DNA from: Squalus acanthias
Taxonomy: Eukaryota
Reading direction: 5' to 3'
Assembly (NCBI GenBank): GCA_030390025.1
Contig: CM059432.1
Coordinates: 85,562,001 to 85,626,000, forward strand
DNA: 64,000 nucleotides
How positions within the stretch are numbered: position 1 is the first letter of the stretch; each line of letters begins with the position of its first letter. A program made the position numbers and the translations under genes. Below, piece after piece: positions 1-64,000 of the stretch. The notes beneath the pieces were generated by a model that was given only the letters and a program-made list of their open reading frames with translations, made no database searches and had not been told where the DNA came from.

Positions 1-2609
1 GACTAGGTTCAGCATTGTTATTATCATCAGTGCAGCAATGATCAACTGATACAGTTTTTCCATTTCTATAAATTGACCAGAGACTAATGTTATCAAGTAG
101 CTGAATTCTCCTGTCATTTGAAACAAGAAGTTAAAAGAGGCATTTTGGTTGGCACATCAGATGTGTAATTAATGAGCATTCCTGCTAGAGTTCACTGTTG
201 TTTACTGTTATAATCATACAGTTACACCACAGAGAAAGCAGATAATTTCCATTGGTCTTGTGAGTAGCTCTTCAACTGCTTGTGCACACTCACTGCAGTG
301 ATACTGCATCTTTCACCAAAGGTACAGTAACAAAAATAAACAAAGTGGAAGGTATCCAATTTGAAATTATGCTAAACTGTGTTTCAAATTACTCATGTTG
401 ATGAAATAATAATACAGATGTAGACACCTTACTTAGATTTGCATAATGTGGTAACAAAGAAAATTCCAATGTCTGCGCTGATTAAAGTGCAAGGCTCTGC
501 TGTGTAGTTTAATCAGCCCAAGCTCCCTATTCCAACACAAACATAAAATACAACATACTAAAATGTTGTTATTGCCATTAGTAGCTAAATTTGAAGCAGC
601 AAGCTTCAAATATAACTGTGATCTTAAAAGCCATTGGGGAGAAACAAAGTACAGAGAAGTCACTACTGCCAGAAAGCTGTATTTGAAGAAAGTGATGTTG
701 GAAAGAGTTAGCCAGCAGTAATTAAGTGTGATAATGGCCATTTTGTGTGTTTCTGCCATGGACTAATACCCACTGGTTAACCCAATCAGATGGCAGTTTC
801 CTTAACCCATTTGCATCATGTTCAATGTTGATTAAGGCGGCAGGACAAATCTGACCAGCACCAGCTCTGACACGTGCACAGAGCTCACGTCTTTCTGGTG
901 TTCATTTTTATTAATTTTGTTTTAACATTCAAAAAATTTGCTACAAAGTTTTAGAAATTCCCAAGTGTTCGAACAGATTATTTAACTACTCCAACTGTGT
1001 CTTTAGACTGAGCTAGAGTTATACTGCAGCTGGTGGGAATTCAGAAAACCTTCCAGTGGGGTCTCACACCACATGGATTTAATGCACTCAGCTGTTAGAT
1101 CGGGTAACTCCTGAGCTATGCTACCACTTTTCGCATCCTGAGACCACATTGCATCAATGCAAAAGTTGCAGTATAACTGTTCCCTAGCAGAGCCTTTATT
1201 TTCAGTTTTACCCCAAAGTGCCCCATTTTAAGATTAAGCATGTTAGAATATTAATTCTGACACTCGGTAAATCGATATTATTGTAGTTATTGAACCATGG
1301 ACATTAGCTCTTTATCAGAACTCAGGCTTTTACTGCTTATTAATAGCCGCTGTCTCATCCAATAGGAATGTAAAGATTCAGTAATCTGTAATATGCCTTA
1401 ACATTTGCCAGTCCTCATGAGACTCCTTCAGAAAATTGCTTCATTGAGTTCTTTATTATCAACATTTTAATGAAATGTCACATTCAGATAGATAAATGCT
1501 GTGTTACTACATTTGTGATTAATAGTTCAAGCGTCTGATCTGTTTTTAAAAGCTGCTGTGAATGGGAATTAGGCCTGAATGGGAACACTGGGACCAAATA
1601 TCCGCAGGGTCTGACATCCTGACCAAAGTGCAGAGATACACCTGTTTGGAACCTCCACTGCTGCTGACTGCCAGATTTTTTGGGGTCGGGGTTGGTTCCC
1701 TCATTAGCATTTCAGTGATGAGTTCCATGCCACTACAAAAGCATCACGGACACCTGCCAGAAGAAGGGGACAAGAAATGCAGCACTGACCAGCCTCTTGC
1801 TGCCCCACCAGCACCATCAGTCCAAAAGCGGGCAAAGGTTTCTAAAGGGGTAGAAAAAACTTTTGTACAAAATTTTCAGGGGTCCAAACTGTGTCTCAGG
1901 CCTGGATTCCCAGGGTGGCTCCCAGTTCTGCTGACCAGCAGGCCAGTATGCCTCTTCTGACCAAGTGTACCAGCCTGCTAACAAATCCCAGACTGAGACC
2001 AAGGATACTCCCAGCCTGCTGGTCCCCTCCCTCTGGCCATGTCCCCTCTGACACAGGTGACCTTGTTTTGGTGGGCAGAGGTTCCACCCCAAACAAAGCT
2101 CCACAGAAACTGGCAGCGAAGGTTAGGATCCTGCACATCTGGGTCCCAATCTATTTCCCAGGCCTTACATCACACTCCCACTTGACTTACGCTGCGAGTG
2201 CACTGGAAGGCCTACGGGAATTCGGGACTGTTTATTTTAACTAAGTGCTGTGGTTTGAACTCGGGCCTCAGTCTATACCACAGTCACTCCCACATTAAGT
2301 TAAAAATCAATATTTTGTTACAGGAGCAGGAAACTATCCAAATTTACTCAAGTACACTTTCAAATATGCCATACTGGAACTAACTGAATTTATAACTCTC
2401 TTTTATACTGCTATCTTTGGTAACTATTCAAAAATGGTGTTGTTCTAAGGGTACTTTAGTGAAGAGGCCATGACAAATATACTTTATCCTTATACCCCTC
2501 TAAGGAGTAGCAACAACCTTCCCTTTTTCATGATTTCACAAAGCTGCAGTTATGCTGGTAACCAAGGCAAAACAGGACTTGTGCCAACACATTAAAAAAT
2601 ATAATAAAT

Positions 2610-3341
2610 GGCCCGTATTTTCCGATCCCTACGGGTGCGTACACACCCAGGGACATCGGAAATGCCGGTTTCAGGCATGCGAAGCGCATGCGCTGAAAAC
2701 TGGCATTTCCGATCTGTCAGGAATGCTCTTGACAGATCGGACGCCTGCCCTGGAGAAGGGCCTCTGCGGGTGGAGAGTTCCGCTTTCTGCAGAACCACCG
2801 CCCGCTGAAAGCCCTTAGAAATCTTACGCCTGCTTTTACCAGCATAAGAGTTTAAAAAAGTAAAAAAAAAAATTTTTTTCACTCATTTAAAATTTTATAA
2901 TAGTTTTAAAAAGGTAAGTTTATTTTTAGTCCCGTAAAAAACTTTAATTATTTTTTTCAAAAAATTAAATTTTTGTTTAAAATATTTAATTTAATGTAAT
3001 TTTAACTCATTTTAAAAACGTGATTTTAAAAAAAATGTGTTTATATTTTAATGTTTTAGTGTCTTTTTTCAGTGATCCCCATTCATACTTTTGACAGGTC
3101 TATCTGTCAAAAGTATGAAGGGGGATTCCCTTCTTTCATTGGCTCGCCTGGCCCACGTGATCCCAGGGACGCTTGCGAACCACATGCGCCCCTGGGATAT
3201 GTGGACCCTGCGCATTTCGACTATGGAGAGGCTCAGGATCGGAAATGGCCGCACCTCGGGAGCCCTCAGGTAAGGGCATAATTTTTTTTCCCGATAGGAG
3301 GCATCTGCACGCAGGAAGCCTCCTATCGGAAATTACGGGCC
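2610..3341. mobile_element. Harbinger/Tourist-type MITE
   Basis: TIR ggcccgtattttccgat / atcggaaattacgggcc (16/17), 3-bp TSD AAT on both sides, GC-rich ends and very AT-rich core. Confidence 0.9.
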
Positions 3342-3825
3342 AATGTGTTTCATTTACCCTATATATCTGTTTGATGCAATGGATCTGGTCCATGGAGAAA
3401 TGTGATAAAAAAAATTCATAAAACCAGACCTCATTCATTTTTAACAGACACCCACAATTCCAGAATAAGCCTATCACTACTCCACGGACCATGCCTAATC
3501 ATTTGATTTGTCCCCTGCTTACAGCCCTGACCCATTGACAGGAGTTATGTTTAACAAAATCAGAATATACCATAATTATTTTAAAAAACTGACATAAAAC
3601 CAGTAAGTAAGTGTAAAATCAAAACCAACAGAAAAAAAGATTTACTTCAAATGTCAGATATCACCACTGCCTACCTTACCCCCACAGCCCAGTGCTCACT
3701 AATACAGCACTAATACAGGTCCCTCAAGGCAGCTTAATGACCTGTTGGTGACAGATACCTGCACATGTCTACAACAAAAACAAATAGCTTTCTTTGAAGC
3801 TGTATTATAATTTTCTTGAATTTAT

Positions 3826-5579
3826 GGGCTGAATTTTACCTTCCTCGGCGGGTCCAGGGCAAGCGACGTCGGTGGCGGGTCCTGGCCTCACTGCTGGCTC
3901 CAGCCTGCTGTCGAAAATGATTTTCCCCTGATTGGGCTTGTTATGCCCGCCCAGCACGTTTGCCGGCCAACTGAAGGAAGCGGGTCTGATGATGTCATTC
4001 GATGACGTGTCATTAGCTGGTTTCCTTAAAGGGACCATGCGCAAATTAATTTTGACATTTGTGTTGTCATAGTTCGACAGCACTGAGGTGCTGCAAACAC
4101 TGACAAGCACAGCACAGATGTGCAGGGCTGCACCCAGGCTCTCACATGACTCCCTCCATATGCTTATGGAGGGAGTCACAGCACGCAGGGAGGTTCTCTT
4201 CCCTTCTAATGGGCGGAAGAGACCTCCCCAGGAGATCAACGCAGCCTGGTTGCACATTGCACAGGAGGGCACAAGCAGGGATGTTATAAGGAGGACCAGA
4301 CCGCAGTAGCGCAAACCTTTCAATTATCTCAGTAGATCACAAAAGGTTACTGCAAAGCCACACTCAACCTCATCCTGCTGTGCCACTCATCACATCCCCA
4401 TCATTCTGCCTTCACTACCCTACTCCTGCACATCCTTACACCAACTTACCTTGCACCTCCACCCATCCCTCTCTATCTACATTATCACTTCCCCATCTCA
4501 CAAGCCACCCCTCACACTCACCCTCATCCTAGTCCAATCATACCAACTAACAACACACAAGGATAGGCACTTGTGTGTTTTAGCCAATGTTCATGTGATG
4601 TTTCTGTTAATATGCTGTGAAACATTGAAATCTTTATTTTCAACACTTTGTATTCTTGGACAGATTTGTGTGCACCTTTGGAAGTGGTTTAGTGAGTTAC
4701 AGTGAATGGTGAGACATAACGGTACCCCTCGCAATGGTCATAAGTGTGAAATGAATGGCTTGAGCATTGTAGGGATGCTTTATGGTGTTAGTGTGGGCTG
4801 ATGCCAACCTGTGGCAGCCAGGGTGTACAGTGTCAAGTGAAGTAAATCTGGCCATGGTGAGGCCATCCCTGGCCTCCCGGGCAGCAATGTGATCGGGTGC
4901 TGATGCCCTGTGTCCTGTGCAGCATCAGTTGATTGCAGAGAAAGTTGGTGTTGTTGTTAGTGCTGCTGGTGTGCCTGGTGCTGCTGCTGTTGGGGCTGAT
5001 CATGGTGGGATTCTGAGGACCAAGGTGATATAGTTTCAAGGGCACCAATGCTGATGTAATAGATGGCAGGTGAACTTGAGATGACAGAAGCGATCTGTCA
5101 ATGGTGAGAGAGGTTGTTCCAATGAGGTGACACTGGATAGAGAGTTTACTCCAAACACTTGCAACCTGCATAAAGCTCAATCTGTCTTCCAATTGCAGTA
5201 AGCAACAGCTTCGGAGCTGTGAACAGATGTGAGATGGGAGTTTTTATAGCACATCTACAGCTGGCAAGTAATGAGATGATTCCATGGTCATACAACTCCC
5301 GACCTCCTTACCTGACATGATCCCCGAGCAGTGTGGACCCCGTGGGTGACCTTGTAAAATGTAAAGGTGAGCTCAAAATACTTCTTAACAAGTTCATAAT
5401 GACCTGAATTGCCTCCCCATTGCTGCGTGTCGGGTCTGTTCAGCGCTGACAGACCCAACATCTGGGAAAGGCACGTAACGGCGGGTTGACAGCGGGATCC
5501 CGACCCGCTGTCAAAAAAAAAGTTTTCCCACCCGACCCACCACTGAACGCGCCCGCTGACCCCCCAAAAACTTCCCCCC
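3826..5579 (+). mobile_element. Non-autonomous Harbinger derivative with Myb/SANT exon remnant
   Basis: Left end gggctgaatttt; degenerate right end aaaacttccccc; 4118-4330 encodes RAAPRLSHDSLHMLMEGVTARREVLFP...AWLHIA...*RKPFN, a Myb/SANT-like domain with a stop. Confidence 0.65.
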
Positions 5580-5930
5580 TGTGCTTTTACCCAGGACACC
5601 AGAACCAGCACATGCACAGAGTATAAAGTGGAGTTCATTTCACAACAGTATTGGTTTCCAGTCGCTGCTTGCGTATTAAACAATTTATTACTGTGTGTTA
5701 TTCTGACTGATTCCATGTCACTCACCTTGTTCCTTATGTGAAAAAGAAGTCTCACTCTATCTTGTACCCTCTATCTGAAAATGAAAACTTGTGGATATTC
5801 ATTGGACTAATCAATTTTCAGCAGAAATGCAATTCATCTTGTTATCATGGTTATTTGTTAGTACTTTGGCCGTGCAAAAATGTAAATTAGGTGTCAGAGA
5901 ATCATTTAACACAGGAAAAAAAAGCTTTAG

Positions 5931-6134
5931 AGGGATAATTTTCTGACTTTGCGCTGCTTTGGAGGGTAAGGTGGGTGAGTGGTGGGGTGGAGGTGGTTCA
6001 CGGGCTGCCCATGATTTTACAACCAATTAAAATAATGGTTCAAAAATCTATGTAGCGGACTCACAAAATTCCAAAACGTGTTCCCAGTGGATGAGGCTCT
6101 TGGATGGGAGTCCAAAAATCAGAAAATTATCCCT
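5931..6134. mobile_element. 204-bp Harbinger-type MITE
   Basis: Perfect 16-bp TIR agggataattttctga / tcagaaaattatccct; TSD TAG. Confidence 0.9.
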
Positions 6135-6249
6135 TAGAAATATTCATCCTTTTTCCTTTTCTCCAAGCAGACCAGTAACTTAATTGAATCATCCAGTTAG
6201 TCTATTGACACCTATTGTATCCATACCTCTGGCAACAATAAGCTTCACA

Positions 6250-7640
6250 GTTGCAGAAGTGAAGGATGTTACAGATGTCAGTCAACTACTAACTGGATGG
6301 GGTGGAAGCGACCAATGTTGTGATGGGTGGAAGAAAGTGGTTTTGATAATAAAGCAGCTGTAAGAAAGAAAGCTGGGTTGAACAGGGCGTGCTTTCTGAC
6401 TCAGAATGAGACGGCAACCGCGAAGGTTAATAGACTCATGGCCAGGAGATTGAAGGTACTAAAGGGCATTAAGTAGGATGATCTCAGTTTTGCTGATATT
6501 CAGCTGGATGAAGTTTCAGCTTATATTAGACAGGCAATTTGAAAGTGTGGAATCAAACTTTGGGTCAATAAAGGCCATTGTCAGCATATATGTTGAGGGT
6601 AAACCTGAACATCCAGATAATGTTGCTAAAGGGTAACATGTTGATAGTAAAGAGGAGAAGGCCAAGGTTAGACCCCTGAGGTATGCCAGAGTTGACTGTG
6701 TAAGCAGAAGAAGAGAAACTGTTGGCAGCAATGTAATGCCTGCATTAAGTCAGGTAACAGCAAAACCAGAAGAGAGTAGTGCCCTGGGACTGCAGAGAAG
6801 AGACATTGGAGGAGGTTAACTGGGCTGAAGGCAGCAGAGACCTCAAGGAGGTTGAGGAGAGTCATGGTCACAGCTGCACAGGATGATATTTGTGACTTTG
6901 GCCAGTGGGGTCTCGGTGCTGTGGGCAGACTGAAGCCAAATTGGAGGGATCTGAATAAGGAATGGTGAGATAGGTGGAAATATAGTCGTACGGCAACAAC
7001 ATGTTCCAAGATATTGGGGAGGAAGTGAAGGTTTGAGATGGGACGATAGATGCAGAGAATGCAGGGATTTAGGATGGGTCTTTTTGAGGAGATAAGTGAT
7101 AACCAATGTTCCCTGTAATTTTTTTTAGGGCTGCGCAGCCCTTTAAGGGGCTGCCGGTCCATTCAAAATACCACGCATGCGCGGTTTTTCTATTGAAAAA
7201 CCGGCTGCGAAGTACACCTGGAGCGCTGCATGGCCGCACAGCTTACTGGGAACATTGGTGATGACTGGTTTTGAAGGACGGGGACAGTGCTAGATGGCAG
7301 AGGCAGGTTGATGACATTGGCAAACATGGGGTGAGGAGGTGCGGTTGGATGGTCAGAAGCTGGGATGGGAGGGGATCTATCGAGTAGGTGGTGGGCTTCA
7401 TGGAAGAAATAAGATAACTAAGGGTTGAGGGGTAGATGGGGGAGAAATTGCAAAGAACAGGAAAGCTGAAGCACGTATAGGTGATGGGGAGCTGGATTTG
7501 GAGAAACAGGTGGTTGGGGCAGTCAGAGGAGGCAGCAGCCACAATATGGATGGCCTTGATTTTTGCAACAAAAAAAAAATCCATGAGGTCCTTGAATTTT
7601 CAGTCCAAGGTGAGGATGAGGGGTGCAGTGTGGGAAAGCA
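6250..7640 (-). mobile_element. Degraded L2-type LINE ORF2 (RT) fragment
   Basis: Frameshifted peptides YRPISNLHFLPNILEHVVA...QFGF, AHSTETPLAKVTN, KPTTYSIDPLPS; boundaries approximate. Confidence 0.7.
7104..7257. mobile_element. 154-bp hAT-type MITE inserted in the L2 fragment
   Basis: TIR caatgttccctgtaa / ttactgggaacattg (14/15); 8-bp TSD gtgataac / gtgatgac. Confidence 0.85.
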
Positions 7641-8544
7641 ATTAGCAGTGTAGAGGAGGAGAGCCCTAGCTATCAAGTTGTTACTGAAAACTCTTCCCTC
7701 TGACAATACACACGTTGTCCACAAGATTAGCGTGCCTGATTGGGCAGGTTGGCATCTGTTCCCTTTAAGTAATTTAGAGCTCTACTAACTGCAGATTATC
7801 ATTGGTCAACAGCAATCAATTGCACTGATAGCCTTGGTGTAATTCATAATGAATACAATCATGTGACTGTCACTCAGAAATTTATATTATACTAGGTGAA
7901 AGGTTCAGAACGAAACAGTCCATAGCATCAATAGAGACACAAGCAAGCTTGTGACACACACAGAGAAAAGGTGTAGGTTAAAGAAGGATCATACAACATA
8001 CTAAAGTTTGAGAACCATGCACTAATCTACAACTCCATTGTCATTAAAAAGAATCAATAATCGGGTAGAAATATACAGCGTTCTCTCCAAAATGAAAAGA
8101 AGATGTTATCAGAATCTTTAGCTAGTCTTCTTTTACTACACTGCACTATTTGACATGGACTGAATATTAATGCAGTACCAATAAGGATGTGACTTTGATT
8201 GAATCATCTGGGTAGATTTTCCTCCCAGGCGGTGTTCAGGCGGTTGGTGGATGGAGCAATCCTTTCAGCAGCTCAATCATATGGACAGAGGTCCCAGCCA
8301 ATTTTGACCGGCAGGCCATATTTGCATGGCACTGATGGACTGTCCAGGTGCTGGGATCGCTGACAGGCAGCCTGCCCAATTGTGAGGCAGGATTTCCACC
8401 TGAGACCTGTGCTATTTAAATTTTAAAGGTGTCAAGTAGCCCTAACAAAAGTGTTCCCTGCTGACTTGAACCGATTTCTGGCAATTGGTATTGATCTAGA
8501 GAGTAAGTTCTGCTGATTTTCCACTTGCTTGCAGCATTTGCAGA

Positions 8545-8775
8545 ATGGCCACGTCTAGAGGTGCAAGTTTCAGTGACGTTGTGGTGGAGGTACTGGTGGA
8601 GCAGGTGCAGGATCTGAGGCAGGTCCTCTTCCCCAAAGCTGGCACCAGGGACCCAAAACACACATTGCAACAGTCCTGGAAGGAGGGTGCTAAGGTGGTC
8701 AGCATCTGAAGCATCACCCGAAGGACCTGGAATCAGTGTAGGAAGCAGTTTAATGACCTGACCAGGACATCAAGG
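8545..8775 (+). pseudogene. Harbinger Myb/SANT-like DNA-binding protein exon 1
   Basis: MATSRGASFSDVVVEVLVEQVQDLRQVLFP...SWKEGAKVVSI*SITRRTWNQCRKQFNDLTRTSR then GT donor; one internal stop. Confidence 0.8.
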
Positions 8776-9764
8776 GTGAAATGCAAATCTTTCTGTCTCC
8801 ATTTATATGAGTCACACCTTTCCATACCAGTTTTTGGCACCCTACACCCACCACCCCACCCCCAATGCACATGTCACTCTTCTCTCCCCACACTGCATGC
8901 TTCTTCTCCACTCACAGCGGGTCATGGCAGCAGCTCTCCTTTTTGTTACAAACAAACACTCACCTACTGCTCGTGCCCTCACAACAGGCACAAACAGCAA
9001 TCTGGGTTCACCTGGTCGTAACTGGAAGACCTTTCACTCGTCCGCTAATTGCTTCCACTTTTTCTCTCTGCAGCCATTCTCGAGCACAAAAGCACATCCC
9101 CATCCTCCTCTAAAGTTGCTGCTTCTCTCTTTCAACATGCTCTCTAGATGAAGAAGCCACACACAGCTGAACAGAAGATTACAACAAAAAAATACTAACT
9201 TTCTGCAACTCTTTCTGCAGGAGAAGATGGCCCAGACCAATAGGGAGAGGACCCATACCGGAGGGGGAAGTTGGGTGCCTGTCTCCATCCACCACTTCAG
9301 AAGTGATGGAGGAGGAAGCGATTGAGATATTGGGGCAGGGAACAGGCAGAAGCATAGGCAATGGCAAGGCTGGCGCAAGCCTACAGCAGGGTGTCGGCCT
9401 TTATTACTACAATCTCTCTCTCCTCTCACTATCCTGCATGTAGACTGTGAGGCACCTTGATGCTGTCTAGCGCTGACATTCATCCACTGCTTTGTTAACT
9501 GTCACCTCCATAGTAACCCTTGTCCCTTCTGCTCTTCACTAGGTTCTACTCATCCTTCGGAACATCAAGCAGAAACTTTGGAGGAGCAGAACCCTCCCGA
9601 AGAAGCACAGTCACTCGCTCTATCTTTTGCAAGCACCAGCTTAGAGATCGGCACCCTGGTTGGGATAGAAAGTAAGGTAGAGGCGGATGCATAGGATGAT
9701 TTGCGCAGTACTCGTGAGCAGATGGGGGAGGCAGTGAAAGGGGAAGCCCATGACATGGGAACTC

Positions 9765-10075
9765 TGTGTTCCTCCAACTCTGGCCTCTTGTTCAACCACA
9801 CCTTCCTTCATCCCACCAATGGCGGTTGTACCTTCAGCCATCTAGGCACTAAGCTCTGGAATTCCATCTATAAACCTCTCCGTCTCTCTACCTCTCTTTC
9901 CTTCTTTAACACCCTTCTTAAAACCTACCTCTTTGGCCAAGCTTTTGGTCACCTGTCTTAATGTCTACTTCTTTGGCTTGGTGTCAGTTTTTGTCTGATT
10001 ATGCTCCTTTGAAGCATCTTGGGACATTTTACTACATTGAAGGCGCTATATAAATGCAAATTGTTGTTGTTGTTG
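9765..10075 (+). mobile_element. L2 3' end fragment
   Basis: GGCTFSHLGTKLWNS...LLKTYLF; ends ggcgctatataaatgcaaa(ttg)n; same family as 21691-22288. Confidence 0.8.
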
Positions 10076-11684
10076 GAAGACAAGCCCAGGTCCTACCTTT
10101 GCTACAGAGGATTGAGATGCAGACCTTAGAGGCCTAGATTGGTGTTGAAGCACTATTGAAGGGGTGAAGTGAAAGGGTTGGTTGTGATTTTTGTTTTATT
10201 GGAAGGTTTGGTCAATGAGCTGCTACCTAATAACCCTGGCAGCTTGCCGTACAGGGCTTGCAGCAGCTTTACTTGCTTCTTGTTCCTGGGGATCTTCTTC
10301 CTCCCATGAGGACTCCTCCTTAGCTGCTGCTGGCTCAATATCTTGCCGCCTGTGTAAGACGAGTTTATGCAGGATGCAGCAGACGACAGCGGGAGACACA
10401 ATGGGGTCAGTATTGAAGAAAACCCCCTGGTTTGTTCAGGCACCTGAATCACAGCTCCAGAACAGCTTGCTTGATTACTGCCTTAGTATTCCCATGGTTA
10501 TCATTTTGGCTCCATTCAGCTGAGGTTCATGGCTGCTAAACAGGTGTCATCAGCCATGGTAATAACAGGTAATTGTTGTCCACAGTAGCCATCCTTGGAC
10601 CTACTGCTGTTGCTCAAAATGTGCAGAGATGTTGGACTGACGTAGAATGAACACATCATGGCTGCTCTCATTGAGCCTACATTCTGGTGAAGTGTTTGGC
10701 ACAATCTGCTTTGAAATTCCAGGGTCCATGGTGCCACTTGCATGCTATCTTCTTGAGGGTAGTGGAGTTGGAACTTTATATTGGGTTCATGACTTCCATA
10801 AGCATGCACTTATCTGAGCACTTTTTCCCTATTTCTTCCATGAAGCAGAGGACCTGGGAGACTGCCTTAACTTGCTTGGCTATCTACACCCACGTAGCAT
10901 GCACCCCAGATTTAACAGATGGGTGCCACCAACCTTTACTGCACCTCCTGTAGTGGGACCTCTAAGGAGTCATTGATAAATGAAAGAGTCTTAGACACAG
11001 CCCTCATTGCACACATTTCTCTATAATATAATAAACGCCCCTTTAATGGTGAGTAGCATTCCTTTAAGAGCTGATGACTCGGCCAAATGTACAACACACA
11101 GCCAGCAAAATATAGGTCTGCCTCAGTGTGCTTTTTTTCTATATTCAGGGAACTTACTAAAATGAAGAGGAAGGGTTTGCCTTGCCAAATTCAGCAAGAC
11201 CAGGCTTCCCAAACTGTCAGCAAAGGTGTACCCAGAGCATGGGCAAGTGCAGCCCCGATTTTGCTGTTCTCACATAATTGGTCTACTATGTAGGATGTTT
11301 TTTTTAATCCGTGCATTTACCTTTTTTTCTGAATTGTCCTATTTATTCTTTTTACAAATTTGTCTTTCTTCCATTGTCCCAGATTTGTTTTTTCGGTCTA
11401 TGTCTGTGTTAAAAGCAACAGATATCTAACAGATATTCAAGGCACTGCTCGATTCACAGGTGCCCAATTTTCTGACAGCTGGCATGAGGCTGGCATGCCT
11501 CATATACATGTATTAACATTAGGTTAAGAAGTTTCCATGCTGAATTATCCACCTTTGGTCAAGGCTCTGCCTACAGTGTACTCCTCATCCATATAAACTG
11601 GGCCATTGGAAGTTCTGCCACTTGACCTGCTTAAACACATTGCTTAAAGAGAGATGGCAATTTTAGTTGTAAGTAAAGTTTTTT

Positions 11685-12311
11685 GGGGAAAAATTGAGTC
11701 ACGCCCGTTTTGGGGTGCTAACTTCGCCGGGACGCTACTTTTAGTGCCCCGGAAAAATTAGCGCCCCCGCAGCCAAAATTGAGTGGTAGCGCCCCAAGAG
11801 GGAAGTGGGGCGCTACTGGAAGCGCCCCGCCTCCCTCTTGGGGCGCTGCGAGGGAATATCATGGTGCTACGTGCCACGGTATTGCAGGCCTTCCTCCCCT
11901 TCTTAAAGGGGAGGGGCCTTGCGCAGCGCGACTCAAGAGAAGTGCCGGGCTCATGGAGCGCAGCCGGCACTCCGCGGGGGGGGGCGGGTCAGGAGGCCGG
12001 GGACGGCAGCAGAGGCAGGTGCTGGCAGGCAGCCAGCAACAAAAATGGCCGCCCAGCACCTCACCTTTAAATAGCGCTGCCCTGGCCGCAGGTAGGCCCC
12101 CCTGACCCCGTCGGACATAGCGTCCGGCGGTAAGTCAGGGGGTGCTACCGAAGATCGCGGCCGGGGCACGAGCAGGGCGCTGCGCACGGCAATGACGGTT
12201 ACCGCCGCCGCTAACTTCCCGCTAAATTTCGCGGGTGACGTTGGCAGCGCCACGCCCGGGCGCTAGTTGCTTTGTGCCCCATTAGCGCGCAAAGCAACCG
12301 AATTTTTCCCC
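11685..12311. mobile_element. CpG-rich Harbinger-type MITE
   Basis: TIR ggggaaaaatt / aatttttcccc; TSD TTT; subterminal similarity to the MITEs at 39884, 47238 and 61812. Confidence 0.85.
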
Positions 12312-12805
12312 CTTTGATTTTTTGAAGTTTTAGTTGCATTTTGTTGCATTCTTCTCCTTGCATTAGTTGGTTTTGCAAGATAGTTCACTATTTTTGCATT
12401 TTTGGGTTTCTTTTCCTTCCTGTGTTTTCCTTCATTATTATTGATTGCTGCTGGCATTTAAATCAGACTTTACAAGATGGTGAAGGTGGTTATCCCTTTA
12501 GGGGTTCTGAACACACTGCATGAGGAAGAACAGTTCATAAGGGGCCAACAAATGCAGTTGCAACGACACCTTACACATTTAGTCCACATCTGTAACTGTC
12601 TCAGAACCTGTATGTAGACCACTCTGCACCTAAATTGACATGTCAGAGGAAATCAGTTTTCACCGACGCTGTTTCATAATACAGGCAGTCACAAGGTTGT
12701 GCTACCTGCTGCAGGTCAATCTGCAGCCTCGGTTCTACCTGTAGAAAAGAAGTCACCAAATCTTGAAGCTTTCATACCACTACATCCTCCCAATCCACTG
12801 CAGAA

Positions 12806-13100
12806 GAAAGAAAGGAAAAACTTGCATTTATACAGCGTCTTTCATGATCTCAGAACATCCTAAAGCACTTTACAGCCAATAAAGTACTTTTGAAGTATAT
12901 TCCCTGTTGCAATGTAGGAAATGCGGCAGCCAGTTTGTGCACAGCAAGGTCCCACAATCAGCAATGAGATAATGGCCAGATAATCTGTTTTTTGTGATGT
13001 TGGTTGAGGGATAAATATTGACCAGACACCGTGGAGAACTCCCCCGGTCTTCTTTGAATAGTGCCATGGGATCTTTTACATCCAACTGACAAGGCAGATG
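12806..13100 (-). mobile_element. Deu-domain SINE (SacSINE1/AmnSINE1-like), 5'-truncated
   Basis: Minus strand reads gtaaaagatcccatggcactattcaaagaagaccgggggagttctccacggtgtctggtcaa (Deu-domain-like, recalled) and ends with an L2-like tail cgctgtataaatgcaag...ttctttc. Confidence 0.7.
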
Positions 13101-13139
13101 TCAGATGACAGTACAGAAGGAGACCACTTAGTCACATTC

Positions 13140-13610
13140 CATTGTCCTTATCTCATATGCCTTTATTTCTTTATTTTTCAATGATTTACTTCCTTCCCTT
13201 TTAAAAGCTGTTAGCTTCCACTACTGTTTCTGGTAGGGCATTTCAAGTCCAAACAAAGCTCTTCATAAACAATATCTTCTAACCTTTCTTTAGCACTCTA
13301 ATTACTGACTTACTGACCAGTGGAATTTTTTTCCCCCCATTTACCTTTTGAAAACCCCCTCATAATGTTTAGCACCTAAATCTCCTAACCCACTTTGTTC
13401 TAGTGAAAATAGCTCAGTTTCTCCAGTCTCTCATAACTAAACCCTCTCATCCCTGGTATTATCTGAGTAAATTTCTTCTGTACTGTCTCCATGGCCTTGT
13501 CATCCTTCTTAAAGAAGGGTGCCCAAAACTGAATACAGTATTCTAATGAAAGCCTAACCAATGATTTGTATAGGTTTAGCATTTCCTGTTTTTGTACTCT
13601 GTGCCTCTGT
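13140..13610 (-). mobile_element. Degraded CR1 3' fragment
   Basis: LYKSLVRLSLEYCIQFWAP...GFSYERLEKL. Confidence 0.75.
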
Positions 13611-13769
13611 GCTTCTATGCCAACATCAGGTAGTCTGGAATGGAAACTGCTATCAAGCAAGTGACAAACACTATAGGGTAATTTTCACTTTGGATGTGGG
13701 TGAAAAACTGGTGGGTGCAGATCGCCAACCTGTTATATAACCTGCCCGATTTTCTTTTTCATTAAAGTC

Positions 13770-14875
13770 CGTTGTGTAGTGTGTGCTGATTCTCTTCAAG
13801 CTTTCAAGAGGGAGATGTACTGCTTCTTGACTGGGCTAGAGATCACATCGGCCCAGAAATTAAAGACGGAGCCTTCCTGCGGGGGTAAGGCTTCCCCGCG
13901 ATATCTCACTGCGCGCCTGCCTTTTCCTTCCGAGCTCACACGAACTTTAGTTTCAAGGCTGCAGCTGTGCAGTGTGTGCGTATCCCACAGACGCAGTTAA
14001 TTCGTGCGAGCTGTGGGATCACGTGATTCAGTTAGAGCCAATGGCAGCACACCATCTTTCATTCATAGTTTTGACAGCAAGGGCTGTCAAAGCTATGAAT
14101 CTATACCCCCCCCAAAAGAACAGCTAAACCTCAATTAAATTTTTTAAAAAAAACATCACATTAATAAAATAAGTATAGTTAAATAAATTAACCACTTTAA
14201 ACAAAAAATTAAATTTTTGAAAAAATTTAAAATCTTTTTAAAAGTTATAAAAATAAACTTACCTTTCTTTAAAGTCTCTAAAAAAGATAAACCTGTTGAA
14301 AAAAATTTAAAATAATACTTAATTAACTACTAACCTTGTTAAAAGAGGGTCTTACGCCTCCTTTCTTTATGTGCAAAATCTTCCATGCTTACCTGCGCGT
14401 TCAAAGCACTAAGTGCACTGCGTGCGCGCAGCCTGTAGCGCACACAGTTCACTTAGGAACCGCCCCCTTTTGAGTTCACCAAGTGCCGGTTTTCAGCACA
14501 TGCACAGTGCATGCAGAAAACCGGCAATTGGAGACAGAATACGCGAGAGTACACAGTGCGTACTCTCGCGTACTAAGACTAATTTTTGGGCCATCATATA
14601 GAAGATAAATGTCTTTATAGATAACACTTGGTCCATATGATCTCCTTGATTGGTTTTGATCACCTGAGGGGCTCGGAGAGGAATTTTCCAGAGCATTTTT
14701 TCGTTTATTAGGCCTGGGTTTTTTGCCTCTCCCAGGAGACTGCATGATTGCACGGGGTGGGGGGGGTGGTGGGGGAGAAAAGTAGCGTTTAGTCATGATG
14801 CTCCAGCCATCATGGCTTGATGGCAGGCTTGATGGACCAGCAGGTCTTTACCTGTCCGTAACTTTTGTATGTTCA
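13770..14875 (+). mobile_element. CR1-like 3' terminal fragment, split by a MITE
   Basis: ADSLQAFKREMYCFL-type C-terminus; 3' UTR ending caggcttgatggacc...cctgtcc...tgtatgttc. Confidence 0.6.
13850..14592. mobile_element. Harbinger-type MITE related to 2610-3341, opposite orientation
   Basis: TIR ggcccagaaatta / taatttttgggcc (12/13); TSD ATC; shares the ccggttt...catg...catg...aaaaccgg motif and AT-rich core. Confidence 0.9.
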
Positions 14876-14985
14876 TAATAGAAAGGAAAATCGGGTGGGG
14901 TGTATAACGGCAGCTGATCCAACACCACCAGTTTCCTGTCCACACCCATGGTGAAAATTACCCCCATTTGCAAGGGGCCACATCT

Positions 14986-16481
14986 TGATAATTTTTTTAA
15001 GAAGCCACCAGCTTAGGTTGAAGGGATAATTACTAGTCCTAGCCCTTTTCGGGCTACCCCGGATCAGGCGTATTCCCCAGACGTTCCCCTTCAACTAAAG
15101 TTAGAGATAGCCGAATCCTATAAGACGCTTAATTGGGTCTAAAGGTCAGACTGTCTCTCCCTAAAGGAAAGGAACGACTTGAAGATGTTACCGTCCTCCA
15201 GATAGCACTTTTAATAAGTTTAACTAGACTGTAACCTTCCGGATATTATGAGGGTCCGGAAAACCCCCCCAGAATTCTGCAACTCCTCACAAAAGAGTGT
15301 ACAGAGATTGAGTTCACGAGTTTGATACAGAAATACTCTGTGAGACAATTCTAAAAATATATAGATTTATTAAAGAACCGACATGTAGTTAACAGTTGGT
15401 GATTTCAGTCGCAACTTTAACAGTTCAAAATACAAATAGCTTACAATTCTTCTTAGAGATCCTTATTCTCAAATCTTAACTTCGTTACATTTTTACATTT
15501 CTACTTATTCTTAATCCAGAATATCCACCAAAATCAAATAAAAGTACCTTTTTGATCCCCGAGACTCAAAGAGTTAAAAACTTACAGAGCTGGCCTCTGA
15601 AGTTGAGAATCGCTTGCCCCTTCCAGCGAATTCTGACTTCCTATCTGCAAGTTCCATATCTTATACTCTTTTTGCAGTGGCATATCCTTTGAAGTTTTAT
15701 GCTGATGTAAGCTAATTATCTCTAGTCATATTTCTGTTGACTTCTTTCTTTTCTTACTGTCAGTTCAGCTGTTAGCTTGCAGACTTGTGTCTGCTGTGTA
15801 GGTGTTCGAAACTTATCATAAAAAATGGTTATAACTGATGTATCTATTTAATGCCATTCTTACGAAGGTCTTCCATTCAATTCTTAAATCACCTAGCTGC
15901 TTGTAAGCCAGACTTCGCGTCTCCTAACTGTTCCAAGTTCAATACAAAAACCATGTGATTACTTGGTGCATCTATTGATGTAATATTTACAAAGTCTTCT
16001 GTTTGTACCTTTTACAATATGTAAATCAAAAACACTTCAACCGAGTACTTGATTGTTTCCCCAGCCATCTTAGTTGGTTATATTACAAACTTATGTCTCC
16101 TGTCTTTCATCTGATGTTACTTTTACAAAGGCATATATTTCTTTACTGTTCTGTGTTTCTGTTCGAAGTGTTAGTTTTTAACACTTTAAACTGGGTAATG
16201 GTATTGTGTTGGTTCCAAACTGCAGACTTTCTGGAAGAAACCCTTTACTTCTTCAATAGGGCCATTGTTTTAGTATTTACAACCAATTCCCATTTCAAAA
16301 GCTTGTATGGTGTTTACAGCTTTGTGTTAACGACTCATCTTATCTCAGAAGCCTGTATTTACAGCTTTAGCTTGTTAAGGCTTCTAGAATTTTAAACCCA
16401 GTTTGTCATATTTTAATAATGTCAGAATTCTGTTCATAGGATGGTGTATTTTTCTGAATAGGTATGGCTCATTCCTTTACA
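14986..16481 (-). mobile_element. Candidate solo LTR
   Basis: Minus strand TGTAAAGG...TATCA ends, TATA-like TATAAG at ~15660-15665, AATAAA at ~15366-15371; no TSD found. Confidence 0.35.
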
Positions 16482-16899
16482 AGGTGGCAGAGTTGGAAGG
16501 TGTTGTAGATGGCACCCATGTGGGCAAGAGAGCTTTTCATTATCAAACCCATTGCCTACATGGACAGAAAGGATTTGCACTGAGTCACTATTCAAGTGGT
16601 ATCTAATCACAGAAATATCATTACGCATGTGTACTTTCCACAAAGCAGCCTTGAAGCCTTCATTGCGTAGCCTACCATAGTCCCTACATTATGTGAAGGT
16701 GAAAAAACATTTGACTCTTGGAGAACAGGGCTATTCTCTGCATCCATGGCTGTTGACTCCACTGAGAAATCCCCTAAAGAGAGAAGCCGCTCAGCCTGGA
16801 TATCCAAGCATCATGTTTATTTTTCCGCTGCTATAACATCCACCTGAAAGAAAACTCTGCAATGCAGTTTTGCCACAAGGAAAGAGTATGGGCAAATCA

Positions 16900-17484
16900 A
16901 CGTGCTGGAAGCCAGCCCTGTCCACAAATCTGGCCACGCCCCCAGGTCGAATTAATCACTATGGTGAGTTTCCGCTAATTGCGCCCGTTTTGCAGGTTTC
17001 GAGGAAGCTCTTAAAATTAAACTTTATTTTTAGGCGCCTGAGCTCTAATAGGCATCTTTAAAAGCTTTTAAATATTAAAAAATATTTAATTTGCTAAGAA
17101 ACTGACTACTGTACACCAATGAAACTGGTAAATGGTTCTGTATAGTTTTATTACGTCATTTTCAGTTATTTGAAATCAGATTACTTATAGGTGGTGGACT
17201 AGACATTAAAAATGCTTATTTTTTGCGATAAACCCATTTTCAGCTATATTAATAAAACTTATTACCACTCTTAAATATATCAAGGAATATTTTTTAATGC
17301 AAAAAAAATGATGTTCTAAAACGCTGACTGACTGCGCTGGTTCATGGAAGATTTTGCATTTGTCATTATGCAAATTAGTTTGAGCGGAAACTTGAACCAT
17401 AAAATCAATTCGGAAAACTAGCACAATTTTGAGCACAATTTGTATCCGGATTGCCGATTGCGCCCAAAGTGGAAACTTTACCCC
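16900..17484. mobile_element. One-ended MITE remnant
   Basis: Right end ggaaactttacccc resembles other Harbinger TIRs; internal inverted motifs gtttccgct / agcggaaac; left TIR missing. Confidence 0.45.
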
Positions 17485-18112
17485 ATTTTGTCAAATTTTC
17501 CTGAATTTTGTGAGAAGGTTGTTAAAGAGGATGTTTTGATTTTTTAAGTGGTTTAGGTAGATATTAAAATAAAGTGGTGAGCTTCGTGCTCAAGGATGAA
17601 TTTTATCATAACCTTGTTGGATTTTTAAAGATAACACACAAATTAAAACATTGGAATATGATGCAGGTTGTCTGATCAGAGAAAATGCTGAGTTTTACAA
17701 GACAAGAAAGATGGTTCAGGAAATCCCCTCCAACGACAGTGAATAATTAATCAGTTGCACTCTGATTTTAAACTGGACCAGTAAGTTTCTAATAATAACT
17801 AAAATATTTTCAACTTGTTTGCTTTTATACGTGCTATTTCTATCATATGTCATATCAACTCTTTGCTACATACAGTAGACCTAAAGATAGAGAATAGATT
17901 GGTGGGCTGTCAAGTTTTGTCTGCTAAATTATGTTTCCTATTACAACTCAATTCTTTTTTACTAGCCACAAATATTTATAGCCCTAAATTTTATTGACCT
18001 TTTCAGAATTGCAATTAACATATAGCCAGTGCCAATAGAACTTTGGGAAAAGTTTTGCAAAGTCTGCAAGGAATTTATTTGAAATCTCTTCAGCACTCAA
18101 GATAGATCAGAG

Positions 18113-18850
18113 TATTTTCAAAATGGTAAGAAGCCAGGAACTGTGAAGGAGCAGAGAGATTTACGGTTCCACGTACAGAAATCACTAAAGCTAGTGGAAC
18201 AGGTACAAAAAATACTTTAAAAGGCTAATGGAATGTTAGCCTTTATCTCAAGAGGGCTGGAATACAAAGAGGTGGAAGTTATGCTACAGTTGTTAAAGCT
18301 CTGGTTAGATCCCATCTGGAGTATTGCATTCAGTTCTGAGCTCTGCACCTCAGGAAGGATATATTGGCCTTGGAGAGAGTGCAGCGCAGGTTCACCAGAA
18401 TTATGCCAGGATTAAAAGGGTAAAATTATGAGGACAGGTTGCATAGACAAGATTTGTATTCTCTTGAATATAGAAGATTAAGGGGTGATCTAATTGAGGT
18501 GCTTAAAATTTGATAGGGTAGATAGAGAGAAACTATTTCTTCTGGTGGGGGAATCCAGAACAAGATGGCAGAACCTTAAAATTAGAGCTAGGCCATTCAG
18601 AGGTGATGTCAGGAAACACTTCTTCACACGAAAGCTAGTGGAAATCTGGAACTCTCTCCTCAAAAAGCTGTTGAGGCTAGGTCAATCGAAAATTTCAAAA
18701 CTGAGATTGATAGACTATTGTCAGTTTAAGCGTAATATGGGATATGGAACCAAGGCGGGTAAATGGAGTTAGATACAGATTAGCCATGATCTAATTGTAT
18801 GATGGAACAGGCTTGAGGGGCTGAATGACCTACTCTAGTTCCTATGGTCC
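18113..18850 (+). mobile_element. CR1 3' fragment
   Basis: MLAFISRGLEYK...; SRTRWQNLKIR...KHFFTRKLVEIWNSL; CR1 3' UTR. Confidence 0.85.
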
Positions 18851-18939
18851 TAAAACGGGCCCAGACTAATTTCGACCCCATGTTTCCTACACATTAATAC
18901 TCAACAGTGCTCATAGACCTAGAAGGTCTTATTTAGATT

Positions 18940-19540
18940 TCTCAGCCGGTCAGTGCCTCAGAAGACTGCACTACCCATACCCATGGAGGCTATTGGAGAC
19001 ATGCCAGCTTCTGCTTGAAGACCTGCAGCCCACCTCCACCTTGAAAACATCGTTGTTTGTAGCCTTGAATTTTTTTGCCACTGGATCCTTCCAGGCAGCC
19101 TCATTTGAACTTTGTCACATTAGGCATATAAAGAAGGTCATTGGTGCTATATTCAGGTAGGCCTCACAGTTTATTCTCTTCTCCATGGAACATGGAATGA
19201 GCAGTCCAATTCTATAGATTGGCAGAGTTCCTAATTGCAAGGAGCAATTGACGGAACACATGTGACATTGAAAGCCCCATAAGACAACCCTCTCAATTTA
19301 ATTAAGAGGAAATTCAATAAATGTCAAGCTAGTGTGTGTGATACTAATAATTTTCACAGCTGGCATTGTAGTGGACCTTAAAGAAGTAGGTGCATTATCA
19401 CTATAATTAAAGTCAGCAATAACTGGTACCATTTTTTGCAGGGAACAGGCTTAGCTGTGCTACTGGACAGTGTCATTACAGACTGAATAGCTAGGACAAT
19501 CCATCCCGAAACATTTCCAAAAATGTTGTTGATGCAAATC
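18940..19540 (+). pseudogene. Highly decayed HARBI1-type transposase
   Basis: ALNFFATGSFQAA at ~19061, GAIDGTHVTLKAP at ~19241, NVKLVC at ~19320. Confidence 0.75.
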
Positions 19541-20373
19541 TGTTGAGAAGTAGAGTTGAGCAATCCTCCACCCTCCCACAATTTCATGTCTGTTGTTTAC
19601 TCCCTCTTCCTGGTGACTAGACCCTTTGTGAAAAGCACAAGAATGAATGTCAGCTCAAGCTTAGGGCTCTGGGATACATTTTCTCTTTTTTGATACAAAA
19701 CTTCCTTAGTGGACTGTGCTGTTTGTGATCATTTACCTAGTCGCAACTTTCTAATTAGTCTCAACATTGGTCTGGAAAGCCGGAATACTACTGGGATTTT
19801 GTACTAAATCTTCCCGTCATTCAGCTGTACAGGATTATGTGGGATTTTTATTTAATTTTGTTTTCTTTAACTTCAAGCCACAAATAAATCTGTGAGCTGG
19901 AAAATCACTTATAATATGCATCTGTTAGCTAGCCATGTTGCATTGTTGACCTTGATTTTGCCATATATTGGTGAATGAATTTACAGCATCACAAAGTGTG
20001 GAGTACAAGTTTGATACTTCATTCCATTCAGTTCTTGAGCTACTAAGAGGAAGAGGGCTAAATTGGATAGACCCCAAAAAGAGGCGCAGGGTTTGCGATG
20101 TGCCCACGCCCGTTCAATGTAATGCAGGCAGCACGCCATCTTCGTACTGCCTGCTCATTATCATGATTACTGCATGCAGCCAGTGCTAACTGCGCTGTTC
20201 ATTGGCTGCACGCATCAGCAGGGGGGCCAATATCGTTACTTGCTAGCACTACTTAAAGCTAGCTTGCACTGCTTAAAGCTAGACTGCACCTCTTAAAGGG
20301 AAGGTGCATTGTGGCTGCTGGAGGTGCTGACATCATTCGGGAAAGTGCTGAGCAACAAACAACAATAGTGATC

Positions 20374-22794
20374 ATGGGAGAGACCGTGAACCAAGGTTTT
20401 CCAACACTGCACTGGAGGTCTTGGAGGAGAATGTGGAAATGAGGAGAGATGTCCTGTATCCACAGAGGGGCAAGAGGCCCTCCAGACACACGATGGGAAG
20501 GCAATGGGAACAGATAGCCATGGAGGTAAATGCCAGGAGTTTCGCCCCTAGAAACTGGATGCAGTGCCACAAGATGTTTAATGACCTCACACGAGTGGTC
20601 AAGATCAATGAATGCATCTTCAAATGCCATATCCTACCAACTGCACCTCTAGCCTCAGCCACTGCTCAATTCACCACACCCCATCACTCGCCTACCAACA
20701 ATCTTTATCAATCAGGAATTATACCTAACATTCAGATGCTTCAACTCACCCTAACACACTTAGCACTGTTGCAAGCCTCACACTCACATCTCACAACTTG
20801 TGCACACTGCCAGCTATTCAACCATGACAGCCACATCACCTAAATATACTGCATGACACTCATTGACATACTTCCCTCTCTTGTAGGAGAAGGTGGCGCA
20901 CAACGAGAGGTAGCAGGAACTAACCGGAGGGGGAGAGGCACATCTGCATGTTCTAACTTCCATGGAGGAGACGGCGCTGGCCATTATCGGAAGGCCATGG
21001 CTGAGGCCATGGCCAGTAGCAGGGCTGAATCTATTGAAGATGACAGTATCCTTATACCTAATCCTCCTTCTCATATCCCACTTCCCCCTCATCCCACAAT
21101 CTCTTCTGACTTACAAGCTGAAGATGGTGTAAACATGCACTTCTTACTTTTCCCTCTCCCCTCACCACAACCTTACCCTTGTCCCCTTTCCGTTCAGATA
21201 CTCAAGAACTGCAACCTGGCCAAGCAGTGGAGGGAGACCAAGAAGACAGTAATGATGACTAAACACCGTCACTTGATTTCACACTCGCAGCCACCAGCTC
21301 AGATAGTGACATTGCGTGTATCTTAGAGGATAGCATAGAGGCGCAATCTGCACGTGATGAGACACCGGACACAGGCTGCAGTGAGAGCAGGGGCAAGGAT
21401 AGCGCAGATGCCAGCTCGCCGGAGGTCGAAGTCGCACACAAGTTCTGCTGCAGAGGACTCAGATGAGGTTATCAATGGGCCAGGCTGCAAAAAAAGGCTG
21501 ATGGGTGGACACACCGAAATGCTTGGTGTATTGTGAAGCCTACCAGAAAGCCTGCGTTCAATGTCAAGGAGCATGGAGGAGTCCGGCACCAACTTCGCAC
21601 AGGGCTTTGTGCAGTGCTTGGAGCCCATCCTTTCCAGCAACTGGTAGCCAACTCCATCAACACACTTGTGGACCCAACCATGATGCAGCATCAGCTCATC
21701 TGCTGCTGAAACCCTCATCCATGCCTTTGTTACCTCTAGACGTGACTATTCCAATGTACTCCTAGATGGCCTCCCACATCCTACCCTCTGTAAACTTGAG
21801 GTCATCCAAAACTCTGCCGCCCGTGTGCTAACTCGCACCAAGTCCCATTCACCCATCACCCCTGTGCTCGCTGACCTACATTGGCTCCCGGTTAAGCAAT
21901 GCCTCGATTTGAAATTCTCATCCTTGTTTTCAAATCCCTCCATGGCCTTGCCTTTCCCTATCTCTGTAATCTCCTCCAGCCCTACAACCCTCCGAGATAT
22001 CTGTACTCCTCCAATTCTGGCCTCTTGAGCATCTCCAATTTTAATCACTCTACCATTGGCAGCTGTGCCTTCAGCTGCCAAGGCCCTAAGCCTTGCCACC
22101 TTTCTACCTCTCTTTCCTCCTTTAAGATGCTCCTTAAAACCTACCTCTCTGACCAAACTTTTGGTCATCTGCCCTAATATTTCTTTATGTGGTTCAGTGT
22201 CAAATTTTGTTTGATAACGCTCCTGTGAAGAGTCTTGGAACTTCTTACTACATTAAAGGCGCTATATAAATACAAGTAGTTGTTGTTGTCTGATGGCCAA
22301 TGTCTCAGCTCCCATTGCAGCACAATCAGCTTCCAGCAAACGTCTGAGTGCTGCAGTGGAAGCTCAGACTGAGGTCATGCAAGGTCAGCTTGCTGCCATG
22401 CAAGCTCAGACTGCTGCTATCATGGCTGTGGATACCAGTGTTCAAAGGGGCTTACAGGGTGTCACAGCAGTCCTGCCATCATTCCTCCAACAGATTACTA
22501 GGATTTATGAGGCGCCGCCCCGGGGGAGTGGCAGTGGCTCCATGGAGCACGAATCTGCTTTTCTTTCTCAGGATGACAGCATTTGTGATCCCACCCCTGC
22601 CAGTCTGAAGCCGGGCCTTCAAGGCCCAGAGCTGCTCGAGGCGTCCTCCAAGGCCATATACAGTCTCCTCCACTGAAAGTCAGCAGCCTTCCACCAGCCA
22701 TGCTGCAGCCACAGGGGTAGCACTTCATAGGAGCACGAGGACAGGCAAAGGCACACGGAAGATAGGCACTAAGGGAATGCACAAGGGTAATTAG
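20374..22794 (+). pseudogene. Three-exon Harbinger Myb/SANT gene, disrupted by frameshifts and an L2 insertion
   Basis: RRDVLYPQRGKRP...QWEQIAMEVNARS...WMQCHKMFNDLTRVVK; acceptors at ~20886 (ttgtag|EKVAHN) and ~21198 (ttcag). Confidence 0.8.
21691..22288 (+). mobile_element. L2 3' fragment inserted in Myb exon 3
   Basis: AETLIHAFVTSR.DYSN...PITPVLADLHWLPV...LKTYLSDQTF; (ttg)n tail. Confidence 0.9.
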
Positions 22795-23712
22795 TTTAAT
22801 TTTGCATGCAATATGGCATAATTTAATTCATAAATTTGATTTGGATTGTGTATTTTGTGTTGGCTTTTATTATTATATTGTGGCCAAGAGGATGATCTGA
22901 TGGTCAGTGACAGAGGGAAGGTAAGGAGTGTGGGACTGTTGGTGAATGGGTTATTGGGATTGAGGTTTCTGGTATCGCACTTGAGTTAGTTCTTCGCGTA
23001 CAGCCCAGGCAGAAAGGGACTGTCTAGGTTGCAGCCTCCCTTCCTCTTCTCTCTCTTCCTCATCCTCCTCCCCCTTCTCCTCCTCCCTCTTCTAACAGCT
23101 TGTCCTGCTCTCGCCGGCCTCTGCTCATTCTCCCAGTCATGCTCGATTCCAAGAGGAAGACCTACTAGTGCACCCATGTCTGGGAGCAATTGGTTTGTGC
23201 AGAAGCCTTGAAGTCAGCAAAAAGTACTTCAGCACCCGCCACACCACTCCATGTATGCTTTTGAAACTTGAATCAACTATGTAAAGCACCAAAAACATGC
23301 AGAATTGTAGCAACAGCCAGAAGAAATCACCCAGCAACTAACCAATAAGTAGTTGATGATCCCTTTAAATAACACTGGTTGGCGGTCCTTCATGCTGCTT
23401 AACGCATGTTCAGCTGTGCGGGATTAAGAGAGGGAGTCAGCTGGAGCGTGCAGCTCCAAAATAGCAGCGCTGATGTCAAATCAGCGTTGCACACTGATTG
23501 ACATCATAATCTGTCTGCTCTGCTTACTTTCAGTGGACGTTAAGTGCTCATGCGCTAACCCCTTTACCAAGATGGGGTCCAGTGTGCTTTGCATCAGAAG
23601 TGTGCATGCACGCTGCGGACGACATTTTGGAACCCTAAGGCACTCGTAGCGCCCAAAAAACGGGCGTTACCGAGTCCAATTTTGCCCCTGAAGTGTCTAG
23701 TGGAGATGATGC

Positions 23713-23830
23713 GGAGATGCCGGTGTTGGACTGGGGTGGACAAAAGTGAGAAGTCGCACAACACCAGGTTATAGTCCAACAGTTTTATTTGAAATCACAA
23801 GCTTTCGGAGCTGCTGCCCCTTCGTCAGGT
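23713..23830 (-). mobile_element. Penelope-like terminal repeat fragment
   Basis: Hammerhead core followed by AATAAA on the minus strand, the usual Penelope pLTR layout. Confidence 0.7.
23793..23830 (-). ncRNA. Minimal type I hammerhead ribozyme motif
   Basis: AC-CUGACGA-A-GGGGC-AGCA-GCUCC-GAAA-GC-UU-GU: core boxes, 5-bp stem II, palindromic AAGCUU stem III. Confidence 0.7.
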
Positions 23831-25029
23831 TCATTCTCAGACTGGCAATCAGTAACTAGTGGTGTTCCACAGGGGTCAGTGCTGGGTCCCCAACTCTTCA
23901 CAATCTATATTAACGATTTGGAGGAAGGGACCAAGTGTAACATATCAAAATTTGCAGATGATACAAAGATGGGAGGGAAAGTAGTGAGTGAGGAGGACAT
24001 AAAAAACCTGCAAGGGGACATAGACAGGCTAAGTAAGTGGGCAGAGATTTGGCAGATGGAATACAACACTGGAAAGTGTGAGGTGATGCACTTTGGCAGG
24101 AAAAATCCTAGAGCAATTTATTATCTTAATGGCAAGAAACTGGTGAGTACTGAAGTGCAAAGGGATCTGGGGGTCCTGGTGCACGAAACTCAAAAGGTTA
24201 GTATGCAGGTGCAGCAAGTGATTAAGAAGGCAAATGGAATGTTGGCTTTCATTGCTAGGGGGATAGAATATAAAAATAGGGAGGTATTGCTTCAGTTGTA
24301 CAAGGTATTGGTGAGACCGCACCTGGAATACTGCATACAGTTTTGGTGTCCTTACTTAAGGAAAGACATCCTTGCTCTCGAGGCAGTGCAAAAAAGGTTC
24401 ACTCGGTTAATCCCGGGGATGAGGGGGTGGTCATATGAGGAGAGGTTGGGTAGATTGGGACTCTACTCATTGGAGTTCAGAAGAATGAGAGGCGATCTTA
24501 TTGAAACATATAAGATTGTGAAGGGGTTGGATCGGGTGGATGCGGGGAGGATGTTCCCGATGACGGGTGAGACGAGAACTAGGGGACATAGTCTTAGAAT
24601 AAGGGGCTGCTCTTTCAAAACTGAGATGAGGAGGAACTACTTCACTCAGAGGGTGGTAGGTCCATGGAATATGCTGCCACAAAAAGCTGTAGAAGCTACA
24701 ACATTAATTAAATTTAAAACAGAAATAGACAGTTTCCTAGAAGTAAAGGGCATTAAGGGTTACGGGGAGCGGGCAGGAATTTGGACATGAGTCTAGGTTC
24801 GGATCGGTCATGGCCCTGTGGGTAGTGGAGCGGGCCCAGGGACTGTGTAGCCTGATTCTGCTCCTATTTCGTGTGTGCAATTCTGTTAGATGCAGGAGAT
24901 GGTTCTGTGATAGATAGTAGATTGGCGGTTAGGATCAGATCAGCCATGATCTTATTGAATGGCGGAGCAGGCTCGAGGGGCCGATTGGCCTACTCCTGCT
25001 CCTATTTCTTATGTTCTTATGTTCTTATA
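23830..25029 (+). mobile_element. Young 5'-truncated CR1 with an uninterrupted RT C-terminal frame (to 24790)
   Basis: VTSGVPQGSVLGP, KFADDTK, LVRPHLEYC; (ttatgttc)n tail. Confidence 0.95.
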
Positions 25030-25160
25030 AGGGTCCTTTGTGAAATGAGTTTGGTCCCGTAACACGGCAACTGTGCAGTACCCTGATGCTAACAGTAGAT
25101 GCCTCAAATGGGCACTAATATCCTCTGGAAGAACAAGAGAATTAATCAAACGAGAGTGCA

Positions 25161-25482
25161 GGTTAGGGGAACAGTTTTAAGTTGTACCTCAATTGACATG
25201 TAGTCAGTTTAAAGCAGACAAGATAGTGTACTGCAGTATCAATATAAGTTGATAATCTGATTCGAATATTTGTTTGAAAGTACTCTGTATTTTAAAAACA
25301 AGTTTTGAGATTGTCTTGTGTGCTGCAGAACTGTGAGCTGTGATGCGATGAAGTCACGGAATTATACTCACAAAGCTGAGATGACTTCCTTGTACATAAA
25401 AGTTGCTTATCTTTTAAATGCTGCTATCTGTTAAATCTTTCTCCCATAGTGCTCTGAAATCAAATAGCTGCTTTTCAAACCT
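25161..25482 (+). repeat. 322-bp direct repeat, copy 1 (flanks RTE)
   Basis: Matches 26779-27100 with about 7 substitutions. Confidence 0.95.
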
Positions 25483-26778
25483 CTCTTCCTTCTCTTCTTA
25501 GGCAGTCCCTCAGAACCGAGGATGACTGCTTCCACACTAAAAATGAGTCCTCAGGTGACTGATGAGTCCAATGCGGGACTTACAGTCTCTGTCACAGGTG
25601 GGGCAGACGGTGGTTGAAGGGGCGGGTGGGTGGGGTGCTTGGGTTAACGTGCACTCCTTCCGCTGTTTGCGCTTGGCTTCCACTTGCTCCCGGCGAAGAG
25701 ACTTGAGGTGTTCGGCGCCTTCCCGGATGCTTCTCCTCCACTTTGTGCGGTCTTGCGCCAGGAATTCCCAGGTGTCAGTGGGGATGTTGCACTTTTTCAA
25801 GGAGGCTTTGAGGGTGTCCTTGAAGTGTTTCCTCTGCCCACCTGGGGCTCTCTTGCCGTGTCGGAGATCCAAGTAGAGCGCTTGTTTTGGGAGTCTCGTA
25901 TCAGGCATGCAGACGATGTGGCCCGTCCATCAGAGCTGATCGAGCGTGGTCAAAGCTTCGATGCTGGGGATGTTGGCCTGAGCGAAAACACTGACGTTGG
26001 TGCGCCTATCCTGCCAATGGATTTGCAGGATCTTGCGGAGGCAGCGTTGGTGATACCTCTCCAGTGCTTTGAGGTGCCTGCTGTACATGGTCCATGTCTC
26101 TGAAGCATGCAGGAGGGCGGGTATCACTACTGCTCTGTAGACCATGAGCTTGGTGCCGGGTTTGAGGTCCCGGTCTTCAAACACTCTCTTCCTCAGGTGA
26201 CCGAAGGCTGCACTGGCATACTGAAGGCGGTGTTGGACTTCGTCATCGACGTTTGCCCTTGTTGACAGTAGGCTCCTGAGGTATGGAAAGTGGTCCACGT
26301 TGTCCAAGGCCTCGCATTGGATTTTGATAATCGGGGAGCAGTACTGTGTGGCGGGGGCAGGTTGGTGGAGGACCTTTGTCTGACGGATGTTTAGTGTAAG
26401 GCCCATGCTCTCATACGCTTCAGTGAAGGTGTTGACGATGGTTTGGAGTTCGACCTCAGAGTGTGCGCAAACGCAAGCGTCGTCTGCATACTGTAATTCG
26501 ACAACAGAGGATGGGACGACCTTGGATCATGACTGGAAGCGATGGAGGTTGAACAGTTTCCCGTTTGTTCTGTAGATTAGCTCCACTCCAGCGGGGAGCT
26601 TGCTGAGGGTGAGATGGAGCATTGCAGCCAGGAAGATCGAGAAGAGCGTTGGTGCGATGACACAGCCTTGCTTGACCCCGGTCCGTACGTGAATTGGGTC
26701 TGTGGTGGATCCGTTGGTCAGGATCACGGCTTGCATGTCGTCGTGAAGCAGGCGGAGGATGGTGACAAACCAGTGACC
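25483..26778 (-). mobile_element. 5'-truncated RTE-clade LINE
   Basis: TGVKQGCVIAPTLF, QYADD, RLPKQALY, C-terminal CPTCDRDCKSRIGLISHLRTH zinc finger; AAG-rich tail. Confidence 0.9.
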
Positions 26779-27100
26779 GGTTAGGGGAACAGTTTTAAGT
26801 TGTATCTCAATTGACATGTAGTCAGTTTAAAGCAGACAAGATAGTGTACTGCAGTATCAATATAAGTTGATAATCTGATACTAATATTTGTTTGAAAGTT
26901 CTCTGTATTTTAAAAACAAATTTTGAGATTGTCTTGTGTGCTGCAGAACTGTGAGCTGTGATGCGATGAAGTCACGGAATTATACTCACAAAGCTGAGAT
27001 GACTTCCTTGTACATAAAAGTTGCTTATCTTTTAAATGCTGCTGTCTGTTAAATCGTTCTCCCATAGTGCTCTGAAATCAAATAGCTGCTTTTCAAACCT
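26779..27100 (+). repeat. 322-bp direct repeat, copy 2
   Basis: Matches 25161-25482. Confidence 0.95.
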
Positions 27101-28314
27101 AATTCTGATGCCACTGACCGCAAGTTGCTAATTGCTGAACAGCAGAACACATTGCTCTATTAAAGCGAATGAGTGTTCTTTTTGTAAAGGTTGCGCCTGG
27201 TTATTGGCAGACTGCGCCAAATTGGTCAGAAGTACTGTAATGATTTGAAATCAGGTCACGGTACGAATCATTTTAGGGTTAGTCATGAATCAGCTAATTA
27301 AAATACAACTTAAAAAGACTTTGTGAAAAGCTTTTGACATTATTATTGTATTCCATCCATAATGCAATAACAACATTTTTAGACTAATTGTATTAGAAAC
27401 AAATTGAAAATTTAAAAGAGAATTGCAGAATGCTCATCTGTATTTTGCCTTCTGATCTTCCTAAACAATGAAATCCGCAGGAAATTTTAAAGTAAATTGC
27501 CGTTCGCTAGATTGCCGCAAAAAACGGCGTAAATTGCAGTGTAATTTCTGCGTTAAGTGAGAAGCAGGAAATTCCGGGATCTTACAAAAAGGTTTACAAA
27601 TGATTATCTTTGTCAGTTTTCAGAATTACAATGTATCCTATTATCATTTTACTAAATCTTTGATCCAAAATACTTAAACAAACTCTACGATTTCTTATCC
27701 AAAATTATATTTCCAAACTAGGCAAAAATCCTACATAAAGACACAGCTGATTAAGTTCCATTGCTATTGAAAGCAATAGTTTTAAATATTTTTTAATTAA
27801 CTTGACAGCATAGAATCTCTGAACAACATCTAATACTACTGATGCTTTTAATATTGTTACTTTATCATTACTACCCACCGTACTTCCACCAGCTGCCGGC
27901 GGGTCCCATGGCGGCTGGTATTTTCAGATGGACAGCAGCCCTGCTGATGTCAACGCTCGGCAAAATTATGTAGATTATGCAGATCATGGCGTCAGTGAGT
28001 GTGCAATGCTCACTTGACACCCGATCTGCGAGTTTCGAATTAGCCGGTCCATTTACCGGCATGCCTTAAGTGCGCCGAGCTGAGCAAGCGTTAACAAGCA
28101 GGAAGGAGAATCCTGCAGCGTTATTTAAAGGGATCATCAGCAACAACTTGCAGCTGACGTTTCTGCAGTTTGACTGGCTTTGTGCAACTTTCTGCAATTC
28201 TAGCAGCTTTATTAACTTCTTTCAAGGTTCTACGGTAACAGGGAGTGTTGTTGCAAGTGCAGAATGCCTTCATTCTTATTTAAAGGCTTCTGCTCACAAC
28301 ACTTGCTGACAGTC

Positions 28315-29492
28315 ATGGGGGCTGTACTGGCAGTCCCGCTCGTGCTCGAGTATCTTAGGGAGAGGGAGCGGAGGCAGCGAAGAAGACGAGAAGATGCATG
28401 CAGAGGATGGAGGAGGAGGGCGAGGAGGGCTCTCAACAGGAGGCCTTACCCTCCTAATGTCTTTCGTGAGAACTTCTCTTATATCCACTTAAATAAGGAG
28501 CAGTGTATTAGAAGGCTCCGCCTCAATAAGGAGGTGGTCACAGAGCTCTGCCACCTCCTGCAATCAGACTTGCAGCCTGAGAGCAAGGCGAACACGGCTC
28601 ACCCAGTGGCAGTCAAGGTCACCTCAATTTCTTTGCCAGCGGATCCTTCCAGTCTGCAGCAGGAGACATAGCTAACATCTCACAGTTCGCCGTCCATCAC
28701 TGCATCTGGGAGTTCACTAAGGCTCTCTACACCAGGAGAAGGTACTACGTTTTCTTCTCTCTGAGCAGAGAGAAGCAGGACAAGAGCGCATGTGGCTTTG
28801 CGAGGATCGTGGACTTCCCCTTGGTGCAGGGCGCCATCAACTGCACCCACGTGGCTTTGCGGGTGCCGCATACCAGTCCTGAGATCTTCCGTAACCGCAA
28901 AGGCTACCACTCACTTAATGTGCAGTTGGTGTGCAACCACGCCCAGCTATTCCTGATGGTCAATGTCCACTATCCTGGCAGCAGCCATGATGCCTTCATC
29001 CTGCATCGGTCTGGTGTGCCAGAAATCTTCCAAACACCACATGAAACTTGAGGGTGGCTGCTCGGAGACAAGGGCTATCCGCTCTACACCTGGCTCATGA
29101 CTCCCCTCCGCAACCCCAACACTCGTGCCCAGCACTCATATAATGAGAGCCATGCTTCCACCAGGAACATCATCGAGCAGACCATCGGGCTACTGAAGCA
29201 ACGGTTCCGCTGCCTTGACTGCTCGGGAGAAGCCCTCCAGTAAATGCCGGAGCGGGTGTCTCATTTCATGGTGGTCTGCTACATGCTTCACAACTTGGCC
29301 ATCATGAGGACACAGCCCTTGCCAGCAGGGATTGCGGGACCACCTCAGAAGGAGGACGAGGGAGAGGAGGAGAAGGAGGAAGAGGAAGCTGAGCAAGAGG
29401 AAGAGGACAAAGATAAAGGGAGGAGGCAGGCAGCCAATCCCCCTTCCGGACAAGCTGTCCGTGAATGCCTCATCAGACACCGATTCCAATGA
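28315..29492 (+). pseudogene. HARBI1-type DDE transposase, frameshifted
   Basis: [71 protein letters not shown]; stops present. Confidence 0.9.
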
Positions 29493-29649
29493 ATGAAACC
29501 CCAGATCCCCGTTGCTCACCATACTCCATCCCTCTGTCATGGAATATCACAGCGTCCTCCTGGGCAGGAAACTGAATTGAGAGCCACCACAAAAGATTCC
29601 AAATAAAATTAATAAATTTATCAAAATCAATTGACACATACGTTATGAA

Positions 29650-31092
29650 CTAATCACCCTTGTGCAATCCCTTAGTACCTGTCACTCGGGTGCCCTTTCC
29701 TGATCTAATGCTCCTGTGAAGCGCTCCCCCAGTGGCTGCAGCATGGCTAGTGGAAGGCTGCTGAGTTTCCATGGGGGAGATTCAGATGGCCTTGCAGGAT
29801 GACCTCGAGCAGCTCTGGCCTTAGAAGGCCCGGCTGTAGACTGCACCACCTCGGCATGGGCGGCAGCAGTCTGGGCTGGCTGGCTGACAGGCAGTGGCAA
29901 GGGCAATGGTGGAGTGGCAGTGGTGGGAACAAGAATGCTGTCATCCTGAGAGAGGACAGCAGGGTTCTGTTCCACTGACCTACTGGCACTCCCCCGGAGC
30001 GGTGCCTCAGCATTCCTAACAATTTGTTGGCGCACAGATTGCTGGGCTGCTGTGACACCCTACAAGCCCTAGTCAACACTGGTAAACCCAGCCACAATGG
30101 CAGCAGTCTGAGCTTGGGTGGCATCAAGCTGAGACCGCATGACAGCGGTCTGAGCATGGGTGGCAGCGAGCTGAGACTTCATGGAAACGGTCTGCGCTTC
30201 CGCTGCAGCACTAAGACGTTGGGTCACTTCTGCCTGTGCTGCAATGGCAGCCGTGACATCGCCCATCACACGCAGCATCATGTCTGGGTCGACACGGTCT
30301 CTTCGGGAGTTTTCCATCTTTTTCAGCCTGAAAATCTTGTGCTCCAAGCTCTGCGCAAAGCCCCATGGAATGTTGGAGACGGACTCCTCCATGCTCCTTG
30401 ACATTGCCAAGAGGCTCTCTGGCAAGCTTGCCATTGCACCGAGCAATTCAGTGTGCATGGCCATCACTCTTCTTCTGAAGGCCGCCCCATCGAGGTCCTC
30501 ATCTGAGTCCTGTGCAGCAGAACTCACGTGCAAACTCGCCCTCCAGGGAGTTGGCCCCCGAGCTACCCTTTCGCCCGGCCTTGCTGCAGCCCACTCGTGC
30601 CCAGTACCTCACTTGTGCAGATCCCGCTTCTACACTAGCCTCTAAAGTACGCGCAGTGCCAGTTTCTGAGCTGGTTTCTGCAAGTGACGGAGTGATGCTG
30701 TGTCTTCTTTTTCTTCTCCCCCCTCGTTCTCCTGCATCGCCTCAGGGACAGGCTGCTCGGGTGCTTGTCCTTGAATGGCTGAAAGCAGAAAGGCACAAGA
30801 GTCGGGTTATGGTGAGGGAAGGGGGGGAAGCAAGATATGCATGCATACAGCATCAGCAGCTTGAAAGCGAGAACAGATTGTGGGATAAGGGGGAAGTGGG
30901 ATGTGAGAAGAAGGATTAGATATGAGCATACCGTTGTTGTTCCCAAAGTCTTCAACCTTGCCGGTTACCACGGCGTCCATGATCTCCAATGATCTCTAGC
31001 ACTCTCTCCTCCAGTTGGCTGAGGTCTTGGCTGGCAGCTTGCACCCTGCCTATCCGCTGCTGCTCCCTCCTGTTATGCGCAACCTTGCTCTG
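29650..31092 (-). pseudogene. Harbinger Myb-partner gene exons 2-3
   Basis: Homologous to 20887-22794 and 53280-54615 (HTELLGAMASLPESLLAMSRSMEES). Confidence 0.8.
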
Positions 31093-31420
31093 CAAGAGAA
31101 AGGGAAGTGTGTGAGTGAGTGTGGTGCAATGTACTTGGGTGATGTGCCTGCCATAGTTGAATAGCTGTCAGTGTGTGCAAGGTGTGAGATCACACATCTC
31201 ACACCTTGCACACAATGACAGCTATTCAACTATGGAATGCACAAGGGTCATTAGTTATTAGAATGAATGTGATATGTGTGATATGTTTATGCATAAATTT
31301 ATTAGTTTGCAATATTTTGTAGTCTCTCTCATTTCACCTTTGCATCCAGGAGGACGCTGTGATATGGCATGACACAGGGATGGTATGATGGGCATGTGGT
31401 GAGCAAAAGGGATCTGGGGT

Positions 31421-31698
31421 TTAAGTCATCCTGGTGTGAGGCTGGAGGTCTGTTTGGAGGACGTGGCAGAGTTCTGTGGCCACCACCTTGGTGATGTGGA
31501 GCCATCTAATACACTGCTCCTCGCTTAATTGAAGGTAGGAGAAGTGCTGTCGGAATATCCTCGGAGGGTAAGGCCTCCTGGTGAGAGCCCTGATGTCCCT
31601 CCTCATCCCTCTGTGCACATGTTCCCGTATTTCTGACTGCTTACGCTCCCTCCGCCGTAGATCCTGGAGGGCAAGGTGGCATGCCAGTACAACCCCCA
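31421..31698 (-). pseudogene. 5' fragment of a second HARBI1-type transposase
   Basis: MGVVLAC...RRPYPPRIFRQHFSYLQLSEEQCIRWLHITKVVATELCH. Confidence 0.85.
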
Positions 31699-32406
31699 TT
31701 AATGTTGCCAAATGTAGCAGTTTGAATCTTTGAACAATAAATGTAGTCACTTTGCACTTGCCAGAAGACTGCTGATAAAAAAGAAGCTTGAAATTACTCA
31801 TACAAACTCATTCACTGGGTGAAACTGACAAGAAACCACTGAAACTAACCTGCCCTGACAGCTGTGAGTAATTAATGCTAATGCCTTTAAATAATGTCGC
31901 TGGAGCCGGCTTCCTGCAGCTGTGCGCCAGCTCTCCCTGTCGCTGTCTGGTCGAGGTGCAAAGGTAATTGGCGACAATGAATTCTCCAGATCAGGCGCCA
32001 AGTGAGTGTTGCACGCTCGCTGACATCATGATCTGCCTGGCATTGAAGTCCCCGATGGCGCAACAGGGGTGGCGGATTTGCCTCGTCCGGCGCTACTGCA
32101 TCAGCGCCCCGTTACCGCCCTCTGCAGGCGCTAACCTACCGAATTTTTCCCCCTAAGAATCTGGCTTTAGCAGGAATTCTAGAAAACCGTAGTCACTTCA
32201 TGTCAGATATTCCTGTATTCCTACCATAGACATAAATAGAGATTTTAAAAACAACTTTTCTGAACTCCTTTGCACATATATGGGGCAAATACTGTACAAT
32301 TTTTGTTTCAGCTGAATAACAATACAGCAATATAAATCGATTGTATTCAAGCGCGCGTTCAGAGAGAAAATAAAACTATTTTGGTAATAGAATGAGACGG
32401 GAATAG

Positions 32407-32642
32407 TCACACTGAAAAGAACAGGTAGTTTTCTTTCACAGATAGTGGCCCCATGCCAATACCCACTCCAATTATTTTGGCTCGGAACTGGACTTCGATC
32501 TGTCCTGATTCCCACAGCAAAGGGCAAGACATCTCTTTTACACGCAACCTGCAGGCTTTGAAAGAATAGTCATCAAGGTTTGTTACCATATTCCCAGAAT
32601 GGTTCTGCAATTCTGCAAATAGCTGCACTTTCAATGACAAAT
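32407..32642 (-). other. Candidate host terminal coding exon (unidentified)
   Basis: Acceptor ttttgtcctag followed by 78 open codons to TGA in non-repeat sequence; no homologue recognised. Confidence 0.2.
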
Positions 32643-32909
32643 CTAGGACAAATTTTATTATTTATTTATCAAACAGGTACAGCCCGTAACTACATAACTG
32701 CAACCTTCCATTTTCAAGGTAGAAAATAACAACTGTTGACATATCACTGATAGAGATCGACAAGTTTGGACAACACTGGAGGAAGGGTACTTATTCATTA
32801 TAATTAAATCAGGCTGCTTTTTTACGCTTTGGCGTAGTCTAATTAGTTTGCCAGGAAATTTTAGCGTTAATTGATATCTGCAAAATCAGCTTCCAGCTGG
32901 CTGTAAATT

Positions 32910-35900
32910 GAAACATAGACACATAGAAGATAGGAGCAGGAGTAGGCCATTTGGCCACTCGAGCCTGATCCGCCATTTAATGAGATCATGGCTGATCATC
33001 CAAATTCAGTACCCTGTCCCTGCTTTCTCCCCATATCCCTTGATCCCTTTAGCCTTAAGAAATATATCTATCTCCTTCTTGAATATATTTAATGAATTGG
33101 CCTCAACTGCCTTGTGTGGTAGAGAATTCCACAGGATCACCACTCTCTGGGTGAAGAAATTCCTCCTCATCTCAGTCTTAAATGGCTTACCCCTTATCCT
33201 TAGACTGTGACCCCTGGTTCCGGACTCCCCCGCCATCGGGAACATCCTTCCTGCATCTAGTCTGTCTAGTCCTGTTAGAATGTTATAAGTTTCAATGAGA
33301 TCCCCTCTCATTCTTCTAAACTCTAGCGAATATAAGCCTAATCGACCCAATCTCTCCTCATACGTCATTCCTGCCATCCCAGGTATCAGTCTGGTGAATC
33401 TTGGCTGCACTCTCTCCATGGCAAGAACATCCTTCCTCAGATAAGGCGACCAAAACTGCACACAATACCCAAGGTGTGGTCTCACCAAGGTCCTGTACAA
33501 CTGCAGCAAGACATCCTTGCTCCTGCACTCGAATCCTCTCGCAAGAAGGCCAACATAACATTTGCCTTCTTAACCACCTGCTGCACCTGCATGCTTACCT
33601 TCAGCGACTGGTGCACAAGGACACCCAGGTCTCGTTGCACTTCCCCTTTTCCCAATCTATTGCCGTTCAGATAATAATCTGTCTTCCTGTTTTTGCCACC
33701 GAAGTGGATAACTTCGCATTTATCCACATTATACTGCATTTGCCATGCATCCGCCCAATCACCCAACCTGTCCAAATCATACTGGAGTTTCTCTGCATCC
33801 TCCTCACAGCACACACGCCCACCCAGCTTTGTGTCGTCTGCAAACTTGGAGATATTACATCTAGTTCCCTCGTCTAGATCATTAATATATATTGTGAATA
33901 GCTGGGGTCCCAGCACCGATCCCTGCGGTACCCCACTAGTCACTGCCTGCCACTCGGAAAAAGACCCGTTTATTCCAACTCTTTGCTTCCTGTCTGCCAA
34001 CCAGTTCTCTATCCAAGACAGTACCTTACCCCCAATCCCATGTGTTTTAACTTTGCATGCTAATCTCTTATGCGGGACCTTATCGAAAGCCTTCTCTGAA
34101 AGTCCAAATACACCACATCCACTGGTTCTCCCTTATCTATCCTACCAGTTACATCCTCAAAAAATTCCAGTAGATTAGTCAAGCATGATTTACCTTTTGT
34201 AAATCCATGTTGACTTTGTTCGATCCTGTCACTGTTTTCCAAGTGCTCTGCTATTACATCTTTTATAATGGACTCTAGCATTTTCCCCACTACCGATGTC
34301 AGGCTTACCGATCTATAATTCCCCGTTTTCTCTCTACCACCTTTTTTAAATAGTGGGGTTACATTAGCTATCCTCCAATCCATGGGAACTGTTCCAGAGT
34401 CTATAGAATTTTGGAAGATGACCCCAGCAATGCATCTACTATTTCTAGGGCCACCTCCTTAAGTACCCTAGGATGTAGATTATCAGGCCCTGGGGATTTA
34501 TTGGCCTTCAATCCCGTCAATTTCCCTAACACCATTTCCCTACAAATACTGATTTCATTTAATTCCTCCCTCTCATTAAACTCTATGTTCCCCGACATCT
34601 CTGGGAGGTTATTTGTGTCCTCCTTTGTGAAGACAGAACCAAAGTATGTATTTAATTGGTCTGCCATTTCTTTGTTCCCCATTATAAATTCCCCTGATTC
34701 TGACTGCAAGGGAGCTATGCTTGACTTCACCAATCTTTTTCTCTTCACATATCTATAGAAGCTTTTACAGTCAGTTTTTATGTTCACTGCAAGCTTACTC
34801 TCATAATCTATTTCCCCCCTCTTAATTAATCCCTTTGTCCTCCTTTGCTGAATCCTAAATTGCTCCCAATCCTCAGGTTTGCTGCTTTTTCTGGCCAAAT
34901 TATATGTACTCTCCTTGGATCTTACGCTATCCCTAATTTCACTTGTTAGCCACGGTTGAGTCACCTTTTTTGTTTTATTTTTATGCCAAACAGGGATGAA
35001 CAAATTCTGTAGTTCATCCATGCGATCTTTAAATGTCTGCCATTGCCTATCCACCGTCAACCCTTTAAGTAACGTTCCCCAATCCATCCTAGCTAACTCG
35101 TGCCTCATACCATCGTAGTTTCCTTTATTTAAATTCAGGACCCTAGTCTCTGAGTCAACTACTTCACTCTCCATCTTAATGAAGAATTCTATCATATTAT
35201 GATCGCTCCTCCCCAAGGGGCCTCGCACAACAAGATTGCTAATTAATCCTTTCCCATTACATAATACCCAGTCTAAGATGGCCTGATCGCTAGTTGGTTC
35301 CTCGACATATTAGTCCAGGAAACCATCCCGTTTTCACTCTAGGAATTCCTCCTCCACAGTATTGTTACTAATTTGGTTAGTCCAATCTATATGTAGATTA
35401 AAGTCACCCATGATAACTGTTGTGCCCTTATTGCACGCATCTCTAATTTCCCGTTTAATGCCATCCCCAACCTCAGCATTACTGTTTGGGGGTCTGTATA
35501 CAACTCCCACTAACGTTTTCTGCCCCTTGGTATTTCTCAGCTCTGCCCATACAGATTCCACATCATCAGAGCTAATATCCTTCCTTACTATTGTGTTAAT
35601 CTCTTTAACCAGCAATGCGACCCCACTTCCTTTTCCTTTTTTCCTGTCCTTCCTGAATATTGAATACCCCTGGATGTTGAATTCCCAATCTTGGTCACCC
35701 TGGAGCCATGTCTCCGTAATCCCAATTATATCATATCTGTTTACATCTATTTGTGCAGCTAATTCATCCACCTTATTACGAATGCTCCTCGCATTAAGAC
35801 ACAAAGCCTTCAGGCTTGATTTTTTAACACTCATAGTCCTTTTAGAATTATTATTTACTGTGGCCCTGTTTGATTTACACCCTTGATTTCTCTGCCTTCC

Positions 35901-37287
35901 ACTTTTGCTTTTCTCCTTCCTGTCTTTTATTTCTATCCTTGCTTCCCTTTCCTCTGTCTCCCTGCACAGGTTCCCAACCCCCTGCCATTTTAGTTTAAAC
36001 CCTCCCCAACAGCACTAGCAAACACTCCCCCTTGGACATCGGTTCCGGTCCCGCCCAGGTGCAAACCGTCCAGTTTGTACTGGTCCCACCTCCCCCAGAA
36101 TTGGTTCCAATGTCCCAGGAATTTGAATCCCTCCCCCTTGCACCATTCCTCTACCCACGTATTCATCTGAAATATCCTTCTATTTCTACTCTGACTAGCA
36201 CGTGGCACTGGTAGCAATCCTGAGATTACTACCTTTGAGGTCCAATTTTTTAATTTACCTCCTAACTCCCTATATTCAGCTTTTAGAACCTCATCCCGTT
36301 TTTTACCTATATCGTTGGTACCTATATGCACCATGACAACTGTCTGTTCACCCTCCCCCTCCAGAATACCCTGCAGCCGGCCCGAGACATCCTTGACCCT
36401 TGCACCAGGTTGGCAACATACCATCCTGGAGTCTCATTTGCGGCCACAGAAACGCCTATCTATTCCCCTTATAATAGAATCCCCTATCACTATAGCTCTC
36501 CCGCTCTTTTTCCTCCCGTCCTGTGCAGCAGGACCACCCATGGTGCCAGGAAGTTGGCTGCTGCTACCTTCCCCCGATAAGCCATCTCCCTCAACAATAT
36601 CCAAAGTGGTATATCTGTTTGAAAGGGGGATGGCCATAGGGGACCCCTGCACTACCTGCCTGCGCCTACTACTCTGCCTGGTGGTCACCCATTCCCTTCC
36701 TGCCTGTGCAGCCTTTACCTGCGGTGTGACCAACTCCCTAAACGTGCTATCCACGATGTCCTTAGCATCGTGAATGCTCCAGTATGTATCCATTCGCAGC
36801 TCCAGCGCCGCAATGCGGTCTGCCAGTAGCTGCAGCTGGATACACTTCCCGCACACATGATCGTCAGGGACACAGGAAGTGTCCCTGATTTCCCACATAG
36901 TGCAGGAGGAGCATGCCATGGGGCCGAGCTGTGCTGCCATGACTTACCCTTTAATTAATTCAAATTAAATTAAATCAAATCAATACCACTAATTACACTA
37001 CAATTAAATGATATACTCAAGGGCCCTTGTTTACTAGCACTCCCCGCTACACAACAGAGACCCTAGAAACTATAAACCACAAAAATTAAGTTTGGAAAAA
37101 AGCGAGAAAGAGAGAAATACTCATCAACCAATCACTTACCTGCTTTCTGGTGACGTCACACTTCAATTACTTTTTACTTCTCTCTGCTGCCACCGGTGAG
37201 TCTGGGCCGCTCTCTCTCCCCGCTCTTTAATTCCTCGCTCTCCGCGCTCAGTCTCCACCCAGGGCCGCTCTCGCTGCTGCCGCCGGT
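32910..37287 (-). mobile_element. Full-length CR1 LINE, inactivated
   Basis: GC-rich 5' UTR, ORF1 35990-36940, ORF2 (APE + RT) ~33006-35989 with frameshifts, 3' microsatellite tail. Confidence 0.95.
35990..36940 (-). pseudogene. CR1 ORF1 (Zn finger + SGNH esterase) with a premature TGA at 36434
   Basis: CxxC..CxxC, IGDSII, HIGTND, DGLHL; CGA in the intact copy at 60674 is TGA here. Confidence 0.92.
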
Positions 37288-38845
37288 CTTCATAACTTCC
37301 CAATTACGCCCCCCACAGGAAATTCCAATCTATTTTCTTATTAACTAAATAACATTTAGTGGTGAAATCTTTCAATGATGCCTCACGTCATTAATGGTGT
37401 CCTATTACACGCTTCTCTATTTACAATCCTGATATATTGTCTCACATGACAGTTTAACAAATGACAGTGGCCCTTTAATTGAATATCTAAAAATTCACTA
37501 TTTGTATTAGGTGCAATAAATAGAAACTCAATCAAAAAAAATTCCATGTAATCTGCTTATATTGACTGAATTATTTTAGCTGTTAACTTATTTATTCCTG
37601 GATTTTATCATTGTTGCAACTAAGCAGTGTTTAAAGAAGCATGTTGCAATACTTATTTAAATAATTTACTACATGGCAGCAAGATAAAATGAATAGTATG
37701 AAATCATTCACATTTTAGAAATCCTTCTATTGCAATTAAAAGTTTGCATATTCCATAGTGAACTCCTGATAAGTGAAGAGAGTTTTGGAAGGAATAGAAG
37801 ACTGTTTAACAAGTAAATGTTGCTATTCAGAGGGATTTGAGTGTCTTTGTACACGAATCACAGAAAGCTAACATGCAAGCAATTAGGAAGTCAAATGCTA
37901 TGTTACCTGTTAACTGCGGCCTGAAACTTAGTTCTACTTCCTTTCAGGCTTGTTGCAATGTTAGCTTATGGGAATGATGTTCTGGAGTGGCACAGAGAGC
38001 CACCCTCCTTACCACCAGTTGTACACCACCACCACTTTAAGCTTGGATGCTGGGCCACTCCATCACTTATCTGCAGACTCACAGCTGCACCTTTAGTTTC
38101 CATTCTCTTCATTTTTCTATTCCCCTTCAGCGTTGACGAAGGCTGCTAATAAATTGAGATGCTTTATGATCCTTTCCAATTTTTGTCTCCCTATTGCCCT
38201 TTAATTGTCCAAATTCCTTTAAATTCCACTTACATAAAATTTTCCATTTCCACCGTGAGTGTTTACCCTGCAACCATCCAAATCTGTATTTGAAGATAGG
38301 CAGGATTATGATATTGAGCTGGGCTGGTAAAATTGGGTGTAAATAGCACAATTCCACTCATGTCATGACAAAACCAATTTCTAACCATTCAAGTATAAAT
38401 TGCATCCACCCTAGTGACTCGTATCAGCTCCCTCAAATATACTCCCTGAAAATCCACAGGCCACTGATTCCTAATTCACCTGCAAATAATTGGTGCCCTT
38501 GCCACCAGGGGAGCATCTAGGGTACCAAAAACCCAAGCTGAAAGTTCCAGCGTAAGCGACCTAACTGGAGGCGGTGGGCCAGTTTTGGCTCCCCTATCCC
38601 GGAAAGATGTTGTAAATGCCTCCAGGTTTTATCTACATGTGCCATTGCGTCAATTGGTTAACCTGATCCCACCAGATAACTGCGCTGATCGTACATTAGG
38701 TCCCACTGAAGACCTGGGATGCAAGAACTCTGATGTACAAGGTCTCTCGCCACCCCTAGCCTTGTCTTCCCTTATTTTGATGCCCATGGTTGCAGTGGGC
38801 AGAAGCTTTGCCTCCTGTAGTCCACCCCAGAACCTTTGGTGGATT

Positions 38846-41800
38846 GAATCATAGAATGGTTACAGCACGGAAGAAGGCCATTTGGCCCGTCGAGCCCGTG
38901 CCAGCTCTCTGCAAGAGCACTTCAGCTAGTCCCACTCCCCTGCCCTTTCTCCATAGCCCTGCAAACTTTTTTCCTTCAGGTACTTATCCAACTCCCTTTT
39001 GAATGCCATGATTGAGTCTGCCTCCACCACCCTTTCATTCCACTCGCTGAAAAAAAAGTTTTCCCTCATGTCGCCTTTGGTTCATCTGCAATCACCTTAA
39101 ATCTGTGTCCTCTGGTTCTCGACCCTTCTGCCAATAGGAACAGTTTCTCTCTATCTATTCTGTCCAGACCCCTCATGATTTTGAACACCTCTATCAAATC
39201 TCTTCTCAATCTTCTCTGCTCCAAGGAGAACAACCCCAGTTTTTCCAGTCTATCCACATAACTGAAGTCCCTCATCCCTGGAATCATTCTTGTAAATCTT
39301 TTCTGCACCCTCTCTAAGGCCTTCACATCCTTCCTAAAGTGCGGTGCCCAGAATTGGACACAATACTCCAGTTGAGGCCGAACCAGTGTTTTATACAGGT
39401 TCATCATAATTTCCACGCTTTTGTACTCTATACCTCTATTCATGAAGCCCAGGATCCTGTAAGCTTTTTTAACTGCTTTCTCAACCTGCCCTGCCACCAT
39501 CAACGATTTGTGCACATATACCCCTAGGTCTCTCTGTTCATGCACCCCCTTTAGGATTGTACCCTTTAGTTTATATTTCCTCTCTTCCTTCTTTCTACCA
39601 AAATGTATCACATCGCACTTTTCTGCATTAAATTTAATCTGCCACGTGTCTGCCCATTCCACCAGCCTGTCTATTTCCTCTTGAAGTCTATCACTATTCT
39701 CCTCACTGTTCACTATACTTCCAAGTTTTGTGTCATCTGCAAATTTTGAAATTGTGCTCTGTACACCCACATCCAAGTCATTAATATATATCAAGAAAAA
39801 CAGTGGTCCTAGTACCGACCCCTGGGGAACACCACTTTATACCTTCCTTCAGTCCGTAAAACAACTGTTCTCTGCTACTCTCTGGGGGAGAAATTCAGTA
39901 TCGCCCCATTTGGGGCGCAATTATCGGCCGGGCGCAAAGATTAGCGCCTGGCACTAATTATCGCCACCGACTGCAAACTTGACTTTTATCGCCCCTGGAG
40001 GTGATTGGAGCGCTAAATCAGGCGCTTCACACCTGTCTTAAGGCGCAAAGGCCGAGGAGCGAGGCGCTACCTCAGAGCGCTGGCGAAGCTCATGTAATGT
40101 CAGTCAGCAATGGAACACACACACAATGGCACGGGCCAGTTCTTAAAGGGGATGGTTAATCTCACTTTCCATTCACATCCTGCTCATTGCAGCCTTGAAT
40201 CTCGGCCTGGAGAGACCTGCACATCAAATCTGCTGGAAAGAACAATGGAGAGTACCAGGCAAAGAGCTCAGAGTGCAGCCCCCACAGTCTCTTCTAAATC
40301 GATACAAGGAATGGCAAATCAAAATGAACCTGCAAAGTACTGCTCAGTACCCAAAACTCCTTCACACAACGTTGAAACTCTCCAGAAGTCTCTCTCTCTC
40401 TCTCTCAGAATGCGTAGTTCAAAAATGGCACCAACAATAAAAGGCAGGAAGCGGTCACCTTTAAATAGCGCTCCCCCTTTCCCTTCATGACTGCAGAACG
40501 CTCCACTCAAACTGTCGTTGCTAGCGTCAGGCGGTAAGGCAGGGGGAGCCACTCAATATCCGCTCCGGGGCGATACTGGGGCGTTGCGCACTCGACTGAC
40601 GTCACGATCTGCCGGCGCAGGAGATCGTGGCGGTAGTGTTTAGCGCCGCCGCAAAATGTCTAGTTAATTTCGCGAGCGGCGCAAACTTCGCCCCGCCTGG
40701 GCGCTAGATGCTTTGCGCCCCATTAGCGCCCTCTTAAGGCGCTAATGGGAGGCGCAACCAACTGAATTTTTCTGTTTCCTATCACTTAGCCAATTTTGTA
40801 TGCATGCTGCCACTGTCCTTTTTATTCCATGGGCTTCAACTTTGTGGCACTTTGTTGAATGCCTTTTGGAAATCCATGTACGCCACGTCAACCACATTGC
40901 CCTCATCAACACTCTCTGTTACCTCATCAAAAAACTGAATCAAATTGGTTCAACACGATTTACCTTTAACAAATCCGTTCTGGCTTTCCGTAATTATTCC
41001 ACACTTGTCCAAGTGACTGTTAATTTTGTTCCTGATTATTGTTTCTGAAAGCTTCTCCACTACCAAGGTTAAACTGATTGGCCTGCAATTGTTGGGTTTA
41101 TCTTTACACCTTTATTGAACAAGGGTGTAACATTTGCAGTTCTCCAGTCCTCTGGCAACACCCCTGTTTCTAAGGAGGATTGGAAAAGTATGGCCAGTAC
41201 CTCCGCGATTTCTTCCTTCACTTCCCTCAGCGTCCAAGGATGCATCCCATCTGGTCCTGGTGACTTATCTACTTTAAGTACAGCCAGCCTTTCTAGTACC
41301 ACCCCTTTATCAATTTTTATCCTATCCAGTATCTCCTCTACCTCCCCCTTCACTATATTTATGGCAGCATCTTCTTCCTTGGTGAAGACCGATGCAAAGT
41401 ACTCATTTAGCACCTCAGCCATACCCTCTACCTCCATGCGTAGGTCTCTTTTTTGGTCCCTACTCGGCCCCACCCCTCCTCTTACTACCCGTTTACTATT
41501 TATATGCTTATAGAAGACTTTTGGATTACCTGTGGGTTTTTTTTTTCACTTCTCCTCTGAACTTTCTATATTTTGCCTGATTCTCAGATGTATTCTCGAC
41601 CTGACATCTGTCATACACGCTCTTTTTCTGCTTCATCTTACTTTCTATCTCTTTCGTCATCCAGGGAGCGCGAACTTTAGTTACCCTACCTTTCCCCCTC
41701 GTGGGAATGTAGCTTGACTGTACCCGAACTATTTCCTTGTTAAAAGCAGCCCTTTGTTCGATTACAGCTTTGCCTGTCAATCTTTGATTCCAATTTACCT

Positions 41801-42195
41801 GGGCCAGATCCGTTCTCATCCCACTGAAATTGGCCTTCCTCCAATTAAGTATTTTTACTGTAGATTGCTCCCTGTCCTTATCCATAGCTAATCTAAACCT
41901 TATGATACGATGATCATCGTTCCCTAAATGTTCCCCTACGGACACTTGCTCCACTTGACCTACCTCATTCCCCAGATCCGGCAATGACTCCTCGTTGGGC
42001 ATGAAACGTACTGATCAAGAAAGTTCTCCTGAACACACTTCAGAAATTCTTCACCCTCCCTGCCATTTACACTATTATTATCCCAGTCTATATTAGGATA
42101 GTTGAAGTTCCCCATTATCACTACTCTATAGTTTTTGCATCTCTCCGTAATTTCTCTGCAAATTTACGCCGCCATATTTTTCCCACTAGTTGGCT
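38846..42195 (-). mobile_element. CR1 (second subfamily) ORF2 with deletions, interrupted by a MITE
   Basis: KFADDTK, KSPGPDGMHPWTL; 3' tail ttctatgattc; same subfamily as 57105-59800. Confidence 0.9.
39884..40770 (+). mobile_element. Harbinger MITE, copy 1 (right TIR lacks 6 terminal nt)
   Basis: gggggagaaattcagt ... actgaatttt; TSD TCT; near-identical to 61812-62693. Confidence 0.92.
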
Positions 42196-42269
42196 GCGGA
42201 TTATCAAGACCATTGGCTTCGCACCCAACTATTCAAATATTCATTTTCTCTGTCCTCCTATCACATATT

Positions 42270-43021
42270 GTTGAAGGCCAACGGAATGTTGGCTTTTATT
42301 GCTAGGGGGATAGATTATAAAAACAGGGAAGTATTGCTGCAGTTATATAGGGTATTGGTGAGACCGCACCTGGAATACTGCATACAGTTTTGGTGTCCAT
42401 ACATAAGAAAAGACATACTTGCTCTCGAGGCAGTACAAAGAAGGTTCACTCGGTTAATCCCGGGGATGAGGGGGTGGACATATGAGGAGAGGTTGAGTAG
42501 ATTGGGACTCTACTCATTGCAGTTCAGAAGAATGAGAGGCGATCTTATTGAAACATATAAGATTGTGAAGGGGCTTGATCGGGTGGATGCGGTAAGGATG
42601 TTCCCAAGGATGGGTGAAACTAGAACTAGGGGGCATAATCTTAGAATAAGGAGCTGCTCTTTCAAAACTGAGATGAGGAGAAACTTCTTCACTCAGAGGG
42701 TAGTAGGTCTGTGGAATTTGCTGCCCCGGGAAGCTGTGGAACCTACATCATTAAATAAATTTAAAACAGAAATAGACAGTTTCCTAGAAGTAAAGGGGTT
42801 ATGGGGAGCGGGCAGGAAATTGGACATGAGGCTGAGTTCGGATCGGTCAAGGCCCTGTGGGTGGCGGAGCGGGCCCAGGGGCTGAGTGGCTGGGTCCTGC
42901 TCCTACTTCTTGTGTTCTTTAGATTTGAGGTTAGGATCAGATCAGCCATGATCTTATTGAATGGCGGAGCAGGCTCGAGGGGCCGATTGGCCTACTCCTG
43001 CTCCTATTTCTTATGTTCTTA
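42270..43021 (+). mobile_element. 5'-truncated CR1, same subfamily as 23830
   Basis: KANGMLAFIARGI...LVRPHLEYC; doubled 3' UTR module. Confidence 0.92.
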
Positions 43022-43319
43022 TATCCGTGTTCTGCTACAGATAAATCCAGCCCATGGACAGTTCCAAAGTCTCAGTTAACCAAACTATAGTTGAAGATTG
43101 AGGGATGAAATTCTCTCCCTTCCAAGCATTCAAACTGAGCTTGTAAATGGTGTTGAAAATGTCACGGTCAAGTCTGGCCAGGGGTCAATTCTAACCATTC
43201 ACACTGGGCAGCAAACAGGCAGCTGCGGCCAGCCACTCATTCCATACCTCGCCCGATTTGAAGTCATTGGAAAGGAAAATCGGGTGGGGTGCAAAAATGG
43301 GCAGCCAACCCCCCGCCTT

Positions 43320-43578
43320 GTTAGCCTTTATTGCAAGGGGGTTGGAGTATAGGAGTAAGGAAGTCTTGCTGCAATTATATAGTGCTTTGGTGAGACCACA
43401 CCTGGAGTACAGTGCACAGTTTTGGTCTCCTTACCTTTGGCCGGGTCCTGCTCCTACTTCTTGTGTTCTTTAGATTTGAGGTTAGGATCAGATCAGCCAT
43501 GATCTTATTGAATGGCGGAGCAGGTCAAGGGGCCGTATGGCCTTCTACTGCTCCTATTTCTTACATTCTTGTGTTCTT
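43320..43578 (+). mobile_element. CR1 fragment with internal deletion or chimeric 3' end
   Basis: LAFIARGLEY...QFWSPYL joined directly to the 3' UTR. Confidence 0.75.
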
Positions 43579-43579
43579 A

Positions 43580-44480
43580 CAGGAGGTTAGCCAGGAGAGC
43601 ATTAGAATAGTTGCGGTAACAAAAGCATGGATGAGGGTTTCAGCGGCAGATGGGCTGAGGCAGGAGCAGATATGGGCGATATTACGGAGGTGAAAATAGG
43701 CAGTCTTTGGTGATGGAGAGGATATGGGGTCGAAAGCTCAGATCAGGATCAAATCGGTCGCAGAGGTTGTGAATAATCTGGTTCAGTCTGAGACAGTGGC
43801 CATGGAGCGGGATGGAATTGGTGGCTAGGGAATGGAGTTTGTGGTGAGGACCGAATACAATGGCTTCAGTCTTCCTAATATGTAATTGGAGGAAATTTTG
43901 GCTCATCCAGGACTGGATGCCAGGCAGGCAGTTTGACAACACAGAGGAACTGCAGGGGTCGAGAGAGGTGGTGTCTAGGTAGAGCTGGGTGTCATCAGCG
44001 TACATGTGGAACCTGACATATGTTTCGGATGATGTTGATGAGAAATAGGAGTGGGCCATGGATATATCCTTGGGGGACTTCAGAGATAACAGTGTGGTGG
44101 CGGGAAGAGAAGCCATTTCAAGAGATTCTCTGGCTACAACTGGATACATAACAGTGGAACCAGGCGAAGTGAGACCCACTCAGCTGGACAACGGAGGAGA
44201 GGCATTGGAGAAGGATATTGTGGACAACTGTGTCAGACTACAGACAGGTAGAGAAGAATGAGGAGGGATAATGCACCACGATCACAGTCACATAGGATGT
44301 CATTTGTTACTTTGATCAGTTTCAGTGCTGTGGCAGGGGAGGAAATCTGATTGGAGAGTTTCAAACATGGAATTGCGGGAAAGATGGGCATGGATTTGGG
44401 AGGTGACAATGTTTTAAAGGAACTTGGAGAGGAAAGGCAGTTTGGAGATGGAGTGGTAGTTTGCAAGGAAAGAGGAGTCA
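43580..44480 (-). mobile_element. L2 RT fragment
   Basis: FHMYADDTQLYL...WMSQNFLQL.IRKTEAI; LIKVTNDIL. Confidence 0.8.
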
Positions 44481-44694
44481 AGGATCTGTTATTTGAATGG
44501 GATATAAGTGCTTACCTTTTCCCCTTGTTATAAGAACAATGGCAGGCCTTCAAGGCGGAGATAGTTTGGGTACAAACCAAGCATATTCCCATAAGGAGGA
44601 AAGATGGGGCATCCAAAGCTAGAGCTCCCTGGATGACAAAGGAAATATAGGTTAAAATAAAACAGCAAAAGGAGGTTTATGACAAATGCCAGGT

Positions 44695-45475
44695 TTTTTT
44701 TAATTCGCTTATAGGATCTGGGCGTCGCTGGCAAGGCCAGCATTTATTGCCCATCCCTAGTTGCCCTTGAGAAGGTGGTGGTGAGCCGCTTTCTTGTACC
44801 GCTGCAGTCTGTGTGGTGAAGGTACTCCCACAGTGCTGTTAGGTAGGGAGTTCCAGGATTTTGACCCAGCGACGATGAAGGATCGGCGATATACTTCCAA
44901 GTCAGGATGGTGTGTGACTTGGGGGGGAACTTGGAGGTGGTGGTGTTCCCATGCGCCTGCTGCTCTTGTCCTTCTAGGTGGAAGAGGTTGCAGGTATGGG
45001 AGGTGCTGCCGAAGAAGCCTTGGTGAGTTGCTGCAGTGCATCTTGTAGATGGTACACACTGCAGCCACGGTACGCCAGTGGTGGAGGGAGTGAATGTTTA
45101 AGGTGGTGGATGGGGTGCCAATCAAACGGGCTGCTTTGTCCTGAATGGTGTCGAGCTTCTTGAGTGTTGTTGGAGCTGCACTCATCCAGGCAAGTGGAGA
45201 GTATTCCATCACACTCCTTACTTGTGCCTTGTAGATGGTGGAAAGGCTTTAGGGAGTCAGGAGGTGAGACGCTCGCCACAGAATACCTAGCCTCTGACCT
45301 GCTCTTGTTACCACAGTATTTATGTGGCTGGTTCAGTTCAGTTTCTGGTCAACGGTGACCCCCAGGATGTTGATGGTGGGGGATTCGGCGATGGTAATGC
45401 CGTTGAATGTCAAGGGGAGGTGGTTAGACTCTCGCTTGTTGGAGATAGTAATTGCCTGGCACTTCTGTGGCGCGA
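44695..45475 (-). mobile_element. LINE 3' fragment (CR1/L2 group, distinct family) with A-rich tail
   Basis: MEYSPLAWMSAAPTTLKKLDTIQDKAARLI...SWNSLP; TSD AGGT. Confidence 0.8.
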
Positions 45476-46132
45476 AGGTACAGAATACAATCGAAAACCA
45501 GGCAGAATACAGAGAGTGCAGGGGGAAATTGAAAAAGCATATAAGAAAGGCAAAGAGAGAGTATGAGAAAAGATTTGCAGGTAACATAAAGGGGAACCCA
45601 AAAATCTTATATAAACATATAAGTAAAAGGATAGTTAAAGGAATGTGGGGCCGATTAGGGTCAAAAAGGAAATCTTCTGGAGGCAGAGGGCATGACTGAG
45701 GTACTGAATGCACCTGTCTTCACAAAAGAGGATGAAGTTAATGTTGGAGTAGAGAAGGAGGGAGTAGAGATATTGGATAGGATAAAGGTAGATAGAAAGG
45801 AGGTGCTAAGTAGGTTGGCATCACTCAAAGTTAACAAGTCACCCAGTCTGGATGTGATGCATCCTAGGTTGCTGAGGGAAGCTAGGATGGAGATAGCAGA
45901 AGCTCTGACCACAATCTTTCAATCCTCCTTGAATATTGGAGCAGTGCCAGAGGACTGGAGGGTTGCAAATGTTACATCCCTGTTCAAAAAAGTGGAGAGG
46001 GATAAACCTGGTAACTACAGGACAATCAGTCTAATGTCAGTGGTGGGAAAACCACTCGAGACAATTGTCAAGTACAAAATTAATTCTCACTTGGAGAAGC
46101 ATGGGTTATTAAGGGACAGCCAGCATGGATTT

Positions 46133-46446
46133 TTTTTAATTTGTTTATGGGATGTGGGCGTCGCTGGCAAGGCCATCATTTATTGCCCATCTCTAGTTGC
46201 CCTTGAGAAGGTGGTGGTGAGCCGCCCTGAACCGCTGCAGTCTGTGCGGTGAAGGTACTCTCACAATGCTGTTAGGGAGGGAGTTCCAGGATTTTGACCC
46301 AGCGACGATGAAGGAACGGCGATATACTTCCAAGTCAGGATGATGTGTGACTTGGAGGGGAGCTGGAGTTCCCATGCGACTGCTGCCCTTGTCCTTCTGG
46401 GTGGTAGAGGTCGCAGGTTTCGGGAGGTGCTGCCGAAGAAGTCTAA
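46133..46446 (-). mobile_element. Second, shorter copy of the same LINE 3' end
   Basis: Similar to 44695-45020; TSD ATTT. Confidence 0.8.
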
Positions 46447-47237
46447 ATTTGTTAAAGGCAAATCGTGTCTGACTAACCTGATTGAGTTATTTGATGAAGT
46501 AACAAAGAGGGTTGATGAAGGTAGTGTAGTAGATGTATATCTATTATCATGGTAGTAAAGGGACTGTGGTAACTTGAGTTCGAAATTGGCTAAGGGATTG
46601 GAGGCAGAGAGTAGTGGGGAACGGATGTTTTTCTGACTGGAGAGAAGTATGTAGTGGGGTCCCCCAGGGGTCAGTATTAGGACCAGTGCTTTTCTTATTA
46701 TGTATAAATGATCTGGACTTGGGTATAGGGAGTACAATTTCAAAGTTTGCAGACGATACAAAACTTGGCAAAGTACTAAATAGTGAGCATGATAGTAGCA
46801 GACTTCAGGAGGACATAGACAGACTGGCGAAATGGGCAGACACATGGCAGATGCAATTTAATGTGGCTAAGTGTGAAGTGATGCACTTTAGGAGAAACAA
46901 CATAGAGAGGCAGTATAATCTATTTTGAGGGGTGTGCAAGAACAGAGGGACCTGGGGCTGCATATTCACAAATCTTTTGAAGGTGGCAGGGCAAGTTGAG
47001 AAGATGGTTAAGAAAGCGTATGGGCTACTTGGCTTTGTAAATAGATGCATTGAATACAAAAGCAAGGAAGTCATGCTAATCCTTTACAAATCTCTGGTTA
47101 GGCCTCAGCTGGAGTATTGTGTACAATTCTGGACACCACACTTTAGGAAGGATGTCAAGACCCTGGAGAGGATACAGAGCAGATTTAACAGGATAATACC
47201 AGGGATAGGAGAGTTCATTTATGTGGAGAGAGTGTAA

Positions 47238-48019
47238 GGGCGCGAAATTTGGTTACACCCCGTTTGGGGGCGGTAACCAAATTAGCGCCGGACATTTAGC
47301 TCCTGGCGCAGAAGTACCGCCCCGGCCATTAAATTCGGCTTACCGCCCTAGAGAAGAAGTGGAGCGCTATCTCAGGCATGCCACTTCCTCTCGGGGCGGT
47401 ATCGGAGGAGCAAAGCGCTCGAACGCCGGAGCGCTACGCGTAGCGCTGATGCGTTTCACCGTCCCTCCACTTCCGTTAAAGGGGTGGGACGCTGCGAGCC
47501 CTGCAGGGCCTCCGATGGCCACCAGGGCGGCGGGGTGCGATGGTGGCCATGGACCCGCCAAGGGCCGCCACGAAGGACCGACCTGGAGGTCGGCCAAAAG
47601 AAGAAAATAGCAGCGCGGGTCGCAGCCGCACCTCCCCTTTAAATACCGCCATGCGAGTGGAGGTCGGCCCGGTTCGCGACCCGCAAGGCTGGCGCTGACA
47701 TCGTCCGTGGTAGCCTCGCGGGGTGCAGCCGAATTTCTGCCGCAGGACGGTAAGGGGCCGTGGCAAGGCGCTAAGTGGTCGCGTCGCTTGGCGATGACAT
47801 CATCGACGGCAGTGCAGCGGCCCGTGGCGCTACTGGTGAGGCAAGGGGCTACCGGCGGGGCACGGCGCTATCGGCTAGCGCCTCAGCAGTGCTTCACCGA
47901 CTTTCTCGGGAGGTGCTATTATCGCGCCCCCACCCCCTCTGGGCGATAAGCCCTTTGTGTCCCGTTAGCGCCCCCTGGAGGCGCTAATGGCAGGCGCAAA
48001 GGAGCCGAATTTCACCCCC
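47238..48019. mobile_element. CpG-rich Harbinger MITE
   Basis: TIR gggcgcgaaatttgg / ccgaatttcaccccc (12/15); canonical TSD TAA. Confidence 0.88.
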
Positions 48020-49847
48020 TAAAACTCTAAAGTAAGTGTGTTCTACTCTAGTATAGCATACAACTTCTATTAGTACACCTCAATGCAATTGCAACCAGTC
48101 CATCTGCTGCACATTGTTACTTCTTTCAGACATTTCCTGTTCACTGTTAAGCTAGATTCCCTGCTACTATAATTTTAGAAACTTTTATTTCAATGTGCTC
48201 CAGTGAGTCTTTTGTGTGTATATATAAATCCATAGCAGTTGGGTTTGGATGAACTGCTCAAGCTTACCTCCACACTAAGCTAAGGAAAAGTTAGTGCCTG
48301 CTGAGTACACAGTAGTACCCAGCCAATATTAGCATTCTTGGCTCCGGCTTCTCCAAATTTGCATCCAGGTTGGTCTGAACCTCTAACTTCTATATCAGTG
48401 AATAGAGCCATTGAGGGCTATTCCAGTAAATCATATCATTGGAGAAGGTTGGATATGAGCAGAAAACATGGAGGGAAAATCACTAAATTCAACATTCCTA
48501 GATATCCTTTTGTTTTTAAAATAGCACATGCAGTGGAGTACTTTTTATTGAACACACTCACACTAGGCGTACTCTTTTAAAATTCAGAAATAGGATCAGT
48601 ATTGCCATTGTCTATGCAGTAAATATGTGTCCACTTTATGCCTGGCTGCCAGACAGGCAGAAGGCATACGCCTGCAATAATTTGAACCCACCTGTGTTTC
48701 AGGTCACTTACGTAGGTCAGACAAGGCTTTGCGCATGGAGGCAGGGGAGGAAAGTCAGCCTGATAGACCTGCTGCAACAGGAATGGCTGCCGGCATCAGA
48801 ACCTTCTGACTACTGTACAAAAACAGCAACCTGAAGGACTACAGCACCAATTCCTGTCCCAGAACAAAAGAAAGGGACCTATCTTAGACTATGCTGTCTT
48901 TGCTGCCTGCCTGTCTCTGATCCTTCATTTGGAAAGGGGTTGGGAAGAGGCCCTAAAGCCCATTTTTTCTGAGCACCTTCAAAATGGGAAAGTTAGTGGT
49001 GTTGGGGCAGGAAAATGAGGCATCAGGGCTCGGAATACCCCCTCCTGTCTCATTGCCATGGCAGCCCTTAGCCTGTGCCAATTGTAGCTGCAGGCACTCA
49101 GCTCCTTCTTTCCCCTCACAGGAAACCCCAGGTATCCTGGGACAACATAAAGGGGGCAGACATCCAGCATCTCCATCCCTTTTTTATGTATTTTGTACCT
49201 GGGAAATTAATCCCCAGGCACAAAGCACAGGGAAAGCAATCCCATTATGTTTCGTTTTACAATAAATCTTAATCATTGAATTAATTTTTGTATTTCCTGC
49301 ATGTCACTTACTTTCATTGTTGAGTTTTATCTGTTCTGATACATTTAACTTGAAATCAGAGTGTTTTTGTTTTATTATGAAGTGCCACTTATTAAATTGA
49401 TTAATTATAATTATGATGAAAGGTTTGTTGTTGACCTCTTATATTGTAGGCCACTTAATCTAATCACTGTAATAAGACAGCTTCATTCTAATACATAAAT
49501 GAAGATACTGCTTGTGAAGAGCTTCCTCAGCAAAAAAATTCTAATTAAATCATGGTCAATTTGTAGCTACCATAAAGGTTTTCTACCATGCAGGGACTCT
49601 TGTTCATCATGACAGCATGCTATTATTGTGTTAATGAAGAAAGAAGCCTATTGAGTCAGCTTATTGCCATGATTGATAGACATCCCAGGCGGCTTTGAGT
49701 CTAGTTCAAAGCTGCAGTATACTGAAGGGAGCTTGGAAATACTAGAGGGTAGATTTTCCTCTCCAGAACCCTCTGGCCATACTGGAGGTGTGCCACAATT
49801 GTCATGGCCCGGGCACACTGCTGGCACATTGTGGCTGCTGCTGCTAC

Positions 49848-50530
49848 AGAGGGAGGGGAGATAGGAGTGGGGAGAGAGGGAGAGGGGAGAGGAAGGGAGG
49901 GGTACATGGAGAAGGGGTAGGGAAGGGGAAAGGAGAAGACAGGAAGGGACAGAAGAGGTCATTCCAGAGAGGAGGGGAGAGGAGAGACAGAGCAGGGGAG
50001 AGTGGTGAGGAGGGGAATGGAAAGCAGAGAGAAGAGAAAGAGATGGGGAAGGGAATAGGTGGGGGAGGGGTAGAGGAAGTGGGGGAGGCTGGAGAGCAGG
50101 AGAAGGGGCGATGTGGAGAGGAAGAGACGAGGGTAGGGCAGTGAGGAAGGGGAGACACAGAGAAGAAGAGAAGGGGCGAGTAATAAGCAGGCAGATAGGC
50201 AGAGAAAAGGGGAGAGGGAAGGGAAGAGAGGAGGGAGGGGCAAGAGGAAGGGAGGTAGAGAGGAGGTAGTGAGGGGAGAGAGAGAATGGACAAGAGGAAA
50301 AAAGCAAAAGAGGAAGGAAGGAGGAGGGGCAGGCATAGAAAGGGAGGTAAAAGGGGAGTGATGAGGTGGGTGGGAGTGGAGAGGGTGAAGGGGAGAAGTG
50401 AGAGCAATATGGAGCAGGAGAGGAGAGGCAGTAAGGCAGACGAGGGGATGGATGATTTTGGGGACAGTTGAGGGGAATGGGAGGATGGAGAAGGGGCAGG
50501 GGACAAAGGATGGAGATGGAGGAGAGGGGG
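49848..50530 (+). repeat. Purine-rich (GA) low-complexity tract
   Basis: ~680 bp that is mostly G/A on + with many GGG runs. Confidence 0.9.
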
Positions 50531-51996
50531 GGCTAGTGGGGATCAGGCAGGCCACAGTTAGCGGGGAGGGGGCAGTGCTGGCGGCTAGATAACATGCTCA
50601 GTAATGGGCTTATGGGTGAAAAACTCTTCGTAGGTGAGGGGGCTGGGTAGGAAACTGTCCTGATTGCAGCCAGACTGCTTCACTGAGGGAGATTGCAGGT
50701 GGGAAACTGTCTCAGTGGGGAGGCGGGTATTGCGAGCCACAGCATAGGCACTAGGGTTTCCTCGAACAAATACCTGCTCAGCAACCACACAGCATGGGGA
50801 GCTTCACCTAACCAAGGCGGCCATAATAAAGGGGGCCAGCGAGTCCGGAGAGAAGTGCAGGGAAGCTGGACTTCAGCTGTGGCAGCTGCACCAAAAGTTG
50901 AGCACTGACCTGAAAGTGCCAACGCCAAGTCAAAGCTGGGGGTGCAGATCGGGAGAGCAGGGTGGTCCACTGACTGTCCTGGGGGTTAAAGCATGATACG
51001 CAAATGGATGACAGGCAAGGCAACTTCGCAGAGGGGCTTGCAAAAATATAATAGTGGGCCAGGATATGGGTCTAATATAAGAGGCCGAATAGGAAACTGG
51101 ATGAGAAGTTGAAAAATGTTCTGAGCAGCAAATGTCTTTATAGCTAAGGAAAGACAAAATTAAAAATATCCTTGTTGTCAAAGGAGAGTGGGGGTGGGGT
51201 CAATTAATGTCCTGCACATGGAATAAATCAAAATTTATTGGTTTACCACAAACTGATACTTACCCCAGTTTGTAAGCTTCTGTGATCCAGTAGAAGCGTT
51301 GCTATAGTGGTCAGGGATGGAAAGACAATGTAGACTCTTTTGGACAGTTGACTATTGCATGTGTTTTATAAAACATGTAACATGACAGCCACAGTACCAG
51401 CCACCTGCATAACAGGTACTACAGGAATGTTGTGATTCACCCAGCTGGTTAGAAAAGAAGGCTGCAAAATTCGGCTCTGTAGCACCCGTTGTTTGGGCGC
51501 TACGGGTGCTGATTCGGGTCCAAAATGGTGTCCGTGGCACACGCGCACACTTGTGGTACTGGCTGCGCTAGACACCATCTTAGCGCGGGCGCAGGGAACG
51601 TGCACCGAAAGTATACAGGGTAGGCAAATCGTGACATCAATCAGCAGGCAACACTCATTTGATGCCAGTGTTTTCATTTTGGAGCTCAACGCTCCAGCTA
51701 ACGCCCTATCTTAAACACATACAGTTGAACACGCCTTCAGCAGCAGGTAGGACCCGCCCGCCAGCGCTATTTAAAGGGATCATCAACTACTTACAGGTTA
51801 GTTGCTGATTGATTTCTACTGGCGGTTGCTGTGTTTGTAGAGATTGATTTCTACTGGCGGTTGCTGTGTTTGTAGAAGTGTTTGGTGCTTTGTACAGTTA
51901 TTTAAAGTTGCTAAAGTCCAGAGAGAGTGGTCTGGCAGGTGCTGAAGGACTTTGTCCTGACTTCAAGGATTCTGCACAGACCACTTACTTCAAGAC

Positions 51997-53107
51997 ATGG
52001 GTGCAGTAGTATGCAGTCCACTTGGCCTACAGCATGACAGGGAGAATGAGCAGAGGCAATACAGAGCAGGTCAAGCTGCTGGCAGAGGGAGGAGGGGGAG
52101 AAGGACACTCAGCAGGAGGCCATATCTGCCCAGGGAGTTCAGGGAGCAATTCTCCTTCCTGAACCTCAGCGAGGAACACTGTGTCAGAAGTCTGCGCTTC
52201 ACCAAGGATGTCCTCACTAAAATCTGTCACCTCCTGCAGCTACAACAGCAACCTCAGAGCTGGGCGAGGACCGCTTTGCTAGTGGCTGTGAAGGTCACGG
52301 TTGCCATGAACTTTAATGCTTCGGGCTCCTTCCAGGCTGGAGCAGGAGATATTTGCAACATCTCCCAGTTTGCCGTGCACCGTGGCATAAGAGAGGTAAT
52401 TGAGTCTCTGTATTCAAAGAGAGCTGAATACATTTCCTTCTCTCTAGCCAGAGAACAGCAGGCGGAGCGAGCACGTGGCTTCGCGAAGATTGCAGGCTTC
52501 CCCATGGTGCAGGGTGCCATTGACTACACGCACGTTGCTTTGTGGGCACTGCATCTCCAGTCTGAGATGTACCGCAACCAAAAGGGATTCCACTCCCTCA
52601 GTATCCAGCTGGTGTGCGACCATACTCAGCGAACCTTACAGGTCAATGCCCCATATCTTGACAGCAGTCATAATGCCTTAGTTCTGCAGCAGTCCGCTGT
52701 CCCATCTGCATTTGAGCCACCACAACAAACCAGAGGGTGGCTACCGGGAGACAAGGGCTATCCATTAACAACATGGCTCAAGACTCCGGTGCGCAATCCA
52801 CACACAAGTGGGCAGCATTCATACAACAAAACATCATTGAGCACGCCATTGGCATGCTGAAGCAACGCTTCCCCTGCCTGGACTGTTCTGGAGGAGCCCT
52901 GCAGTACTCGGCAGAGCAGGTGTTGAGATTCGCGGTGGTCTGCTGCATGCTGCAAAACCTCGCCACTACAGCATACGGTGATCAGCTGAGGAGCAGGAGG
53001 AGGGGGAGGAAGAGGAGGAGAAGGAGGCAGAAGGAAGGAGGCAACCCAGACAGTTCCTTTCTGGCCAGGCTGTCCATGACTGACTCATCCAGCTGCGCTA
53101 CGAGTAA
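51997..53107 (+). pseudogene. HARBI1-type DDE transposase, frameshifted near 52830
   Basis: ASGSFQ, GAIDYTHV, NQKGFHSLSIQLVCD, GDKGYP, IIEHAIGMLKQRF; acidic tail. Confidence 0.92.
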
Positions 53108-53279
53108 ACGCAACCCCAATTCCACATTCACCAACAGTCCCACAGCTTACCTTCCCTCTGTCACTGACCATCACAGCGTCCACTTGAGCGCAATGCAAAG
53201 GTAAAAGCCAGCACAAAATAAACATTCCAAACCAAATTTATAAATGAAATCATGCCATATTGCATACAATCATAAACAA

Positions 53280-55115
53280 ATCACCCTTGTACATTCCCTT
53301 AGTGCCTGTCTTCCGTGTGCCTTTTTCTGTCCTAGTGCTCCTACGCAGTGCTACCCTAGTGGCTGCAGCATGGATGGTGGAAGGCTGCTGACTTTTAGTG
53401 GAGGAGACTGCAGATGGCCTTGGAGAACGACCTCGAGCAGCTCTGGGCCCAGAAGGCCCAGCTTCGGACTGCAACATCTCGGCATCACCAGCAGCAGTCC
53501 GGGTTGGCTGTCTGACAGGCAACATCAAGGGCACTAGCGGAGTGGCAGGGGTGAGAGGATGAATGCTGTCATCCTGAGAGGACAGCAGGTTCGTGCTCTA
53601 CAGAGCCCCCGGGACGGCACCTCAGCAATCCTAGTAATCTGTTGGGAGGACAGATTACTAGACCTTTGTGATACTCTGCAAGCCCCTTTGAACACTGCTA
53701 AGCACAGCCATGAATGGCAGCAGTCTGAGCTTGCATAACAGGAGTCTGAGCTTCCACTGCAGCACCCAGATGTTGGGTGGCTTCTGCTTGTGCTGCAATG
53801 GAAGCTGAGACATCGGCCATCAAACGTTGCATCCTGTTTGGGTCCGCAAGTGTGCTAATGGAGTTGGCCATCACTTCCATGCTGGAAAGGATTGGCTCCA
53901 AGCTCTGCATAAAGCCCTGTGCAAGGCTGGAGCTGGACTCCTCCATGCTCCTTGACATTGCACGCAAGCTTTCTGGCAGGCCTGCCAATGCACCAAGCAT
54001 TTCATTGCGCATACCCATCAACCTTCTTCTGCCACTTCAAAGTGCTCATCTGAGTCCTCTGCAGCAGAACTCGTGTGTGACCTTGCTTTCCAGGGAGCTG
54101 GCACCTGCGCTACCCTTGCCTCCTGTCCTGGCTGCAGGCTACTCGTGCCCGGTGTCTCACCATGTGCAGATCCCGCGTCTAAGCTATCCTCTAAAGTACA
54201 CAGAGTGTCAGTATCGGAACTGGTGGCTGCGAGTGTGAAATCGAATGATGGCGCTGAGTCTTCAACATCACTGCCTTCTTCCTCTTCCAGTTCTTGCTCT
54301 GCTACCACTGCCTGGCCAGGTTGCAGTTCTTGGGTATCTGAAAGGAGAAAAGCACAAGGGTAGGATTGCGATGAAGGGAGGGGGGAGAAAACCAAGAGGT
54401 GCATGCTTACACCATCTGCAGCTTGTAAATCAGAAGAGATTGTGTGATGAGGGGGAAGTGGGATGTGAAAAGGAGGATTAGGTATGAGGATACCGTCATC
54501 TTCGATTGTTTCTGCCCGCCGCTGACCACGGGCTCAGCGATGGTCACTCCATGCAGGCGCGCCTCTCCACCTATGGGTAGCCCCTGCTGCCTCCAGTTAT
54601 GTGCCACCTTGTCCTGCAAGAGAGAGAGATGTGTGTCAGATGTGCCTCTCCTGGTTGAATAGCTGACAGTGTGTGCAAGCTGTGAGATGTGGGTGTGAGG
54701 CTTGCAGCAGTGGTAAGTGTGTGAGGGTGAGGTGAAGCTATGAATGTTAGGTATGAGTCCTGTTTGATAGAGATTGTTGATAGGTGAGTGATGGGGGTGT
54801 GGTGAATTGATTAGTGTGTGAGGGTAGTGGTGCAGTTGGTGGGATATGACAATTGAAGATGAATTCACTGTCCTTGACCACTCGTCTGAGGTCATTGAAC
54901 TTTTTGCAGTACTGCATCCAGATCCTCGGGGCTTGACCTCTGGCATTGACTGCCACAGTTACTTGCTCCCACTGTCTTGGCAGAGTTTGTCTGGAGGGCC
55001 TCCTGGCCCCATGTGGATAGAGGACCTCTCGCCTCCTGGCCCCATGTGGATAGAGGACCTCTCGCCTCCTGTCCATCTGAGAACTTTGGAGCACGCTCTC
55101 TCCCCAGTTGCTCAC
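53280..55115 (-). pseudogene. Three-exon Harbinger Myb/SANT gene
   Basis: RERAPKFSD...RRREVLYP...QWEQVTVAVNAR...WMQYCKKFNDLRRVVK; exon 2 DKVAHN; 31-bp tandem duplication in exon 1. Confidence 0.85.
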
Positions 55116-57104
55116 TGTTCTTCCAGGTCAGACTCTCTTCCCCAGCCACTTCCAGCACCTGCTCCAGCCAGAATGCACCTCCCCTTTAAGAGGTGCAGGC
55201 TGGCTTTAAGTAGTGCAGGCTAACTTTAACTGGTACTAGCCTCGCACAAACTTGGGCTTCCTGCTGAGGTGCTCATCCACTGAACAGCGCATTTAGCGCT
55301 CCTCAACACTGCAATCATGTAAATTACCAGGCAGCACGAAGTTTGCATGCTGCCTGTATCGGACTCAACGGGCTAATCACGATCACGATCCTTGCGCTTG
55401 TTTTCGGAGACTTTCGAATTTAACTCCCCAAAACTTTTCTTATAGAGAATTGATTTTTGTTTTTACTTGGTCATTTTTAGTTATATATATTTAGTTAAAA
55501 AATCTCTCCTGCGTCATTTTTGAGGTTTAGCAATTTGTTTATATAAAAGCTCAAACTTTTTTTATTTATTAAGTGTCTGAAAATTAAATTGCTAAAATTA
55601 AGATGTCAGCTATCAATGTAGTTGGCCATTTGGCATAAGAGTAATACATTAAATGTTGGCCTGTAACGATCAAACAGCACTTGTCAGACTTGATTCTTAA
55701 AGAAAATAATTTATGACATTGATTAATTCTATTGCTTTGATGACCATTTAGACTATTTAGTAGGCTCTTGGCAACAGGAGCTGCTCTAAGCATAGGAAGC
55801 TTATCACATAGTAATAGAAGGGCTGTGTTGTTGAGAAAGTTCTAAAAGGCTTGTAAAAGGCTCGGCACAAGGCTCGGCATGGGCTCAACGGGCCGAATGG
55901 CCTCCTTCTGTGCTGTAACCATTTTATGATTCTATGATTTAAAAAACTGCTGGCTCTGACCAATTGCTCAAAGCTTGCTTTTCACTCAGTTATTTTAAAT
56001 TGTACTTAGTAAGGAGCAGGAATGATCTTCCGGGCCACACAAGGAAAGTCCAGGCAACTGTTACCCCAGTTTCCTAGCCACAAGACCCCCCGGAGCCACC
56101 CCGCTCCCCCCCGCCCCAACCATCCCCCTGACATACCAGTAGCTGCTTTTTGCCAGAAACAGCCGAGCAGCTGACCAGTGGGTTTCAAATGAGGCCCGAC
56201 AGTTCAATTCTGCCAAGCCTCTGACTCACGCTTCCATGCGGGATTGCCGTCCACTCCCGGGAGTTAAAATCCACTCTTAAGGGTTAAAGCACAAGCTGGT
56301 TACAGTGATACACCTACCTTTATCAGAGATGGTAAGGAGAAGCCAATTCAGAGTATAGTTGCTGAAATTATCCTCTTAATTAGATGTCAGATTCAGGTGA
56401 TGGCTCTGATCTGGCACCTTCCTCACTTTGAAGAAAGCATATGTATGGAAGACAAAAAAATAGTTCCCTAGGAACTAAAGCAAGTTTTTATTTTCCACTC
56501 AGTACAAAGGCACAGTGTTTTGATTTGATGACCGTATCTGTCCTTGAACTATCCTCCAACAAAAGCAGATAAATAAATAAATCACCCTTTTAAATTGCAA
56601 TTTTCCTTTGCCATATGTCATGGTTGATTAAATCACAAGGACGTTTCAGTAGAAGGAGAAATCTGAAATTTGCCTTTCAATATTGGATCATAATTTGCTG
56701 TCAAAATAACGGCAAGGCTAATAGCACTCGCAATTATTTATGCGCAAATGCTACAGCAAATTCAGGCAAGGGCAGATGCGTGGTTAAACATGGAAATCCA
56801 AAAGTTTCTGTCCGAGATGCACCACTCTGCCATTTGCTTCGCGAAAATGGCATCTCGCTGTCTGGCTCACCATTGAAATGCATTGAACGGCATGCTACAG
56901 CAGCCCCTGTGGCCCAACTAAAGGCAAGTTAATTTTCATTTAAAAAAAATACCTTTTCTTGGAGCCAGGAGCAGCAGGAGTGCTCCACCCAACTCCACAG
57001 TCCTTGTGATCGCCCGCTGCCATAGCCCGCTCCAACCTCCCATCTACAACTTTCCTGATGGCCGCTGTCAGTGTGGCAGGCGGCCCGATTTGATTTTTCT
57101 CGTG

Positions 57105-59800
57105 CAGGTCCTACAGGCAGATTTTAGTGAGCTAGGAAAGAGATTAAAAAGCAAGAACTCAAAGGTAGTAATCTCTGGATTACTCCCGGTGCCATGCACG
57201 AGTGAGTATAGAAATAGGAGGATAGAGCAGATGAATGCGTGGCTGGAGAGATGGTACAGGAGGGAGGGCTTCAGATTCCTGGATCATTGGGGCCGGTTCT
57301 GGGGAGGTGGGACCTGTTCAGGCCGGATGGGTTGCACCTCAACAGAGCCGGTATCAATATCCTCATGGGGAGGTTTGCTAGTGCTGTTGGGGAGGGTTTA
57401 AACTATGTTGGCAGGGGGATGGGCACCAGGATGCACCATTAGAAAGGAGAAACAATGGGCACAAAGGATTGGGAGAGAAGGATAGCACTAAAGTAAGAAA
57501 TAGTATTAGGTGGCGTCAGATTAATAGAGAACACAGGATGATCTAAGATAGATTTACAGTGTGTGTATGTGAATGCATGAAGCATGGTAAACAAGGTTGG
57601 TGAGCTGCAGGCGCAAATAGCCACATGGGAATACGATGTCGTGGCAATGACGGAGAACTGGCTCAAAAAAAGGCAGGATTGGGTATTAAATATTCCTGGA
57701 TATAGGGTGTTCAGGAAAGATAGGGAAGGAAAGAAAGGAGGCGGGGTGGCAGTATTGGTTAAGGAGAATGTGCTGGAGAGGGAGGATGTCCTGGAGGGGT
57801 CAAGGACAGAATCTATATGGCTAGAGTTAAGAAATAATAGAGGTGCCATTACACTACTAGGTGTATTCTATAGGCCACCAACTAGTGGGAAGAATAAGGA
57901 GGAGCAAATTTGCAGAGAAATTACAGAGAGATGCAAGAACTATATAGTGATAATGCGGGACTTTAACTATCCTAATATAGACTGGGATAGTAATAGTGTA
58001 AACAGCAGGGAGGGGGAAGAATTTCTGAAGTGTGTTCAGGAGAACTTTCTTGATCCGTACTTTACCGGCCCAACGAGGAAGGAGGCATTGCAGGATCTGG
58101 TTCTGGGGAATGAGGTAGGTCAAGTGGAGCAAGTGTCAGTAGGTGAACATTTGGGAACAGTGATCATAAGATTCAGATTAGCTATGAAAAAGAAACGGAG
58201 AAATCTAGAGTAAAAATACTTAATTGGAGGAAGGCCAATTTCAGTGGCATGAGAACAGATCTGGCCGGGGTAAATTGGAATCAAAGATTGGCAGGCAAAA
58301 TTGTAGTGGAACAATGGGCTGCCTTTAAAGAGGAAATCGTTTCGGTACAGTCGAGGTATATTCCCAGTAGGGGGAAAGGTAGGGCAACTAAAGTCAGAGC
58401 ACCCTGGATGACGAAAGAGATAGAGAGTAAGATGAAGCAGAAAAAGAGTATAACAGATGTTAGGTCGAGAATACATCTGAGAATCAGGCTAAATATAGAA
58501 AGTTCAGAGGAGAAGTGAAAAAGAAAATGAGAGGGCCAAAGAGAGGGTATGAGAATAGAATGGCAGCTTACATAAAAGGTCCTCCAAAAGTCTTCTATAG
58601 GCATATAAATAGTAAACGGGTTGTAAGAGGAGGGGTGGGGCTGATTAAGGATCAAAAAGGAGACCTACGCATGCAGGCAGAGGGTATGGCTGAGGTACTA
58701 AATGAGTACTTTGCATCTGTCTTCACCAAGGAAGAAGATACTGCCATAGACATAGTGAAGGAGGAGGTAGAGGAGATACTTGATGGGATAAAAATTGATA
58801 AAGACGAGGTACTAGAAAGGCTAGCTGTACTTAAAGTAGATAAGTCACCAGGACCAGATGGGATGCATCCTTGGACGCTGAGGGAAGTAAAGGAAGAAAT
58901 CGCGGAGGTACTGGCCATAATCTTCCAATCCTCCTTAGAAACGGGGGTGATGCCAGAGGACTGGAGAATTGCAAATGTTACACCCTTGTTCAATAAAGGT
59001 TGTAAAGATAAGCCCAGCCACTATAGACCAGCCAATTTAACTTTGGTAGTGGGGAAGCTTTTAGAAACAATATTCAGGGACAAAATTACAGTCACTTAGA
59101 CAAGTGTGGATTGATTAAGGAAAGCCAACAAAGATTTGTTAAAGGCACATCGTGTTTAACCAACTTGATCGAGTTCTTTGATGTGGTAACAGAGAGGGTT
59201 GATGAGGGCAATTCGGTTGATGTGTACGTGGATTTCCAAAAGGCGTTCGACAAAGTGCCACATAATAGCCTTGCCAGCAAAGTTGAAGCCCATGGAATAA
59301 AAGGAACAGTGGCTGCATGGATACGAATTTGGCTAAGTGACAGGAAACAGAGAGTAGCGGCGAATGGTTGTTTTTCGGACTGGAGGAAGGTGTACAGTGG
59401 TGTTCCCCAGGGGTCAGTTCTAGGACCACTGCTTTTCTTGATATATATTAATGACTTGCATGTGGGTGTACAGGGCACAATTTCAAAATTTGCAGATGAC
59501 GCATAACTTGGAAGTATAGTGAACAGTGAGGAAGAAAGTGATAGACTTCAAGAGGACATAGAGAGGCTGGTGAAATGGGCGGACACGTGGCAGATGAAAT
59601 TTAACGCAGAAAAGTGTGAAGTGATACATTTTGGTAGAAAGAATGAGGAGAGGAAATATAAACTAAAGGGTACAATCCAAAAGGGGGTGCATAAACAGAG
59701 AGACCTAGGGATATATGTGCACAAATCATTGAAGGTGACAGGGCAGGTTGAGAAAGCAGTTAAAAAAGCTTACGGGATCCTGGGCTTCATGAATAGAGGT
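57105..59800 (+). mobile_element. CR1 (ORF1 end + ORF2), interrupted by a Harbinger insertion
   Basis: KVVISGLLP, DGLHL, APE and RT motifs with frameshifts. Confidence 0.92.
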
Positions 59801-59803
59801 TTA

Positions 59804-60534
59804 GGGCTGGATTTTCAATGACCCGTGGAGTCGGGTTTGGAGGCGTGTGGGGGGTTAAAATAGCGAAAAGTGGCAGGCGGACCTGATCCAGACTCCATTC
59901 CGCCTCCACGCAATTTTGACAAAATCGGTCGCGGGGTTCCCGACTCCGTCCCGCCTCCAAGAGGCGGGAGAGGCTATTAAAGCCCTTAACAAGCCCTAAA
60001 TTGGCTCTGTAATGCCATTTTGAAGCATTTTAGGTAGTTTAACTCTTTTCCCACGTGAAGCACGCCTGATGTGAAACACGCCAGTGAAACCTGGCAGGAG
60101 CACAAGTGGATTGCTGACTCTCAGCTGCAGCTCAACCTTTAAATAGGAGATTTGATCAGCCATCAATTGCAGGTGGCAGGACTTTGTTGTCACAGGTCTG
60201 GGGGAGCTTTTAGAAGGCATAACCACAGCTCTGGAAGTTTGGAGCCTGACACCCATCTGCAGTGTGACCTCCTGGGAAACCCCTCTCGCCACCCTCATTG
60301 AACGCTTCCTCAACTGAGACATATACCAGAGGCATGGGAGCCTTTATTTCCTTTCCACCTGGGCATCCGATGAGGACGAACAACAGCCGCGGCACCAGCA
60401 GAACCATGAACAACAGCAGCACCAACAGCAGCAGCAACAGCAGGAGCGCCAAGCTGCTGCTCACCCACCTGAAGCTGCACAGGACAGAAGGGGCCAGCGC
60501 ATGGAAGGCCGTCGGCGCAGGAGATACCCCCCAA
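59804..60534 (+). mobile_element. Left end of a Harbinger element, interrupted by CR1
   Basis: TTA then gggctggattttc; transposase-like start MGAFISFP at 60333 with a CAG-rich tract. Confidence 0.65.
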
Positions 60535-60673
60535 TTTTTTGGTTTATAGTTTCTAGGGTCTCTGTGGTGTAGCGGGGACAGTTGGTAAACAAGGGCCCTA
60601 TATCATTTAATTATAGTATAATTGGTGGGATTGATTTGATATAATTTAAGTTCAATTAATTAAAGGGTAAGTC

Positions 60674-61624
60674 ATGGCAGCACAGCTCGGCGCCGTGCTA
60701 TGCTCCTCCTGCGCTATGTGGGAAATTGGGGACACTTCCTGTGTCCCTGACGACCATGTGTGCGGGATGTGTATCCAGCTGCAGCTACTGGCAGACCGCA
60801 TTGCGGCGCTGGAGCTGCGAATGGATGCATACTGGAGCATTCGCGATGCTGAGGACCTCGTGGATAGCACGTTTAACCAGTTGGTCACACCGCAGGTAAA
60901 GGCTGCACAGGCAGAAAGAGAATGGGTGACCACCAGGCAGATTAGTAGGCGCAGGCAGGTAGTGCAGGAGTCCCCTGTGGACATCCCCCTCTCAAACAGA
61001 TATACCGCTTTGGATACTGTTGAGAGGGATGGCTTATCAGGGGAAGGCAGCAGCAGCCAACTTCCTGGCACCAGGGGTGGTTCTGCTGCACAGGACGGGA
61101 GGAAAAAGAGGGGTAGAGCTATAGTGATAGGGGATTCTATTGTAAGGGGAATAGATAGGCGTTTCTGCGGCCGCAAACGAGACTCCAGGATGGTGTGTTG
61201 CCTCCCTGGTGCAAGGGTCAAGGATGTCTCAGAGCGGCTGCAAAACATTTTGGAAGGGGAGGGTGAACAGCCAGTTGTCGTGGTGCATATAGGTACCAAC
61301 GATATAGGTAAAAAATGGGATGAGGTCCGAAAAGCTGAATATAGGGAGTTAGGAGATAAATTAAAAAATAGGACCTCAAAGGTAGTAATCTCAGGATTGC
61401 TACCAGTGCCACATGCTAGTCAGAGTAGAAATAGAAGGATATTTCAGATGAATACGTGGCTAGAGGAATGGTGCAAGGGGGAGGGATTCAAATTCCTGGG
61501 ACATTGGAACCGGTTCTGGGGGAGGTGGGACCAGTACAAATCGGACGGTTTGCACCTGGGCAGGACCGGGACCGATGTCCTTGGGGGAGTGTTTGCTAGT
61601 GCTCTGGGGGAGGGTTTAAACTAA
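60674..61624 (+). CDS. CR1 ORF1p (Zn finger, coiled coil, SGNH/GDSL esterase), intact 316 aa
   Basis: CSSC..CGMC, VIGDSIVR, HIGTND, DGLHL. Confidence 0.92.
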   Translation: MAAQLGAVLCSSCAMWEIGDTSCVPDDHVCGMCIQLQLLADRIAALELRMDAYWSIRDAEDLVDSTFNQLVTPQVKAAQAEREWVTTRQISRRRQVVQESPVDIPLSNRYTALDTVERDGLSGEGSSSQLPGTRGGSAAQDGRKKRGRAIVIGDSIVRGIDRRFCGRKRDSRMVCCLPGARVKDVSERLQNILEGEGEQPVVVVHIGTNDIGKKWDEVRKAEYRELGDKLKNRTSKVVISGLLPVPHASQSRNRRIFQMNTWLEEWCKGEGFKFLGHWNRFWGRWDQYKSDGLHLGRTGTDVLGGVFASALGEGLN

Positions 61625-61811
61625 AATGGCAGGGGGTTGGGAACCTGAGCAGGGAGACAGAGGAAAGGGAAACAAGAATAGAAGCAAAAGTCAGGAAGGA
61701 AAAAAACAAAGGTGTCAGTCAGAGAAATCAAGGGTTTAAATCAAACGTGGCCACAGTAAAAAAAAATTCTAAAAGGTCTAAGAGCGTTAAAAAAACAAGC
61801 CTGAAGGCTTT

Positions 61812-62693
61812 GGGGGAGAAATTCAGTATCGCCCCATTTGGGGCGCAATTATCGGCCGGGCGCAAAGATTAGCGCCTGGCACTAATTATCGCCACTGACT
61901 GCAAACTTGACTTTTATCGCCCCTGGAGGTGATTGGAGCGCTAAATCAGGCGCTTCACACCTGTCTTAAGGCGCAAAGGCCGAGGAGCGAGGCGCTACCT
62001 CAGAGCGCTGGCGAAGCTCATGTAATGTCAGTCAGCAATGGAACACACACACAATGGCACGGGCCAGTTCTTAAAGGGGATGGTTAATCTCACTTTCCAT
62101 CCACATCCTGCTAATTGCAGCCTTGAATCTCTGCCTGGAGAGACCTGCACATCAAATCTACTGGAAAGAACAATGGAGAGTACCAGGCAAAGAGCTCAGA
62201 GTGCAGCCCCCACAGTCTCTTTTAAATCGATACAAGGAATGGCAAATCAAAATGAACCTGCAAAGTGCTGCTCAGTACCCAAAACTCCTTCACACAACGT
62301 TGAAACTCTCCAGAAGTCTCTCTCTCTCTCTCTCAGAATGCGTAGTTCAAAAATGGCACCAACAATAAAAGGCAGGAAGCGGTCACCTTTAAATAGCGCT
62401 CCCCCTTACCCTTCATGGCTGCAGAACGCTCCACTCAAACTGTAGTTGCTAGCATCAGGCGGTAAGGCAGGGGGCGCCACTCAATATCCGCTCCGGGGCG
62501 TTGCGCACTCGACTGACGTCACGATCTGCCGGCGCAGGAGATCGTGGCGGTAGTGTTTAGCGCCGCCGCAAAATGTCTCGTTAATTTCGCAAGCGGCGCA
62601 AACTTCGCCGCGCCTGGGCGCGAGATGCTTTGCGCCCCATTAGCACCCTCTTAAGGCGCTAACGGGAGGCGCAACCAACTGAATTTTTCCCCC
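61812..62693 (+). mobile_element. 882-bp Harbinger MITE, copy 2, inserted in CR1 ORF2
   Basis: TIR gggggagaaattcagt / actgaatttttccccc; TSD TTT; empty site gaaggctttgtgtctt seen in the 32910-37287 copy. Confidence 0.95.
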
Positions 62694-64000
62694 TTTGTGT
62701 CTTAATGCGAGGAGCATTCGTAATAAGGTGGATGAATTAGCTGCGCAAATAGAGGTAAACGAATATGATATGATTGGGATTACGGAAACATGGCTCCAGG
62801 GTGACCAAGGCTGGGAACTCAACATACAGGGGTATTCAATATTCAGGAAAGATAGGCAAAAAGGAAAAGGAGGTGGGGTAGCATTGCTGGTTAAAGAGGG
62901 GATTAACACAATTGTAAGGAAGGATATTAGCTCTGATGATGTGGAATCTGTATGGGTAGAACTGAGAAATACCAAGGGGCTGAAAACGCTAGTGGGAGTG
63001 GTGTATAGACCCCCAAACAGTAATACGGAGGTTGGGGATGGCATTAAAAGGGAAATTAGAGAAGCGTGCAATAAGAGCACAGCAGTTATCATGGGCGACT
63101 TTAATCTACATATAGATTGGGCTAACCAAATTAGTAACAATACTGTGGAGGAGGAATTCCTGGAGTGTATACGGGATGGTTTCCTGGACCAATATGTCGA
63201 GGAACCAACTAGAGATCAGGCCATCTTAGACTGGGTATTATGTAATGAGAAAGGATTAATTAGCAATCTTGTTGTGCGAGGCCCCATGGGTTGGAGCGAT
63301 CATAATATGATCGAATTCTTCATTAAGATGGAGAGTGAAGTAGTTGACTCAGAGACTAGGGTCCTGAATTTAAATAAAGGAAACTACGATGGTATGAGGC
63401 GCGAGTTGGGTAGGATTGATTGGGGAATGTTACTCAAAGGGTTGACGGTGGAGAGGCAATGGCAAGCATTCAAAGATCGCATGAATGAACTACAGAATTT
63501 GTTCATCCCAGTTTGGCATAAAAATAAAACAAAAAAGGTGACTCAACCGTGGCTAACAAAGGAAATTAGGGATAGCATAAGATCCAAGGAAAGGACATAT
63601 AAATTGGCCAGAAAAAGCAGAAAACCTGAGGATTGGGAGCAGTATAGGATTCAGCAAAGAAGGACAAAGGGATTAATTAAGAGGGGGAAAATAGAGTATG
63701 AGAGTAAGCTTGCGAGGAACATAAAAACGGACTGTAAAACCTTTTATAGATATGTGAAGAGAAAAAGATTGGTGAAGTCAAGCGTAGGTCCCTTGCAGTC
63801 AGAATCAGGAGAATTTATAATGGGGAACAAAGAAATGGCAGACCAATTAAATACATGCTTTGGTTCTGTCTTCACAAAGGAGAACACAAATAACCTCCCA
63901 GAGATGTCGGGGAACATAGGGTCTAATGAGAAGGAGGAACTGAAAGAAATCAGTATTTGTAGGGAAATAGTGTTAGGGAAATTGACGGGATTGAAGGCCG

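Follow-up and report, generated by a model that had tools for sequence, protein, structure and literature searches.

A probable oversized TSD of 322 bp around a 5'-truncated RTE-like LINE in Squalus acanthias

The window analysed here is a stretch of 64,000 nucleotides from Squalus acanthias (assembly GCA_030390025.1, contig CM059432.1, positions 85,562,001 to 85,626,000). A 5'-truncated RTE-like LINE occupies 25483-26770 of this window on the minus strand, and it lies between two direct copies of a 322-bp segment (Table 1). No host gene was detected in a Pfam scan that covered 82 of the 115 stop-to-stop ORFs of at least 105 aa and four others, small exons being outside its scope; matches were obtained in 15 of the 82 ORFs, and all of them are to transposon-type domains except one sub-threshold HTH. 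A search of 24800-28000 against Rfam gave no match up to an E value of 0.1, and no function was found for the duplicated 322 bp.

Table 1. Coordinates of the features at the LINE locus
Feature	Position	Strand	Remarks
Copy 1 of the 322-bp duplication	25161..25482	.	Adjoins the 3' end of the element; host sequence, rich in AT, without an Rfam match
3' UTR of the LINE, 54 nt, with degenerate (GAA)n-like tail	25483..25536	-	Family contigs align from 25493; 25483-25492 is the copy's own 10-nt tail
LINE ORF, 3' 410 codons (C-terminal part of RT, C2H2 finger), with two in-frame stops	25537..26770	-	5'-truncated at 26770
Eight extra nucleotides, cagtgacc	26771..26778	.	Present in neither the LINE family nor the duplication
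Copy 2 of the 322-bp duplication	26779..27100	.	Lies beyond the 5' end of the element; first-strand nick inferred at 27100/27101
Possible template for the eight extra nucleotides	27111..27120	+	9/10 match to 26770-26779; 10 nt past the inferred nick

Decayed Harbinger-like transposons with DDE_Tnp_4 and Myb domains (68-82% alike) are found at 20059-23685, 27980-31793, and 51464-55422, and two of the three flank the locus in opposite orientation. A 48-bp inverted repeat, 94% complementary and with a 5-nt loop, is located within Harbinger-like sequence at 31143-31243, and segments of 35 and 33 bp are perfectly duplicated in tandem at 51807-51876 and 54998-55071. CR1/L2-like LINEs with a GDSL-esterase ORF1 and an APE endonuclease (84-93% alike) lie at 34503-42193 on the minus strand and at 57878-63999 on the plus strand, nested in older copies. 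An element of 882-893 bp with terminal inverted repeats, which we take to be a Harbinger-type non-autonomous transposon, occurs at 39880-40772 and 61808-62689 (96.6% alike); it sits at different places in two copies of the CR1-like LINE, the second time with a 3-bp TTT duplication. Two other pairs were considered as long TSDs and rejected. The pair 44694-45020/46130-46444 (88%) represents separate insertions of one repeat 3' end, each starting with a T-run and each inserted into one older CR1-like element, and the pair 42887-43020/43438-43570 (93%) represents separate copies of a repeat tail. Copies of this CR1-like 3' tail, with an internal duplicated motif of roughly 58 bp, are found at 42887-43020, at 43438-43579 (a short truncated insertion), and also at 24918-25027.

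The two copies at the LINE locus had been described beforehand as equal in length with about seven mismatches, and this is confirmed by the alignment: each copy is 322 bp long, and the pair differs by seven substitutions and no indels (97.8% identity, BLAST E value 7e-159). The substituted positions in copies 1 and 2, respectively, are 25187/26805, 25262/26880, 25264/26882, 25282/26900, 25302/26920, 25426/27044, and 25438/27056. When the flanks are included in the alignment, the similarity ends at both boundaries. Extending the duplication leftward by a further 6-7 nt would require one gap and one change, and this was dropped since a contig of related organisms aligns from exactly 26779.

Contigs of four runs among ten public runs were aligned to 25483-27900, and the remaining six (X2-X5, X7, and X10) were left out. 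X1 is a same-species run (depth 4), X6 is from organism B (depth 3.8), and X8 and X9 are from organisms D and E in one study. The aligned stretch contains one copy of the segment, and no contig spanning both copies was seen. Differences and loose ends are reported here as those among the listed ones, 132 difference rows and most of the loose ends falling outside the list.

In the window, the 322-bp segment matches its own two copies only, and its ends (GG...CT, or AG...CC on the other strand) are not of the LTR type TG...CA. Over this segment the summed contig depth, which is not a copy number, is 4-7 in X1, 0-4 in X6, 19-45 in X8, and 13-46 in X9, whereas depths of 1e4-4e6 are reached on the LINE. 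Because the segment is thus near single-copy (4-46 against 1e4-4e6) in all four runs, it is locus-specific DNA and not a repeat family or an LTR, which answers a question that the preliminary description had raised.

The LINE remnant itself gave weak RVT_1 and C2H2 matches under the Pfam cut-offs. Of 3043 candidate relatives of its protein, 474 are homologs at E<=1e-20, and the closest are 54-56% identical across the full remnant. Among the 120 relatives listed, 86 have at least 1000 aa, most of them with PF03372/PF14529 and PF00078, and a C-terminal C2H2 finger is found in 83 of these 86 full-length relatives; BovB is not known to have such a finger. A scan of metagenomes for relatives yielded four loci from 74 candidate stretches, and the best of them (L001) is 57% identical and has one 1094-codon stop-to-stop frame. 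L001 was rejected for a comparison of TSDs since it belongs to a different family and its contig ends with the element, without a flank. One relative annotated in the fish Oryzias sinensis (in the cluster of P0119) shares a 90% cluster with four proteins of Nematostella vectensis, possibly as a result of horizontal transfer, contamination, or a clustering artefact.

The remnant shares only about 20% identity with the CR1-like RTs of the window in long alignments, and no other copy of it was found by BLAST within the 64 kb. Its RTE label is putative and is drawn from the architecture and from RTE-like motifs, and the 120 listed relatives carry no clade names. The very short 3' UTR ending in tandem repeats (54 nt, (GAA)n-like) is of the RTE type. 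A single long ORF with an APE endonuclease and RT is present in the relatives, and it was seen there rather than on the truncated remnant. According to the accessible text of PMC1291365, which deals with an insertion of Rte-1 in prk-1 of C. elegans, such an ORF defines the RTE clade. The tail of HmRTE-e01 is given as (GAA)2GA in the available part of PMC2887409, and a motif search in the supplements of that paper provided no tie to a named RTE. Overall, the element appears to fit the RTE clade by its predicted architecture.

The boundaries of the element were set by its family. Contigs of the family depart from the window sequence after 26770 in all four runs, with 19, 8, 63, and 61 contigs at the loose ends; therefore, the 5' truncation can be placed at 26770, which leaves 26771-26778 as the extra bases. 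At the opposite end, contigs of the family start at 25493 and run on as (TTC)n on the plus strand into unrelated flanks, and the family consensus ends in TTCTTCT on the same strand. Other copies of the family have unrelated AT-rich flanks (loose-end agreement 0.37-0.47). The direct repeats thus adjoin both ends of the element, with no nucleotide in between at the tail, where the LINE meets copy 1 at 25483, and with exactly eight at the 5' end. Both junctions agree with the preliminary description, in which the tail abutted copy 1 and cagtgacc was noted as extra sequence. In the sense of the element, the tail passes straight into the duplication, which begins with A after T. Neither a second, short TSD around the LINE nor a T-stretch about 10 nt upstream of the inferred nick was seen at the locus.

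LINE junctions have been described as carrying extra 5' bases that were copied from the flanks, as stated in the accessible part of PMC4245944. The stretch at 27111-27120 is the only near-match in the window to the 10-mer 26770-26779, and it may be regarded as a weak lead to the template of the extra bases. The chance level of such a match is 1.1% for the 10-mer, a word picked after the fact, and 15% for the 8-mer alone, and the match falls to 8/10 with two mismatches if the base of D and E at 27119 is used.

Junction bases of this kind, non-templated or locally templated, are also typical of end-joining, by which the LINE cDNA could have been patched in, independently of its endonuclease, while a break or a stalled fork was repaired with a tandem duplication. 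L1 has been described at the junctions of small tandem duplications in cancer genomes and clones; however, the authors trace these duplications to breaks made by L1 in the available text (bioRxiv 10.1101/2024.12.14.628481). The element adjoins the boundary of the copy with an intact 3' end and tail, as would be expected with priming from the 3' end of the RNA, and it is quite unlikely that such capture produced the locus.

Insertion and duplication probably arose together in one retrotransposition event initiated by TPRT, and the duplication would be an oversized TSD. This is suggested because the element fills the junction, bordered only by its degenerate tail and by eight extra nucleotides and lacking a short TSD besides, because the LINE seems no younger than the duplication, and, as a weak indication, because the duplication begins with A after T, just as most animal RTE TSDs start with A. 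Judged from the anatomy of the locus and standard TPRT, the LINE protein would have nicked the plus strand at 27100/27101, and the (GAA)n tail would have primed reverse transcription. The truncation indicates that cDNA synthesis would have halted after about 1.29 kb. An annealing-type repair may then have joined the free cDNA end to a site 322 bp upstream of this nick and may, in the same step, have added the eight extra bases that are present there; fill-in would have copied the intervening 322 bp to give the two copies.

The preliminary description attributed the far end to second-strand nicking about 320 bp away. Two routes have been published, a distant second nick (PMC5223499) and repair synthesis that starts at a broken end (bioRxiv 10.1101/2024.12.14.628481), as far as these sources are accessible. 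The two fit the sequence equally well, and the odds between them are roughly even. The giant TSD proposed in the same description is supported by the locus-specific nature of the 322 bp, the element at the junction, and the lack of a short TSD, short of proof. Counted against an origin in one event are the missing empty site, the LINE not being seen between the copies of D and E, the missing T-stretch near the nick, the mostly short TSDs of RTEs, the contigs of X1, X6, and X8 that cross 27100 unbroken, and the single contig of X1 over 26860-27100.

The same locus was traced in the related organisms. X8 and X9 each have two contigs of 229 nt over 26856-27084; one version shows seven differences and no gap, and the other shows eight differences and two 2-nt indels, the same in D and E. 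Their depths are 13.5 and 13.8 against 13.8 in the flank for X9, and 22.6 and 17.8 against 14 for X8, contig depth not being a copy number and both runs coming from one study. It is unlikely that the two contigs are alleles since the same pattern is found in two organisms, each version being about as deep as the flank. A single contig of the relatives aligns from exactly 26779 to 26885. The right-flank contig of X9 begins at 27071, 30 bases before the boundary, with extra depth left over there; with an assumed word length of 31 in the assembly graph, this start indicates a branch right after 27100. Because the segment occurs in two versions in D and E, and because a branch at exactly 27100 is indicated in X9, the duplication probably predates the split of the species in the window from D and E, and the same contig structure suggests that the insertion was inherited from before this split.

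No contig with the 5' junction of the LINE was seen in D and E over 26779-26855 among the contigs aligned, and no empty single-copy site was found among the four runs. Contigs of X1, X6, and X8 cross 27100 unbroken. X1 has a single contig over 26806-27900, and organism B is covered at 26914-27517 only. The single contig of X1 and the unbroken passage of X1, X6, and X8 over 27100 may be explained by contig simplification. In all four runs a TG is present at 27212 that is missing from the window, as a result of either a private deletion or an assembly error.

The one contig of X1, instead of two, over most of the segment is what would be seen if the assembly had joined two flank haplotypes around a heterozygous insertion. 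However, D and E each carry two versions near flank depth with identical indels in both, and the X1 contig begins one base after the mismatch at 26805, as expected with two upstream paths. Such an artefact, or an LTR or other repeat in place of the 322-bp segment, of which the depth excludes a repeat family, is therefore most improbable. The two versions in D and E, where the LINE junction was not seen, would also be expected if a tandem duplication had come first and a LINE had later been inserted by chance at its junction; the branch after 27100 in X9 is expected from a tandem junction too and does not discriminate. However, the insertion must then have struck the junction to the base and left no TSD of its own, and the LINE seems no younger than the duplication. 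This order of events is thus very unlikely.

The seven differences between the copies correspond to 2.2%, with a 95% range of 0.9-4.5%. Relative to D and E, 31 of about 829 positions in the right flank are changed (3.7%). At equal rates, a duplication that predates the split should show 12 differences between its copies, and the probability of seven or fewer is 0.08. The two figures are compatible, and a naive date from the copies is likely to be too young. The divergence of about 2% in the preliminary description was borne out; however, the LTR-like clock that was based on it is weak, given this range and a duplication that seems older than the 3.7% split. With a pair of 322 bp, the age can be set no more precisely than to a factor of about two in either direction.

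The LINE copy shows up to 71 listed differences from its family in X1, an upper bound for the whole aligned stretch that includes family-variable sites, and therefore it does not look younger than the duplication. Its divergence from the family seems to be no smaller than that between the two copies of the segment, though it is CpG-rich (64 CpG in 1288 bp, against 3 in the 322 bp). This divergence would agree with two steps, in which the LINE inserted with an ordinary short TSD and a later break in the element was repaired through an illegitimate switch to the empty chromosome. A switch 322 bp upstream while the site was polymorphic could, by one crossover, have left flank, segment, 5'-truncated LINE, extra bases, segment, and flank in this order. 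However, a second rare event would have had to strike the locus before the polymorphism was lost, whereas long TSDs made in one step have been seen experimentally, and the two-step origin is unlikely.

At 322 bp, a TSD from a single event would be outside the usual range of RTEs. In the accessible parts of the literature, TSDs of the RTE clade are mostly 7-15 bp, most animal ones starting with A (PMC6007223), with a peak at 10-12 bp (PMC4245944) and a range of 6-19 bp in hagfish RTEs (PMC7245038), and across vertebrates TSD length is noisier for RTE-BovB than for L1 (PMC13320814). L1 gives TSDs of more than 100 bp in up to 10% of insertions in HeLa and in most events in NER-deficient cells (PMC5223499), and extremely long TSDs accompany 5'-truncated L1 copies in HeLa assays (PMC2912911). 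The claim that the mechanism can duplicate host sequence is sound, such events being already in print (PMC5223499, PMC9977147). A literature search, with subscription papers mostly outside its scope and supplements of PMC2887409 only, found no vertebrate RTE with a TSD that runs to hundreds of bases, and no length for the TSD of an RTE or of R9 was found in the available portions of PMC4408412, PMC2861651, PMC5035012, and PMC3636483.

The large TSDs of human L1 resemble the present locus in the APE-type LINE, the 5' truncation, and the target copy of more than 100 bp (PMC5223499, PMC2912911, PMC4245944), and either a distant second nick or break-induced replication has been put forward to account for them (PMC5223499; bioRxiv 10.1101/2024.12.14.628481). 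However, as far as the accessible texts go, they arose de novo in cultured or cancer cells, whereas the RTE-like element described here is a germline copy that was inherited and that several species apparently have in common. Dualen-4b_cRei of Chlamydomonas shares long and variable duplications with the locus, exceeding 50 bp in more than half of the cases with a median of 900 bp; in the available text, this family-wide habit is ascribed to RLE together with APE (PMC9977147), whereas one copy is seen here and its relatives have APE and RT Pfam domains only. R9 of bdelloid rotifers also has an exceptionally long TSD (126 bp, as cited in the accessible part of PMC9977147), but it is an rDNA-specific element of the R2 group with one length, in contrast to an APE element in low-copy DNA.

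A direct repeat of about 200 bp is said to flank Rte-1 in prk-1 of C. elegans, reportedly described by Youngman et al. in 1996. If so, this RTE-clade element shares a duplication of hundreds of bases with the locus, but it is a full-length copy in a nematode.

Most likely, the locus is a further example of a rare outcome that has already been described and not a new mechanism, and for the RTE-like family it is most likely a rare aberrant one. A single locus adds little since long TSDs are known for several LINEs and the duplicated DNA is without a found function. Its value is that of a clean, inherited germline case at a non-L1 vertebrate LINE, the published long TSDs being mostly from cell lines, tumours, and algae in the texts available, and it bears on the cutting and joining of the second strand, the least understood step of LINE insertion. 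It is unlikely that a sizeable fraction of the insertions of this abundant vertebrate family come with duplications of hundreds of bases, as in Dualen-4b but with a single APE endonuclease. If it did, thousands of small, self-dating host duplications would be scattered through these genomes, and they would have been overlooked because surveys of TSDs cap the length, with windows of 10-49 bp (PMC6007223) and 5-30 bp (PMC2912911) in the accessible descriptions.

Follow-up and report, generated by a model that had tools for sequence, protein, structure and literature searches.

The ORF1/ORF2 junction of a CR1 element in Squalus acanthias

How LINE retrotransposons translate their second open reading frame (ORF2) is a long-standing question with partial answers for L1 and SART1 only. 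The question arises at a locus in a stretch of 64,000 nucleotides from Squalus acanthias (GCA_030390025.1, contig CM059432.1, positions 85,562,001 to 85,626,000, forward strand; hereafter the window). Here a LINE, which we take to be CR1 from its architecture, the bird-type likeness of its ORF1 and its 3′ end repeats, has an ORF2 that runs in the −1 frame from the very end of ORF1. An earlier note on this DNA had proposed that the two frames are joined by programmed −1 ribosomal frameshifting.

ORF1 of the focal element (60674–61624, plus strand) encodes 316 amino acids from the first ATG and ends in G-L-N-stop. Its translation contains an SGNH esterase (PF13472, E 2.7e-14), its profile matches the solved LINE ORF1 esterase of PDB entry 4c1b (E 8e-39), and its predicted order is N-terminal strands and a long helix, a disordered linker, and a C-terminal SGNH esterase. 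The closest named shark proteins are 72–75% identical. The junction reads GGT TTA AAC TAA, as described in the earlier note, with the slippery heptamer T_TTA_AAC at 61615–61621 (plus strand) in X_XXY_YYZ phase and the ORF1 stop codon TAA (61622–61624, plus strand) adjoining its 3′ end. ORF2 likewise proved to lie in the −1 frame relative to ORF1, reading F-K-L-K-W; its N-terminal linker in this frame (61615–61811, plus strand) contains no ATG. A −1-frame TAG stop codon five codons 5′ of the heptamer (61597–61599, plus strand), shared by 29 of 30 copies of the focal lineage, confines any shift to within about eight codons. A G-run at 61632–61636 (plus strand), which starts at +11 after the heptamer and whose position is conserved in the lineage comparison, is a candidate stimulator.

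The focal copy itself is dead. Its ORF2 is broken ahead of the endonuclease by an 882-bp insertion (61812–62693, no strand assigned) with terminal inverted repeats and a TTT target duplication; the remainder of ORF2 (62694–64000, plus strand) encodes the APE endonuclease from the LCLNARS motif (62695 on; PF03372, E 3.8e-12) and continues past the end of the window. The claim that the −1 frame is open to LCLNARS without an ATG thus fails for the focal copy, where a stop codon lies 85 codons past the heptamer, but 19 of 30 sister copies are open through APE motif I (codon 67), with a Met before the motif four times in all. The family is young, the best 40 of 2,635 candidates being 99–100% identical over 331 bases. 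An SGNH esterase ORF1 followed by an APE-containing ORF2 is the architecture of esterase-ORF1 CR1; RT motifs are visible by eye in ORF2 translations, and pairwise ORF2 identities between elements range from 35 to 66%.

The heptamer had also been reported from the two other ORF1 ends in the window, and it was found at both. An uninterrupted sister copy on the minus strand, 92% identical, carries the same heptamer and TAA at 35990–35999 (heptamer 35999–35993) and, as had been pointed out, an ATG at 35834–35832 where the focal copy reads AAG. The second, a decayed copy of another subfamily on the plus strand (57397–57406; heptamer 57397–57403), has TAT and hence no stop codon after the heptamer; its relatives mostly have TAA at this position. 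The word TTTAAAC occurs 16 times in the window, counting both strands, and is therefore ordinary in itself; what is not due to chance is that it keeps one position and one phase relative to the ORF1 stop from lineage to lineage.

The 882-bp insertion is presumably a Harbinger-like MITE, judged by its features. Of 30 young CR1 copies, six, the focal copy included, contain a MITE-like element with inverted ends starting in GGGG and a TTT duplication at one and the same TTT just 5′ of the APE motif; it occurs in both orientations and in different variants, which suggests a strongly preferred MITE target within CR1. Harbinger elements are known for such target preferences. MITE-like elements were located at 61812–62693 and 39880–40772 of the window and in loci L001, L003, L005, L006, and L028. 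Decayed frames at 28581–29051, 31421–31807, and 51961–53204, which look to us like Harbinger/HARBI1-type transposases, are possible autonomous partners of the insertion.

Conservation of the slippery heptamer

Since dead copies merely mirror their source element, lineages rather than copies were compared. The junction survey comprised 226 loci, of which 207 could be anchored by a profile from which the two terminal residues had been removed and 19 had no anchor. A stop codon within four residues of the projected ORF1 end defined 189 junctions; 18 anchored loci, being truncated or broken, were omitted, and a non-LINE match among the 189 junctions (L091) was left out of the lineage set. Nine of the nineteen lineages, grouped by hand, come from the focal genome; one is of fish type, seven are of bird type, and two, from metagenome contigs, are of invertebrate type, the labels referring to protein likeness. 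The copies of S1 and S2 were retrieved with heptamer-containing queries.

T_TTA_AAC was present in 173 of the 189 junctions and was the commonest form in all 17 vertebrate-type lineages. With one real copy representing each of these lineages, position X of the heptamer was T in 17/17 across codons for six amino acids (G, D, A, H, C, and S), the Leu codon was TTA in 17/17, and the Asn codon was AAC in 16/17. Elsewhere TTA accounted for 32 of 257 Leu codons, and seven other conserved Leu columns used 3–6 codons each. More than one codon was used in 27 of 28 other conserved columns, the exception being a His column (CAC, 14/14). Four-fold degenerate sites were saturated between shark-, fish-, and bird-type elements (0.21–0.41 identical) and unsaturated among shark lineages (0.45–0.86), so that few comparisons are effectively independent; as ancestry is shared, the lineage counts are not independent of each other. 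Free variation of the heptamer wobble positions, named in the earlier note as an observation that would speak against frameshifting, was not seen in this comparison.

Two invertebrate-type junctions are known as DNA. L062 reads G_TTA_AAC_TAG, followed by an ORF2 open for 829 codons in the −1 frame, and L063 reads G_GGA_AAC_TAG, with 824 open codons; the heptamers behind K-N, G-F, and F-F protein ends are deduced from protein. The ORF1 stop codon is TAA or TAG, never TGA, in 19/19 lineage representatives; TGA would be silent in both frames. Four sequencing runs from related organisms contained no variant at ≥10% in heptamer, stop codon, or G-run, a result given little weight because the 80% likeness filter favours close copies. 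Scans for DNA of additional lineages yielded none or one weak match in viral contigs (L155, unused), none or one weak bacterial match in genome contigs (L156, unused), and no match in phages.

An X_XXY_YYZ heptamer in 0-frame phase thus lies within the ORF1/ORF2 overlap, and by the codon comparison it is conserved beyond protein need. The junction feature itself is real, and nucleotide-level selection acts on it across a broad LINE branch.

Reading phase and start codons of ORF2

In all 16 evaluable lineages most copies have APE motif I in the −1 phase, at 14 distinct distances from the stop codon ranging from 95 to 206 nt. If linker lengths were free, and treating them as independent, the chance of such a constant phase would be about (1/3)^13. 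The representatives were picked for an open −1 frame; their other two frames contain 62 and 92 stop codons over 880 codons.

A conserved in-frame ATG upstream of APE, the other observation that the earlier note had set against frameshifting, is absent. None of the 19 open focal-lineage copies shares the Met of the minus-strand copy (codon 55), at most four have any, and the first Met common to the focal family is codon 90, within APE. In lineage S9 the first Met is at codon 255 in all eight copies, past nearly all of APE, and in one S9 element (L231) neither frame is interrupted (316 and 983 codons), so that a start at an AUG would forfeit the endonuclease. An in-frame linker Met occurs in 12 of 16 lineage representatives, scattered over codons 4–63, and is absent before APE in the other four; at a Met rate of 1.8%, about 63% of 55-codon linkers would be expected to hold one, so that the frequency is close to the chance level. 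The downstream ORF lies in the −1 frame, is open from the heptamer (except in the focal copy, owing to its insertion), and has no conserved start of its own.

Alternatively, ribosomes may terminate at the ORF1 TAA or TAG and resume translation in the −1 frame, either at a nearby AUG or without one, the conserved bases and the G-run then acting as a reinitiation signal. With a restart right at the stop, this would account just as well for the constant phase and the open linker. Codon 4, directly after the ORF1 stop, is indeed ATG in three bird-type lineages and GTG in two lineages. There are also precedents (here and below, papers cited by PMC number are cited for the parts available to us): SART1 uses termination-reinitiation at a UAAUG stop-start, 2A skipping being a further route in non-LTR elements (PMC3708506), and for ORF2 of L1 an AUG-independent initiation is assumed (PMC5009743). 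However, codon 4 is TGG, TGT, AGT, AGG, GCG, AAG, or TCG in the remaining 14 of 19 representatives, and under reinitiation one would not expect a canonical heptamer to be replaced by another together with the matching wobble upstream. We consider it an unlikely explanation of the junction as a whole; given the Met at codon 4 of three bird-type lineages, it may serve as a second route in bird lineages. An ATG just after the stop (TAA-A-ATG) was rejected as a start of ORF2, being in the +1 frame, closing after 37 codons, and being lineage-specific.

Bird-, fish-, and invertebrate-type junctions read CTAG and resemble a 3′ splice site, as would suit a spliced or internally initiated RNA from which ORF2 is translated by itself or in which it is linked to ORF1. 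Most shark lineages, however, show TAA, purines abound in the upstream context, and S9 offers no start for a separate ORF2. Four joints in junction-covering contigs of three runs had no splice-type ends either, a weak argument since the RNA origin of these contigs is guessed. It is very improbable that such an RNA accounts for the expression of ORF2.

C-termini of ORF1 proteins

Among 154 homologues ending near the projected ORF1 end, a set rich in bird and shark copies, 120 finish in L-N; named members with this ending come from turtle, monitor lizard, a sturgeon cluster, and birds. A stricter set consisted of the best 150 representatives of 50% clusters; by a profile that stops short of the two terminal residues, 120 of them reach the last helix. 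In 71 of these 120 representatives the final two residues fit a canonical heptamer and the wobble position upstream of it (background 3.7%), and 78 have such a pair within the last four residues (background 10.2%). As the heptamer rule requires, in 55 of 56 representatives the residue preceding L-N has a codon with T at its end, and that preceding G-N is Q in 10 of 13. L-N stands at the protein end from 1 to 15 residues beyond the fold and thus tracks the stop codon, not the structure. The other 42 representatives lack a fitting pair within their last four residues; in about ten of them K-N lies further upstream with a longer tail behind it, and some resemble another clade.

Two proteins bear on the K-N class. 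P0345 and P0304 are identical at 157 of 162 upstream positions, and P0345 passes from K-K into the −1 reading of the P0304 tail with one mismatch in 14 (at least six in 500 shuffles), reaching APE without a Met; the K-N class thus marks a −1 junction too. The database proteins P0034, P0289, and P0345 continue from ORF1 into the −1 frame at the junction, being copies or gene models in which the predicted fusion is hard-wired. In crustacean-type ORF1s, which partly overlap the set of 120, 26 of 32 carry G-N, K-N, G-F, F-F, or a comparable compatible pair among their final four residues (background 8.4%). Esterase-type ORF1 CR1-like elements occur in crustacean-type sequences (L062, L063, P0074–P0091, and P0128–P0147). 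A shark-type CR1 ORF1 (P0007, 60% identical) is filed at NCBI as a hydrolase of Pseudomonas aeruginosa, probably through host contamination.

The terminal L-N might instead be kept for protein function, with the DNA conservation merely inherited and ORF2 starting at internal AUGs. N317 is invariant in alignment A1, the His column mentioned above provides one other codon-invariant column, and a linker Met is present in 12 of 16 representatives. This explanation nevertheless leaves the exclusive use of TTA, the T at X over six amino acids, the drift of L-N with the stop, the switch from L to G or K, and the constant phase unaccounted for; the Met positions are scattered and near the chance rate, and S9 with its first Met at codon 255 largely refutes it. 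Residues 315–317 also have pLDDT values <50, which argues weakly in the same direction, as termini often do. Selection on the protein end is hence a most doubtful substitute for −1 frameshifting.

The region downstream of the heptamer

The earlier note had suggested that the G-rich segment 3′ of the heptamer could form a stem or a G-quadruplex. No stable stem was predicted in a sister copy of the focal lineage (MFE −6.5, z −0.48), and a quadruplex is weak at best on prediction. MFE folding of the region from +5 to +90, in a model without pseudoknots, gave z values of −1.03 to +1.86 in 16 of 18 lineages and of −2.4 and −2.7 in two; a stable stem-loop or pseudoknot 5–9 nt downstream, the second part of a classical bipartite site, was not found, and the 18 lineages share no fold. 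Three-tier G-quadruplexes were predicted in none of them, four short-loop G3 tracts not being conserved, and weak two-tier ones in 5/18.

The region is purine-rich, with a C content of 6–19%. A run of at least four G starts at +8 to +13, mostly at +11, in all 18 evaluable lineages (background 0.042, 443 of 10,548 windows); a Gly codon retained in the linker of ORF2 could also account for its conservation. No long-range partner of the G-run was found at a shared position, the best duplexes differing in location. One stretch rich in C, some 620 nt upstream and among the top five windows in 6 of 14 lineages, was rejected as a partner because it scores poorly in the others and overlaps a conserved peptide motif. 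The start of the G-run at +8 to +13 exceeds the usual spacer of 5–9 nt, and protein-bound motifs stimulate at longer spacers (PMC7618472, in part); G-quadruplexes stimulate −1 shifting on UUUAAAC with an optimum spacer of 6–8 nt (PMC3919603, in part).

Probable programmed −1 frameshifting in CR1

Taken together, esterase-type CR1 LINEs very probably use programmed −1 ribosomal frameshifting, at the heptamer that ends ORF1, to translate ORF2, which would give an esterase-APE-RT fusion. The proposal of such a fusion in the earlier note is supported and withstands both computable refutation tests, on heptamer wobble and on an upstream ATG, and it is from sequence comparison that we infer the frameshift. 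The heptamer, the phase, and the conservation of a −1 frameshift site are present; the classical downstream fold is absent. The P- and A-site tRNAs would slip in tandem on UUA and AAC, during a pause that may be caused by the adjacent stop codon and the G-run, protein-bound or as a weak G-quadruplex, and not by a classical pseudoknot. A minor ORF1-APE-RT fusion would be made beside abundant free ORF1p, setting the ORF1p:ORF2p ratio and tying RT to ORF1p assembly, as in Gag-Pol. The frameshift efficiency may be low, suiting the small amount of RT that a LINE needs. The odds are about even that an entire LINE branch, spanning crustacean-type elements as well as those of sharks, ray-finned fish, turtles, lizards, and birds, produces its RT as such an ORF1-ORF2 fusion, with four or more canonical heptamers that can replace one another and a stimulator without structure, consisting of the adjacent stop and the G-run at about +11.

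Frameshifting by −1 is textbook knowledge for viruses and LTR elements, and U_UUA_AAC is the slippery site between ORF1a and ORF1b of coronaviruses. The CR1 junction resembles coronavirus ORF1a/1b and retroviral gag-pro and gag-pol junctions in the heptamer class, the short overlap, the structural-type ORF upstream, and the polymerase ORF in the −1 frame. Heptamers shared with this class are U_UUA_AAC and G_GGA_AAC as DNA and, deduced from protein ends, A_AAA_AAC and G_GGU_UUU; the first two are among the four shiftiest heptamers (PMC5009743, in part). In contrast to the viral sites, CR1 is a non-LTR element, has no predicted stem-loop or pseudoknot 5–9 nt downstream, has a G-run at +8 to +13 and a stop codon adjoining the heptamer, and shows no protease that would process the fusion. 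The G-run is rather reminiscent of protein- or G-quadruplex-stimulated sites, in which a short motif at a fixed distance replaces a stable fold, although in CR1 it is a candidate motif only. In arteriviruses, nsp1beta/PCBP acts on a C-rich motif, and the spacer of cardiovirus 2A is 13–14 nt (PMC7618472, in part).

Among non-LTR elements, Dictyostelium TRE5-A and TRE3-A need a −1 frameshift for ORF2 according to the figure legend of a review (PMC5911963, in part). They are APE-type elements like CR1, but belong to a different clade and have an unrelated ORF1. In HeT-A, a frameshift occurs within gag (PMC5009743, in part). The combination of esterase ORF1 and APE-RT ORF2 is shared with the CR1 subgroup that has an ORF1 of type IVB (PMC4120745, in part) and with ZfL2-1 and its esterase ORF1p (PMC3905857, in part). 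Within the Jockey group the esterase ORF1 type is given as vertebrate only in the available part of PMC4120745, whereas crustacean-type relatives were found here too.

A −1 frameshift route for CR1 is apparently unreported within the literature searched. Term look-up did not find “frameshift” in PMC3905857, PMC4120745, or PMC3708506, and found it in unrelated uses only in PMC11835228, PMC6609765, PMC5006619, and PMC4255032; the part of PMC5009743 consulted has no mention of CR1. The search, in which no report of a CR1 slippery site was found, did not extend to older subscription papers (the original chicken and turtle CR1) and Repbase entries, in which an earlier remark is possible.

CR1 is a dominant repeat in birds, reptiles, and sharks. 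If its ORF2 is indeed reached by frameshifting, CR1 ORF2 annotations begin at the wrong place, and the G-run with the adjacent stop would possibly represent a new kind of frameshift stimulator. A membrane role of esterase ORF1p has been proposed (PMC3905857, in part), and the predicted product would be a Gag-Pol-like fusion that tethers the RT to a membrane-binding esterase.
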